56,937 nt of DNA from Candidatus Thorarchaeota archaeon (lineage in GTDB: Archaea > Asgardarchaeota > Thorarchaeia > Thorarchaeales > Thorarchaeaceae): assembly GCA_016839605.1 (NCBI GenBank), contig JAEOTX010000022.1, forward strand, positions 1 to 56,937, written 5' to 3'. Numbering within the stretch: the stretch's first letter is position 1; the number at the start of each line of letters is the position of its first letter. A program made the translations under genes and the position numbers. Shown piece by piece: positions 1 through 56,937 of the stretch. Under the pieces are notes generated by a model. It saw nothing but the letters and a program-made list of their open reading frames with translations. It made no database searches and was not told the DNA's origin.

Positions 1-1
1 G

Positions 2-694
2 GAGTCCATTCGTAAACAAGTCATTCAAGGTGGAAAATATGTTGCTGGGAATTCGATTCTTCAATTCTTCTTTATCTTCGCCATTCTACTGGCAGGTTCA
101 TCGGGAATCCTCAATGCTTTGATGATGCCTCACCTCGAAGGCTACATTGGAGTCACAGAGGTCCAATTCGGTGTGATCTTGAGCGCTGGGGCTGCGACAG
201 GCACTCTTACAGCTTACGTACTTGGCACTAAGAAGAAGATTCCTTACCCACTATACCTTGTTTCAATTGCAGGTTTAGTTGCAGGAATCTCTGTCTTCGG
301 TCTTGCGTTCTCGACTGGATTCTGGGGAATACTTCTGTCTTGGGCTCTCATTGGAGCTGTTGATGTCATGCTCAACATTCCACTTGCGACCCTCATGCAG
401 GATCTGGTCGTAGACAACTATCGCGGAAGAGTGTTTGCTCTCCTCAATGTGGTCTTCACAGCAGTGCAAGTCATTGGCATGGCAATAGGCGGAGTCTGGG
501 CTGAGGCAGTAACCTCAACCATCGCCCCTCTACTTGGCGCAGCTATCGGACTTGTAGTAGTATCAGTTCTGGGTGTGCTTGTAGTGTCCAAGAGGGACCT
601 TCATGGCAAACTAGACATTATGCTGAATGACTCGGAAAAACACGTTGCTAGAGAAACCGAGTCCTCAGAAGTCGCGCTTGAGGCTGTCACCTGA
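2..694 (+). CDS. MFS transporter, C-terminal part (5' truncated by window edge)
   Basis: Frame open from position 2; multiple TM helices; MFS C-half motif LMQDLVVDNYRGRVFA. Confidence 0.85.
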   Translation, partial: ESIRKQVIQGGKYVAGNSILQFFFIFAILLAGSSGILNALMMPHLEGYIGVTEVQFGVILSAGAATGTLTAYVLGTKKKIPYPLYLVSIAGLVAGISVFGLAFSTGFWGILLSWALIGAVDVMLNIPLATLMQDLVVDNYRGRVFALLNVVFTAVQVIGMAIGGVWAEAVTSTIAPLLGAAIGLVVVSVLGVLVVSKRDLHGKLDIMLNDSEKHVARETESSEVALEAVT

Positions 695-703
695 AGCGGG
701 ACA

Positions 704-748
704 CGGGCGGGGGAACTCAAAATAGTGCTCTCGCCCATCCTTCCTTTT
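704..748 (+). terminator. Hairpin followed by pyrimidine/T-rich tract downstream of MFS gene
   Basis: GGGCGGGGGAAC...GTGCTCTCGCCC stem (with G-U pairs), then CCTTCCTTTT. Confidence 0.4.
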
Positions 749-904
749 CAATCCGGTCGTTCTTTGTCTTTCTTCTCAGAAAAGGCCTTGTGATTCTCTG
801 CCTTCTCTCGTTCGACTCTCACAGGATGATTCGTTCAAAAGATAGAACTAACTAGAACTGCTTGACAATAACGTGCAGATTACAGGTTTTGCGGAGAGAT
901 TTCA

Positions 905-1672
905 GTGGGGTTTCGATTCAAAATAGACTGGAGTTCTTGGAGAACAAGGAGTGGGATAGTCGCATTTGCAGTGATTCTCCTCCTATTTCCAGCACTATGG
1001 TTTGGTGTCATCTATGCACTGTTTCCTCCGGCACCTCCAATGGGACAAGCAAACGTCGAGATATCAGCAGATTCCTTCTTCAGCACCGCGGATGATGCTA
1101 ATCACTCAACTGAGCCAATAAACAGAGTTAGCAATTTCTCTGCGAGTGGAAATGAAACAATAGAGATAGCATTCTTCGAGTTTGAGTTGTATCCTCCACC
1201 GGCGGGGTCTTACCTTGCTGATCTGGTCTTTGATTTTGATTGTGCAGAAGTCCTAATGGAGGGGATCTTGAGATTTCACAAATGCGAGTCAGTTAGACTT
1301 GAGTCCAACATGACATTTGACACTGCGCCTGAATATGACCCCCTGCCATTCACAAGCATCACCATCACACAGAATGGCACCTACACAGTTTCACTGCATG
1401 AGGAAGGTGGTTACACTGATTGGCCTGTCCAACTTGGATTGTTTGCTATAGTCGCAGATATAGATACCCAAGTCATCATTCATTCCTCGGAAGCTGAGCC
1501 CAGGTTTCAACCACAAATGACCCTCTTTTCTCCAGTTGGAATCTGGATAAACCCTGCAGAGCACCCACAGCTTTGGTACTTACACCCTCTTGCTTGGGTT
1601 TCAGTCATCGCCGCCATCATGCTGTTGTCCATTGGCTCTGCAAAGTCATCAAAATTAGGAAGTGGCGCTTAA
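905..1672 (+). CDS. Membrane protein with extracellular beta-rich domain between N- and C-terminal TM helices
   Basis: Two hydrophobic segments; several N-x-S/T sequons; weak resemblance to DNRLRE-type domains. Confidence 0.6.
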   Translation: MGFRFKIDWSSWRTRSGIVAFAVILLLFPALWFGVIYALFPPAPPMGQANVEISADSFFSTADDANHSTEPINRVSNFSASGNETIEIAFFEFELYPPPAGSYLADLVFDFDCAEVLMEGILRFHKCESVRLESNMTFDTAPEYDPLPFTSITITQNGTYTVSLHEEGGYTDWPVQLGLFAIVADIDTQVIIHSSEAEPRFQPQMTLFSPVGIWINPAEHPQLWYLHPLAWVSVIAAIMLLSIGSAKSSKLGSGA

Positions 1673-1676
1673 GGCA

Positions 1677-2138
1677 TTATGTCTCATTTCTTTCAGGAGC
1701 AATTGCGGCGAGCAGCAATACAGCGAACGTGTGAAGGGGTAGTGGAATCACATAGTTCAACATGTCAGAATACACATGAAGGAGCACTGGTATGGTTATC
1801 ATTGCTTGAGATACTAGCGCTATGAGTAGGAGAAGTATGACCAACCTCAGTTGGATTTGACCCAGATAGAGTTCACGTAGAAGTATGCTTGTTGACAAGC
1901 TCATGACAAACCACATTACACCCAACGCAACCATCGGGAGTTCGCGCCCAGAGAATTGGAAAAGAAAATGAAATACCCCATACTTTGACAAAACGCCGTA
2001 ATCATGGACATAGTACCAAAATAGAAACAGCCACTCTTGATTAGCTGAGAATATCGGCGGGAGGACCTCGATGACCGCATAGGGTAGCAGTACACTAAGT
2101 ATCATGGCTGCAATTGGAAAACACGAATGTCTCTCCAA
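1677..2138 (-). CDS. Hypothetical multi-pass membrane protein
   Basis: 153 aa with about 4 hydrophobic segments; GGAGG upstream. Confidence 0.6.
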   Translation of the reverse strand: MERHSCFPIAAMILSVLLPYAVIEVLPPIFSANQEWLFLFWYYVHDYGVLSKYGVFHFLFQFSGRELPMVALGVMWFVMSLSTSILLRELYLGQIQLRLVILLLLIALVSQAMITIPVLLHVYSDMLNYVIPLPLHTFAVLLLAAIAPERNET

Positions 2139-2258
2139 ATTTCCTCCATCCGGGCGAAGTCTAACTATAGATTAGATAGGAATCATATTGATTTTTCGTA
2201 CAACGAACGGATTGACGCAATCTTTATGAGATGAACGATTCTCGAAGCCAATACTCAC

Positions 2259-2403
2259 GCCGAGGTTTCCTAGCCTGGTACGGAGCTGGATTGCTATTGA
2301 TTGCAATCTTAGCAATTCAGCAAATATCCAGTGTGCTATGCACTCGAGGGTTCAAAGGATTACACGAATGCCGTGAAATCTGAATATCCCTCCCTCGGCG
2401 CCA
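2259..2403 (+). tRNA. tRNA-Ser(GCT) with two introns (2297-2325 at 37/38; 2357-2386 at 59/60) and encoded CCA
   Basis: Acceptor GCCGAGG/CCTCGGC, G73, CCA; long variable arm; splicing both BHB motifs restores CTGGA-TTGCTAA-TCCAG and GAGGG-TTCAAAT-CCCTC. Confidence 0.93.
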
Positions 2404-2625
2404 TCTTTTTCCTTCTTTTAGTGTGCACTTGAGAGTTCATGACCTATCTCCCAGTCGCAATTTCTCGACATACAAACAGACTCCCATACCAGGCTTGGAT
2501 TTGACCTGCTTCTACAAGTCGAGTGAACTCCGACTGTCGAAACTTCTGTGTTCTACCTTCAATGTGATTGAACCGATAATGATAGACTTGATATCATACC
2601 GCCTCCGCACTCAATTGAGAGAATA

Positions 2626-3024
2626 ATGAATGAACGTGATTCATCCAGATATCTTCTAGTTCTGGGATTTGTGCTGATCATACTAACGGGAGCCAACCTT
2701 GGTACCGATATTTTCTATTACGTTTGGAAATTTATTGCAGGCGCAATAGGATTTCTTCTTATTATCGTAGCCGGAGGAACATTACTTGTCAAAGAGCAGA
2801 TGAACAGAAGGGATGCATACCTGTATTTCGTGGGTCTTGTACTGGTTGGACTAGCTCCGACATTGCTGTTATATTCGCAGCTGGCTCAAAACGTGCAGCT
2901 TGAGATCTGGTGGGTCTTCCCGTCCATAGGAGGGGTTTTCTTAGCTTTCGGTGCCATTCTAATTCTGTGGTCATGGATCCGTCGAAGAAACAATGAGAAA
3001 TCGAATACCAGTTTTGATGAATGA
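2626..3024 (+). CDS. Hypothetical 4-TM membrane protein
   Basis: Four hydrophobic helices and a basic/charged tail. Confidence 0.65.
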   Translation: MNERDSSRYLLVLGFVLIILTGANLGTDIFYYVWKFIAGAIGFLLIIVAGGTLLVKEQMNRRDAYLYFVGLVLVGLAPTLLLYSQLAQNVQLEIWWVFPSIGGVFLAFGAILILWSWIRRRNNEKSNTSFDE

Positions 3025-3119
3025 ATCAAGCAGGAGGCTTGGATACCTCAGCTTATTTTCCTGCGAATCTCAGTTTTCTCTTAAACATTGTCGTAGTCCT
3101 CAAGAAGACAAGTTCAGAA

Positions 3120-3436
3120 GGTGCAACGGCCCCTCAACATCGAACGTCCTTCTTCTCAGTGCTATCAATCACCTTCCTCAGAGCAGCACCCTCTGAGGCT
3201 CCACCACTCCACCTTAGAGCTGTTCCCGCCAGGGCCTGACTCGATTCGGTAGTTTATGCCAATCACAGCAATCCTACAAATGCTGCTATGGCAGTGACAG
3301 ACTTCAGAGACCACCCGTCGCCGTCCAGTGAAAGGACACATGAGTGTCCGGGTTCGTCCTCCGTCTTGGTTACTGGTTCCGGCTATTGCCATACCGGTCA
3401 CAGGTCGCGGCAAACGACCTAACCCTACCCGCTGCA
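3120..3436 (-). ncRNA. ffs: Signal recognition particle (7S) RNA
   Basis: On minus strand: helix 1 TGCAGCGG/CCGTTGCA; Alu domain (GGTCG..CGACC, TGTGA, CCGG..CCGG with complementary loops TTGCC/GGCAA); helix 6 GTAG loop; helix 8 TCAGGCCC-TGGC-GGGAACAG; about 315 nt; TATA-like element upstream. Confidence 0.9.
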
Positions 3437-3492
3437 GACGGGGCTTCTACAGTTTTCCCTAAAAACGTTGTCAATCGTCACTAAAGGTGTAT

Positions 3493-5289
3493 CTAAACGA
3501 ATGCGCCGGCAGCCCTCTTTATCTCAGTGACTTCCTGCAGGACCTCTTTCTCAGAGGGTAGAAGATCATCCAAGAACTTCTTTCTCATGGCAAGAATGTG
3601 TTTGTCTGGGATATCTGTATAGAGTACTTCATCACTTTTCACTTGGCGACCAATAGTGGGCCCTCTAATAGACACCGCAACTTCCATTCCATTGGTTGCT
3701 TCATCTACAGGCACACTGCGGTCCTGAATCTGAAGAATTGTACCAACTCGTCTTCCCTCCGAGTTAATTACGCCAGTTCGCGGTCTGATAATTCCATGGA
3801 CCCTCACACCTACAATTGCGGGGTCTTTATGTCTGAAGACATACTCGGGAATAAGCTCTAGTTTTCCAGGTCTAATCAGTGACCCAAGTGATTCTGCTTT
3901 TGCCTGTTCTCTCTTAACAATCAACCAAGCATTATAATCGTCATACAATCGATAAATGACCTCGTTCAGAAAGGTTTCAACACCGTATTCTGCAGCCAAG
4001 TCCTCGATGTCAGGTGCGAATTTCACATTGAAACCCAACACCACCGCATTCAGTGGGTCTGTATCTCCTGCAGCTTTTGCTTCGACAATGTCACGTTTTA
4101 CTATATTTCCAACATCAGCTACTCTGACCGGGACTTTCCGGTCCTGTAAGAACTGGGTCACAGCCTCCAGAGAACCAAGAGTGTCCGTCTTGACTACTAT
4201 TCCTGATGAATCTCTCTGAATTCGGATAGAGCTGACCTCGTCTCGGACTCTCTGTTTCATGGCCTCAAGGTTTTCTATCTTGTCTATTGCATATACTGGT
4301 GCACCTGCCACAGCCCCTTCAATATCCGGCGATACTATCTTGACACCTGCGGCGGCATGCACCTCTTCAACCGGTGTGAACTTTTCTTTGGGATCGCGAA
4401 TCTCATCAAGCTCCTTGGGCTGTAGTAGAGTTCGAATCTTTGCAACAATCACATCATCAAGCCCGCCAATGACTACAGTATCTGTCTTCCTCAGAATTCC
4501 CTCGTAGATAATCGTGTCCAGAGTGATACCAAGTCCCGTTTCCTCTCTGACCTCTAGAATAGCCCCCCGGGCAGGGCCCTCAGAGATCTGTAATCGGTCT
4601 TTCATGTACTGCTGGGTTAAGCCGGAGAGGACCATGAGAAGTTCAGGAATTCCTGTACCAGTCTTTGCACTTGTGGGTACGATAGCTATTGTCTGGGTGA
4701 AGTCCTCTACTCTATCGAACCTCTCTGAGTTGTAGCCGTTGGCCGAAAGGGCTCCAACAATCTCATACAGGCGTCTGTCGACCTCAGACTGAGTGGAAGT
4801 ACCTTGTGATTTAATTGCCTGAAAGAGATTCATATCCTCCCTTTCACGCCATCCAGGGACCTTGTCCAGTTTGTTTGCTGCTACTAGAAAGGGAGTCTTT
4901 CCTGATTGTAGGATCTTCAGGGACTCGTAGGTCTGAGTGAGTGCGCCTTCGTTGATGTCAACAACGAGTATCGCGAAATCAGCAATCGCACCACCGCGCC
5001 GTCTGAGATTCAAATATGCCTCGTGGCCGGGTGTATCAATGAACAAAAGACCGTCAATGGTCAGCTCGGTCTTCGTACTCTCGAGAAGACCTCCACAGAT
5101 TGACTCAATGGTTTCAGTGGGGAAGAAGGATGCTCCAATGTGCTGAGTTATCCCGGCTGCCTCTCGGTCCTGCACTGCTGTACCACGCATCTTATCGAGA
5201 AGAGAGGTCTTTCCGTGGTCTATGTGTCCTAGAACAGTGACAATTGGTGAACGCAGCTTAGCGCTATCGCCTGACCCTGAATCAGCCAT
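3493..5289 (-). CDS. infB: Translation initiation factor aIF5B (IF2)
   Basis: LRSPIVTVLGHIDHGKT, GITQHIGA, DTPGHEA, NKLD motifs. Confidence 0.97.
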   Translation of the reverse strand: MADSGSGDSAKLRSPIVTVLGHIDHGKTSLLDKMRGTAVQDREAAGITQHIGASFFPTETIESICGGLLESTKTELTIDGLLFIDTPGHEAYLNLRRRGGAIADFAILVVDINEGALTQTYESLKILQSGKTPFLVAANKLDKVPGWREREDMNLFQAIKSQGTSTQSEVDRRLYEIVGALSANGYNSERFDRVEDFTQTIAIVPTSAKTGTGIPELLMVLSGLTQQYMKDRLQISEGPARGAILEVREETGLGITLDTIIYEGILRKTDTVVIGGLDDVIVAKIRTLLQPKELDEIRDPKEKFTPVEEVHAAAGVKIVSPDIEGAVAGAPVYAIDKIENLEAMKQRVRDEVSSIRIQRDSSGIVVKTDTLGSLEAVTQFLQDRKVPVRVADVGNIVKRDIVEAKAAGDTDPLNAVVLGFNVKFAPDIEDLAAEYGVETFLNEVIYRLYDDYNAWLIVKREQAKAESLGSLIRPGKLELIPEYVFRHKDPAIVGVRVHGIIRPRTGVINSEGRRVGTILQIQDRSVPVDEATNGMEVAVSIRGPTIGRQVKSDEVLYTDIPDKHILAMRKKFLDDLLPSEKEVLQEVTEIKRAAGAFV

Positions 5290-5414
5290 CGGTGACACCT
5301 CACAAGAAGACTAGCAGCGGGGCACGTGTTGATGTTTAAGAAATTGTCGCTCTGCCCTGTCACAAGCCTAAAATAGGTCCGTCCTTCGTCGCGGCGATAA
5401 GATACATTGCAGGT

Positions 5415-6089
5415 ATGATAATGATGGAGTGCTCACTTGTAGTAATCAAGCCCGATGGTACCATAAGACGGACTGTTGGTGCCCTTGTTCTCAAGGACTT
5501 TATGGAACGTGGATTTCATGTGAAGGCTTTCAAAGAGATGAAGGTTTCTGAGTCACTGGCCAAATTACATTATGATGTTCACAAAGAGAAACCCTTCTTC
5601 CCATGGTTAGTTCAGTTTATCTCCTCAGCTCGTGTCTTGGCAATGATTTTGGAGGCAGATGATGTCATAAAGGGCGTCCGTGATGCACTTGGTGCCACAT
5701 TTGTGCAAAAAGCAGCACCAGACTCCCTCAGAGGAAAGTATGGTATCTGGTCTGGTATCAATATAGCCCATGCCTCAGATGGGCCTGAAACGGCAGCCAC
5801 TGAGACTTCCTTGTGGACTAAGGAGGGCGGTCTCGAAGAGTCCGAAGACGCTGAGAAAGCAGCCAATGCCTATGTCGAGAGGTACGCTCCTTCAAATATG
5901 GACTTGACCAAAGAGATTCGTGACCTAGTTGAGTCATCAATCGATGTGAATGACACTTCCTCCGCAGTCCTTGAATCCCTCGAAGATCTCTTTGGAAGGG
6001 ACTCAGAGGATGTTGATGAGGGCGAGATAAAGGCGCTCGCACTAGCGGTCTTTGACTTCATCAAGGAAGAAGTCGAAAAGAAAGAGTAG
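5415..6089 (+). CDS. ndk: Nucleoside diphosphate kinase with acidic C-terminal extension
   Basis: IKPDG, HKEKPFF, PDSLRG and NIAHASD active-site motifs. Confidence 0.92.
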   Translation: MIMMECSLVVIKPDGTIRRTVGALVLKDFMERGFHVKAFKEMKVSESLAKLHYDVHKEKPFFPWLVQFISSARVLAMILEADDVIKGVRDALGATFVQKAAPDSLRGKYGIWSGINIAHASDGPETAATETSLWTKEGGLEESEDAEKAANAYVERYAPSNMDLTKEIRDLVESSIDVNDTSSAVLESLEDLFGRDSEDVDEGEIKALALAVFDFIKEEVEKKE

Positions 6090-6148
6090 AGACCTTTGGT
6101 GACACAAGTGTGCCACCTAAGTCATCTTGAACTGCTGAAAAGTGCTGA

Positions 6149-6346
6149 TTATTTGGCTTTTCCGCCTTTTTGGAAGCCCTTTGACCACTTTGTGGCTCTT
6201 GGTTTCATCCTGCGTTTGAGTCTGGCCACTTTGCACTTGTTGGAACAGAACCACAGTACAGAACCGTCCTTTGTCTGTACAAAGGCAGATCCAGTCCCTG
6301 GCTCGATGTCCTTTTCACAAAAACTACATCGTTGAGTGCCTACCAA
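6149..6346 (-). CDS. rpl24e: 50S ribosomal protein eL24
   Basis: CSFCEKDIEPGTG...FCSNKC. Confidence 0.95.
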   Translation of the reverse strand: MVGTQRCSFCEKDIEPGTGSAFVQTKDGSVLWFCSNKCKVARLKRRMKPRATKWSKGFQKGGKAK

Positions 6347-6351
6347 CTCGC

Positions 6352-6582
6352 TTAACGCCTCCTCATCTTCCGTGCTTCACGTTCGGTTTCACGGAGAATG
6401 AGAATATCACCCATTCTGACCGGTCCCTTCACGTTTCGCGTGAGGACACGTCCCCTATCCCGGCCTTCCATAATCTTGACTCGAACTTGAGTGATTTCTC
6501 CGGTCACTCCTGTTCGTCCCAGCAGCTGAATAACTTCGGCAGGGATTGCTGGAGTCGCTACTTCTTCTTCTTTCTTGCTCAT
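6352..6582 (-). CDS. rps28e: 30S ribosomal protein eS28
   Basis: GRTGVTGE...[20 protein letters not shown]. Confidence 0.97.
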
Positions 6583-6602
6583 CGAAAGCCATCACCTAAG
6601 AT

Positions 6603-6974
6603 TTACTTACGCAGAGCACCAATCTTCTCGACAACATCGGTCAAGATATCTTTGGCTTTTCCTTCAACAACAATAGCAACAGCAGCGGTGGGTCTTTCAA
6701 TTCCGGCAGCATTTCCTAGATCTCTCTTGCTGGGAACAAAGATGTAGGGTGCTTTCCTGTCATCACACAGACCTGGGATGTACATGATGACCTCTGGAGG
6801 TTCTACATCCTCTGCAACAATCACTAGACGAGCAAGTCCTCGCTCGATGCTTTTTGTTGTTTCGTTAATTCCTTTCTTGATTCTGCCTGTGTCTTTGGCA
6901 ACTTCAAGTGCCTCTAGGGCCCTCTTTTGAAGCTCTTCAGTAGCTTCCCATTCAACGAATGACGGCTTTGGCAT
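6603..6974 (-). CDS. rpl7ae: Ribosomal protein L7Ae (eL8)
   Basis: KKGINETTKSIERG, AEDVEPPE, LGNAAG. Confidence 0.97.
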   Translation of the reverse strand: MPKPSFVEWEATEELQKRALEALEVAKDTGRIKKGINETTKSIERGLARLVIVAEDVEPPEVIMYIPGLCDDRKAPYIFVPSKRDLGNAAGIERPTAAVAIVVEGKAKDILTDVVEKIGALRK

Positions 6975-6989
6975 TTTTCTACCTCTGTT

Positions 6990-7072
6990 CTCACTTCATT
7001 GGTATCAATAAGTCGGACACATCCATCTAAGGATGCGTTCTCATCGGCCCAATCTCCAACTTCTTTTAAAAC
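6990..7072 (-). promoter_or_regulatory. rpl7ae promoter (TTTTAAAA) and structured 5' UTR with K-turn-like motifs
   Basis: Minus strand GGGCCGATGA-gaacgcatcc-ttagat-ggatgtgt-CCGA, then TTGATACCAATGA; TATA about 25 nt upstream. Confidence 0.5.
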
Positions 7073-7091
7073 TGTCGAAGTGTCACGTAAC

Positions 7092-8087
7092 TCAAAAATA
7101 GTCTAACAATTTCATGGTCTGAAGAATGCCCGGGTCATCAACCCCTTGGTGTTGAAGGACGGAATAGCGATTCCGTCGTGTCATTATATCCAGTGCATGA
7201 TGCACATGATCAAGAAACTGATCACTTGAGATGCCCACATCATCTATACTTGCGGGCATGTCATATTTTACAATGAATTGATGCATTTCCTCAGCCTTGT
7301 ACTCGCTATAACCTGCTTCTTCGAGATAATAGACACAAAGAGGCATTGCAAAAGCGACTTGAAGACCATGTAGTTCAGTTTGTTCTCTGTCCATTGCATG
7401 GGATATTGCATGTTCTGTGCCTGAACATGGCCTTGAACTCCCAAAGATGCTCATCGCTCTCCCTGCATCGATTTCCGCTCGGACTAGGGTTTCCAAGCTT
7501 TCGTCCTGCAAAACGGACTCAAGTGCTGACTTAACTAGACTGTAGACCCTCTTATCGAATGGCTCGTCGTTCTTTTCATGGGCAAGGCGCCACTCACCTA
7601 GACTGGATGCTTTGCAGATGATATCTCCAATTCCGGCCAGCCTGAGTTTAGTTGGTGCCTTTTCAATGATGGAGAGATCCGCTATGACACCTATGGGACT
7701 CTTACATTTCTCAGAGTATCTATACCCATTATGACTCACCGATGCGACATCACTTGCTATTCCATCATGAGATGCTGCAGTTGGTACAGCAATCCAGTCG
7801 AGACCAGTATCTCTCGCTAGCAGCTTAGCTGTGTCTAGGCTTCGTCCTCCACCAAATCCGAGTATGATGTCCTTCCCGAGAGCTTTGGAAATTTCTCCCA
7901 CTTCGTACTCAGAAACCAATAACCAGGTCACTTCGCCACCCATAAAGTCCTCTACAATCTCTCTGTACTCTGCATACAGCAGTTCATCAGTCACGAAAAT
8001 CGGCCGTTCGTAGTCTTCCAAGAAGTCGTCCACCTTACTTAGAGCCCCTTTTCTAATAACTATGAACTGGGGATCTACAATGGACAT
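7092..8087 (-). CDS. egsA: sn-glycerol-1-phosphate dehydrogenase
   Basis: GFGGGRSLDTAK, PTAASHDGIAS, SRPCSGTEHAISH, LHGLQV. Confidence 0.92.
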   Translation of the reverse strand: MSIVDPQFIVIRKGALSKVDDFLEDYERPIFVTDELLYAEYREIVEDFMGGEVTWLLVSEYEVGEISKALGKDIILGFGGGRSLDTAKLLARDTGLDWIAVPTAASHDGIASDVASVSHNGYRYSEKCKSPIGVIADLSIIEKAPTKLRLAGIGDIICKASSLGEWRLAHEKNDEPFDKRVYSLVKSALESVLQDESLETLVRAEIDAGRAMSIFGSSRPCSGTEHAISHAMDREQTELHGLQVAFAMPLCVYYLEEAGYSEYKAEEMHQFIVKYDMPASIDDVGISSDQFLDHVHHALDIMTRRNRYSVLQHQGVDDPGILQTMKLLDYF

Positions 8088-8298
8088 GTCAACAACTCCA
8101 AAGTGGTGGCTGTTCCTCCCTTGTTAAGCTCTTCTGTTGAGCGCCTAATTTCAGTATGACTTGGCCTCTCTCAGTAGCCTTAAGTATCGCATCGACCCGC
8201 CCCGGGCAGCAGTTAGTGTTACCTGGGAAATACATCAGCTGATATGTTTGCTATCTAACAGCTGACGTGATGACCATTCAAGTTGGGAGTCTAGAAAC

Positions 8299-8796
8299 AT
8301 GACCCGATACGTCAAGGTCGCCCTGATGGGCTCTGGTTACGCGGGTAAATCCACCCTCATCAAGCTTCTAACTGATAGCAAAAAGAAGCTACAGGTGAAT
8401 TATCAGCCTACAGCAGGGATGGACTGCGGAACCATTACTCTTGATAGCACTACCAAGGTCTCATTAGTCGAGATGGGTGGCCAGTCTCATTTCGAGTTCA
8501 TGTGGGCTGATTTGATGAGGGGTAGCAAAATGGTAGTTTTGGTCACTGAAAGCAATCCCAAGGCTGTTCTCAAAACCCGTCAACTTCTTCATAAATACAA
8601 GGACAAGTTCAATGGAGCTCGAGTGATTGCGATAGCCAATAAGCAGGATGTTGAAGGGTCCATGAAGCCCGAGTCTGTACAGGATTTACTTGGAGTCCCA
8701 ACCTATGGGATGGTGGCGATTGATCCTAAGCAACGCCTTCATGGTTACAAACTAATAATCAATGGTCTAAGAGACCTGCTTCGTGTGGCTGCATAG
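8299..8796 (+). CDS. Small Ras-superfamily GTPase (Arf/MglA-like)
   Basis: G1 GSGYAGKS, G2 PTAG, G3 EMGGQ, G4 NKQD. Confidence 0.85.
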   Translation: MTRYVKVALMGSGYAGKSTLIKLLTDSKKKLQVNYQPTAGMDCGTITLDSTTKVSLVEMGGQSHFEFMWADLMRGSKMVVLVTESNPKAVLKTRQLLHKYKDKFNGARVIAIANKQDVEGSMKPESVQDLLGVPTYGMVAIDPKQRLHGYKLIINGLRDLLRVAA

Positions 8797-8982
8797 ATTC
8801 TTCTGGGTTTTTAGAGTGTTTTAACGCTCTGGGATTGAAGTCCTAAGGTAATGCTTTTATACAGACCATCGTGTGATGAAATCGCCCAGGGCACGGGCGA
8901 GAGAGCTATCAGGCATTGCCTTGTAGCGAGTCCGTCCGGGATAATGTGTTTTGGGTGAACACCTCCACGGTCAGGTGAGCCA

Positions 8983-9783
8983 ATGGATATAATGATTATA
9001 CACCGGCAAGATGATGTTATTCACTTTCTTGTGGAAGGCATCGATGTTGCCTTTGCAAACGCACTTCGGAGAACTATGCTTACCCGCGTGCCTGCAATGG
9101 CAATTGATGAGGTGCTTGTGCTTGAGAATACCAGTGTCATGTACGATGAAATTCTCGCTCACAGGCTTGGTCTAATACCTCTAATCACTGATCTAGAGAG
9201 CTATAATCTCCCTCAGGACTGTGACTGTGAGGGAAAGGGTTGTAGTCTATGCCAGTGCACACTCACCCTCGAGAAGGAGTCCGGTAGCGAAGATGTAGTT
9301 GTTTACTCAGGCGATCTTGTGTCACAAGACCCCAAAGTGAACCCCTCGACTGGAGAAATACCGCTTGTCAAGCTCGCACCGAATCAGAGGCTCATTATCG
9401 AGGCTTACGCACGTCTAGGAACTGGTCTTGAGAATGCCAAGTTTCAGCCAGTTTCTACTGTGGCATACAAGTACGTACCAATAGTAGAAGTTGACAAGGA
9501 CAAATGTACAAAGTGTGAGGCATGTGTGGAGGTCTGCCCGAAGAAGATTTTCGTAATCGACAAGGACACACTGGCAACCCAGAACACCTTGGACTGTACC
9601 ATGTGTGAGTTATGTGTTCAGGAATGCGAACCAGGGGCAATTACGATAGGGTCTAAGAACGACGCCTTTCTTTTCAAAGTCGAGTCATCCGGCGCGCTAG
9701 CTCCAGAGGCAATCGTGGAGAATGCAGCAGACACACTGAAGAAAAGAATCAGAGTTTCTCTCGACTTTGTTGGCAAATTATGA
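8983..9783 (+). CDS. rpoD: RNA polymerase subunit Rpo3 (D) with ferredoxin-like insert
   Basis: ANALRR, NTSVMYDEILAHRLGLIP, AKFQP; CxxCxxCxxxCP motifs. Confidence 0.97.
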   Translation: MDIMIIHRQDDVIHFLVEGIDVAFANALRRTMLTRVPAMAIDEVLVLENTSVMYDEILAHRLGLIPLITDLESYNLPQDCDCEGKGCSLCQCTLTLEKESGSEDVVVYSGDLVSQDPKVNPSTGEIPLVKLAPNQRLIIEAYARLGTGLENAKFQPVSTVAYKYVPIVEVDKDKCTKCEACVEVCPKKIFVIDKDTLATQNTLDCTMCELCVQECEPGAITIGSKNDAFLFKVESSGALAPEAIVENAADTLKKRIRVSLDFVGKL

Positions 9784-9794
9784 GGTGAATACAA

Positions 9795-10157
9795 TTGGTA
9801 AAATCAGGACCAACTGACCCCAATACTCGTGCACTCATTAATGCACTGAGGAAGACATCTAGCAAACACAATGCAAAGGTCTGGAAGCGGGTCGCAGAGC
9901 TAGTGTCACGCCCAGCCAGAAAGCGAGCTACAGTCAATATTGGAAAAATAGGACGCCACACACAGGCTGGAGACGTGGTAGTGGTCCCAGGAAAAGTCCT
10001 GGGCTCTGGTATCCTGCCCCACAAAGTGACAGTAGCAGCACTGAACGCCTCTGCTTCAGCCCGATCCGTGATTGTTGGAGCAGGAGGCTCATTAATCACT
10101 ATTGATGAACTGCTGACCAAAGTCCCAAAGGGGAAGGGAGTGACAATTATCATTTAG
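9795..10157 (+). CDS. rpl18e: 50S ribosomal protein eL18
   Basis: VVVPGKVLGSG; operon context. Confidence 0.95.
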   Translation: MVKSGPTDPNTRALINALRKTSSKHNAKVWKRVAELVSRPARKRATVNIGKIGRHTQAGDVVVVPGKVLGSGILPHKVTVAALNASASARSVIVGAGGSLITIDELLTKVPKGKGVTIII

Positions 10158-10166
10158 GTGGTTTCA

Positions 10167-10619
10167 ATGAGCGAGAAAGAAGTAAAGGTCTACGATGCCG
10201 AGAATATGGTCATTGGACGATTGGCCTCCAAGGTAGCGAAGGCTGCACTCCTCGGTGATAGAGTGGCTATTGTGAACGCGGAGAAAGCTATAATCACAGG
10301 TGACAAGTATACGGTCATTGAAGCCTACAAAGAGAAGTTCAATATTCGTACCTCCTATAATCCACGAAAGGGACCATTCCATCATCGTCGTCCAGACAAG
10401 ATGGTCCGGAGGATTATTCGAGGCATGTTACCATGGCCCACCCCTCGTGGGAAAGCGGCCTACAAGAGAGTGCAGTGTTTCATTGGCATTCCAGATAAGT
10501 ATGCGGAATCAGAGAAGATTGTACTCGAAGGTTCTAAGTACAAGAGCCTCCGACAGAAATACATCACGATAGCAAACCTGAGCCATGAACTCGGATGGAG
10601 AAACCCGGAGGTCGTATGA
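10167..10619 (+). CDS. rpl13: 50S ribosomal protein uL13
   Basis: GRLASKVAK, NAEKAIITG, RGMLP. Confidence 0.96.
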   Translation: MSEKEVKVYDAENMVIGRLASKVAKAALLGDRVAIVNAEKAIITGDKYTVIEAYKEKFNIRTSYNPRKGPFHHRRPDKMVRRIIRGMLPWPTPRGKAAYKRVQCFIGIPDKYAESEKIVLEGSKYKSLRQKYITIANLSHELGWRNPEVV

Positions 10620-10620
10620 A

Positions 10621-11025
10621 ATGGCAATTAGAGTGGTCGTTTCAACTGGAAAGAGGAAGACGTCGCTGGCAAAAGCCACCATCAAGAATGGTAGTGGACG
10701 GATTAGAATTAATGGAAGACCTCTTGAGATACACCAGCCCGAGGTCGCAAAGATGAGAATCATGGAACCCCTGATTCTCTTCGGTGATGGTTGGACGAAA
10801 TATGACATCAGAGTGCGTGTTCGTGGCGGAGGCGTCATGAGCCAAGCCGATGCGGTACGAATGTCTATTGCAACTGGCCTGTTCCGCATGAGCCAAGACT
10901 ATGAGGCACGCTCTCGAATGCTGGAGCATGACAGGACTATGCTGGTCGGCGATCCCCGACGTACAGAGCCAAAGAAGTTTGGTGGGCCTTCAGCACGCTC
11001 CCGATATCAGAAGTCTTACAGGTGA
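10621..11025 (+). CDS. rps9: 30S ribosomal protein uS9
   Basis: GKRKT, GGGVMSQADA, KKFGGPSARSRYQKSYR. Confidence 0.97.
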   Translation: MAIRVVVSTGKRKTSLAKATIKNGSGRIRINGRPLEIHQPEVAKMRIMEPLILFGDGWTKYDIRVRVRGGGVMSQADAVRMSIATGLFRMSQDYEARSRMLEHDRTMLVGDPRRTEPKKFGGPSARSRYQKSYR

Positions 11026-11028
11026 GGC

Positions 11029-11250
11029 ATGAATATGATAATCCCAATTCGTTGTTTTACGTGTGGAAAACTAGTAGCTGACAAGTTTGATCAGTTCAAG
11101 CGTCAAGTTCGCCAAGGAGAAGACCCAGCAGTAGTCCTAGATAACTTGGGTCTTCACAGGTATTGCTGCAGGAGAATGCTGTTGTCGCATATCGATATTA
11201 TTGATAGCTTCATGGCATTTGCTACAACAGAGGTTGTGGAGGGTAAATAG
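11029..11250 (+). CDS. rpoN: RNA polymerase subunit Rpo10 (N)
   Basis: [12 protein letters not shown]...[11 protein letters not shown]. Confidence 0.97.
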
Positions 11251-11252
11251 CA

Positions 11253-11888
11253 GTGAGTGAAACAGAGATTCCAGAGGCTGAGCTACTGACTCCTATGGAC
11301 AAGTACCTAGCTGCAGGTTGTCACATAGGAACCCAGGTAAAGACCCAAGACATGGATCCCTTTGTCTATCGACAGCGTCCAATCGGACTCTACGTCCTAG
11401 ATGTTAGAAAGACTGATGAGCGAATCAGAACTGCGGGCAAGTTCATCGCACGCTTTGATGCCTCAAAGATAGTTGTGGTGTCTGGTCGTGTTTACGGAAA
11501 ACGTCCTGTAGAAACTTTTGCTTATTACATGGGGGCAAATGCCTTCACTGAACGCTTTGTGCCAGGCACCCTCACAAATCCCAACATCGCTGGTCCAAGG
11601 GTCTATGTAGAGCCTGAACTCGTCATTCTTACAGATCCTCGTACTGATCAACAGGCTCTTTCTGAGGCCGCAAGGATTGGCGTCCCGGTAATCGCACTGT
11701 GTGACACTGACAATCAAACAACCAATGTAGACCTCGTGATTCCTTCCAATAACAGAGGTCGTAAAGCACTGGCGCTTGTCTATTTCTTACTCACACGACA
11801 GGTGTTGCGAGAACGCGGCACACTCACAGAAGAGGAAGAAACCGCCTTCACAGCTGAGGACTTCGAGCCTCAGGTGCAACGCTTTTAG
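11253..11888 (+). CDS. rps2: 30S ribosomal protein uS2
   Basis: YLAAGCHIG, RFVPGTLTN, DLVIPSNNRG. Confidence 0.97.
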   Translation: MSETEIPEAELLTPMDKYLAAGCHIGTQVKTQDMDPFVYRQRPIGLYVLDVRKTDERIRTAGKFIARFDASKIVVVSGRVYGKRPVETFAYYMGANAFTERFVPGTLTNPNIAGPRVYVEPELVILTDPRTDQQALSEAARIGVPVIALCDTDNQTTNVDLVIPSNNRGRKALALVYFLLTRQVLRERGTLTEEEETAFTAEDFEPQVQRF

Positions 11889-12283
11889 GATTCATGAATG
11901 GAGACGATGCCACGGTCGGCGTCGACCTCCACTCTTTGTCCTGTCTTTATTTTTTCAATCTCAATACCGTCCACAGTTGGTATCTCTGAGATTATACTAC
12001 CAACAGCGATGACTGGATCGGTTTCTTTGTTGATTATTGCTGCAGGGGCTTTCTCTGCTTTCTTTAATGCATACAAGACGTATGAACCAACGGTCGATCC
12101 CTTACCGCTCGGCATGACCAGTATCCTTCCAGCCACTGACTTGCCTTCCAATGGATGGTCTTTTTCTACAACTTCCCCTGTTTCCGGATCAACGCCTCCG
12201 TAGAAGCTAATATCAACAGTTGTCACTAACGCATCGCCTTCGGCTTTGCCCTTGTAGATCTTGCGTCCTTGAAACTCAGTCAT
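11885..12283 (-). CDS. Phosphomevalonate dehydratase small subunit (AcnX swivel domain, DUF126)
   Basis: GGVDPETG, GKGSTVGSYV; overlaps large-subunit stop (ATGA). Confidence 0.9.
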   Translation of the reverse strand: MTEFQGRKIYKGKAEGDALVTTVDISFYGGVDPETGEVVEKDHPLEGKSVAGRILVMPSGKGSTVGSYVLYALKKAEKAPAAIINKETDPVIAVGSIISEIPTVDGIEIEKIKTGQRVEVDADRGIVSIHES

Positions 12284-13467
12284 ACAAGCGCCTCCTTGAT
12301 ACATTCATCCACAGTTCGAATCTTGATGTCGAACTTGTTCTTTCCTCTTGCGTAGTAACATGCTTTTGCAGAGTCAGTCATAAGTCCCTTGAAACGTCCT
12401 TCAAGTGGAGCCACAGCGCAACAGGCATCACTCACCAAATAAGCTCCAGCTTTCTCTATTTTGTCATAATACCCCATCTTGATGGCCATATCCTTCGTTG
12501 GCTTTGCCGTAGTAATCCAGACGGTCTTCCCCTCTGTAACCTGCTTTCCATCCAACATGTCTGCAATCTTGGCTATGTCATTGATGCTTGCATGGGGACA
12601 TCCAACACTGATGAAGTCGATTTCTGCAGCGTCATCATCAAGTTCTTGTCGAGCTTGGTCAAGATTTTCTTGAGTGACAATCTCGGTGATTTCCGGCACT
12701 CTGGTCCGGTTTGGAGTGATTCCTTCCATGTGGAACAGAGCCACGCCTCCGTAGGTTGCAATAGATGCACAGAAAGACCTCAGTTGGCCGGTTGTTGCTT
12801 GCGGTACCCCTGTGATATACGGAATTTTCTTACCCGTACGGTCTCCAATCACCTTTCCTAGGAGTCCAAAATCGTCAGTGTTATGCAAACCAGTCTGAAT
12901 CTCATAGCCCACCTGTGCCATTCGATTCTTCTCAAGATGGAATCCGTATTCTGCAGTCTTTCCAGTAAGGGAAGAGGCCAAGGCACTAGGTCCTCCCTCC
13001 CTGTTAGTCAATGCACCAATCACAGAGTTGGAGAAACAGACAGCAGAGGATTCTGCCCAAGCAATATGTTCACCGTAGTGCGGGAGATTTCCTATCAGAT
13101 ATGGGGTACAAGTACAGGTGGTCACTACTCCCATCCTAGCAAAGGCATCAACTACTCTCTGTTGATTCTCCGCAAAATCCGCGCTGATTCCATGTTTCTT
13201 CCACTCCAGCATGTCCATTCCAGCTGGGTTTAGTGTGGTCAAGACCCGAGCCTGCCCGTCCTCAGCCATCTCTGAGAGATACTCCAGCCCCGCCTCTCCA
13301 AGATTGTGATATGAAACACCTGCGATCTGGACGCTTGTGACAGGAATCAGACGTTCAGCCCCGTAAATCTCTCCCAATGTCGTGATAATCTCCATTGCCT
13401 TCCGAATGGCCTTTCCATGTTTTCCCTCAAGCATCTCTTTCTCTTCAGCAGTGAGTTTGAGTCCCAT
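12280..13467 (-). CDS. Phosphomevalonate dehydratase large subunit (AcnX, DUF521)
   Basis: TCTCTPY, AWAESSAV, NREGGP, GCPH, TDSAKACYY. Confidence 0.9.
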   Translation of the reverse strand: MGLKLTAEEKEMLEGKHGKAIRKAMEIITTLGEIYGAERLIPVTSVQIAGVSYHNLGEAGLEYLSEMAEDGQARVLTTLNPAGMDMLEWKKHGISADFAENQQRVVDAFARMGVVTTCTCTPYLIGNLPHYGEHIAWAESSAVCFSNSVIGALTNREGGPSALASSLTGKTAEYGFHLEKNRMAQVGYEIQTGLHNTDDFGLLGKVIGDRTGKKIPYITGVPQATTGQLRSFCASIATYGGVALFHMEGITPNRTRVPEITEIVTQENLDQARQELDDDAAEIDFISVGCPHASINDIAKIADMLDGKQVTEGKTVWITTAKPTKDMAIKMGYYDKIEKAGAYLVSDACCAVAPLEGRFKGLMTDSAKACYYARGKNKFDIKIRTVDECIKEALV

Positions 13468-13468
13468 T

Positions 13469-14776
13469 TCATTCACCCAAGAACTTCTTCAGATCGACCT
13501 CTGGAAAATCAGCCTTGTCAAAGCTCTTTCCTTTGGTGTCCAGGGCTTTGGTGCAGTCAAAGCCAATCTTAGTGGTCATCTTCGTACCAGGCTCTGCACT
13601 TGGGTCTAACGAGCTGCCAGGTTCTGGATCCTTGATTAGAAGGTCGACATCACCTTGGAATCTGGTTGCCATAGCCCATTCCCTCTCTTCCTCATTGTAG
13701 ATATCTATGTCCTCATCATAGACCCAAACGTGCTTAGCACTCCTATGACCTTCAAATGCCCCCTCAATAGCCTTCAATCCATCATCTTCGTGTTCTTTTC
13801 TAACCTGAATGGCAATGTGGAGCCAACTCGACCCTCCGGGAGTAATGTTGACATCTAGGACTTTGACACCTTTCTCCTTGACGCTCCTGAAGACCGTAGG
13901 TTCTCTGGGCATTCCCATCAGTACCTTGTGTTCGGAGCGACCTGGCAACAGACCTTGCCATATAGCGGTCTTGCGGTGCGTTATCTTCTTGACCTCGAAG
14001 ATGGGCTCTTGACGAACTACATCAACAGTTTCTGTCAAATCAATAAAGGGTCCTTCATCATGTTTCTCCTCTAATACCACCCTTCCTTCAAAGACAAACT
14101 CACAGTCTGCAGGTATCATCAAGTCTACTGTCTTTGCTTTTACGACTTTGATAGGTTTGAGGGCATTGGCAATCTCAAGCTCATTGACTCCGGTTTTTAC
14201 AGAGGTAGCACCAGCTACAAGCACCTCTGCAGTGTTCCCAATACAGTATGCTACATCAACTTCGCCATTCCGTTCGAGAAACTTGTGAAAATCGCGACCT
14301 CGGACCACTCTTGTGACCATCTTTTCCTTGCTGATTTGCATTGCTCGATGGAAATCTAGATTCTGTCCATATTCAGAGTCTGCAGATACGACTACACCTG
14401 ATGATATGTAGGGGCCACCATCGATCACATTATGCAGAAGAATTGGATACTTGTCAAGATCAACTCCGTTAACAACAACCTCCTGACAAGCCGCTTTCTC
14501 AACCACATCTGGAGGGCTACGATTCTCAATCGAGGCGGTAAGAGTGGGGATTATTTCAGGTGTCTTAATTCCAAAATAGTCTGCAATCTGCCCTTTTGTA
14601 CAGAATAGGTTCCCCGCCACTCTGAAATCAACCTCTTTGACACTCTCGAACAAAACTGGTTCGGGCTCAAGACTCTTGAGTACTCCAGCAATCTCCAGGT
14701 TTTTCGAGATGGTCTTGTGAACTGTTGTGAGTTTTCCTTCTTTTGCTAGATTCTGTATATGCTTTTCAAGTATCAT
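13469..14776 (-). CDS. UbiD-family decarboxylase, likely trans-anhydromevalonate phosphate decarboxylase
   Basis: DGGPYI, EGPF, WAMATRFQ, SSLDPS, KIGFDCT; operon with mvk and AcnX. Confidence 0.85.
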   Translation of the reverse strand: MILEKHIQNLAKEGKLTTVHKTISKNLEIAGVLKSLEPEPVLFESVKEVDFRVAGNLFCTKGQIADYFGIKTPEIIPTLTASIENRSPPDVVEKAACQEVVVNGVDLDKYPILLHNVIDGGPYISSGVVVSADSEYGQNLDFHRAMQISKEKMVTRVVRGRDFHKFLERNGEVDVAYCIGNTAEVLVAGATSVKTGVNELEIANALKPIKVVKAKTVDLMIPADCEFVFEGRVVLEEKHDEGPFIDLTETVDVVRQEPIFEVKKITHRKTAIWQGLLPGRSEHKVLMGMPREPTVFRSVKEKGVKVLDVNITPGGSSWLHIAIQVRKEHEDDGLKAIEGAFEGHRSAKHVWVYDEDIDIYNEEEREWAMATRFQGDVDLLIKDPEPGSSLDPSAEPGTKMTTKIGFDCTKALDTKGKSFDKADFPEVDLKKFLGE

Positions 14777-14789
14777 CCAAACACCTCAG

Positions 14790-15731
14790 TCAAAGTCCGA
14801 ATGTTGTATTGTAGACAAAAGGCGACCCACCCTTTTCTAGCGCATCTGCAATCTGTTTTTGAGTATCTACATCTGGGGACAAGGCCATCATATTTCCGCC
14901 ACGACCAGTTCCTGTCATCTTGGCACCAAGTGCTCCATTCTCCAGAGCGATATCAACCATTTCATCAAGTTCACTACATGATACTGTAAGTTCCTGTAAG
15001 AGAGAATGATTTTGATTCATAAACTCTCCAACTCGCACGAGATCGAATTTCAACAGAGATTCTCTTGCGTCTGTGACGAGCTCATGATACTTGTTAGCTA
15101 GTCTATCAAACCATTTGGAATCAGATTCCTTCTTCGCTCTTACGTCGCCAACAACCTCTGTAGTACTAGCAGTGAGACCAGTAGCTGCTATGGTGAGATT
15201 TGCAGCATCCTTGAGTTTGAGAGTTTCAAACTTTGGTGGCCCTCCTGTCAAGTCTCTTACAAACCAGACTAAGCCGCCAAAGGTTGAAGCTGTGTTGTCA
15301 ATTCCTGAAGGGGTGCCATGTGACCCTTTCTCGCCTTCGTATGCAATCGCGTTTATCTTATCATCATCAAATCCGAGCCTAAATTCGTCATCAAGTGCTC
15401 GGGCAAGTGACACACAAATTGCGGCACTCGCACCATATCCTGAAGCACATACCAAGTCCCCTTCATATTCAATATGGATTCCCATATCACTGAGGTCTAT
15501 TCCTGCGGCATCGAGCACATTGTTGATTGAAACGACCTGTTCATCTTTCTTCTTTGCTTTGTAGCCTGGAACCTCAAGTCTTCTGTCATCAACTGTCCAT
15601 CCACGACTCTTCGACCGACTCACATATGCGACAGTCTTAGAGGATATTCCAGCGGCCAATGCTGGAAGTCCATAGACCACAAAATGTTCTCCGAATAAGA
15701 TGCTCTTGCCGAATCCTATGCCTTCGCCCAT
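14790..15731 (-). CDS. mvk: Mevalonate kinase
   Basis: GKSILFGEHFVVYG, SGYGASAA, HGTPSGIDN, GAKMTGTGRGG. Confidence 0.93.
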   Translation of the reverse strand: MGEGIGFGKSILFGEHFVVYGLPALAAGISSKTVAYVSRSKSRGWTVDDRRLEVPGYKAKKKDEQVVSINNVLDAAGIDLSDMGIHIEYEGDLVCASGYGASAAICVSLARALDDEFRLGFDDDKINAIAYEGEKGSHGTPSGIDNTASTFGGLVWFVRDLTGGPPKFETLKLKDAANLTIAATGLTASTTEVVGDVRAKKESDSKWFDRLANKYHELVTDARESLLKFDLVRVGEFMNQNHSLLQELTVSCSELDEMVDIALENGALGAKMTGTGRGGNMMALSPDVDTQKQIADALEKGGSPFVYNTTFGL

Positions 15732-15871
15732 TCTCTCACACTCAGTCCCTGAGATTTGCAGTCGGAAGGCATATCGCCACTTTTGAACTCTTCCTTAGTC
15801 ACTAATCAAACTATGACTGGATTGTTTCGTGCGTAAGACTCTTGTTAACCATTGAAAATGAAAAAGTTAGC

Positions 15872-16834
15872 ATGAAAGTACTGGATCTCTTTTCAGGTGC
15901 AGGTGGGTTCTCATCTGGCTTTGCAAGCACAAGTGATACCCATCTTGCTGTTGATGTTGATCCAATTGCATTAGAAACATACTCTCTGAATTATCCTGGG
16001 ACCAGGAATCTCCAAAGGGACATTGGAAGTCTTCACTCGATTGAATTGGAACGTGAACTAGGTGGTGCTCCGGACATCATCATGGCTTCTCCCCCATGTG
16101 AGGAGTTTAGTCAAGCCAATCCAGACAGTGCAACACCAGCTGCTGAGAGAATATACGGAGCCGGCACTGCACATCTTGTACTTGACACAATCAGGATAAT
16201 TGGGGACTTATCTCCTAAGGTGTTTCTTATTGAAAACGTGGCTGCGCTCATAAAGGCTGGAGGTAAAGAGATAGTTCGTCGGGAGCTAGAAAGAGTCGGA
16301 ATCGATGATGTGTGGTTTAACCTAGTACGAGCACATCAACATGGTAATCCATCCAAACGTCTTCGGTTGTTCATTAGTAATGTGAAACTGAGTCTTCCTC
16401 GTGGAGTCCCACCACGGGTGATGGAGGCTATTGGAGACCTTCCCCCATTAGACCAAGATGCACTCTTTACTCCAGATAGAGAAGTTCCGAACCACGTGCG
16501 CCATTCAGTGACCGAGGACAAGCTGAAACAAATCAGAAGAACTCGCTGGCGCCATGGCGCTAAACGTTTCCGAGTTGGCAAGAAGAGAAGTCTGCCTAAT
16601 TGGGTGCGTTTGACTCCTGATCAGATAGCAACCTCCATTATTGGTTTGTCTCGTTACATTCACCCGTTTGAGCACAGACTTCTCACAGTTCGTGAACACG
16701 CAAGACTCATGAGCTATCCCGATTCATTCGTTTTCACGGGTCCAAAAGACAGCCAATACAATCAAGTTGGAGAGAGTGTTCCACCGCTGATATCGCATCT
16801 CATTGCAGAGGAGGTCCAAAAATATCTTGAGTGA
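15872..16834 (+). CDS. Cytosine-C5 methyltransferase (orphan, no cognate nuclease)
   Basis: DLFSGAGG, SPPCEEFS, ENV, R-x-R, REHARLMSYPD, QVGESVPP. Confidence 0.9.
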   Translation: MKVLDLFSGAGGFSSGFASTSDTHLAVDVDPIALETYSLNYPGTRNLQRDIGSLHSIELERELGGAPDIIMASPPCEEFSQANPDSATPAAERIYGAGTAHLVLDTIRIIGDLSPKVFLIENVAALIKAGGKEIVRRELERVGIDDVWFNLVRAHQHGNPSKRLRLFISNVKLSLPRGVPPRVMEAIGDLPPLDQDALFTPDREVPNHVRHSVTEDKLKQIRRTRWRHGAKRFRVGKKRSLPNWVRLTPDQIATSIIGLSRYIHPFEHRLLTVREHARLMSYPDSFVFTGPKDSQYNQVGESVPPLISHLIAEEVQKYLE

Positions 16835-16838
16835 TACA

Positions 16839-17303
16839 ATGAAAAACGTCTATGTTGTGCTTCACAATGTTCATGCTGTAAGCAAGGTGATGGAGACCGC
16901 CCAAGTGGTCTATGGACTAGGTTTTCCTAACTTTGTAGTATCGAAGGCCGAAGGGTCCGCAGCTCAGACTGGAGTGCCTGAATCAAACCGCCTTGCCATG
17001 AAAATGAAGGGGAGTTTTGCAGTCTTACCAGACCTTCGTGACGTCCTTGAGATGCTGGATGTTGATAAGCCGATAATGATTACATCTCCAGTCCTTGTCA
17101 AGGACCGTGTGAACGTAGACGAAATGGCGAAGAGAATAAGGGATGGAGAACGAATTGTGATTGTTCTCTCTGGTAGTAACAGCTCCTTTTCACGAAAGGA
17201 GATGGATATGGGGGAGTGTGTAAGCCTAGAGGCAAGAGTCGATATTGGTCCTGGAGGATCTGCAGCCATAGTGCTCCATGGAATAGTTGGGACACTAGTC
17301 TAG
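16839..17303 (+). CDS. COG4080/DUF2122-type SPOUT-like protein
   Basis: VVLHNVH...GSAAQTGVPE...LPDL pattern recalled for the archaeal family. Confidence 0.65.
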   Translation: MKNVYVVLHNVHAVSKVMETAQVVYGLGFPNFVVSKAEGSAAQTGVPESNRLAMKMKGSFAVLPDLRDVLEMLDVDKPIMITSPVLVKDRVNVDEMAKRIRDGERIVIVLSGSNSSFSRKEMDMGECVSLEARVDIGPGGSAAIVLHGIVGTLV

Positions 17304-17325
17304 TCCGTCGATTTTGAAAATGAAA

Positions 17326-17346
17326 TGGTGGGCCGGACGAGATTTG
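17326..17346 (-). repeat. att-like copy of tRNA-Pro 3' end (direct repeat of 18655-18675)
   Basis: TGGTGGGCCGGACGAGATTTG identical at both positions. Confidence 0.92.
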
Positions 17347-17366
17347 GAAGAAACTGTATAACTTCC

Positions 17367-18545
17367 CTATTCTTTGGTATGTACTATTACAAGATTGTCT
17401 TGAATCAGAGATACGTCTTTTCCCATAAAATCAACTATATTGACGAAATGACATGGTAGACCTCGCGCAGTCAAGAAATCAGGGCCATTCATTATCTGGA
17501 AATGAAGGTGTGGTCCAGCTGAGTGTCCCGCATTCCCGACCTTCCCTATGACATGTCCCTGTTTGACTTTATCTCCCTTCTTTACTGTGGCACTACCTGT
17601 AGATAAATGCGCATAGATAGAGTATTCATCATTAGGGTGTTTGATTATGATATAGTTACCCAATACAATAGCATGCCATCCATACTTTTTCTTTATCTCT
17701 TCCTGTTTCTCTGGTGGAAATGTGTCCGGAGCTATGGGATTCTCTGGTGCCTTATCAAAGACGTCTATGATCTCACCATCATACACGGCGCATATGTCCT
17801 TCCTGTATGTCTTGAAATCTTCATTCTTGGTCTTAACCATATGAGGAAATGTCAAATCATCATTGAGGTAGACAAAATCCATTCCAAACTCCTGTGAATG
17901 TGCCAGTCTATGACTGTTAATTGTAATATCCCAGTTCCCCCATACAAGACACGCTCCTTTCAATGGAAAGATATACTCATTCTTAGAAGAATACTCCCTG
18001 ATTGGAACAGATATAGAACTTGTCTTGACCTCTCCGTTCATCTCAAATACTACTGTAATTTCCATCTCGTCAACAGGGTCTGAGAGACATGCTTTGAACG
18101 TCTTTCCCCAAAGTCCAGTTTCATCAAGAGGGTCTAACTCCATCTTATCAGTCAATTTCCCAAAGTCCCAAAAAGGTTCTTCTCCAAACATATTTTTGAA
18201 CTCGATTATTCTTTCCTTTTCTTCTTCTGGATTCGATTTTACTGTTCCAATGAACTCACCGATTTTTGACAACTTCTCTGCACGAATTGCGAGCATCTCT
18301 TTTGGAAAAGAAATGATTTGTTGCACATTTCCATCAGACTTGAGAGAAAACCTGAGTTCTTGAATTGATATTTTCTCTTCGGATATGTTCCTAATTCTCA
18401 GTGCACGAAGAAGAAAGATATCCTCTGGTTTTCCCCCGCCCAATACTGAGCTTGTTATACTGTTCCTTGGGGTCTTAATCAAGAAATTTCTTGGTAGATA
18501 TGACATCTCAATCATAAATATCACCACAAATGTAACCTTATCCAT
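17367..18545 (-). CDS. M23-family metallopeptidase
   Basis: GNYIIIKH, YAHL, VKKGDKVKQGHVIGKVGNAGHSAGPHLHFQ; AGGAG before ATG at 18545. Confidence 0.9.
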   Translation of the reverse strand: MDKVTFVVIFMIEMSYLPRNFLIKTPRNSITSSVLGGGKPEDIFLLRALRIRNISEEKISIQELRFSLKSDGNVQQIISFPKEMLAIRAEKLSKIGEFIGTVKSNPEEEKERIIEFKNMFGEEPFWDFGKLTDKMELDPLDETGLWGKTFKACLSDPVDEMEITVVFEMNGEVKTSSISVPIREYSSKNEYIFPLKGACLVWGNWDITINSHRLAHSQEFGMDFVYLNDDLTFPHMVKTKNEDFKTYRKDICAVYDGEIIDVFDKAPENPIAPDTFPPEKQEEIKKKYGWHAIVLGNYIIIKHPNDEYSIYAHLSTGSATVKKGDKVKQGHVIGKVGNAGHSAGPHLHFQIMNGPDFLTARGLPCHFVNIVDFMGKDVSLIQDNLVIVHTKE

Positions 18546-18654
18546 ATGTTCTCCTAAAGAACGTAGCAAGGATTTTCCTATCATTGTTTAAAGTAATTCC
18601 CTGTCTCGTCCTTCTACACTTCAGCAGAAACAGTGTATCTCTTTCAAAAAGAAG

Positions 18655-18731
18655 TGGTGGGCCGGACGAGATTTGAACTCGCGATCCCTTGGATCCGAAC
18701 CAAGAATCATACCAAGCTAGACCACCGACCC
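18655..18731 (-). tRNA. tRNA-Pro(CGG), intronless, encoded CCA
   Basis: 77-nt cloverleaf; anticodon arm CTTGG-TTCGGAT-CCAAG. Confidence 0.95.
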
Positions 18732-18757
18732 ATGGCTGAGTCAATCCTCAGAGTGAA

Positions 18758-19588
18758 TCATTTAATCATTTCGTTGAACTTCTTTCTTAGCGACTCTACA
18801 GTTCCAAGATACACTCCTGATATACTGTAAACTTCCGATTCAAGTAAGTATGCACACTTATTTTCGAAAATGGGTCCATGAAGCTCATTCTTTGAGGAGT
18901 TTACTTGTAGTCCTGCAAACATTTTGTTGAAGCTTGGTAATGTAATCAGCGTACTAGTCTTGTCATCGGGATTCTCCAAGACTCCGATTTCCCGGCGCAC
19001 ACAGTTCTTGTCAAGATTTGACTTTAGTACGACGGGTATTACTCCCACATATCGCCGTCTATCTGGTCTATTCAAATCTGGTGCATCGACCGTTCTGACA
19101 TTGCGAAGTGTAGGATGATTGTGCCCAATCACTAGAATTTCAGTGTCTAATAGGTCCGGAGCAGGCCAAGCATGACCATGAACTAACCCCACCTTTTCCT
19201 CCTCGCCAATTACAATCCCATGCACATCCACCAATGTAATCTTTCTTGGCAGGAGTGGAAGTAGGTTCCCATCATGATTCCCTGGAACAACATAGGTTGG
19301 AGAAAGGTCTGCGAGTGCAGACATAAACTCTGGAATAAGGCTCCAGTTAAAGTGATTATGCGCAGTAATTGTGTGCTTGACATCTCCTACAATGTAAATC
19401 TCTGAAATAGAATGCTTTTCAAGAAGTGCTGATATCCTCTCCAGCATCTCATTGTGTTGTGAAGGGAACGAAACTCCTTTTGTTTCATATAATTCGTGCT
19501 CATATCCGAGATGAAGGTCGGATAACACTAGAACTGTCTTATTATCAGTCAGAATTACCAATGCACGGTCTTCAAAGACGGTTTCCAT
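18758..19588 (-). CDS. Calcineurin-like metallophosphoesterase (COG1407 type, often Lhr-associated)
   Basis: DLHLG, GDVKH, GNHD, HGH, GHNHP, LPSFN. Confidence 0.88.
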   Translation of the reverse strand: METVFEDRALVILTDNKTVLVLSDLHLGYEHELYETKGVSFPSQHNEMLERISALLEKHSISEIYIVGDVKHTITAHNHFNWSLIPEFMSALADLSPTYVVPGNHDGNLLPLLPRKITLVDVHGIVIGEEEKVGLVHGHAWPAPDLLDTEILVIGHNHPTLRNVRTVDAPDLNRPDRRRYVGVIPVVLKSNLDKNCVRREIGVLENPDDKTSTLITLPSFNKMFAGLQVNSSKNELHGPIFENKCAYLLESEVYSISGVYLGTVESLRKKFNEMIK

Positions 19589-19646
19589 TGCAATGAAACC
19601 TCAATAATACAACATTTTAACCTGAGCGTATAGACTTCTGATTGAC

Positions 19647-20033
19647 ATGGCTCTCCCTCCAAACGAAGTCAAACGCCTCTCCAAGGAAGAACTGACCCAG
19701 AGTGACATAGAGTTCTTCCGTGACAGATATGACAAAAGGTTCATTCGGGCTCTCAGAGCGGTCGAGGAGGGTAGAGCTATCAAATTTAGCTTTCAGCCAA
19801 GTGGAACCACAAAATGGGTTGTGCGTGGACAAAGACGTGAATATCTAATTGTTCCTCAAGTCTTTTGCACATGTCGCAGTTTCTATCATTCAGTGGTAAT
19901 AGATCGGGAAATCAGTATGTGCTATCATCTTCTAGCTCAACGGATTGCTGAGATTCGTAATCAATACCAATCAATCGAATCGACCGATGCAGAGAGGCGG
20001 AAAATGAGTGCCGAACTACGGCGAACCGACTGA
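19647..20033 (+). CDS. SWIM zinc-finger protein, SWS1/ZSWIM7-like
   Basis: CTCRSF-x12-CYHLLA. Confidence 0.8.
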   Translation: MALPPNEVKRLSKEELTQSDIEFFRDRYDKRFIRALRAVEEGRAIKFSFQPSGTTKWVVRGQRREYLIVPQVFCTCRSFYHSVVIDREISMCYHLLAQRIAEIRNQYQSIESTDAERRKMSAELRRTD

Positions 20034-20123
20034 GTCCTGAGGATACAATCTTCGAACTGAGGATAACTTTTTAACACGGCCCAGAGTTTGCCACGCTGAC
20101 TGAGCCAAAGGTCGGATACGCTC

Positions 20124-21212
20124 ATGCCACGTTACAGAAGAGCATCAAGCATAATCTCAGCAGTAATCGCAGTAATGATTCTTCTATCCTGCTTTCAAGT
20201 CACAGTGAGTGCACAGGCTGACCTAGATCCTATTGTTGTGCTTTATGACTCAGAGCACGAACCTCAGTTCTTAGCCGATAATGAGGAAGATGGACTCAAA
20301 CTTATGCTTGACATGGTAAATGCATCTACAAGGTACATTGTCAAGGTAAACACCGACCCAATTCGTAATAACACGCTGAGCAATGTCGATGTCCTGATAA
20401 TCGCCAGTCCAGATCAGAATGATGAGTTTACTTCATCAGAGGTGACTGCCATAGATGCAATGATGAACAATGGCAGCTCACTACTACTAATGGGCGATCC
20501 ATCTATTGGACCGAACTCGACATACTGGTCTGCCCCTCAATTTCAGGACCTAGGTGAAACGATCGCGCTGAACCGACTCCTTGATTCCCTGAACATCACT
20601 GGGCCAAGGTTCAGTGTCAACTATAGTGCATCTGCTGACACGTATTGGGGTGATGCAATGTTTGACCTTAACATGACATTGAATGAAACCTCTCCTTGGG
20701 TCCTTAGCCTAGATTCCAGCACATGGGATTCATCACATCCCATCTTCAGGAACATCAATGAGCTTATTCTGATGACATCCACACTGAAACCACTTCCTTT
20801 GGTCAGCTCAATTGCAGCTGGCTACGAAACATCGTTTGCACAATACAAATCGTCTATCAATTCAATGGGTGACTACAGCTATCTCAATCAGACCCTATTT
20901 GCGGAGAGGCCTCTATCATATTCTGCCATAAACGGGTCACTACCCTCTTGGTTGTCAGCTTTCGAATACAACAAAAGCCGAATAGTCATCTCGGGCTCCA
21001 CGATAATGTTCACTGGACGTTCACTTGACATTGAGGGCTCGGACAGTCAGTGGTTCTATTCTGCAGATAATTCACGTCTGTTCATGAACATGCTCGATTG
21101 GCTGTCAGAAGAATTCGTGGAAGCTCCTGAAGCCATTACTCCTATGCTCATTATCTCGTCAATAGTACTCGTTGTCGGTGTGGTCTTCTATATCATGAAG
21201 AAAATCAGATAG
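20124..21212 (+). CDS. Type I membrane protein with GIFT (GldG/IFT52/Wbp1-like) domain
   Basis: Signal peptide; DVLIIASP..FTSSEV..NGSSLLLMGD; SRIVISGS..F; NSRLFMNMLDWL; C-terminal TM and KKIR. Confidence 0.7.
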   Translation: MPRYRRASSIISAVIAVMILLSCFQVTVSAQADLDPIVVLYDSEHEPQFLADNEEDGLKLMLDMVNASTRYIVKVNTDPIRNNTLSNVDVLIIASPDQNDEFTSSEVTAIDAMMNNGSSLLLMGDPSIGPNSTYWSAPQFQDLGETIALNRLLDSLNITGPRFSVNYSASADTYWGDAMFDLNMTLNETSPWVLSLDSSTWDSSHPIFRNINELILMTSTLKPLPLVSSIAAGYETSFAQYKSSINSMGDYSYLNQTLFAERPLSYSAINGSLPSWLSAFEYNKSRIVISGSTIMFTGRSLDIEGSDSQWFYSADNSRLFMNMLDWLSEEFVEAPEAITPMLIISSIVLVVGVVFYIMKKIR

Positions 21213-21214
21213 CA

Positions 21215-21805
21215 TCACCATTCAGGCAGTTCCAACCCTGATTGCATTAGAATTGCCTCCACAGCATGTTTGAGGTCTGGAATTCCTTGCTTCCTATGGG
21301 CTGCTAAAGGTACCACATTTGGCTCAACTTCTGGAAGGGCTTCCCTAAGCTTAAAGATCAGATATTCAAGCTCTGCGGATCGCTCTCGTTTTTTCAGCTT
21401 GTCTATCTTATTAGCTGCAACAACAACGTACGGAGCTATTTCAGACAGAAAAGAATAGAATTCCACATCGATTGGAATCTCACCACGCGTTTCCCACCGC
21501 TCTACTAGTTTTCTAAAAAGAGAGATGTCAACTATCAAGACTGCAAGAGCAAGACGGTCACTCCACCCCTCGAGCTTCTGTACAATTGTTGTCTTCATCT
21601 CCTCAATCCCGGTCTTACTCACTCCAGACATATGCCCAAATCCTGGAATATCTACCAGTGTCACTGGTCCCAAATCAATCATGAGTTCCCATCGTGTACT
21701 TCCTGGTTTCTTGCCTACTCTTAACTTTCGGCCAGTCAGTGCCCTAATCGTACTACTCTTCCCAACATTGCTTCTTCCAGCAAAGACCACAAGAGGCGTT
21801 TTCAA
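21215..21805 (-). CDS. engB: EngB/YihA-family GTPase
   Basis: GRSNVGKSS, PGST, DIPGFG, NKID; TTG start just after the lhr stop. Confidence 0.9.
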   Translation of the reverse strand: MKTPLVVFAGRSNVGKSSTIRALTGRKLRVGKKPGSTRWELMIDLGPVTLVDIPGFGHMSGVSKTGIEEMKTTIVQKLEGWSDRLALAVLIVDISLFRKLVERWETRGEIPIDVEFYSFLSEIAPYVVVAANKIDKLKKRERSAELEYLIFKLREALPEVEPNVVPLAAHRKQGIPDLKHAVEAILMQSGLELPEW

Positions 21806-21806
21806 C

Positions 21807-24650
21807 TCAGTCCCTCCAGAATGGACGTGTCCGTGCATACTCTTTCTCTGCCTTAGCAATTTCCCTTAGAATCGAATGGCGATCTGTAAGACCTGGCTTC
21901 AAGATTCTTGCTGCAGTAGTTGCTCCAATACCTCGTCCTGCTAATACTAGTAATGCTCTCTTTCCATAATCCGATACAAGAGTTGCCATCAGCCCTCCAG
22001 CCCTGTACTTCTTTTCTTCGGGTTTTGTAAGCGGTTTACCTGCGACTCGTTTGGCAACTATTTTCTTGAAGTCCTTGTCCGTTGGAGGCAGTACTGCAAT
22101 CATTTTGGATCCGCAGACAGGACATTCGACAATATCGTCCATTGTTGAAACTGTCCGTGTTGAATCCCAGTCACCCTTTGCCATGCATACAAGTCTGAAA
22201 CGCTTCGCGAGAAGTCGGTCCTCCATCATGGCCAGCACTTCTTCCTCATCGCTAATCTCGCCAATTACCTCAAAACGAGTCTTTTCCTCAACTATGAGTC
22301 GTGCTAAATGAGAAGGACTCTCAGTTCTGGCTATATTGATCTCTAGTTCGCCTGAACTGCCCTTTTCAAATATCTCTGCCACACGCTTCTCATCCAGCTT
22401 CTCATCTAAGACCTCTCTCATCGCTTCATCAAATACAGGAGACCCTTCATAGGCCTTGACTAATCGTTTCACTGGAACTTCCCTCATCTTGGCATCCCGC
22501 CGAATGATGCCCATTCTTCTGCCGACATGTATGAATCGGGATGTAAAGTTCTGAGTAGTCTTGATTGTCTTTCTGAGAATCAAGGAAGCCTGCTCTCCAT
22601 TGTAGTCTTTCAACACATCAACGATATGTTCAGGCTCGATACGGACACTAGATGTGAACAAAATACGGTATGGGTCTCTTTCGACAGCGACACTTACTCC
22701 CATGCGTGTAGTAAGAAGCGCAGCAATCACAAGTCCAAGAGTTTCATTGGTTCTCGTGCCCAGAGGTGCATGAAGGACAAGACCAGTATGGAAGTCTTCT
22801 ATGATGAACAAGCTCTCTAATGGGAGAACGCCTAGCTCTGCTAGAGATCTCTTTACCTTCTCAATCACATGATTCTGAGCTTCATCACCTAGTCCATATT
22901 CTCTTCTCAGCCATTCCTTACCTTCATTCTCATCTCTTTCTGCCAATACATTCCAGACCTTAGCGACTTCTGTTGCCACCTCGTAAGGTACTGGAATCAT
23001 CTCCCCTATCCATCGAGGAGCTTCTGTATCAATGTCAGTTACAGGGGCACAGAGTACCTCATTCTCTTCGATACTGACAACCTGCCAAGGTCTTCCTCTT
23101 ATCACAAAGACAGATCCAGTGTCCACATTCTGTGTCACGTAGTCTTCGTCCAAGACACCAATGCTCGAACGAGTGGCCATGTCCAACGCATTGACCTTAT
23201 GCACATCAGGAATGGTACTCAGATGTTCATAATAGAATACTCGAGTTCTTTTGTTTCGGGTGACTTTGCCATTTTCCTCAGAGGCAAGTTTCTTCTCAGT
23301 CATGAAATCCAAGATACGGTCGAGATCCTCAGAGCTTAAGCGATGGTAAGGAAATGCAAGTGAGAGGACGCTCAACAGATTCGAATGTTCAATCTCCGAT
23401 GTGTCAAGTAGAAGCCCACAGATCTGATGACACAATACATCCCATGGCATCAGTGGAATCTCTGCCCTTTCAACCTTATTCACGAGAGCACGCCTAAGAA
23501 TCACACCTGATTCGGTTATGTCATCCAAATTCGCTGTTGCCAGAATGACTCCTTCTGCAGTCCTACCAATCCCATGACCTGCGCGTCCAGTACGTTGTAA
23601 TGCCCTTGACACCTCACGCGGGCTACTGTACTGGATTACGAGGTCAGCCTGGCCTATATCAATTCCAAGCTCGAGACTAGAGGTAGCAATGATGGCCTTG
23701 GAAACACCATTCTTCAGCCTCTCTTCCGCTGAAATCCGTACGTCCTTTGAAAGAGAGCCATGATGCACATCGAACTTGTATGGCGGCTTACTCGCCATCA
23801 TTTTAGCCCCAAGTGTTTCAGCAAAGGAACGTGTGTTTGTGAAGATTATAGTTGATTCATGTGTGCTGACCAGGTTGACAATTCTATCAAGTCGAGCTGC
23901 TGAGTGTGGAGGATATACCAATTTTCTTGCCAGTTTTCTGTGTTGGGGGCTTGGAACTGGTGCCTCTACTCTTAGGCTCATCCTTCGTGAATCATAACCC
24001 GCCCAGATTGTCTTCACAGTCCGAGCCGATCCCCCAAGAAACTTTGCGACTTCTCCAGTATTGCCAACTGTAGCTGAGAGGCCCACACGTTGAATCGGGC
24101 CGTCAACAAGATGTTCTAATCGCTCGAGTCCCAAGCTAAGCTGAGTCCCCCGTTTACTATCGGCAAGCTCATGAATCTCATCAACAACCACCGCGAAGAC
24201 GGTCTTTAGGTGATACCTTAGACGTTTTCCAGGGAGAATCGCTTGAAGTGTTTCTGGAGTTGTTATCAGCAAGTTAGGCGGTTTCAAGGCTTGTTTTCTG
24301 CGTTGGTATTGGGTTGTGTCACCATGACGTACAGCCACAGTCAGTCCAAGATGCTCACACAGATCCTCGATTCTCTTGAACACATCACGATTGAGAGCTC
24401 TCAACGGTGTGATATAGAGTATGTAGAACCCGAAGAGCTCACGTTGACTCTTCAGCTTTTGGAGCCTGTCCAATAGTGGCAAGACTGCAGCTTCAGTCTT
24501 TCCGCTTCCAGTAGGAGATAGAAGAAGTGCATTCTGTTTCTCACTCATAATAACTGGAATGGCCTTTTCCTGAATAGGAGTGGCTGACGCAATGCCCTGA
24601 TGTACTAGGAAATCAACGATATTCCTACTAAGGTGTGAGAACGCACTCAT
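21807..24650 (-). CDS. lhr: Lhr-like ATP-dependent helicase
   Basis: PTGSGKT, DEIH, SAT, HHGSLS, SSLELGID, QRTGRAGH, WIGE. Confidence 0.93.
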   Translation of the reverse strand: MSAFSHLSRNIVDFLVHQGIASATPIQEKAIPVIMSEKQNALLLSPTGSGKTEAAVLPLLDRLQKLKSQRELFGFYILYITPLRALNRDVFKRIEDLCEHLGLTVAVRHGDTTQYQRRKQALKPPNLLITTPETLQAILPGKRLRYHLKTVFAVVVDEIHELADSKRGTQLSLGLERLEHLVDGPIQRVGLSATVGNTGEVAKFLGGSARTVKTIWAGYDSRRMSLRVEAPVPSPQHRKLARKLVYPPHSAARLDRIVNLVSTHESTIIFTNTRSFAETLGAKMMASKPPYKFDVHHGSLSKDVRISAEERLKNGVSKAIIATSSLELGIDIGQADLVIQYSSPREVSRALQRTGRAGHGIGRTAEGVILATANLDDITESGVILRRALVNKVERAEIPLMPWDVLCHQICGLLLDTSEIEHSNLLSVLSLAFPYHRLSSEDLDRILDFMTEKKLASEENGKVTRNKRTRVFYYEHLSTIPDVHKVNALDMATRSSIGVLDEDYVTQNVDTGSVFVIRGRPWQVVSIEENEVLCAPVTDIDTEAPRWIGEMIPVPYEVATEVAKVWNVLAERDENEGKEWLRREYGLGDEAQNHVIEKVKRSLAELGVLPLESLFIIEDFHTGLVLHAPLGTRTNETLGLVIAALLTTRMGVSVAVERDPYRILFTSSVRIEPEHIVDVLKDYNGEQASLILRKTIKTTQNFTSRFIHVGRRMGIIRRDAKMREVPVKRLVKAYEGSPVFDEAMREVLDEKLDEKRVAEIFEKGSSGELEINIARTESPSHLARLIVEEKTRFEVIGEISDEEEVLAMMEDRLLAKRFRLVCMAKGDWDSTRTVSTMDDIVECPVCGSKMIAVLPPTDKDFKKIVAKRVAGKPLTKPEEKKYRAGGLMATLVSDYGKRALLVLAGRGIGATTAARILKPGLTDRHSILREIAKAEKEYARTRPFWRD

Positions 24651-24880
24651 GCAGAAGTCATCCTTCTCACTAGATGTTGCATTTCGTTGATTAATATGCG
24701 CAAATCTGTTCGGAGTGTCACTTCCGCTTCTTCCATTTCGCGCTCAAGATTCTGAATAATGTCCTCAAGAGAATGACCATGACCAGCTAGCCCTTCGACT
24801 ATGGCCCTCACAGAGTCCAGATTTGCCATATGTCCCGCTGAGTTTTCAAAAGCGCGAAGAAGTATGTCATCAGAACTCAT
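24647..24880 (-). CDS. Small helical hypothetical protein, coupled to lhr
   Basis: ATGA overlap with lhr start; GGAGG upstream. Confidence 0.7.
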   Translation of the reverse strand: MSSDDILLRAFENSAGHMANLDSVRAIVEGLAGHGHSLEDIIQNLEREMEEAEVTLRTDLRILINEMQHLVRRMTSA

Positions 24881-24908
24881 CTTGAGTAGCCTCCGCTACT
24901 CCTTAGGC

Positions 24909-25025
24909 CTATTCGTCTTCTTCCTCTCCCCAGACAGCATAGGCTAGGATCATCATTAGGGCGACAATACCCATCGTAACTAGAATAAGGAACATAATTG
25001 ACTCGATGAGTATGGTTGTCTGCAT
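24909..25025 (-). CDS. 38-aa single-TM micro-protein (MQTTILIESIMFLILVTMGIVALMMILAYAVWGEEEDE), Ost4-like
   Basis: Manually translated, absent from ORF track; TTATAA about 30 nt upstream of ATG (leaderless layout). Confidence 0.65.
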   Translation of the reverse strand: MQTTILIESIMFLILVTMGIVALMMILAYAVWGEEEDE

Positions 25026-25086
25026 AGGAATCCCGCGTTCTCGGATTTACTCCGCTTATAACCATTGCTGATTATTGGTCTTTGTA

Positions 25087-25341
25087 CTAAGTAACCTCGG
25101 CCTTCCTACTCTCGTAGAACTTGTCGATGAATGCGCCATAGATATCAACAGCTTCTGTCAAGGGGTTAACCTCATCAATAGACATCTCAAGTCCACATGA
25201 GCCACACTTGACACTAGCGAAGCCATTGTTACGATACAGTTCAATCTTGATTGAAGTGTTTCCACAGTCAGGACATGGATATACATCTGGTATACGCTTC
25301 TGAGGACGCCGTCGCACTTTTTGTCTTCGTCTTCTTCCCAT
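25087..25341 (-). CDS. elf1: Transcription elongation factor Elf1
   Basis: Basic MGRRRR N-terminus; CPDC...CGSC; EAVDIYGAFID. Confidence 0.9.
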   Translation of the reverse strand: MGRRRRQKVRRRPQKRIPDVYPCPDCGNTSIKIELYRNNGFASVKCGSCGLEMSIDEVNPLTEAVDIYGAFIDKFYESRKAEVT

Positions 25342-25501
25342 GATGATTCACCTCTACCTATGTCCCACAAAAGGGGGAAAGAGCCCAATAGAAGTAGAGC
25401 GGGCTGCACCTTACTGGAATTCATTTAAGCCTTATGATGCCTCAAAACCAACCCACCAAAGCAAAGCGTTCTTATTGGCAACTGGTACGCAGCTGAACAC
25501 G

Positions 25502-25741
25502 ATGTCAGACCTCTCTCGAAACGCACAATGCGTATTGAAGATTCTTCAGAATGCCACAGATCCGCTCACGACAGCTGAGATTCTTGAGATTGCACGTAGT
25601 GATGAATATGGAGATATATGTCAGGACTGTGCTGGCGGTGACACATTTGTTATCGCAGCGCGGCAGCTTGTAGACGTGGGTTTCATTACAAGGAAGCTTG
25701 GGAAGGGAGGGTATCGTTGGCAAATGGCTAGGGGTGAATGA
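25502..25741 (+). CDS. Small winged-helix-like protein with CxxC
   Basis: VLKILQ..PLTTAEI..CQDC..LVDVGFI..GGYRW; overlaps sufS start. Confidence 0.6.
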   Translation: MSDLSRNAQCVLKILQNATDPLTTAEILEIARSDEYGDICQDCAGGDTFVIAARQLVDVGFITRKLGKGGYRWQMARGE

Positions 25742-26979
25742 TTAGCATGTTAGAAGTAAGAGATGATTTTCCAGTTCTGAACCGCAAGATCAATGGCAGA
25801 CCCCTTGTGTATCTTGACAGCGCCTGCATGGCCCTAAAGCCTAGGCAAGTAGTTGCAGCCATGAACGAGTACTATGAACAATATCCAGCCTGTGGAGGGC
25901 GTAGTATCCATAAGCTTGGGGAGGAGGCGTCCAACGCTTATACTGCCTCTCGCGAGAAGTTCGCACGCTTTCTCAATGCCACAGAAATCGAGGAATGCAT
26001 CTGGACACGAAACGCAACAGAGTCACTAAACATTGTCGCGGCTTGTGTAGACTTACCCAAGGACGCCAAGATTGTGACATCCACACTAGAACATCATAGC
26101 GGATCACTCCCATTTGTGGAACGTGCTCGAAGAGATGGTCTGAAGATTGAGGTAGTCAAGGCCAAGCAGGATGGGACTTTTGACATCGAGGACTGGAAAC
26201 AGGTGATTGATCGCAAGACGAAGCTGGTTTCTATCGTACATTCATCAAATGTTACAGGAACAGTCGCTCCATTAGGGGAGATCATTGAGATTGCTCATGA
26301 CCGTGGTGCCTTGGTCATGTCTGACGATGCACAATACGCTCCACATCATCCACTAGATGTTCAGGAGTCAGATGTTGACTTTTCAGCGATATCAGTCCAC
26401 AAGATGTGTGGTCCTACTGGTATGGGTGTTCTTTACGGAAAACTAGACCTTCTCAAGTCGATGGACATGTTTCTTGTGGGAGGCGACACAGTTTCAGATG
26501 TTCGCTATGAGAATGGGAAGATAATCCCTGAGTATCTTCCGCCCCCTGAGAAGTTCGAGGCAGGTCTCCAGAACTATGCTGGTGCCATAGGTGCTGGTGC
26601 TGCTGCAGAGTATCTGACCGGCATAGGAATGGGTGAAATTGAAAAACATGAACGTGCTCTCCTTAACATAGCTTTGAAAGACCTGAAGAACTCAAAGCAC
26701 ATCAGAATCCTAGGCACTGACGACATCGACATGAAGACCGGTCTTGTAACCTTCAGTCTCGACACCGTGGAGGCAGCACATGATGTAGCTGCATTCCTGA
26801 ATGATGAATACAGCGTCATGGTCCGTTCAGGTTGGCATTGCGCTGGGCCTTTTCACTATCAGATGGGAATCAAACCTTCAGTGGGAACTGTACGAGCTAG
26901 TTTCTATCTCTACAATAATACAGATGATGTGAAGACCTTCCTTGAGGGAATGCATGCGCTGATTGAGGCGACATCATAG
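25738..26979 (+). CDS. sufS: Cysteine desulfurase, SufS-like (group II)
   Basis: LVYLDSA, EHHS, SVHKMCGPTG, RSGWHCA, RASFYLYN. Confidence 0.9.
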   Translation: MISMLEVRDDFPVLNRKINGRPLVYLDSACMALKPRQVVAAMNEYYEQYPACGGRSIHKLGEEASNAYTASREKFARFLNATEIEECIWTRNATESLNIVAACVDLPKDAKIVTSTLEHHSGSLPFVERARRDGLKIEVVKAKQDGTFDIEDWKQVIDRKTKLVSIVHSSNVTGTVAPLGEIIEIAHDRGALVMSDDAQYAPHHPLDVQESDVDFSAISVHKMCGPTGMGVLYGKLDLLKSMDMFLVGGDTVSDVRYENGKIIPEYLPPPEKFEAGLQNYAGAIGAGAAAEYLTGIGMGEIEKHERALLNIALKDLKNSKHIRILGTDDIDMKTGLVTFSLDTVEAAHDVAAFLNDEYSVMVRSGWHCAGPFHYQMGIKPSVGTVRASFYLYNNTDDVKTFLEGMHALIEATS

Positions 26980-27004
26980 ATTAAAACCGAGGGACGACTG
27001 ACAC

Positions 27005-29140
27005 TCAGCTCATCAGTCCGTTAATGGCCTCTCTCATACGCTTGCTCTCTTCCACAGGATCGGGGAATGTGATGCTACTTGCAGTAATGTCCAAGGAGTC
27101 CTTGAACTTGGACACGCGGCCTTGGATTGCAACATATCTTCCAAGTGTTCTGTCAGAGTTCTGTTCCAAGGGCTCGAGTCTGTTCCCTGAGTTCGTTATG
27201 AGTTCATGAGCTTCCACTGCTGTCATCTGAAGCAGAGACTCACCAGCCTCCCCAAAGAGGGTGGTTCTTATAGAACCTGAACCATCATCGACAGTTATTT
27301 TGTATAGCATCCTATACTCAGGTTCTTTCACATCTCCACAGACCGCGCATGTGAATCGCCCCTCTTCTTCCTCCACTTTCTTTCTACAACTTGGGCAAGC
27401 CGGATAAATTGGGCTCTTCTGGGAAATTCCCACTACGATTCCACAGACCTCAACGCTTTTTCCCTCACTGCTGTCGTCTATATCTCCAATCAGTACTCTT
27501 CCAGCAGGCTGTGTTTTTGGTTGTGATGAAAGCTCGGTCAACTCTAACTGCTCGAGACGGGATCCTTTTGGATTAATCTCGATTTCAGCTCTTCGACCAA
27601 CATGAACTTCTACACCACCCCTGAATCCTTCCTTTGCGTATGCGTGAGTGACGACAATCACATCACCCTCATCGAGGGCCTTTATTTTGTCCACGTCCTC
27701 ATTCCAGAATGTAAGCCGAACCTGTGCAGTTTCATCTGCTATGATTATGTTCTGAACTCTTCCCTCTTTTCCATCTCTGTCAAACGTGTTAATCGGGAAT
27801 ACTCTTACCACCTTGCCTTCAACATCAACATCGCGCATTTCAACGGTGATATCTGCAAGCTCCTTCTTACCAATAGGTTCAGGGGCTGACGCAGGTATGG
27901 CTGATACTTTCAACTTCTTGAGCTTCGACCCCTTTGGATTGATAGTGATCTCGGCATTACGGCCCATATGAATCTCAACGCCACCTCTATAACCCTCCTT
28001 GGCATAGACATGCATGACACTAATTACATTGTCCACTTTGAGGTCCTTGATTTTGTCCACGTCTTCGTTCCAGAATGTCAGTCGAATTTGAGCAGACTCA
28101 TCTGCTATGATTATGTTCTGAACTCTTCCTTCTTTTCCATCTCTGTCAAACGTGTTAACTGGAAATATCTGAACAACCTTTCCCTCAACATCCAAATCAC
28201 GCATATCAAGAGTGATGTCTGCAATCTTTTTCTTGCCAACAGGTGAGGAAGCGGTTCCCACAGTTGATTCTACGGCGTCAATCTTGACCTTCAATTCTCT
28301 TTCAATCTGTGCTGACCTACCAGCATGAATCTCAATATTGCCGTAGCGTCCTCTCCTTGTGTATCCTCCACGAAGGTTGAAGACTTCTCCCACTTTAGCA
28401 TCTTCCATCTCTTCAGCCTCCTTATCCCAGAAGACACATCCTGTTTCGCCCGTTTCATCAGCAACAATTAATCTGAGGACCTTGCCTTCGGACTCTCCCT
28501 CATCTCTAGAGAATGTGGTCAGTGGAAAGACCTTCTGAATTTTAGCTGTGACAGATATGTTGTACATCTTTTCCTCTAGTAGCTCGCCAATCTTTGTAGA
28601 TGGTGTTTCGCCAAAATCAATACCCAGGTCTTCAAGCTCGTACTCATCTAGAATCTTTATACCTGACATACGGCCCATATTGATCTCGAGAGCGTCACCC
28701 AATCCCTTTTTCACGTAGCCTCCACGTAACTGAATGACATCATCAATCTTGACGATGTCCTCCTCAACAACTCTGGTTATTTCATCCCAGAGTGTGACTC
28801 TTATCTCACCGGTTTCATCTGCAACAAAGAGGCTAGCAACTTTTCCCTCGCCTCCATCCTTGCGTGTGAAGGTTCGAACTGGATTCTTACTGACCACTCT
28901 TGCAGTCAACGGGATTCTTCCAGTAGATTCAGTTATATCCTCAATCCTGATTCGCGCTTTAGCAGAAACTTGTTGCAGGTCAATACCAAGCTCGCGTGCA
29001 ATAATCATGGCTGCTGACTCTTCATTAACAACTTCTGGGCCAAGCTCTTGTCTCTTCTCCCCAATCATTTTGAGGACTTCATCTCGTTGATGCTCTGTGT
29101 GTTTCAGAATGAGCTCAATCGTTTCTTCAAGTGTGAGCAC
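27005..29140 (-). CDS. rpa: Replication protein A (multiple OB folds plus Zn finger)
   Basis: Repeated ADET/ADES...W OB units; CPSC...CAVC; DDGSGSIR. Confidence 0.88.
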   Translation of the reverse strand: MLTLEETIELILKHTEHQRDEVLKMIGEKRQELGPEVVNEESAAMIIARELGIDLQQVSAKARIRIEDITESTGRIPLTARVVSKNPVRTFTRKDGGEGKVASLFVADETGEIRVTLWDEITRVVEEDIVKIDDVIQLRGGYVKKGLGDALEINMGRMSGIKILDEYELEDLGIDFGETPSTKIGELLEEKMYNISVTAKIQKVFPLTTFSRDEGESEGKVLRLIVADETGETGCVFWDKEAEEMEDAKVGEVFNLRGGYTRRGRYGNIEIHAGRSAQIERELKVKIDAVESTVGTASSPVGKKKIADITLDMRDLDVEGKVVQIFPVNTFDRDGKEGRVQNIIIADESAQIRLTFWNEDVDKIKDLKVDNVISVMHVYAKEGYRGGVEIHMGRNAEITINPKGSKLKKLKVSAIPASAPEPIGKKELADITVEMRDVDVEGKVVRVFPINTFDRDGKEGRVQNIIIADETAQVRLTFWNEDVDKIKALDEGDVIVVTHAYAKEGFRGGVEVHVGRRAEIEINPKGSRLEQLELTELSSQPKTQPAGRVLIGDIDDSSEGKSVEVCGIVVGISQKSPIYPACPSCRKKVEEEEGRFTCAVCGDVKEPEYRMLYKITVDDGSGSIRTTLFGEAGESLLQMTAVEAHELITNSGNRLEPLEQNSDRTLGRYVAIQGRVSKFKDSLDITASSITFPDPVEESKRMREAINGLMS
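27560..28250 (-). repeat. Intragenic tandem duplication of an OB fold, period 366 bp
   Basis: About 60-bp stretch at 27732 and 28098 differing at one base. Confidence 0.85.
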
Positions 29141-29297
29141 TTCTATTACCGTCCTGACGACCACTGATGGCGTTTGGTCAACATCACGTACATCGTTTCT
29201 GCTTTAAAGCTCACTACTCAAAGACGCCGAGCTAGCTGCCAGTTTTGTCTTGCCGAAAGATAAAAGACGAATACCAATAACCGTGGTCTGACGAACT

Positions 29298-32200
29298 GTG
29301 ACCGAATCCGAACACCCAAGCCTTCCAAGCCATAGTGTGAGTTACGAGCAATATTTCGAAGCCCTGAACAAAGAGGTCGAGAAAATCTATGAAATTGCAG
29401 AGAAGGCTAGGGCAATGGGATATGATCCTACAACTAGAGTTGAAATCCCTCCAGCTCATGATGTTGCAGCCCGTGTAGAAGCCACTCTCGAAGGCCCTAT
29501 TGGAGTGGCTAAGCGAATCAGAGAGCTCATTCAAGAGTATGAGACTCGTGAAGAAGTGGCCTTTGCAGTTGCGAGAGAGATTGCAATAGGTGAGCTAGGA
29601 GCGATCACAGATAAAGAAAAGGCCGCTGACAAGGCGGTTCGTGTAGCTCTTGCTATCTTGACCGAGAGCATAACAGCTGCACCTATAGAAGGTATCTCAA
29701 GGGTTTTGATACGAGGATCTGGTGATGATAGATACCTTGCACTCTACTTGGCCGGTCCAATCCGCGCGGCAGGCGGAACTGAGGCCGCTATGACGGTGTT
29801 AGTGGCAGACTATGTGCGGCAGGTCCTTGAACTACCTCCATTTGTGGCAACAGAACGCGAGATTGAGCGTGCTATAGAGGAAGTGGAGCTGTATGCAAGA
29901 TTTGGCCATCTTCAATATCCTGTTGAACCAGAACTGGTTAGGCTTGCTGCCACCAGACTCCCAATTATGCTGACTGGAGATCCTACTGAGGAATTCGAGG
30001 TCACTGGAAGCCGCGATATTGAAAGAATTGGGATTGGAGTCAATCGAGTTCGCGGGGGGGCAGTCCTAGTTCTGAATGATGGAGTCGTAGGTAGGGCTAC
30101 AAAGCTGGCGAAAATAGTCAATGAGAACTCAATCAAGGGCTGGGAATGGTTGAATGATTTAGCCGCAAAGACATCCAAGGCGGCATCAGCCGAAGCTGAA
30201 GACTCTGTAGAGAAGAAGCTTGAGCCCAAGTTTGACTATCTAGCTGACGTCATCGGAGGACGGCCAGTCTTTTCTCATCCATCTAGCATAGGTGGATTCA
30301 GGCTGAGGTATGGCAGGTCACGGAACACAGGTCTTGCCGGAGTTGGAGTTCACCCAGCCACTATGTTCATAGTAGATGAATTTCTGGCTCCAGGCACTCA
30401 TATCAGAACTGAAAGACCTGGCAAGGGGTCAATAGTCACCCCTGTAGACACAATAGAGGGCCCTATTGTCCTGCTGAAGGACAAGTCTGTGAAACAGATT
30501 TTCTCGGTCAGTGAGGCGCGAAAACTTCAGGGGCAGATAGAACGCATCCTCTACCTAGGCGACATTCTTGTGGCATTGGGTGAATTTCTAGAGAACAATC
30601 ATCCATTGGTCCCGTCAGGATACTGTGAAGAATGGTGGTCTCATGACCTTGAAAGGGTCTATTCGGGTCTTGATACTAAGAAGATACAGAAGGCTATCGC
30701 CGGTTCTGACGTCACCCCCGAAGATATAGACGCCTTCATTGTGTCACCATTAATCCGAATCCCAAGTCCAGAGGAGGCTATTCTTCTTTCAACCAAATTT
30801 GGAATCCCACTCCATCCTAGATACCTGTACCGTTGGTCCTCCCTCACTGTGGAAAACATGCTTGATATCAGGAGCTGGCTACTCACGAAGCACAAGATTG
30901 AGCAAAGCTCAGATGGAGAGCGGATGACACTTCCCAACGATCAGAAATACAAGAACATGCTGGAGAAACTAGGAGTCCCTCACTTCCTTACTAATGACCG
31001 CAAACGAATCGAGCTTATAGACAGTCCTTTGACTATCTTGTCACAACTGGGTGAGAAGAAGGACACGGCAGTCGGTAGCAATGCATTGGATGCACTAGCA
31101 TCGTGTGCGAAAGTGCCTTTGAGAGATAAGATGGGCTTTTCCATCGGAGCTAGGATGGGTCGGCCAGAGAAGGCTCAAGAGAGAAAAATGCGACCCCCAG
31201 TCCAAGTCCTATTCCCTGTAGGCCGTTCCCTTTCCACCGAACGCAGGATGGTGAAGGTGGCTAAGAGTACAGATCAGACCGCCCGAATCCATGACTACGA
31301 CCTCGACAATAACAGACCTGCGCCTAGACTTCCAGCTGCTGGTGTCAAACTTGAGCTTGTACACAGAGTCTGTCCCTCGTGTCAGAATGAAACCTTTGAA
31401 TCACGATGCTATGAATGTGGCAGTCATACTGAGGTACAGAAGTTGTGTTCAAACCCTGATTGCGGTAAGCCAGTAGACCCGATTAGTGGAATGTGCTCAT
31501 CGCATCCTGGTGCACGGGTGCGAGGCACAAAGGAGAGGCAAGTTGACATTAGAGGCCTTTTGGAGCGTGTGAAAGAAGAGATAGATGAACCTCAAGCATA
31601 TGACCTTCGGGCTGTTCTAGGTCTTACGAGTGACCTGAAGATTCCTGAATATCTTGGAAAGGGAATTCTTCGAGCTAAACATGATGTTTATTGCTATCGT
31701 GATGGGACAGCACGGTTTGATGTCACAGATGCCCCCCTCACCCATTTCAGACCCCGAGAGGTTGGGGTTCCAGTTCATAAGCTACGGGAGCTGGGTTATA
31801 TCAGTGACCATCAAGGGGCTCCGCTAGTTTCCGACATGCAAATACTTGAGCTCAAGGTTCAGGATTTAATAGTGCCTGAGAACTGTGCTGACTACATGGT
31901 TCGCGTCGGACGGTTTGTAGATGACAGTTTGGAGAAAATCTACAAGAAGGATAGATACTATAACTTCAAGGCTCCCGAGGACACAATTGGTCAGCTTGTG
32001 ATTGGCCTGGCACCACACACATCCGCAGGAATCATTGGAAGAATTGTTGGATTTACAAACGCTAGCGTTTGTTATGCGCATCCATTCTGGCATGCAGCAA
32101 AACGCAGAAACTGTGATGGAGATGAAGATGCTATTATCTTGGTCCTTGACGCTCTCATCAACTTCTCCAAGGAGTATCTTCCAGCAGGACGAGGAGGCTT

Positions 32201-32858
32201 CATGGATGCTCCCCTTGTGCTCTCAGTCATTCTCAATCCCGAAGAGGTTGATGATGAGAGTCACAACATAGAGGTATGCTATCGCTATCCAGCCGAGTTC
32301 TATGAGATGGTGGCTGAGGCTCAACATCCCACGGCAGTTAAGCATCTTGTCGATATTGTCGGGTCCCGATTGGGCAAAGAGGAACAATACGAGGGTTTCG
32401 GTTTTACTCATGATACATCATCAATTGATGCTGGCCCCCGAAACTCAAGATACAAGACTTTAGGATCCATGGCGGAGAAGCTTGAGGCACAGCTTCACTT
32501 GGCTGTTCTTATTGATGCCGTCGATTCGAGGGATGTAGCTGAGAGAGTTCTGTCCCATCATTTCATTCGTGACATTCGGGGGAATCTCCGCGCTTATTCT
32601 ACACAAAAGATACGATGCCGAAAATGTAACAGGATATATCGCCGAATACCCATGTCCGGAGAATGCAGCTGTGGAGAGGGCTTATTACTCACAGTGAGTC
32701 AGAAGAACATCTCAAAGTATCTTGCAGTTGCCGAAAAGATGATGCACGATCATGATCTCAGTCAATATCTCCGTCAACGGATCAAGCTAATTAATGCTGC
32801 TCTGGACTCACTCTTTGTATCAGAACAGACCGACCTCACAGACTTCTTTGATGTCTGA
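29298..32858 (+). CDS. polC: DNA polymerase D large subunit DP2
   Basis: AGPIRAAGGT, GFRLRYGRSRNTG, KRRNCDGDED, C-terminal PIP-like QTDLTDFF; no intein evident. Confidence 0.97.
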   Translation: MTESEHPSLPSHSVSYEQYFEALNKEVEKIYEIAEKARAMGYDPTTRVEIPPAHDVAARVEATLEGPIGVAKRIRELIQEYETREEVAFAVAREIAIGELGAITDKEKAADKAVRVALAILTESITAAPIEGISRVLIRGSGDDRYLALYLAGPIRAAGGTEAAMTVLVADYVRQVLELPPFVATEREIERAIEEVELYARFGHLQYPVEPELVRLAATRLPIMLTGDPTEEFEVTGSRDIERIGIGVNRVRGGAVLVLNDGVVGRATKLAKIVNENSIKGWEWLNDLAAKTSKAASAEAEDSVEKKLEPKFDYLADVIGGRPVFSHPSSIGGFRLRYGRSRNTGLAGVGVHPATMFIVDEFLAPGTHIRTERPGKGSIVTPVDTIEGPIVLLKDKSVKQIFSVSEARKLQGQIERILYLGDILVALGEFLENNHPLVPSGYCEEWWSHDLERVYSGLDTKKIQKAIAGSDVTPEDIDAFIVSPLIRIPSPEEAILLSTKFGIPLHPRYLYRWSSLTVENMLDIRSWLLTKHKIEQSSDGERMTLPNDQKYKNMLEKLGVPHFLTNDRKRIELIDSPLTILSQLGEKKDTAVGSNALDALASCAKVPLRDKMGFSIGARMGRPEKAQERKMRPPVQVLFPVGRSLSTERRMVKVAKSTDQTARIHDYDLDNNRPAPRLPAAGVKLELVHRVCPSCQNETFESRCYECGSHTEVQKLCSNPDCGKPVDPISGMCSSHPGARVRGTKERQVDIRGLLERVKEEIDEPQAYDLRAVLGLTSDLKIPEYLGKGILRAKHDVYCYRDGTARFDVTDAPLTHFRPREVGVPVHKLRELGYISDHQGAPLVSDMQILELKVQDLIVPENCADYMVRVGRFVDDSLEKIYKKDRYYNFKAPEDTIGQLVIGLAPHTSAGIIGRIVGFTNASVCYAHPFWHAAKRRNCDGDEDAIILVLDALINFSKEYLPAGRGGFMDAPLVLSVILNPEEVDDESHNIEVCYRYPAEFYEMVAEAQHPTAVKHLVDIVGSRLGKEEQYEGFGFTHDTSSIDAGPRNSRYKTLGSMAEKLEAQLHLAVLIDAVDSRDVAERVLSHHFIRDIRGNLRAYSTQKIRCRKCNRIYRRIPMSGECSCGEGLLLTVSQKNISKYLAVAEKMMHDHDLSQYLRQRIKLINAALDSLFVSEQTDLTDFFDV

Positions 32859-32860
32859 AC

Positions 32861-33712
32861 TCACTCTTCATCCAGCGCTAGTTTGAGCAGGTCGCTGTCT
32901 TCAATCATACCAATCAAATTGTTTGTCGCGGAGAGTACTGGAGCCTGGTCTATGTCATTCTTTCTGAATATTCTGACACACTCTGGGATTGTGCTTACTT
33001 CGTTGACACTGATGATGTTCTGTGTCATCACACCTTTAACAGGCACATTTGGCAGCCTTAGCAGTTTCTTAGTCACTACTAGAAAATCCTTCGAGTCCCA
33101 GCTCCACTCGACCGAAGAATCAGTGCCGCTATAGGTCTTGGAAACGTTGTCCTCCACAGAAACTTCCGACAGGCGAATGAAGTCGCTCACCGTAATCATC
33201 CCTGTGACCCCTCCTGCTTCGTTCACAAGGACCAGTGCACTCCTGCCTGCCATCTCCATCAGCATATATGCAAGTGGGCAGGGAGTTTCTTCCCAAGCTG
33301 CATTAATCTGCGGCCTCATATAATCCCCGACCTTGCTATCTTGATACTTCTTATGCTCCTCTAGGACCGCTCCTAAGATGTCAGGGACAGTCACGAGGCC
33401 TACGAGTTCATCATTATCAACAACAGGAAGTCGTCTGAATCCCTTGTCTAACATCAGCTTCACTGCAGTCTTCACCTGAGTCCTAGGTGTGACCGTTTCA
33501 GGGTCTCGCACCATCAGCATGGCAAGCTGTGGCTCGTCAGCCTTTCTCAACAGATCACTTCTGGTCACCATTCCTACCAGGGTCTTTGTGCCCTTTTTCA
33601 CGACAGGGATTCCATTGACCTGTTTCTCTGCCATAATTTGCAGGACATCCTCTCGAGTTCCAGGTACGTAGGCATATACCACATCTGATTGCATGCACTG
33701 TGCGACTTTCAT
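32861..33712 (-). CDS. CBS-domain protein (four CBS repeats)
   Basis: GIPVV..LVGMVTRSDL; RLPVVD..LVGLVT. Confidence 0.9.
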   Translation of the reverse strand: MKVAQCMQSDVVYAYVPGTREDVLQIMAEKQVNGIPVVKKGTKTLVGMVTRSDLLRKADEPQLAMLMVRDPETVTPRTQVKTAVKLMLDKGFRRLPVVDNDELVGLVTVPDILGAVLEEHKKYQDSKVGDYMRPQINAAWEETPCPLAYMLMEMAGRSALVLVNEAGGVTGMITVSDFIRLSEVSVEDNVSKTYSGTDSSVEWSWDSKDFLVVTKKLLRLPNVPVKGVMTQNIISVNEVSTIPECVRIFRKNDIDQAPVLSATNNLIGMIEDSDLLKLALDEE

Positions 33713-33891
33713 GCTGATACCTTCATGGTTGGTTTGTTTTACTCGGGTATTGTAGAAACGGCGTATCATATCATAGGTTCTACTAAACCAATTGACCCTG
33801 CGGCAATAACCGAAATAGATAGGGCCGGTAAGCACCTACTCCCTTTGGCTTTAAAATGTAATGGCATGCCAAAGATTGGGTTCCATAGGGG

Positions 33892-34452
33892 TCACCAAGG
33901 ATTCTTCTTGAATCCCAAGAGGTAACCCAATGCGTTACTCACCCAATGAATGACCAACGTAGTGATAACGAGTATCACAGCATAGATTCCTTCTGGCTGA
34001 AGAAGTGGATATGCAAAAAGAAGTGCCATGATTATGAATCCTAGCTGGTCAAGTATAGGCGAGGGACCTCCACTCTGCACTTTGACTCTTCTCTTCAAAA
34101 AGGAACCAATGAGGTCTCCAGCTAGTGCCCCAACAGAGAGAAGGAAGCCTGTAGATACGGTCATGAACAGGACATACTCCATGCTTGGAGTCACAACGAC
34201 AAATTCTGCCAGAATGGGCATCAAATATGGGGCCAGAATATGCTGTCCCAATCCTGTCAGAGTGCCAAAGAACACTCCAACAATGAAGCCTCGTATTGTC
34301 TTACCGTCGCCAAGGACTCTGTGACCATCTCGCATGAACTTGCCACCATCTACTGGCCTACCACCTCCAAATATCACTGGAGTTGCATTGGCAATCCAAG
34401 CTGGTAATCCCAACCACACTGATAGTTCAAGCAGAGCTAGTGCTTCATACAT
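33892..34452 (-). CDS. carS: CDP-archaeol synthase
   Basis: PAWIANATPV, PVDGG, DGKTIRG, GDLIGSFLKRR, LDQL. Confidence 0.93.
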   Translation of the reverse strand: MYEALALLELSVWLGLPAWIANATPVIFGGGRPVDGGKFMRDGHRVLGDGKTIRGFIVGVFFGTLTGLGQHILAPYLMPILAEFVVVTPSMEYVLFMTVSTGFLLSVGALAGDLIGSFLKRRVKVQSGGPSPILDQLGFIIMALLFAYPLLQPEGIYAVILVITTLVIHWVSNALGYLLGFKKNPW

Positions 34453-34485
34453 CTGGCGTGACTCCTATAGAAATCTAAGAGCTTC

Positions 34486-35217
34486 TCATTTCATTGTTTC
34501 TCTTTGGTCTGCTTCCAGTGCTAATCCCCTTTCTGTGAGGAAAAGCCTGCACATCGATGGCTCACTTTCTGGTCTTAATCTTTTCAATATTCTCTCCCCG
34601 GTTCCTCTTCCAATACGCATCTTCAGAATATAGTCTGACCAATAATCCAGAATATTGCTTGCAACGGGTTCAAAGTCTTCTGTTCTATCCATACTTCCTC
34701 TCACTTGATTCAGAACAAGCACTGCCATGTCTTTCTCTCTTGCTAGTCCCTTCAAAACTCCGGCTTGTCGATTGAGTTCCCGATGATTGAGATAGTTGGT
34801 CTTGCGGTCATCCAATACCGATCTATAGAGTCGAGTCAATGTGTCAATGACGACAAGCCTAGTATCATCCCGTGCGTATAATTCAATGTCGTCAATCAGT
34901 GCGCTTTGTTCATCGAAGTCCTTGGGGGATAGAATCATCAATCTGTCTTTGATTTGGCTGAACTCCTTCCCAGAAATCTGTTCTAGCCTCTCAATTGGGG
35001 AAGAGGACTCAGAGTTGATGTAGATAGTTCTTGCGCCTATTCTACATGCCGCACTGACAAACTGAAGCGCAGCTGTGGTCTTTCCTGCTGCTGCCTCTCC
35101 ATAGAAATGAATAAACAGGCCGGTTGAAAGCCCACCATTGAGGATCCTGTCCAAGGCCGATGCACCTGACGGAAGAATCAAATCACCCTTCACCAGGTTC
35201 ATGTTGTCACAAGACAA
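34486..35217 (-). CDS. radB: RadB recombination mediator (RecA/Rad51 paralog)
   Basis: LDRILNGG, GEAAAGKT, VVIDT, LNQV; no N-terminal HhH domain. Confidence 0.85.
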   Translation of the reverse strand: MSCDNMNLVKGDLILPSGASALDRILNGGLSTGLFIHFYGEAAAGKTTAALQFVSAACRIGARTIYINSESSSPIERLEQISGKEFSQIKDRLMILSPKDFDEQSALIDDIELYARDDTRLVVIDTLTRLYRSVLDDRKTNYLNHRELNRQAGVLKGLAREKDMAVLVLNQVRGSMDRTEDFEPVASNILDYWSDYILKMRIGRGTGERILKRLRPESEPSMCRLFLTERGLALEADQRETMK

Positions 35218-35248
35218 GTGATAAGCCTAACTCAGAAGGAGCGTTGTA

Positions 35249-36013
35249 ATGCCAAGGTATGAGGTAGCAGTCGCCACTAGGAACCCAAAGGTCCGTTATC
35301 TTGCTGTTAACCTCCTGAAACGACTCGGTATTGGTTTTGCATTATGTGCCCCTGACGATAGAAGATGTGGCACATCAAAGGTTGTAATAACGACAGAATC
35401 AGAGGCCTCTCAATTCCAAGCAAATCATCTAGTGGTGGTAGATGAGGCCTTCAATGATGATACAACTGCAATAGAAATCATGATTGGCCTTTTCGACGTC
35501 AGAGACCCTTCGGTCATAGCCATTGGTATCGATCCAGGAATGAAATTCGGGTTGGCCCTCACAGCTGATGGCACCGCAATCTATACAACTACAGCATCCA
35601 CACCCTTTGCTGCTGTCAATCATACCCTCCACTGGATAGATATTGTCCAACAACACTTTCAGAACTCTATACTGGTACGTGTAGGAACTGGATCCCGATT
35701 ATATTCAGTACTCTACTTGCGTGGGATGAAGGACAGCACCACCCAAAGAATACAAATCGAGATGGTTGATGAACGACACACAACTAGAGTGGGTGAGTCA
35801 GACAAATCATCTGCAGCACTAATAGCCTCTCGAAAAGGTCGTCCGGTCGCCGACGAGGATCACTATCTCGAAGCAAAAGAAGGGTATGTTAAATCCTTGA
35901 AGCGACTTGTCAAAAAGATCACCGAAGGTAGACTATCCCTTACCTCTGCACAAGCATCCTCGGTTTTACAGAATGAGATACTTCTAGAAGAGATTCTGAG
36001 CGAGTTCGATTAA
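35249..36013 (+). CDS. Conserved protein with YqgF/Tex-like RNase H fold
   Basis: IAIGIDPG..GLAL and VDERHTT motifs. Confidence 0.6.
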   Translation: MPRYEVAVATRNPKVRYLAVNLLKRLGIGFALCAPDDRRCGTSKVVITTESEASQFQANHLVVVDEAFNDDTTAIEIMIGLFDVRDPSVIAIGIDPGMKFGLALTADGTAIYTTTASTPFAAVNHTLHWIDIVQQHFQNSILVRVGTGSRLYSVLYLRGMKDSTTQRIQIEMVDERHTTRVGESDKSSAALIASRKGRPVADEDHYLEAKEGYVKSLKRLVKKITEGRLSLTSAQASSVLQNEILLEEILSEFD

Positions 36014-37941
36014 TGATTCTCAAAGAAAGCATCTACCTGCTCAGCCGTGATGCTTGGGTTGTCCTGTATCACCTGTGTCACCTCTGCCAGCCAAGATGGA
36101 AGAAACCGTTTCAGATATGGTGATGCGAACCTCTGATCCAGAAGGACAATCGCTCCTTTGTCATCAAGTTTCCTAACCGGTCTTCCAGCAGCCTGAATTG
36201 CTCTTGTCATAGCAGGAAGAACGTAGGCATATTCTCTACCCTTGTTATCAAAGCGTCCATCATAATATCCTATCAGCGACTCCATACTTGGTGTTGGTCT
36301 TGCATACGGGACACCAACAACAATTGCACTCTCCATTGCTGGACCTGGAAAGTCACCACCCTCTGAGTTACGTCCGCCTTGAACCCCTAAGAGGACCGCC
36401 CCTCCCGTTTCTCCCCTATGTTTGAAATCTTCAATCATCTTGTCGTTTTCAGTACCCTTCATTCCTGGCTTTTCCTGAAACAACTTGACCTTCAACCGTT
36501 TTTCCAGACCCGCTTTCAACAGAGATTTACCAATGGAATAGCTAGTAGTGAAGATGCCAGTGTTGCCTGGGGTTGCATGAGCCACCGCCACACAGTGATT
36601 CACCATTCTCTTGAACATGTCATCATTCCTAGCTTGATAGGTGGTTTCAACACCATCTACTACCAGACACAACCGATTGCGAGTTGCGAATGGGCTGTGA
36701 TACACATCCGTAATTGCGTCTGGACCAAATCCCAACATCTCAGAATAGGCGTCAAGAGGCGATAAGGTTCCTGAAACAGCCACAGAGCTGTGTACGAGCC
36801 TCAAAATCGGACTTGTCACTGCGGTTGGGTCCAATGCAATTAGCTCGAGAGAAATCCTCTTACTTTCTCCTCTCCCTCGATTTGAAGCTAGTATAAACGA
36901 GTAATCATCACGTTCTATGTTGTTCAACCATCTTATCATGAAATCTGCTACTCTATGGATGAACGAACGTGGGAACTTTCCTGCCTTCAGCAGCCCCTTG
37001 CGTACATTAAGCCCAAAGGTTCTCATGTACCTCAAGACGTCAGTTTCAGGGTCCAACCCGGAGACCTGAAGGGCTAGGTCAAACAAAGCCTGTGGATTAA
37101 TTCCTTTCTCGTCAGTTTCTGTCATACCCACAGTTTGGTCCAATATACACTTGGCGAGCCCCCGTGAGAAATCCTTTGAAGTAGAATCATTGTACGTTGT
37201 TGCTTCTCGCATTGCCTGTCTGATTGCCCCGATTGTGAGAGAGTCACTTGCTGAGCTCAGAGCAGTAGAAGGAACGTTGTGTGCCTCATCTTGTACAAGG
37301 ACCATTTTCGACATGGGGGTCTCAAGCTCGGGCATGAATGCCTCCAAAATCCAAGGGTCGAAAACATAGAGATATGAAAGTGCTACCACGTCAACGACCT
37401 TTGCCAGTCGTTTGGCAAGCTCATAGGGGCAGATAGACCTACTCCTTCCAATCTTTACTATATCGGGCGCAGTTAGCACTGGACTTGGCATGTCTTCAAG
37501 CAAATCCTCTGGTGATCCTGCTACCCTGAGGTTTTCATAATAGACACACCGTCTTGTAGCCTTCAGCTGACCACATACTTCACTGATTGGCGCCACAAAG
37601 TCCGCGTTCTCAAGGACAAACTGGTTTATACACATGTGCCGCCGACCACGAAAAGAAACCCCGCTTACATCGTTCTTCTCTAGGATGACATCAAGTTCCT
37701 CTACAACACGGTCCAACTGCCTATGGGTCCTTGCACAATAGAGAATCTTACCGTTGGTCTCTCTAATCCAAGGAAGAACTCCGCTGAGCGTTGCGCATGT
37801 CTTGCCAAAACCATTTGGCGCTTCCGCACAGATATGAGTCCCACCCCTTACGGCATTCTCAATACCTGCCATCATCTCCTCTTGACCGGCTCGTGCGCTC
37901 GGATAAGGAAAGAAGTCGTGGTAATCATGTTTCTCAGTCAT
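36010..37941 (-). CDS. xpd: XPD/Rad3-family Fe-S helicase
   Basis: EAPNGFGKT, Fe-S cysteines, CPYE, DEAHN, SGTL, QAAGR. Confidence 0.92.
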   Translation of the reverse strand: MTEKHDYHDFFPYPSARAGQEEMMAGIENAVRGGTHICAEAPNGFGKTCATLSGVLPWIRETNGKILYCARTHRQLDRVVEELDVILEKNDVSGVSFRGRRHMCINQFVLENADFVAPISEVCGQLKATRRCVYYENLRVAGSPEDLLEDMPSPVLTAPDIVKIGRSRSICPYELAKRLAKVVDVVALSYLYVFDPWILEAFMPELETPMSKMVLVQDEAHNVPSTALSSASDSLTIGAIRQAMREATTYNDSTSKDFSRGLAKCILDQTVGMTETDEKGINPQALFDLALQVSGLDPETDVLRYMRTFGLNVRKGLLKAGKFPRSFIHRVADFMIRWLNNIERDDYSFILASNRGRGESKRISLELIALDPTAVTSPILRLVHSSVAVSGTLSPLDAYSEMLGFGPDAITDVYHSPFATRNRLCLVVDGVETTYQARNDDMFKRMVNHCVAVAHATPGNTGIFTTSYSIGKSLLKAGLEKRLKVKLFQEKPGMKGTENDKMIEDFKHRGETGGAVLLGVQGGRNSEGGDFPGPAMESAIVVGVPYARPTPSMESLIGYYDGRFDNKGREYAYVLPAMTRAIQAAGRPVRKLDDKGAIVLLDQRFASPYLKRFLPSWLAEVTQVIQDNPSITAEQVDAFFENH

Positions 37942-38047
37942 TGAGTTCTCACTATTGTGAAAGTGGTACCATTGATAACGCTGTTGCTCTACACTCATCC
38001 GTTACTGCTTTATTATGGAACACACGTTAAGTAGCAGGGTGTCAAGG

Positions 38048-38392
38048 ATGGAGTTCGATGACATCAGGCAGTTTGAGTCTGATACCAGCCAAGGTAAGAT
38101 TAGGTTTCGAATAATGGACCTCGATAATGGCACACTTGTACTAATATCTGGTTCCGATAAGTTTCGACTTGGTCTGTCAGCAGTGGCAATCCCACCCGGA
38201 CAAGGGAGGTCAGAACCAACATCAACCGGGCTGTTCTCTGCTGGTCTGGATGCAGCACTCGTCCGAACCCTTGCCGAGAGAGTGTCTGCATGGATTAACC
38301 AGTCATGCATGGTTGTTGTGGCTGTGAGCGCACTGAATCAGGCATTAATGATGGAGCTGATGACTATTCTAAAGAACCATCTTCTGACTTGA
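38048..38392 (+). CDS. Proteasome assembly chaperone 4 (PAC4/PSMG4)-like protein
   Basis: IRFRIMDL..LVLIS..LSAVAIP..PTSTGLF..LAERVS pattern matches recalled PSMG4. Confidence 0.6.
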   Translation: MEFDDIRQFESDTSQGKIRFRIMDLDNGTLVLISGSDKFRLGLSAVAIPPGQGRSEPTSTGLFSAGLDAALVRTLAERVSAWINQSCMVVVAVSALNQALMMELMTILKNHLLT

Positions 38393-38591
38393 TGTGTTCA
38401 ATCACCTCTCGAACCCAACTCCCTAAACCATCAACAGCATACACATGATCAAGGTATGAGGTCCAGTCTATGTCCAATGCATGAATCCAAACCTCATAGG
38501 CCTCACGGAGATTCTTGTGAGCATGCTGATGATATTGGCACAATGAGTCGTTTTCATGACTTGGACGGCTACATATCGGACACTCACTCAT
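38364..38591 (-). CDS. Small Zn-finger protein coupled to topA
   Basis: CPIC...CQYH; overlaps topA end. Confidence 0.65.
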   Translation of the reverse strand: MSECPICSRPSHENDSLCQYHQHAHKNLREAYEVWIHALDIDWTSYLDHVYAVDGLGSWVREVIEHIKSEDGSLE

Positions 38592-40716
38592 CGGAAGAGC
38601 CCTCCTGCCTTGCTTGACTGGCTTTCTCTCGTTTCTTCTCCAGAGCCTTCAAATCTTCCTGTCTGCCAGGACACTTAGTCCAGTTCACACATGTTTCCCA
38701 TGCTCTTCTTCCAGAGATGACCTTGATCATATGATGCCCACAATAGGGACACTGCTTGTCTAGAGGTGCTATGGTTCCCCTCTGTGGCAGTGGGAATGTC
38801 TGATCACACCCACCCTCCTTGTATTCTGAACACCCCACGAACCGTTTTCCTGTTTTCGGCGAGCGAATTATGAGAAGATTCCCGACACCACACTTGGGAC
38901 ACAATCCTACCTCCTCTTTTTCCTTCCAGTAGCGTTGAAGTCCACTGACGAGGGTCTGACCTATGTCTTCCTCCTGTGTTTGAAAATGCTTGAGGAGTTC
39001 GAGTAGGTCTTCTTTGGCATGTGTTAACACCTGGTCTCTATCAAGCCGTCCCTCTAGAATGCCCTGCATCTCTTCCTCCAGTTGACGTGTGAAATCCGCG
39101 GATAGGATCTTTGCTACATATTGACGCAGGGTCTCATGCAGAGCATAGCCAAGAGTGGACAGCTCGAATCTATTCCCAAGTGTGTAACCCCTCGATCTCA
39201 CCGAGTCAACGATTGATGCTCTTGTGGCCTTTGTTCCTAGGCCCTCTTTCTCAAGGATTTTGAGCAGGCTCGATGGATTAAACCGTGGAGGTGGAGATGT
39301 AAATCTCCCATCCTCATTCACCGCCTCAAGTTCGATAACATCACCCTTACTCAAGGGGGGAAGGAGTCTCTCGTTAAGAGTCACATATGGATCATAGTAG
39401 TCCATCCAGCCACGTTTGAGGACCTTGAGACCTCTGAGATAGAAGAGATGTTCATTGTACTTGACATCGGCCCTTATACTCTCCTTGATGGAATTCTTAC
39501 CAAAAAGCGCAAAGAATCGGCGCACTATGAGGTCATATATTTTCGACTCACTTGGTGTCAGCCTCTTGGACGCTTTAGTTCCAGTAGGATGTATAGCTGG
39601 ATGTGCAGCATCATCCTTCTTGCCCTGAAATGGGGTAAGACTACCACCAGCCAGAACCTGCTTCGCGAGGCTGCTATACTTTCTGTATGAAGCCAGTCCG
39701 TTCAATATCTCCCTCACGTTGATACTGGGAGGTATTTTCTGACTCCCTGTTCTTGGGTACGAGATGAGCGCTTCCAGATACAGCTTCTGGGCTATTGCTA
39801 GAGTCCTACTTGGCTTGAAGCCGAAGTGCCTGTAGCTCTCTGATTGTAGGGCACTCAGATTGAATGGAGCTGGTGGTGTCTGGAAATTCTTCTTGCTTCT
39901 CAAGTCATCAACAATAGCAGTCTTCCCCTTGAGATCTTGTACAATATCAAGGGCCTGAGTCTTCACTGCTATCCGTTTCTTGGAATATTCAAGTTCCAAT
40001 TCATGGCTGTTATGACTACCAGTGGCGAGAATGACCCAATAAGGCGTTGGTACAAAGACATTGATTGCTTGGTCTCGATCTGCCACAAGTGCCAATGTCG
40101 GTCCCTGTACTCTCCCTGTAGAAACGATCTTGAACCAACCAGATGCAGTCTTTATTGCCAAGGTGAGAGCCCTGGTCAGGTTGATGCCATACAGCCAGTC
40201 CACTTCATGTCGTGCCTGTCCAGCTTCAATCATCGGAAAGTCAAGACCGGAAGCCAAATTATCATACGCAGCATTCAGCTCGGCTTTTGTCAGAGTGGAG
40301 AAGATCATTCTCTTTGCTTCTTTGACCTCAGCACCACACGCATACAGTAATGTAAGATAACCAATGAGACTTCCTTCGATGTCTAAGTCAGTAGCAACCA
40401 CGAAATGATCAATGTCTTTTGATATGCTCTTAATCACACGAATAATGGGTTTGGTGGCTGTCGCTTTCTTGTCAACCTCATACCTCGGCACCCATTCCGT
40501 GGATAATCTGGGATATTTCCACCCCTTCTCCGTCTGACGAAGCTCGAAAAGATGCCCAAGAGCGTAGACCACTAAGAGCGTGTCACCACCTCTTCTGCAC
40601 TCGTAGTATGAGGCGCCTCTTTTTTTGACCTCATTTGGAGATCCAGTTTCATCTAGTGCCTGAGCTATCCGTTTTGCAGCAGTTGGCTTTTCAGATATAA
40701 TCAGAACTTTTGACAG
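38584..40716 (-). CDS. topA: Type IA DNA topoisomerase, probable CTG start
   Basis: In-frame upstream SKVLIISEKPTAAKRIA; ATDLDIEG; GRVQGP; ISYPRT; C-terminal Zn ribbons. Confidence 0.93.
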   Translation of the reverse strand: MSKVLIISEKPTAAKRIAQALDETGSPNEVKKRGASYYECRRGGDTLLVVYALGHLFELRQTEKGWKYPRLSTEWVPRYEVDKKATATKPIIRVIKSISKDIDHFVVATDLDIEGSLIGYLTLLYACGAEVKEAKRMIFSTLTKAELNAAYDNLASGLDFPMIEAGQARHEVDWLYGINLTRALTLAIKTASGWFKIVSTGRVQGPTLALVADRDQAINVFVPTPYWVILATGSHNSHELELEYSKKRIAVKTQALDIVQDLKGKTAIVDDLRSKKNFQTPPAPFNLSALQSESYRHFGFKPSRTLAIAQKLYLEALISYPRTGSQKIPPSINVREILNGLASYRKYSSLAKQVLAGGSLTPFQGKKDDAAHPAIHPTGTKASKRLTPSESKIYDLIVRRFFALFGKNSIKESIRADVKYNEHLFYLRGLKVLKRGWMDYYDPYVTLNERLLPPLSKGDVIELEAVNEDGRFTSPPPRFNPSSLLKILEKEGLGTKATRASIVDSVRSRGYTLGNRFELSTLGYALHETLRQYVAKILSADFTRQLEEEMQGILEGRLDRDQVLTHAKEDLLELLKHFQTQEEDIGQTLVSGLQRYWKEKEEVGLCPKCGVGNLLIIRSPKTGKRFVGCSEYKEGGCDQTFPLPQRGTIAPLDKQCPYCGHHMIKVISGRRAWETCVNWTKCPGRQEDLKALEKKREKASQARQEGSSDE

Positions 40717-40808
40717 ATATCTCGCCTCACGTTGGTGTGGTACAGCTTTTCATCCCACGATAGTCTTAAAAGCAGACTGCCAAACGAAACCGCTCAAGGT
40801 GTGCTGAC

Positions 40809-41225
40809 TTGCCCTGGTGGCCAAACTTTATCATCAAACCAAGAGTACGACTCACAAGACCAAGGTTTGGGATGCCTTCAAGGCCCCCGGACATCATTGT
40901 GTTTGGAGCCGTCTTCATAGCAATTCTATTCGTTCTAGGTGGAAACATCTTCACGCTGATTAGAACACCACCCGCGATTGCAGGCAATCCCGCAGGCGGC
41001 GCGCCAATTCTTATTGCACCAGGGATTGATGTTCAACTTGGAATGGAGGGAATCGTCGCATCAGTTGTAGTCATGATTGGAGTTATGGGATTGGGTCTCA
41101 TGTACTACGCCTCTAAGTACGTCTTTCAGCCTGGTTATGCCACGCGTCTACTCATAATGGGAATGATTCTTGCCGGTGTTGCTTTCCTAGTCTTTAGTTA
41201 CATGTTCACCCTCAAGATAGGATAA
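40809..41225 (+). CDS. OSTC/DC2-like (OST3/OST6 TM family) oligosaccharyltransferase subunit
   Basis: 3 TM; LGGNIFTLIRTPP, QLGMEG, C-terminal LKIG; no thioredoxin domain. Confidence 0.75.
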   Translation: MPWWPNFIIKPRVRLTRPRFGMPSRPPDIIVFGAVFIAILFVLGGNIFTLIRTPPAIAGNPAGGAPILIAPGIDVQLGMEGIVASVVVMIGVMGLGLMYYASKYVFQPGYATRLLIMGMILAGVAFLVFSYMFTLKIG

Positions 41226-41246
41226 CGGTCAATTCGTGCATTCTCA

Positions 41247-41969
41247 CTATTCCAATATAGTGATGTTTAGATCGACACGAGACATCAGGTCTGAGATCAG
41301 TTCGTTTGCTATCTCTAGCTTCGTCCTCTTCCTTTCGTCTGCTATATAGCTAGATCTATGACCTGGTTTAGACCATCGACCAACCTCGTCCCCAAAGTCC
41401 ATTCCTGCCAAAATCACACTAGCTGGATTATAATGGGAAACAAGGTAACATGCTCTGTCACCATCTGTGAAACCGCCCCAGAGAGAAACGCGTTCTGTTG
41501 GCTCTACTTGGGTGCTTCCAAGAACGATATCAAGCGAAGGAACAAACTCACGTACCTTGTCCATATTATCTCCATGTGCATGTACTACTGGTATCGCTCC
41601 CCTGCGTATAACTTCCCTTAGGTCATCTGGATCCCCGTCGAGATCTGTCACGAGAATGTCACAGACGTAGTCGAACTCAAGTAAAGCTGATGCGGCACCA
41701 TCGGAGGCCACATATACTACGTCTATGAGCCCCCATGATGGAATTATCCTCTTGAGATGGTGCTCTAACGAGGGTCCTGCACCACAGACAACAACAACTT
41801 TGTCCTTAATCATTCTCTCAAGCTTCTCAAGAACTGAATCTGAGGGTTTGTTTTCAAGAAGAGAGTCTAGGAGCAAAGTGGCATTGCGGTCTGCCTCAGA
41901 ATCAAGATTCAGCCTGCTAACAATTCGATTATACTGAGGCTCCCATTCCTTCCATTCCACACTCTTCAC
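41247..41969 (-). CDS. mptE: 6-hydroxymethyl-7,8-dihydropterin pyrophosphokinase MptE
   Basis: GAGPSL, VTDLDG, HAHGDN, GGFTDGDRA, GMDF. Confidence 0.9.
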   Translation of the reverse strand: MKSVEWKEWEPQYNRIVSRLNLDSEADRNATLLLDSLLENKPSDSVLEKLERMIKDKVVVVCGAGPSLEHHLKRIIPSWGLIDVVYVASDGAASALLEFDYVCDILVTDLDGDPDDLREVIRRGAIPVVHAHGDNMDKVREFVPSLDIVLGSTQVEPTERVSLWGGFTDGDRACYLVSHYNPASVILAGMDFGDEVGRWSKPGHRSSYIADERKRTKLEIANELISDLMSRVDLNITILE

Positions 41970-43180
41970 CCAAGTCGTTTCTTTCGCTTGTCCATCAAAT
42001 TCCTCATAGTCCTAGCAACCTTAGGAAGTCCAAAGTAATCCATCCTCAATAGCTTGTCAATGAATCTCTCGAGCTGAAGAGGAGTCCCCATCACCAGCAC
42101 ATCCGTCTTCTTTACCTTGGAATCAATTGCATCTGTATGATAAGCTGCATCGCCACCTAGAGCAAGCATCTCCTGCTTGATTATCAATGCAGCAGGAGTC
42201 TCAATGTTTCTGAGAAGGAAACTGAGGGTGACTGCTTTTCTGGATAGAGCCCGTTTTATGTCAGCACCTGTTCCAATCTTTTCAATGATGATTTCTGCAG
42301 CTCGCTCGTCTATGATGCTAAGAAGGTCTACATCTTGTTCGGTTTTTCTTCTCCAGTTTCCCAATCTATCCCCAATAGCGGCAGCCTCTCTCGCTTCAAT
42401 CACATCATGAGCCCGTATTATGCTTGCACCTCTCGCGACAACCACTGAAGTGGCTGCAATGGTCCCTGTGAGCCGATCACTTGGATTTGGCTGGTCAAGT
42501 AGGTTTCCAATAAATGCCTTCCTCGAAACCCCTACAAGAACAGGATGCCCCCACATGGTAAATCGTTGTAGATGTCGAATCAATGCAAAGTCGATTTCTG
42601 GAGGCTTTCCAAATCCAATACCGGGGTCTACTATCATTCGGTCTTTGGCAATCCCTGCCGTGTGGGCGATATTTAGGCTCTTGGCTAGTGCCCCTATAGA
42701 CTGCTGGATACTCTTGCATGGTTTCCTACAAAGCGACATCAGTACAACAGGTACATCTCTATTGGATACTAATTCTGCCATCTCTGAGTCATTCTGTAGA
42801 CCTGAGATATCATTAACGAGCGCTGCCCCTAGATCAAGAGCGAATTCTGCCACTATAGAGGATGTAGTATCGATAGAAATAGGAACGCTAGCAGTTTGCA
42901 TAATGATTTCCAGACCTGCTTTAACCCTCTGAAGTTCTTTCTCAACAGATACCTGTTGAGTATTGTAGATTCCCTCAGGAGCTGTTGAAGCTCCGCCAAC
43001 ATCAATTATGTCTACACCATCTTTCTCCATCTGCTGTACTTTTTTGCTCACACTCTCCTCATCAACCACAACAGACTCTGAATAGAAGGACTCTGATGAG
43101 AGGTTGACGACTCCCATTACCCGAGTTGGATAATCTGCTCCGATCTCGATATTCCCGACTTTGACTGTATAGGGAGTCAT
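41966..43180 (-). CDS. folP: Dihydropteroate synthase with C-terminal extra domain
   Basis: MGVVNLSSESF, SIDT, DPGIGFGK, GVSRKAFIG, RAHDV. Confidence 0.92.
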   Translation of the reverse strand: MTPYTVKVGNIEIGADYPTRVMGVVNLSSESFYSESVVVDEESVSKKVQQMEKDGVDIIDVGGASTAPEGIYNTQQVSVEKELQRVKAGLEIIMQTASVPISIDTTSSIVAEFALDLGAALVNDISGLQNDSEMAELVSNRDVPVVLMSLCRKPCKSIQQSIGALAKSLNIAHTAGIAKDRMIVDPGIGFGKPPEIDFALIRHLQRFTMWGHPVLVGVSRKAFIGNLLDQPNPSDRLTGTIAATSVVVARGASIIRAHDVIEAREAAAIGDRLGNWRRKTEQDVDLLSIIDERAAEIIIEKIGTGADIKRALSRKAVTLSFLLRNIETPAALIIKQEMLALGGDAAYHTDAIDSKVKKTDVLVMGTPLQLERFIDKLLRMDYFGLPKVARTMRNLMDKRKKRLG

Positions 43181-43269
43181 TCTGAACTACCTCGTTCGTG
43201 GGTATAGAGGAAAGGAAATAAAACCTAGTGGATTCGCCCCAGACATCGCGAAACCCATGGTGAGATGCA

Positions 43270-44415
43270 ATGAATGACAAGCTTCAACGTACACACCTCT
43301 ATGATTGGCATGCAAAGAATGGTGATTTAGTCCCTTTCTCAGGATGGGAGATGCCAGTCCGCTATACCGACATCCGTGAGGAGCACATGGCTGTGAGGGA
43401 CTCTGTTGGAATCTTTGACACATCTCATATGTTTCGCTTCGTCATCAAGGGCTCACAGGCTCTAGAGTTTCTTCAGACGATGACCTCCAATAATGTCAGG
43501 AAACTAAAGGTGAATGGCGGCCAATACACGACTTGCCTAAATGAAAACGGTGGTATTCGTGACGATCTCATGCTCTACCGAGTCGAGGAGCAGGAGTATA
43601 TCTGGGTCACCAACGCAGACAATGGGCCTAAGATTAGCGCTCACCTCAACCAGCACGCCAAGAATTTTGACGTAGAAATAACCGACAGGACAAGAAACAT
43701 CGCAATGATTGCCGTACAAGGTCCCAAGGCAATGACATTATTGAGTAAAATCGCCGGACGTGACCTGAGTGAATATGGAAGGTTCACAAGCAATCTTGTA
43801 GACCTTGGTGGTTATAGCTCCTACCTTTGCCGTACAGGGTATACAGGAGAAGACGGTGCAGAGATTCTGCTGCTTGACACGCCCTTCAACAATGAGGGGA
43901 AGGATAAAGCTACCGCCTTCTGGGAGCTGCTTCTCAATCAGGGAGAAGAGTTTGGAATCAAACCCTGTGGTCTTGGAGCTCGGGACTCAACACGTCTGGA
44001 GGCAGGCTTGGTACTTTATGGAAATGACATTGACGAGGAAACCTCACCGCTAGAGGCTAGGATTCGCTATGCAGTCAAGTTTAAGGTCGATCCTCACTAC
44101 ATCGGTTATGATGAGCTCAAGCGACAGAAGGAAGAGGGGGTTGACAAGACTAGAATTGGGCTAGTCATGATTGACCGTGGTGTACCCAGGAAAGACTACG
44201 ACATACTGCTTAGGGGTGAGACCATTGGTAAGGTTTCTAGTGGAGTCATGTCGCCTATTCTTCGGAGCGGAATTGGCTTAGCCTATGTAAAGCCTGGTGT
44301 CGTAGAAGAGGGTGACACAATTGAAATCGACATCAAGAGAAGGCTCAGAAAAGCCAGAGTGACAAAGTGGCCCTTTTATGATTCTGAGAAATACGGTTCA
44401 ACCCGGTCATCATGA
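43270..44415 (+). CDS. gcvT: Glycine cleavage system T protein
   Basis: FSGWEMP, FDTSHM, RTGYTGEDG, GLGARDSTRLEAG. Confidence 0.96.
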   Translation: MNDKLQRTHLYDWHAKNGDLVPFSGWEMPVRYTDIREEHMAVRDSVGIFDTSHMFRFVIKGSQALEFLQTMTSNNVRKLKVNGGQYTTCLNENGGIRDDLMLYRVEEQEYIWVTNADNGPKISAHLNQHAKNFDVEITDRTRNIAMIAVQGPKAMTLLSKIAGRDLSEYGRFTSNLVDLGGYSSYLCRTGYTGEDGAEILLLDTPFNNEGKDKATAFWELLLNQGEEFGIKPCGLGARDSTRLEAGLVLYGNDIDEETSPLEARIRYAVKFKVDPHYIGYDELKRQKEEGVDKTRIGLVMIDRGVPRKDYDILLRGETIGKVSSGVMSPILRSGIGLAYVKPGVVEEGDTIEIDIKRRLRKARVTKWPFYDSEKYGSTRSS

Positions 44416-44472
44416 TTAGCCGTTTGATTTAAAGGTAGCATGACACACTCCGGGAACCAACGGTGGACCATC

Positions 44473-44874
44473 ATGACTGAAGGAACTAATGTACCTGAGG
44501 ATTTGAAATACAGTAAGGATCATGAATGGGTAAAGGTCGATGGCGACCTTGTGGTTGTGGGCATAACAGACTACGCCCAACACTCACTTCATGAGATTAC
44601 ATTTGTGGAGCTTCCAGAAGTCGGCTCTAGTGTTGAAGCAGACTCCGAATGTGGTCTCGTTGAATCCATGAAAGCCTCCTCTGATCTATTCTCACCCCTC
44701 TCTGGAGAGATTGTGGAAGTCAACTCCAATCTTGAAGACGCTCCCGAGCTTGTTAATGAGGAGCCCTATGGAAAGGGTTGGATGTTCAAAATCAAACCAT
44801 CCAATCTTGATGGCGAGAAAGGCGCTCTGATGGATGCTAAAGCCTATAGTGAGTTGATAGCTTCCGCTGAATGA
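44473..44874 (+). CDS. gcvH: Glycine cleavage system H protein
   Basis: HEWV, GITDYAQ, VESMKA (lipoyl Lys), PYGKGW. Confidence 0.96.
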   Translation: MTEGTNVPEDLKYSKDHEWVKVDGDLVVVGITDYAQHSLHEITFVELPEVGSSVEADSECGLVESMKASSDLFSPLSGEIVEVNSNLEDAPELVNEEPYGKGWMFKIKPSNLDGEKGALMDAKAYSELIASAE

Positions 44875-45046
44875 AGACCTCTGGATTGGTAATCAGGGAC
44901 TTTCGGTTCCACAGCAAACACACTATCTGTGGACGTTAATTATTGTTTCAAAACCAGCTGTACACTAGTAAGACTAACAGCAACCTTTTTAGCACAACCA
45001 GAATCTGCTCGGATGACTTCGAGTCAGAACGGAGAGAGCACTCCAT

Positions 45047-47803
45047 ATGTCTGGATACGACAGGTTCAAACGGTCCACGGGAAGATTTCTCAGACAAATC
45101 TTCCATAGACCAAAAGCAAAGATTTCACGCGGCTCCGTAATTCTGGTCATAGCTTTGACCATTATTTTCTTCGCTGCTCTAATGCTGCGTCTATACCCAC
45201 TTCTCAACTCACAACCAGTTCTCCGGGCATTTGACCCATGGTTCCAGCTGAAGGTGACCGAATACGTGGTCGACAATGGCTATGGCGCATTCTTCACATG
45301 GTTTGATCAAACAACATGGGTCCCATTCGGTCGAGACATCACCACCACATCTTATGTTGGAGTGCCATTCACAAGTGCCTTCTTCTACTTCATACTCAAT
45401 GGATTTGGAATCAGCGTTGATGTCCTCACAGTATCCCTTGTTATGCCTGCATTTCTGGGTGCACTTACAGCTATTGCAGCATTCTTCTTGGGACGCGAGC
45501 TCATGAACAACACAGTTGGTCTTCTTAGTGCACTACTCCTAGCATTCCTTCCCGCGTTCATTCAGAGAACTGTAGCCGGCTTCTATGATAATGAATGCGT
45601 TGGGGTACTCGCCATTGTAGTTTCCACATTCTTCTATACGAGGAGCCTGAAACGAGGCTCTTTACCATCAGCAGTAGGTGCAGGTCTGGCTTTAGGCTAT
45701 CTCTTAATATCATGGGGCGGCGGCGATTTTCTCCTAGGCCTGTTAGCCCTCTATTCATTCGTTATGCTTATCAGCGGACGCTACAACAAGCGCCTTCTCA
45801 ACTCATACCTGATCACTGTAGCACTTGGCATTTTCATTGGGGGACTAATCCCGCGGAATGGATTTGCCGACCTCACAACATTTTCCACTTTGGCTCCAAT
45901 TGGTATTGGGGTATTACTTGCAGGATACGAAGTCTGGTTGCGAATAGAGAGTTATAGAGAGGCTACTGCAACATTTCTAGCACCTCATATGAAGCCTATT
46001 TTGCTAGGGCTAATTACTCCTATAGCAGGAATTGCAGCATACCTTGGATATGCAGGAACAGTTGAGCTTGGTATCCGACCCTTTACATCCAACCCGGTAG
46101 TGACACTAGGCACTAAGTTTCTCACAGTCATCAATCCCTTTGTGCGTCTGGACCAGAGAATCTTTGCTTCAGTCGCAGAGCATTTACCAAGTCCATGGGG
46201 AAGCTTCTATCATACATTGAATCTCCTAATCTTCTTCTTCCCCCTCGGATTGTACTTCCTCTTCAAGCGTGGTCGTGACGAGGATTGGCTGATCTTCCTT
46301 TTTGGAGTGACTTCAGTCTACTTTGCAGGTAGCATGATTCGACTTGGCTTAATCTTGGCACCTGCCGTAGCTGTACTCTCTGCGGTTGCAGTGAACGGAA
46401 TGCTATCACCCTTCTCGAAGGTGGTCACACAGAAGTCAGTCTTTGAGAGACGGAGATTCAGAATGAGCTCGTCCTTGACATCAGAACATGCAATTGTGGC
46501 TTTTGCATTCGTGGGACTGCTTCTTTCACTCAACCTGTATCTTGGAGCGGACTATGTCAACCGCTATGTGGGCTCACCAGAGTTTGCACAGGATTCACTC
46601 TCAGAAGGAGCTCGGTTCACTGACTGGCAGACCGGGATGACTTATGTTCGAGATGTGCTGCCAGAAGATGCCATTGTGGCAAGCTGGTGGGACTACGGAT
46701 ATTGGATAAATGGTGCTGGAGAAGCGGAAACGATAGTCGATAATGCCACGTGGAATCGGACGCAAATCGCGTTAATGGGCTATGCCTTGATGGCATTAAA
46801 CCTGACTGAGTCATTGAAGACATTCAAGCAGTGGAACACCACACATGTGCTAGTCTACTATGGCCATCGAACATCATGGGCTGGCGGTGATGATGGCAAA
46901 TGGCCTTGGATGGTTCGAATTGCTGAGGATCGGTTTGGTTCCGAACTAATAGACGATGCATGGTACTTGGGTGACGATCCCACTACTCCTACAGTGATTG
47001 AAGAGGAGTATATGCTTGACACTTTCTTCGAGTCTACACTCTACAAGCTGATGGTATTTGGAGAACCAGTTAGTCAGGAGGAAGGCCAAGCCATGGGTCT
47101 CACAACCGACAGGGTTCAGATGGATGCGTTCTATCAACAAGATGAGCGCTGGTTATCACATATGCCAGTGGATCTCTTCGGGGCTTTCGTAAATCCATAC
47201 ACAAGCTCCAATCTTGGAACTGTCAAGATATACGAGATAGACTACACAATGTATGAGCAATACATGAACCGGACCGCTGCTGATTGGATAATACCCGATA
47301 CTCTTCAGACAATCAAGCTTGATGGTAATCTGAGCAGTTCGGAGTTGACCAATCTCAATACCTACGATGTAGTGTTTGGCGGAAACTACGGTGCAACTGT
47401 ACACACTGGAATCAACTCGACCCACCTCTACTATGGAATACAGATGGACAACTACACAAAGGGTGAGGATGCGCTTGGAATACAAATTGCGCCACTTGAC
47501 TCTCCTGGTGATTCGGACCTTCTTCTAGTAGACTATGATGGCCACGAGTTCTATGATGGTCACGTCGCTTATGATGGTTCTTGGGCAGAAGACACCTCAG
47601 GTGCAAACACCACGCTCTTCGCAAGCGGAGAGAATGTGATAGAACTCCTGATTCCACTGAACGCAAGAGATACACAGGATGTAGACTTCAACCCTGGTAT
47701 GAACTATCAGATACGGCTGCTGTTCTGGAACAACGTTAACAGTGGAGAACCAACCTTCGACTCTGATTGGACAACAATCTGGGTTGAAGTGGAACTACAC
47801 TAG
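45047..47803 (+). CDS. aglB: Oligosaccharyltransferase catalytic subunit AglB/STT3 with C-terminal beta domain
   Basis: FDPWF, GFYDNE, SVAEH, SWWDYGY, DNAT, DDGKWPWMVRIA. Confidence 0.95.
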   Translation: MSGYDRFKRSTGRFLRQIFHRPKAKISRGSVILVIALTIIFFAALMLRLYPLLNSQPVLRAFDPWFQLKVTEYVVDNGYGAFFTWFDQTTWVPFGRDITTTSYVGVPFTSAFFYFILNGFGISVDVLTVSLVMPAFLGALTAIAAFFLGRELMNNTVGLLSALLLAFLPAFIQRTVAGFYDNECVGVLAIVVSTFFYTRSLKRGSLPSAVGAGLALGYLLISWGGGDFLLGLLALYSFVMLISGRYNKRLLNSYLITVALGIFIGGLIPRNGFADLTTFSTLAPIGIGVLLAGYEVWLRIESYREATATFLAPHMKPILLGLITPIAGIAAYLGYAGTVELGIRPFTSNPVVTLGTKFLTVINPFVRLDQRIFASVAEHLPSPWGSFYHTLNLLIFFFPLGLYFLFKRGRDEDWLIFLFGVTSVYFAGSMIRLGLILAPAVAVLSAVAVNGMLSPFSKVVTQKSVFERRRFRMSSSLTSEHAIVAFAFVGLLLSLNLYLGADYVNRYVGSPEFAQDSLSEGARFTDWQTGMTYVRDVLPEDAIVASWWDYGYWINGAGEAETIVDNATWNRTQIALMGYALMALNLTESLKTFKQWNTTHVLVYYGHRTSWAGGDDGKWPWMVRIAEDRFGSELIDDAWYLGDDPTTPTVIEEEYMLDTFFESTLYKLMVFGEPVSQEEGQAMGLTTDRVQMDAFYQQDERWLSHMPVDLFGAFVNPYTSSNLGTVKIYEIDYTMYEQYMNRTAADWIIPDTLQTIKLDGNLSSSELTNLNTYDVVFGGNYGATVHTGINSTHLYYGIQMDNYTKGEDALGIQIAPLDSPGDSDLLLVDYDGHEFYDGHVAYDGSWAEDTSGANTTLFASGENVIELLIPLNARDTQDVDFNPGMNYQIRLLFWNNVNSGEPTFDSDWTTIWVEVELH

Positions 47804-47814
47804 CAGATCAAAAT

Positions 47815-47840
47815 GCGATTGGTCTAGGAAGGCCAATCGC
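47815..47840. terminator. Hairpin between convergent aglB and nop10
   Basis: GCGATTGGTCT-AGGA-AGGCCAATCGC followed by a T-rich tract. Confidence 0.5.
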
Positions 47841-47856
47841 CATTGATTTCTTTCTT

Positions 47857-48030
47857 TTATTGTAATTGATCTCTCGATTTCCGCTTGGCTTTCCTGCGGT
47901 ATTCACCATATCGGTCTTGAGGACTGTACTTTGGGGGCTGTGGGGAAACTACTGAACCCCCACACACAGGACACTTTTCTTCCTCAAGCGTATATTGGGA
48001 ACAGTCTGTACACTTAAAGAGGCGAGCCAT
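47857..48030 (-). CDS. nop10: H/ACA RNP protein Nop10 (absent from ORF track)
   Basis: Manual translation MARLFKCTDCSQYTLEEEKCPVCGG..PPKYSPQDRYGEYRR; follows aIF2-alpha. Confidence 0.93.
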   Translation of the reverse strand: MARLFKCTDCSQYTLEEEKCPVCGGSVVSPQPPKYSPQDRYGEYRRKAKRKSRDQLQ

Positions 48031-48039
48031 GACAGACCA

Positions 48040-48834
48040 CTACTTCCGGTCAAACTCGAAGGAGCCGCCCTTTCCCTCTACAATCTTGGTGACCTTGCCC
48101 AAGATACCTGAAAGGACCTCCTCTCCTTCTTGATAATCAGGACTCTGTATTCTCAGCTTGTATCGTGGCGAACCAAGTGTGTAAATCTCAACTGTTGATT
48201 TTTCCATGGACTGACCTAGGGTTAGGCCCTCTGAAAGTGCCTTTTTTATGACCTCGACGCCCTCAGGGCCGGGAACAAGAATTTTCATTTCGCCCTCTAT
48301 TTCAATTGACGGTATCTCAATCCTGACTTTTGCTAAATCTGCAATCTGTTTCTTGAGTTTCTTCGTGGACTCAACGTGTTCTAATGCGTCTAAGCCTACA
48401 TCGGACGCAAGCTCAAGTCCCTTGTAGATCTCACCAAAGGCATCCTCCATGGGCCAGCCTATCTTCTCATAGACCTTCTCAAGAGTCAAGTCGTTTTCTT
48501 TTGCTATGAGTTCTAGGAGTTTCTCTGCCTTCTGTGCACGTTTCCATTCATTGTTTTTCGCTCTCCTAGCTTCAGTAGATACCCTTCTCAGAGAGCAGTC
48601 AATGTGACGTTTCTGAATGTCAACCTGCAGGACCTTTATCACAACGCGCTGATTTTCGTGGATATGATTTCGAATGTTCCTGACCCACGTGCTGCTAACC
48701 TCTGATATATGGATGAAGCCCTCTTTGTCGCTAAATTCAGGAAGCTTGACGTATGCGCCATATGGAGCCACTTTGGATGCAACTGCAATGGCATATTCAT
48801 CTTGATGTGGCCATTCTGCACGTTTCAGGACCAT
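48040..48834 (-). CDS. eif2a: Translation initiation factor aIF2 alpha
   Basis: S1 domain YGAYVKL..EGFIHISEVS..; GSPRY. Confidence 0.95.
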   Translation of the reverse strand: MVLKRAEWPHQDEYAIAVASKVAPYGAYVKLPEFSDKEGFIHISEVSSTWVRNIRNHIHENQRVVIKVLQVDIQKRHIDCSLRRVSTEARRAKNNEWKRAQKAEKLLELIAKENDLTLEKVYEKIGWPMEDAFGEIYKGLELASDVGLDALEHVESTKKLKKQIADLAKVRIEIPSIEIEGEMKILVPGPEGVEVIKKALSEGLTLGQSMEKSTVEIYTLGSPRYKLRIQSPDYQEGEEVLSGILGKVTKIVEGKGGSFEFDRK

Positions 48835-48927
48835 TATCTCTTCTCCTTCTGGGGAATCCACAATGGTGTGCTAATATAGATTTGGGAGTGAAAAGGAATT
48901 GACAGACTCTGTAGAGGTCTATCGGTC

Positions 48928-49128
48928 TCAAGGATACTCTTCAATTTCTCGTGCAATAGCCTCAAGCTTTGCCTTACCGCCACTCGGACGAGCTAAGACC
49001 TTTTCACACTTCAGGCATTTCACTTCGGTCGTAGCGTGAGCGAAGATGATCTGTTCATTCTCGCAATCCAGACACTTGACCTTCAGGAACCGTGACCTTG
49101 GCTGCTGAACTATCTCTCCCTTAGTCAT
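48928..49128 (-). CDS. rps27e: 30S ribosomal protein eS27
   Basis: PRSRFLKVKCLDC..C..C..PSGGKA. Confidence 0.95.
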   Translation of the reverse strand: MTKGEIVQQPRSRFLKVKCLDCENEQIIFAHATTEVKCLKCEKVLARPSGGKAKLEAIAREIEEYP

Positions 49129-49137
49129 TATCTTCAC

Positions 49138-49419
49138 CTATACTCGAAGTACTTCGAGCTTCTTCACCCTGATGCCCTTTGCCTGGAAGGTGTGTTCGCA
49201 ATCCTTGCATTTGTACTTGAGCACAGTCTTCTTTGTAGTCTTTGCAAAACGCTTCTGGATGTTTTTCGGGAATGAGCCGTAACCCTTTGTCTTCCTCTTC
49301 ATCCGGCGTTCGCCCTGTGCCATGCTTCGCCTCTTTCCTGCCTTGTATGGAGATATGGAATGCATAGTATGGCTCTTGCATCTGGGACAGTATTTTCTGA
49401 GCTCGCCTTTGATCTTCAT
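49138..49419 (-). CDS. rpl44e: 50S ribosomal protein eL42 (L44e)
   Basis: YCPRCKSHT..KTTKK..CKDC. Confidence 0.95.
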   Translation of the reverse strand: MKIKGELRKYCPRCKSHTMHSISPYKAGKRRSMAQGERRMKRKTKGYGSFPKNIQKRFAKTTKKTVLKYKCKDCEHTFQAKGIRVKKLEVLRV

Positions 49420-49507
49420 GCGAATCACCAGTCTCGGGCTTTGGGACCCGACTCTGAATCGTTTATAACCCTTAGGGCATGTGCCTTAGGAATTACTAGG
49501 AGTTGTC

Positions 49508-49705
49508 CTATATCCAGCCAAATTCGGTTGCGAGATGGGATATAACAGTAGCAATCAGTAACAGAGCTGCAAATATCACAACCATAGTTGGACCCACCTT
49601 TATACCAGGTGTCTCGTCCTCGAAGAAACGTATAAGCCCGGCTCCACCACTCGGCATTGGCCCCTCTCCACGTTTCTTCCTGCGTTTCTTTGAGGTCTTA
49701 GGCAT
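49508..49705 (-). CDS. secG: Preprotein translocase Sec61-beta (SecG)
   Basis: GAGLIRFFEDETPGIKVGP plus TM helix. Confidence 0.92.
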   Translation of the reverse strand: MPKTSKKRRKKRGEGPMPSGGAGLIRFFEDETPGIKVGPTMVVIFAALLLIATVISHLATEFGWI

Positions 49706-49826
49706 GCCATTGCATCTCCTGATTGGTCAAGTGAGCGATACCTGCGTTTTTAATCCTTCCGACATGAAGGCGTCCTAGAAACCGCTAGATTCATCTCTTT
49801 CATTACGTTCTCCGTAAGTTCGATTA

Positions 49827-50360
49827 TTACCCAATCTTCCGAATGACTGCCGAAGCTGTATCGTGCAGCACCTTTGAAATGCTGGATAGCATCTGAATAG
49901 TCTGTTGTTGTTTCTGCAGCATATTTTGCAGATCTATGTTTGCCAGTTGCGCGTCATCGCCAATTTCTGACAATTTGCCTTCCCATTCCTTTATTCTTGC
50001 ATCAAGTTCTTCCGATTGATCGATGTATGATTTTGCTTTCTCCACAGAAGTGAGGATGGAGTCTTCCCTCTCCACTACCTTGAATTTATTCGATTTCTCA
50101 TCATATTTCCAGACATCACCGGTCTTGGTATTCAATATGAATTCACCAGCAATCTGATACTTTCCAGATTTCTCTTCACTCCTGGAACTCATATCACTAG
50201 GGGCTGGTTTCCGTGCCTGACTTGAGCTTGATGTGCCAATGGGCTTCCTTTTCACAGACGGAGGGGTCTGAGAAACATGATGTCCACATTTCGGACAATT
50301 CTCCGCTCCAGCAGGAATGGAGGTTCCACATTCACGACAATACTGATTTTGCCTACTCAT
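49827..50360 (-). CDS. Zinc-ribbon protein with C-terminal helical hairpin resembling T3SS needle subunits
   Basis: CRECG..CPKCG; S/P-rich linker; C-terminal LQNMLQKQQQTIQMLSSISKVLHDTASAVIRKIG. Confidence 0.7.
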   Translation of the reverse strand: MSRQNQYCRECGTSIPAGAENCPKCGHHVSQTPPSVKRKPIGTSSSSQARKPAPSDMSSRSEEKSGKYQIAGEFILNTKTGDVWKYDEKSNKFKVVEREDSILTSVEKAKSYIDQSEELDARIKEWEGKLSEIGDDAQLANIDLQNMLQKQQQTIQMLSSISKVLHDTASAVIRKIG

Positions 50361-50465
50361 GAGTAATCACAAGTTTCTGCGGTGCTGTTTACAGATTAAA
50401 GCTCTCTGGAATATTCCGTCTTGAATCTGAGAGAGTCTATTCCGCATCAATATGTGACCAGTCTA

Positions 50466-51311
50466 TCACATGTCTCGATGCCTCAAGTATCTCAGCATCA
50501 GTCCTGTGACAAATGCGAACACCGCTATGCCCATTGCCACAGAAACTCCGAGATTTTCCATCAAAAACACAATGATGTCAGAAGGATTGGTGGGAGGACT
50601 TGTGATATCGGTGCTGCTGGTCGGGCTAGTTTCGGTGGTTGTAGTCGTTGTATCTGTTGTCCTGATGAGAGTGAATTCCGGTGGTTCAACACTGTTCAGT
50701 ACTCGGATATTATCAATTGCATGGGGTCCTTGTGCTAGAAAGCAGAAGTAGTTAGACGTACTGAAGGTGTTGTCCATAGTACAGATCATGAGAACGCCAT
50801 TTATGAAGACGTCCATCTCGCCAGACACTTCTCTAGTGACAGTGAAATTCCACCATCCAAAGAAGTTCTCACCATAGTTTGTGCCAATAGTGTCAATCGA
50901 TCCTGAATGTGCTAGCTGGAGTTTGAGGCGGTCTCTCTCAATTAAGAGTCGATATCCCTCTCCAGGATTATAGTTGAAGGATTGATCAAGAGTGTTGCAG
51001 ATAAACCACAGTGCAATATGATCTGTCCCGTTATGATAAATATCAAAGTTCCATGTGCCATTTGCCACAGTACTGTTTCGGTGTATCCAGTGAGGTCCTG
51101 AGCCCACTCCGCGGAGTGTCCCATCAGCAGCAGAGAATAAGCCCTGCGTGACAGTCCAATTGATATAACTTCCCTCATTAAAGTCATCATACCAGACCTC
51201 AGAGGTTACTCCCTGTGCTGATATAGGACTAATACCTCCATGCAAGACGATACTGAACCATAGTAGAATGACTAGAACAAATAGGCCTGCCCGGCATCGT
51301 TTCCGACTCAT
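50466..51311 (-). CDS. Cell-surface glycoprotein: signal peptide, ConA-like beta domain, Thr-rich linker, C-terminal TM
   Basis: WYDDF..W..G..; many sequons; TTDTTTTTTETS. Confidence 0.7.
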   Translation of the reverse strand: MSRKRCRAGLFVLVILLWFSIVLHGGISPISAQGVTSEVWYDDFNEGSYINWTVTQGLFSAADGTLRGVGSGPHWIHRNSTVANGTWNFDIYHNGTDHIALWFICNTLDQSFNYNPGEGYRLLIERDRLKLQLAHSGSIDTIGTNYGENFFGWWNFTVTREVSGEMDVFINGVLMICTMDNTFSTSNYFCFLAQGPHAIDNIRVLNSVEPPEFTLIRTTDTTTTTTETSPTSSTDITSPPTNPSDIIVFLMENLGVSVAMGIAVFAFVTGLMLRYLRHRDM

Positions 51312-51510
51312 CTACAGTTTCCCCAAATCCGAGGTCTGAATATATTTGCGGACTATAGCTCAATGGTATAATGCGTATGCTTGCATTTAGAATTATGCTC
51401 ACCTGACTAGTAATAGAACCAGGCCCCTCAAGAGTCAGCACATTCGCAGGATGCATTCCTGCCTAGTAAGCTCTATATGAGCATCAAATCGATGATGTTT
51501 TGGTGGTTAA

Positions 51511-52440
51511 ATGACCACACGACAACGTGATTTCCATTGGAATGAGGATTTTGAACTTGTCAGAAACTTCCTCATAGAGATATTCAACTTGACAAAATCT
51601 CTTCATAATATGATTCCCTCCAGGTTTGAGAATAGGAAATTCGGTCCTTGTGGTCCAGAATACACAGATGAAGATGACAAACTTGTCAAGATCTGGGAGG
51701 AAACGGACCGCCCAAAGGAGCAGAAACTCATCGCTGTGACCATTCTTGATACCTCTCCTGTGTCATATCTCAACATTCATCCAGACTATATGCATGTCGA
51801 GAAAGATATCATACTTGCAATGGAAGAACAGAAGAAGGCGATGGGAAAAACCGATGATAGAGAGGTCCGAATTGCATTCGTGACTCCTGCAAGTCACACT
51901 CAGCGACAGGAACTTCTGAAAGAGCTTGGTTATGAAAATCTTGGTAACTACGGACATAATCGAATTAGACCCGTTGACCTGGTTGTACCGGATTATCAAC
52001 TTCCCGATGGCTACTCGATAAAACATGTTGATGTTGCTGATGAATTCGAAAAATATCACGAGGTCATTGGTTCAGTATTCTCTCATTGCGGAAAATACAT
52101 GACTGAGAAAATGGCCAAGATTTACAGTGAAGCTTCATTCTATCATGATGGTATGGATTTAGTTGTGGTTACACCTGATGGGAACTTTGCTGCGTTTACA
52201 ACTATTAGGATTGATCCTGTGAGTGGGATTACCGAATTTGAACCAGTTGGCACTCACCCAGATCATCGAAAACTTGGCCTAGCGAAGTCTATTATCCTCG
52301 AAGGACTGAAACGTCTAGAGAGACATCACCCCTCGTTTGTCTGTATTCCAGAAGCTGCGGATAATGAAGGTGCAACGAGGTTATACGACTCTCTTGGGTT
52401 CTCTAGGGAAAATCTCTGTGTATGGAGAAAATTCCTCTAA
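51511..52440 (+). CDS. GNAT-family acetyltransferase
   Basis: FEPVGTHPDHRKLGLAK; ATRLYDSLGF. Confidence 0.88.
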   Translation: MTTRQRDFHWNEDFELVRNFLIEIFNLTKSLHNMIPSRFENRKFGPCGPEYTDEDDKLVKIWEETDRPKEQKLIAVTILDTSPVSYLNIHPDYMHVEKDIILAMEEQKKAMGKTDDREVRIAFVTPASHTQRQELLKELGYENLGNYGHNRIRPVDLVVPDYQLPDGYSIKHVDVADEFEKYHEVIGSVFSHCGKYMTEKMAKIYSEASFYHDGMDLVVVTPDGNFAAFTTIRIDPVSGITEFEPVGTHPDHRKLGLAKSIILEGLKRLERHHPSFVCIPEAADNEGATRLYDSLGFSRENLCVWRKFL

Positions 52441-52454
52441 CGGATCATTTTGGA

Positions 52455-52751
52455 TTATCTGGTATCCAGACACTTACAAGGAGTCTTTCCACATCTTGAG
52501 CAGGCGTTATTGTACTTGTTAAGTAGGGCTTCCCCTAGGTCTATTTCTAGAAGATTCGCAATTGAGATTACCCATGCAAAGACATCTGCAACTTCATCTA
52601 TGATGTATTCCATTCCTCTCTCCTTGGAAATTGCATCACTCAGTTCAGCAAGCTCCTGGAATGTTCTTAGAAGAGTGCGCTCCATTCCTCTTTCTTTGTC
52701 CCTCTCAAGATAGATACGACGAATCAGGTCCTGAGCTTTCTCAATATCCAT
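52455..52751 (-). CDS. MazG-like nucleotide pyrophosphohydrolase
   Basis: ELAEL..DEVADVFAW; C-terminal CSRCGKTPCKC. Confidence 0.88.
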   Translation of the reverse strand: MDIEKAQDLIRRIYLERDKERGMERTLLRTFQELAELSDAISKERGMEYIIDEVADVFAWVISIANLLEIDLGEALLNKYNNACSRCGKTPCKCLDTR

Positions 52752-52795
52752 TGCTTCATCCTCCGGGAGGGATGAACCCACCATTAAATGGGCTC

Positions 52796-54127
52796 CTACA
52801 TGAACCGTAGGTGCGCATACGCATCCGTATCAGTGTCGAATGCATAGTGCACCTTCTGATAGTCCTTCCTGAACTCGGAAGCGTCAGCAGCAATCTTCTC
52901 TGTCTTCTCGCCCTTCATCACCAGACGCGTCATGAGCTCTGCAACAGCATCCATTTCAGACTCTTTCATACCCAGACGTGTCAACTCGCTTGTTCCTAGT
53001 CGGATACCCCCAGGAGTTTTGTAGTCACGGCCTCTCTTCTTGTCCCAGGGCAGGAGGTTCCTGTTGATTACAATGTTCGCGTTTTCGAGCTCTTCTTCCA
53101 CGGTCCGACCATCTTTCATAGGAGTTTCAGTGACATCCACCAAGATGACATGGGACTCCGTGAAGCCCTTGTGCTCTGCTATGACTTGCCAGCCCCGTTC
53201 ATGCAAAGATTGCGCCAATGCTTTTGCATTCTTAAGAATCTGGTCCATGTACTCGACACCAAACTCCATCAACTCGGCCAGAACCACGGCAAGACCTGCG
53301 ACATTGTGCAGATGATGGTTGCTCAGAAGGCCTGGAAATGATGCTCTCTTTATAGGCTCAGCAAACTCTTCTTGGGCCAAAATGATTCCATGTTGTGGAC
53401 CGGGCATTGTCTTATGCGTAGACGCAGTCATCATGTCCGCACCCTCTCTTAATGGGTCCTGGAATCTTCCTGCTGTAATTAGACCAGACACATGCGCGGA
53501 GTCGTAGCCAATTGTCATTCCGTACTCATCTGCGATGTCACGGAACTCCTTGACAGGGTGTGGGAATGGAAACACGCTGCCTCCGAATAGGAGAAACTTG
53601 ATCTCATCGCCCTTGTTCTGAAGCTTCTTGATGAGGTCAATGCTTGCATCAACATCGATATTGAACTCCTCATCATTGAACACCCAGTTGCGTACCTTAT
53701 GACCCCTTATAGCTCCTGCAGTACCACCAAGGTTCTTCCTAGCGTGGGAGATGTGTCCTCCATGTGCGATTGAAAGGGCTAGCATCCTCTCATTCGTATC
53801 CATGGCTGCTGTGTACATTGCAAGGTTCGCAACAACACCAGATATGGGCCGGACATCTGCGAAAGGTGCATTGAACAGCTTCTTCGCGAGGTCTATTGTG
53901 ATTAGCTCGACCTCGTCAATGAACTTGCAGCCAGCGTATACCCGTTCTCCAGGCCATCCCTCTGCATAGCGGTCTCGAAAGTCGCATACGATTGCAGACC
54001 TGACAGCTGGTGACGACACGTTCTCGGATGCGATGAGGTTTATTGTGTTCTGCATCCATGTATCATGTTTTTCGATCAAATCAAAGACCTGATCGTAGAG
54101 TTTCTTATGTTCAGTCAACTCGGACAC
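52796..54127 (-). CDS. glyA: Serine hydroxymethyltransferase (archaeal type)
   Basis: LIASEN, YAEG, GGHISH, STHKTMPGPQHG, GIRLGT. Confidence 0.96.
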   Translation of the reverse strand: MSELTEHKKLYDQVFDLIEKHDTWMQNTINLIASENVSSPAVRSAIVCDFRDRYAEGWPGERVYAGCKFIDEVELITIDLAKKLFNAPFADVRPISGVVANLAMYTAAMDTNERMLALSIAHGGHISHARKNLGGTAGAIRGHKVRNWVFNDEEFNIDVDASIDLIKKLQNKGDEIKFLLFGGSVFPFPHPVKEFRDIADEYGMTIGYDSAHVSGLITAGRFQDPLREGADMMTASTHKTMPGPQHGIILAQEEFAEPIKRASFPGLLSNHHLHNVAGLAVVLAELMEFGVEYMDQILKNAKALAQSLHERGWQVIAEHKGFTESHVILVDVTETPMKDGRTVEEELENANIVINRNLLPWDKKRGRDYKTPGGIRLGTSELTRLGMKESEMDAVAELMTRLVMKGEKTEKIAADASEFRKDYQKVHYAFDTDTDAYAHLRFM

Positions 54128-54412
54128 TCCTGAGCCTAGACGATGCGTGCGCTAGAAGTGTCCTCGTTATATGGCTTACGACCTGACTCGACTACACTGT
54201 TTCTTCAAAAAGGGAGAATCGCGCTTCAAACCGCTAGATTCTTCTCTCTTCTTTCCCATACCAAATAGACTAGGTGTGATTCGGCGGGTCTGGGACATTG
54301 CTGTCGACTCTTCTGAACCCTGAATGACTCAACTAGAGCAACATACCCATGAGAACGCAAACCATTGTTCTCTGAAAACCAATGTGCCAGACGTGGCGAG
54401 AGGGAATGAAGG

Positions 54413-54631
54413 ATGTTAAGGACAAAGATTGACTGGCGAGCCGTGGCAAAAGCATTGACATGGCGGGTTCTGGCCACTGCGACGACCATTACCGTTGCAT
54501 TTGTTTTCACAGGATCTGTAGAAATCAGTCTTGGAATTGGGAGCATCGAGGCATTACTGAAGTTGGCGTTCTACTACTTCCACGAAAAAGCATGGGATAG
54601 GGTAGTAGTAATGCCTGAGGGAACGTCATGA
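54413..54631 (+). CDS. DUF2061-like small membrane protein
   Basis: KALTWRVLAT...YYFHEKAW. Confidence 0.8.
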   Translation: MLRTKIDWRAVAKALTWRVLATATTITVAFVFTGSVEISLGIGSIEALLKLAFYYFHEKAWDRVVVMPEGTS

Positions 54632-54677
54632 GAGAAACGCATAAAGAATCTGTTTCTCGCAGACCTGAAGCGTTTCG

Positions 54678-55217
54678 CTAGATATCCCGTAATTCAGGTA
54701 ATCGGACGACCAGATCGGTAAATACCTCTTCGATATTCTCTCCTGTTTTTGCTGAAACCTCGAAGTATCTCACCTTTAACCACTCAGCAAGCATCTTTCC
54801 AGCCTGAATCGGCACCAGTCTTGTTTCCATGTCTATTTTATTTGCCACCAAAGCGACACTAGCTGTAGGGCACACTGCTACAAATTTCATGAACCACTCG
54901 TGAGCAGTCATGAATGTGGGAGGTCTCGTCACATCGTACACAATCAGCCCCATCATAGCACCGGCCATATAGCGTCGCCTCAACTCATTATACGAAGGTT
55001 GACCTGCCAAGTCCCAAAGAACAAGTCGTATGCGCAATCGTCGGCCTGATGGATTGGTGTGATCAATCGTCTTTAGTGAGAAAGCAGTCCCAATTGTAGA
55101 CTTGTAATCTGCATTGAATATGTTATCCGTGTATCTTTTGATGCAGCTAGTTTTGCCTACCCCCCAATCCCCAAGTGCGACTAGCTTTAGTAAGAGGGGA
55201 GAGGGTTCATCGTCCAT
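54678..55217 (-). CDS. Rab-like small GTPase
   Basis: GDWGVGKT, YKSTIG, WDLAGQ, NKID, EVSAKTG; no prenylation tail. Confidence 0.92.
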   Translation of the reverse strand: MDDEPSPLLLKLVALGDWGVGKTSCIKRYTDNIFNADYKSTIGTAFSLKTIDHTNPSGRRLRIRLVLWDLAGQPSYNELRRRYMAGAMMGLIVYDVTRPPTFMTAHEWFMKFVAVCPTASVALVANKIDMETRLVPIQAGKMLAEWLKVRYFEVSAKTGENIEEVFTDLVVRLPELRDI

Positions 55218-55396
55218 TCAGAGTAGCTCCTAATACGGCATCTGTAATTCTCTCGACAAAATCAGATAATAACCATTCTAGGATGCCGTGTATGAACATC
55301 AGAGAATAAAAGAAAGAGTGTAACGAGCAATCAACCGATTGCCCGCTTTCGCAACTGCTGTCAGTTGCATAGAATTGTTAGTGTTGTCAGTGACTT

Positions 55397-55927
55397 TTAG
55401 TATCGACGTCTGTCGCGGCCGCCACCACCGTAGCCACCGCCACCACGCCTGTCTCTGCCACCGCCATAGCCACCGCCGCCACCGCGTCGGTCTCCGCCAT
55501 AGCCGCCTCCGCCTCGACCGCCACCACCGTAGCCTCCACGGCGACGGTCGTCTTCATGCTCCTCAGCACTCATATCAACATCCATGTTGACTTCGTCGAT
55601 TGCTTCCTCAGCCTCAGACACCTCACCATACTTCCCAATGTTGAGACGTAGGTTTCCTCTGAATAGGCCTGTGTAGCCGTTCTTCAGGGTGTAGGTGTTT
55701 CCGATCGCTAACTCGTCTATGTTTGCATCCCAAAGGGGTACTGCCACACGCGCGGTTGAGTCGCCAACCACGGCATCTAGCACGCGATGACTCTCCCCAC
55801 TTCCACGTGAGGTTACCTCGCGCTCTTCTCCCATCTCCATTATTTTGAAGGAGATGGTGACATTCTTCATTCGTGGCTTCAACTCAGCCACTGTAGCCTC
55901 AATAGGCTCTCTGTCGTTGTAACTCAT
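55397..55927 (-). CDS. ssb: Single-OB-fold SSB with RGG/YGG low-complexity tail
   Basis: VAELKP..VGDSTA..LW..NGYTGLFRGNLRLNIG; tail (GGYGGG/RDRR)n. Confidence 0.85.
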   Translation of the reverse strand: MSYNDREPIEATVAELKPRMKNVTISFKIMEMGEEREVTSRGSGESHRVLDAVVGDSTARVAVPLWDANIDELAIGNTYTLKNGYTGLFRGNLRLNIGKYGEVSEAEEAIDEVNMDVDMSAEEHEDDRRRGGYGGGGRGGGGYGGDRRGGGGGYGGGRDRRGGGGYGGGGRDRRRY

Positions 55928-56340
55928 TGTATATACTCTCACTTGAGAATAACAGGTCCTGCAAAACTAGCGTGATCTTCCGTGGAGTGCGATGTTGGAT
56001 TGAACCCTCAAAGAAACCAGTCTGAAAAGCAGCTCTTTCGTGGTACTCCTGCAGCTTCATGCCGCGGGAATTTGCTTATGATGTTATCTATTGGACCTAT
56101 TCTAGCTAGTTAGATGTTGAATCAGACGAGTATCAGAGAGCTCGAGTTCAAAGAGTCAGGGGACCACACTCTGCGGCTCGAGAACAATGATGAGGAGTTC
56201 CGAGAATGACACTGTGCTCAATGCAGGAGAAGAATTGATGATTCTCATATGGAGAGGGGGTCGGTTTTGGTTTTGCCGTCTTGGACTAACCTAATTTCCT
56301 CGCAAGCCTTAATTTCATTCGCAACTCGGGAGGTGTGAGT

Positions 56341-56937
56341 GTGTCCCGTGGTATGTACGAGGAGATTGACAGAAGCGGTCAGGCAAAATGGACACTTCCT
56401 ACGATTATGGGTTTCATTGTAACTGTTGGATTATTGACTGTGAAACTCTTTGGGGATCCTCTGGGAGATCCTCCGTATAACAATCGAGTTGATGTTGTAT
56501 TCCTTATTGGATTTGCACCAGTAGGAGCTTGTCTTCTAGGGAGTCTATTTGGAGTACTAAGAAAAAGAGCTACTAGAGTGAATCCAGACCGACTTGAATT
56601 CAGTGATGATGTCAGAAATTTGGATGATTTTGGAGAAGTGTATTATGAAGGCGATTTCAAAACTGGTGAATTGGGAGGTCATCCAGTATATGGATGCGGT
56701 TGGGCTATTACTCTAATGCTCACAGTATTCTTGGGATTCATGGTTCTTTTCTCAATGGATGTTGTAGGGCCTGTAATTGGCTCGATAATGGAAATCATCC
56801 TTGTGGCTGTTTTCTACATAGCAGGGTATGTTTCTGCCTTTAGAGGGGTACCAATGGGAAGTAAATTGGTCAAAGATCCTCTACATCATCGCATTACTAA
56901 ATATCTAACAAAATATGATGTGCTTCAAAGTATTACA
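56341..56937 (+). CDS. Hypothetical membrane protein, 3' truncated
   Basis: GGAGGTG then GTG; frame appears open to the window end; several hydrophobic segments. Confidence 0.7.
   Translation, partial: MSRGMYEEIDRSGQAKWTLPTIMGFIVTVGLLTVKLFGDPLGDPPYNNRVDVVFLIGFAPVGACLLGSLFGVLRKRATRVNPDRLEFSDDVRNLDDFGEVYYEGDFKTGELGGHPVYGCGWAITLMLTVFLGFMVLFSMDVVGPVIGSIMEIILVAVFYIAGYVSAFRGVPMGSKLVKDPLHHRITKYLTKYDVLQSIT

Follow-up and report, generated by a model that had tools for sequence, protein, structure and literature searches.

In the stretch of Thorarchaeota DNA analysed here (56,937 nucleotides, called the window below), one gene encodes a 177-amino-acid accessory protein that very probably carries at its C-terminus a helix captured from the axial family of the bacterial type III secretion system (T3SS), joined to a local scaffold of zinc ribbon and beta domain. 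T3SS axial proteins are generally thought to be bacterial and tied to their own export machine. Here, a T3SS terminal helix is kept by purifying selection in Asgard archaea in which the export machine was not found, and was captured more than once. A literature search that took in few subscription journals returned no paper on this helix family in archaea.

The gene, its product and its genomic site

The gene lies on the minus strand at 49827..50360, and both the open reading frame and the C-terminal sequence quoted in the earlier note match it exactly. Its product consists of a zinc ribbon, a variable linker, a small beta domain and a long C-terminal helix. The zinc ribbon (residues 7-28, with two CxxC pairs; 50277..50342, minus strand) matches PF13240 with E=1e-5 and 25.6 bits against a Pfam cut-off of 25, in agreement with the same note. 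Similar ribbons are present elsewhere in the same Thorarchaeota genome, and the motif is a common one at archaeal N-termini. A Ser/Pro/Lys-rich linker (residues 31-65; 50166..50270, minus strand) is modelled with pLDDT <50 at residues 32-66. The four-stranded beta domain that comes next (residues 66-100; 50061..50165, minus strand), with strands as seen in the AlphaFold model, belongs to no known family; an atlas search with it gave no usable match, and all 28 matches to a query of residues 62-112 carry the C-terminal helix too. The C-terminal module (residues 118-177, core 136-177; 49830..50009, minus strand) is a helix of the T3SS needle/tip-filament superfamily.

In the AlphaFold monomer prediction, the zinc ribbon is followed by a disordered linker, then by four short strands and finally by a single continuous helix at residues 102-176. 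Mean pLDDT is 63, rising to 86-90 at residues 141-170, with about 68 at residues 131-140. Neither a signal peptide nor a membrane segment is predicted. The tail is rich in Gln and acidic, not cationic; it has an amphipathic C-terminal end and contains no proline, which bears out the observation in the earlier note that the PxxP turn of needle proteins is missing. A four-copy complex prediction of the tail scored 0.01, a value that counts neither way. Fold searches with the model of the 177-aa protein and with that of a bacterial relative returned generic coiled coils or zinc ribbons only.

The contig comes from a Thorarchaeota genome that is 80% complete, and close homologues of the protein carry Thorarchaeota names. 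Upstream of the gene lie mazG (52455..52784, minus strand) and glyA; downstream lies Sec61-beta (49508..49705, minus strand), the first gene of a Sec61b-L44e-S27e-eIF2alpha run that marks the contig as archaeal. In a 92%-complete relative without the gene, mazG directly adjoins Sec61-beta, and the gene is therefore an insertion. Contamination was rejected, since several independent Thorarchaeota assemblies have the gene among the same neighbours, which it also resembles in GC content. We considered a functional link to Sec61-beta as well, but it is unsupported: occupancy of the site varies between genomes, and in two relatives the gene is located elsewhere. No conserved partner gene was found at the mazG/Sec61-beta site, and no needle chaperone genes lie beside the gene. 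Where the earlier note had envisaged a "system", we find a single inserted gene without a conserved partner, in which the fusion to a zinc ribbon is one N-terminus among many. In one wetland RNA run, three 151-base contigs fall on the gene at a depth of about 2, but contigs of this kind cannot show transcription; a promoter scan, which models bacterial promoters only, gave chance-level results.

Several neighbouring genes deserve mention in their own right. Between mazG and the 177-aa gene, window positions 50466-52440 hold two genes, one for a 281-aa protein without a Pfam family, predicted to be exported and membrane-anchored with a Thr-rich stalk, and one for a GNAT acetyltransferase; relatives have the GNAT gene alone or neither. 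At the mazG site of one relative, a closely related zinc-ribbon N-terminus (61% identical) sits on a membrane domain (L025:1498-2133), and in another relative a related one is joined to a mazG-like remnant (L024:1288-1668). These two arrangements point to a zinc-ribbon leader that may be shuffled at the mazG locus. The window also holds two genes that are expected in Asgard genomes, one for a Rab-like small GTPase (54678-55217; Ras family, E=1e-41) and one of the STT3/AglB type (45047-47803).

Remote homology to T3SS axial proteins

The likeness of the tail to needle proteins is visible in a single pair of sequences. The ungapped alignment to PrgI proposed in the earlier note was reproduced with residues 145-176 against residues 51-82 of PDB 3zqb (8/32 identities), and shuffling gave p = 2e-4 by BLOSUM score and 2e-3 by identity count, values that are valid for one chosen pair. 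A phmmer search of the PDB with residues 110-177 returned no needle protein at E<=10, a Pfam and NCBIfam search of the 177-aa protein gave no SctF match, and a PF09392 search of the Thorarchaeota genome did not pick up the gene. Neither the protein nor its tail reaches the SctF cut-offs of PF09392 or TIGR02105; over 58 close relatives, the best E value with these models was 0.0014. A profile of the narrow family placed EsaG at only E=0.64 in the PDB.

Broader profiles gave a different picture. Profile iteration over the fetched loci converged at 138 matches, and all of the newly added ones were C-terminal. PF09392 matches 19 of the 35 non-redundant superfamily rows (eight of them picked by PF09392), TIGR02105 matches 16, below its cut-off, and any other family matches at most two. 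Profile A3 contained the eight rows found via PF09392; our conclusions rest on A4, which was rebuilt without them. The top match of A4 in the PDB is 7y6c_F (E=4.5e-6), followed mainly by SipD/IpaD and YscF; the profile also matches EzrA, an unrelated coiled coil, at E=0.005. Structure 7Y6C is the EscE-EsaG-EsaH complex, in which EsaG is the needle protein (PMC9426511). In 301 genomes from the order of a Burkholderiales MAG, A4 recovered a 71-aa SctF that exceeds both curated cut-offs and lies inside a T3SS cluster (E=5e-5 per genome), together with an 83-aa protein that passes the Pfam cut-off, as well as proteins of 183-241 aa. At the locus inspected, two of the latter directly precede chaperone-like and translocator-like genes, which we take to be the bsp22 position; these genes are called Bsp22-like by position and architecture rather than by a curated model. 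Profile-profile comparison of the narrow family with the SctF genes gave E=2.6e-4 and a probability of 42%, with an 11-column gap at the turn, and comparison with the Bsp22-like set gave weak matches (E=0.004-0.011) that are ungapped over 57-64 columns.

Because the A4 profile finds EsaG, SctF genes and Bsp22-like tip proteins, the remote homology holds. Judged from these profiles, the tail is a member of the superfamily of needle and tip C-terminal helices, aligned in the register of the C-terminus with the SctF/SctA proteins, and the homology is real but remote. The homology to the needle C-terminal helix asserted in the earlier note is thus upheld in this remote form. PF09392 gave one weak match over 300 genomes of a single class, and tblastn of an SctF-like gene against plasmids gave none.

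The module across genomes and its T3SS-bearing relatives

The family is unannotated, and a full HMMER scan yields 1,409 clusters of the module at 50% identity. The 177-aa protein has 336 homologues of similar length, the first 39 of which share the Thorarchaeota scaffold, while the others match its last 55-90 residues only and have unrelated N-termini. Hosts with named genomes include Myxococcota, 'Bdellovibrionales', Acidobacteriota, Bacteroidota, Chloroflexota, Actinomycetota, Thermoplasmatota and others. The module nearly always ends three or fewer residues from the C-terminus. A hydrophobic N-terminus is found in 61 of 243 homologues and a second conserved helix upstream in 71 of the 243; the 177-aa protein has neither.

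Some arrangements are unusual. Three homologues (P0075, P0104 and P0111; L230:1306-1626) carry the module directly after a double-glycine, Nif11-like leader in the manner of bacteriocin precursors; their Nif11 and bacteriocin matches are weak, and the single short contig inspected for a leader-bearing gene holds no peptide exporter. Three acidic proteins of 373-870 aa (P0121, P0122 and P0124) contain the module two to four times as internal repeats, some of different subtypes, in contrast to the single C-terminal copy that is usual. At two bacterial loci, two helix subtypes lie close together (L075:3023-3535 with 9458-10183, and L087:7424-7870 with 7958-8773), in genomes without an SctV match. 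No short relatives of the second tail type turned up when they were searched for.

Multiple copies of the module go with T3SS. Thirteen of 50 module-bearing genomes hold 3-16 matches, all of them titled Myxococcota, Deltaproteobacteria or Bdellovibrionales. SctV of the non-flagellar kind passes the cut-off in 12 of these 13 genomes with three or more copies, as against one of the 37 with one or two, and the thirteenth multi-copy genome has SctV fragments at contig ends; the 13 genomes are kin and represent one association, not 13 independent ones. A low-copy unpublished genome (G309, locus L041) enters the SctV tally, the profile iteration and the identity medians given below, and no conclusion hinges on it. 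Genes for SycD/LcrH-like chaperones flank 13 of 39 loci in multi-copy genomes and one of 41 others, and a distant paralog sits in the run sctU, unknown, sycD-like, paralog, sycD-like. The AlphaFold monomer model of a T3SS-linked bacterial relative (pLDDT 88) has a helix at 22-71, an insert, and a helix at 123-184 (about 62 residues). Foldseek placed EspA at ranks 6 and 10 against the donor-family model (E 0.3-0.5), amid generic coiled coils, and VIA-align Z scores reached at most 10.6, a range common for long helices. Bsp22 and EspA are reported to have the same layout, two long helices at the N- and C-terminal ends with an insert between them (PMC12607632). On this modelled architecture, the closest relatives among bacteria have two helices and resemble Bsp22/EspA; T3SS-bearing Myxococcota-like genomes encode several copies of them, and alignments of the Thorarchaeota protein to them match over the last 67 columns only. 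The SctF-like hairpin of the earlier note does not survive these comparisons: in both AlphaFold models the C-terminal helix runs on without a break, and the nearest relatives are these large two-helix proteins and not needle subunits of 70-90 aa.

Proteins of 400-465 aa with SctF-like C-terminal ends were also observed beside SycD-like genes in T3SS-bearing Myxococcota-like MAGs (L184:8038-12456 in G304:C6, where the gene lies downstream of sctU, and likewise L146, L149, L150 and L185). As five genomes with such proteins lack a short SctF detectable by PF09392, the large proteins may be unusually big needle or tip subunits. At L159-L162 (G322:C1 and G307:C66), non-flagellar sctV seems to lie outside a compact T3SS cluster, and T3SS genes appear to be scattered across these MAGs.

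Distribution, history and selection in archaea

The module was found in 31 of 400 Asgard genomes, in one copy each and in six families, and the carriers have about seven unrelated N-termini. Within the host genus, 8 of 16 other genomes have it. It is single-copy in the genome studied here, where FHIPEP and FliP families have no matches (the genome being 80% complete). The statement in the earlier note that the window holds no export apparatus agrees with the open reading frames read at 42,000-56,937, among which none was seen. FHIPEP also has no match in five other carriers, one of them 99% complete. In another Asgard family, a 300-aa protein (L198:736-1635, L204:1501-2400 and L206:742-1641) has a signal-like N-terminus, a beta-rich region and one membrane segment, and its needle-like helix ends a predicted cytoplasmic tail; its match to TIGR02105 is weak (E=0.004).

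In trees of the module, Asgard rows stand beside different bacterial subtypes. The trees draw on 58 columns only and do not identify a donor, but over those columns a single Asgard origin is rejected (p-AU 1e-5). Within the reach of such short alignments, this shows that Asgard archaea acquired helices of this kind more than once. Three tail types occur on one zinc-ribbon scaffold, which would suggest tail swapping; we make no such claim, since for the eight rows concerned one origin stands at p-AU 0.12.

Across five Thorarchaeota orthologs, with dS near 0.9, the module has a dN/dS of 0.11 and residues 134-177 within it one of 0.06; the values are 0.18 for residues 66-112, 0.19 for the ribbon and 0.58 for the weakly constrained linker. 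The gene is under purifying selection, with dN/dS about 0.1. Some Thorarchaeota alleles are 17 residues shorter and 54-58% identical overall. The 42-residue core is 79-93% identical to the two-helix family and scattered orphans; the median is 81% (maximum 88%) for paralogs from T3SS genomes and 79% for other orphans, figures that are inflated and serve as upper estimates because the homologues were chosen by similarity to the query. Codons differ at 62% of identical core residues; it is the protein sequence that has stayed alike, and the resemblance does not reflect fresh DNA transfer. The horizontal acquisition and retention proposed in the earlier note are supported by this dN/dS, the rejection of a single Asgard origin, the empty site and the similarity of the core.

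A possible decoy or cap for foreign filaments, and its rivals

Needle and tip-filament subunits assemble via their C-terminal helix, which packs against like helices in the filament core. Chaperones grip the C-terminal helix of the needle protein and block early assembly (PMC9426511), and Bsp22 filaments grow at their distal end (PMC12607632). The archaeal protein keeps this helix almost unchanged, minus the partner N-terminal helix of the donor subunit, in a genome where an export gate was not found. Such a mimic could attach itself to a foreign T3SS filament at the open end, or to the subunits of that filament, where it would cap, jam or sense the filament, and the outcome would be defence against injecting Myxococcota-like bacteria. 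This is our preferred reading, a tentative one in which we infer the binding, the partner and the role in defence. Homology, the linkage of the donor family to T3SS, insertion, purifying selection and more than one acquisition are established in its favour. It would suit a lone helix that has stayed similar to foreign subunits, was captured repeatedly and is borne by many carriers in different compartments. The stasis of the core across domains would fit a shared outside partner, since a self-binding protein could drift by compensation. Patchy presence, insertion, repeated acquisition and unrelated N-termini are typical of conflict genes. Against the decoy stand the lack of an export signal, so that a filament would be met only after penetration or lysis; the shorter Thorarchaeota alleles, by which stasis is not universal; and two Asgard tail subtypes unseen in the T3SS loci examined. 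Filament cores such as flagellin termini can stay very conserved without an outside partner, and the reading presumes that the T3SS-bearing relatives attack archaea or are predators. In its widest form, which we consider rather unlikely, free-standing needle and tip helices would be a cross-domain defence family, in which T3SS-less bacteria and archaea, Asgard repeatedly, captured the assembly helix of injecting bacteria and use it, whether outside the cell, on the membrane or within the cytoplasm, for capping or detecting incoming filaments.

Nearly as likely as a decoy or cap is a domesticated self-assembly helix, the tail bundling with its own copies into an oligomer or a fibre in the cytoplasm, with the zinc ribbon and beta domain on display. 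Needle proteins self-assemble unless held by a chaperone (PMC9426511), and the homology to polymer-forming helices, the confidently modelled and amphipathic end of the helix, and its constant place at the end of the protein all agree with this; yet the donor subunit's N-terminal partner helix is missing, the alignment with the donor family being confined to the tail, the site has no conserved partner gene, about half of the genus does without the gene, and near-stasis relative to distant bacteria would not be required. That TPR-like chaperones grip needle C-terminal helices (PMC9426511) would also suit a portable docking tag, by which the helix attaches to one of the cell's own receptors, such as a TPR groove, in a pathway unrelated to secretion. 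The membrane proteins of the other Asgard family, whose predicted cytoplasmic end bears the tail, the internal repeats in a few bacterial proteins and the paired subtypes at L075 and L087 are in keeping with a tag. We nevertheless think it unlikely, as the orphans examined had no co-occurring partner gene next to them, and a host receptor common to many phyla and archaea is hard to picture given the patchy presence. The leader-bearing homologues and the hydrophobic N-termini noted above would be expected of an exported or released antagonist peptide that hits the membranes of other cells as a bacteriocin does, the archaeal copy being freed by lysis or an unknown route; the archaeal protein lacks an export signal, the one leader-bearing gene inspected has no adjoining exporter, and the tail is not cationic, which makes this improbable. 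A functionless passenger of recent transfer, or a chance coiled-coil likeness to needles, is very improbable and largely refuted: the direct SctF matches are non-significant and A4 has its weak match to EzrA, but dN/dS is 0.06-0.11 at a dS near 0.9, PF09392 far outstrips every unrelated family among the superfamily rows, and the unbiased A4 profile ranks a needle protein first and recovers SctF genes.

If the decoy is true, it would represent a new type of defence against bacteria that inject, offer a natural scaffold for T3SS inhibitors and give a clue to the attackers of Asgard archaea; if self-assembly is true, a new archaeal polymer would have been made from a bacterial part. The gene is accessory and patchy, and both roles are proposals.

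Comparison with known systems

The SctF needle proteins (EsaG/SsaG, YscF, PscF, PrgI and MxiH; PF09392, TIGR02105) are homologous to the Thorarchaeota protein over its last ~40 residues, with the same end register. In other respects the two differ: SctF proteins are stand-alone and about 70-90 aa long, whereas the Thorarchaeota protein has 177 aa and extra domains, falls far under the family cut-off, and comes from a genome in which T3SS genes were not found. In place of a hairpin with a PxxP-type turn, its tail is modelled as one helix (102-176), as is that of the bacterial relative (123-184). Identity as an SctF needle subunit was rejected on these four features: cut-off, size, hairpin and T3SS export apparatus.

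The modelled donor family, with its long N-terminal helix, insert and ~62-residue C-terminal helix, resembles the Bsp22/EspA proteins (SctA class, to which the C-terminal helix of SipD/IpaD may also be compared), and the tail of the Thorarchaeota protein shows the weak, ungapped alignment to Bsp22-like proteins described above. The Thorarchaeota protein lacks the pairing N-terminal helix that its bacterial relatives have. Many donor loci have class II chaperone and translocator neighbours, whereas the Thorarchaeota gene sits between mazG and Sec61-beta. With both the N-terminal helix and the T3SS gene context missing, identity as a Bsp22/EspA subunit was rejected as well.

Archaeal zinc-ribbon proteins (PF13240) share the N-terminal CxxC...CxxC ribbon and a low-complexity linker with the protein, which differs from them in having no membrane segment and in ending in the captured helix. 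With the two-helix family of T3SS-bearing Myxococcota-like MAGs and the orphans, it has in common the C-terminal module, nearly always at the extreme C-terminus; the Thorarchaeota copy is single, has no export signal, and is joined to a zinc ribbon of archaeal type and to a beta domain specific to its lineage.
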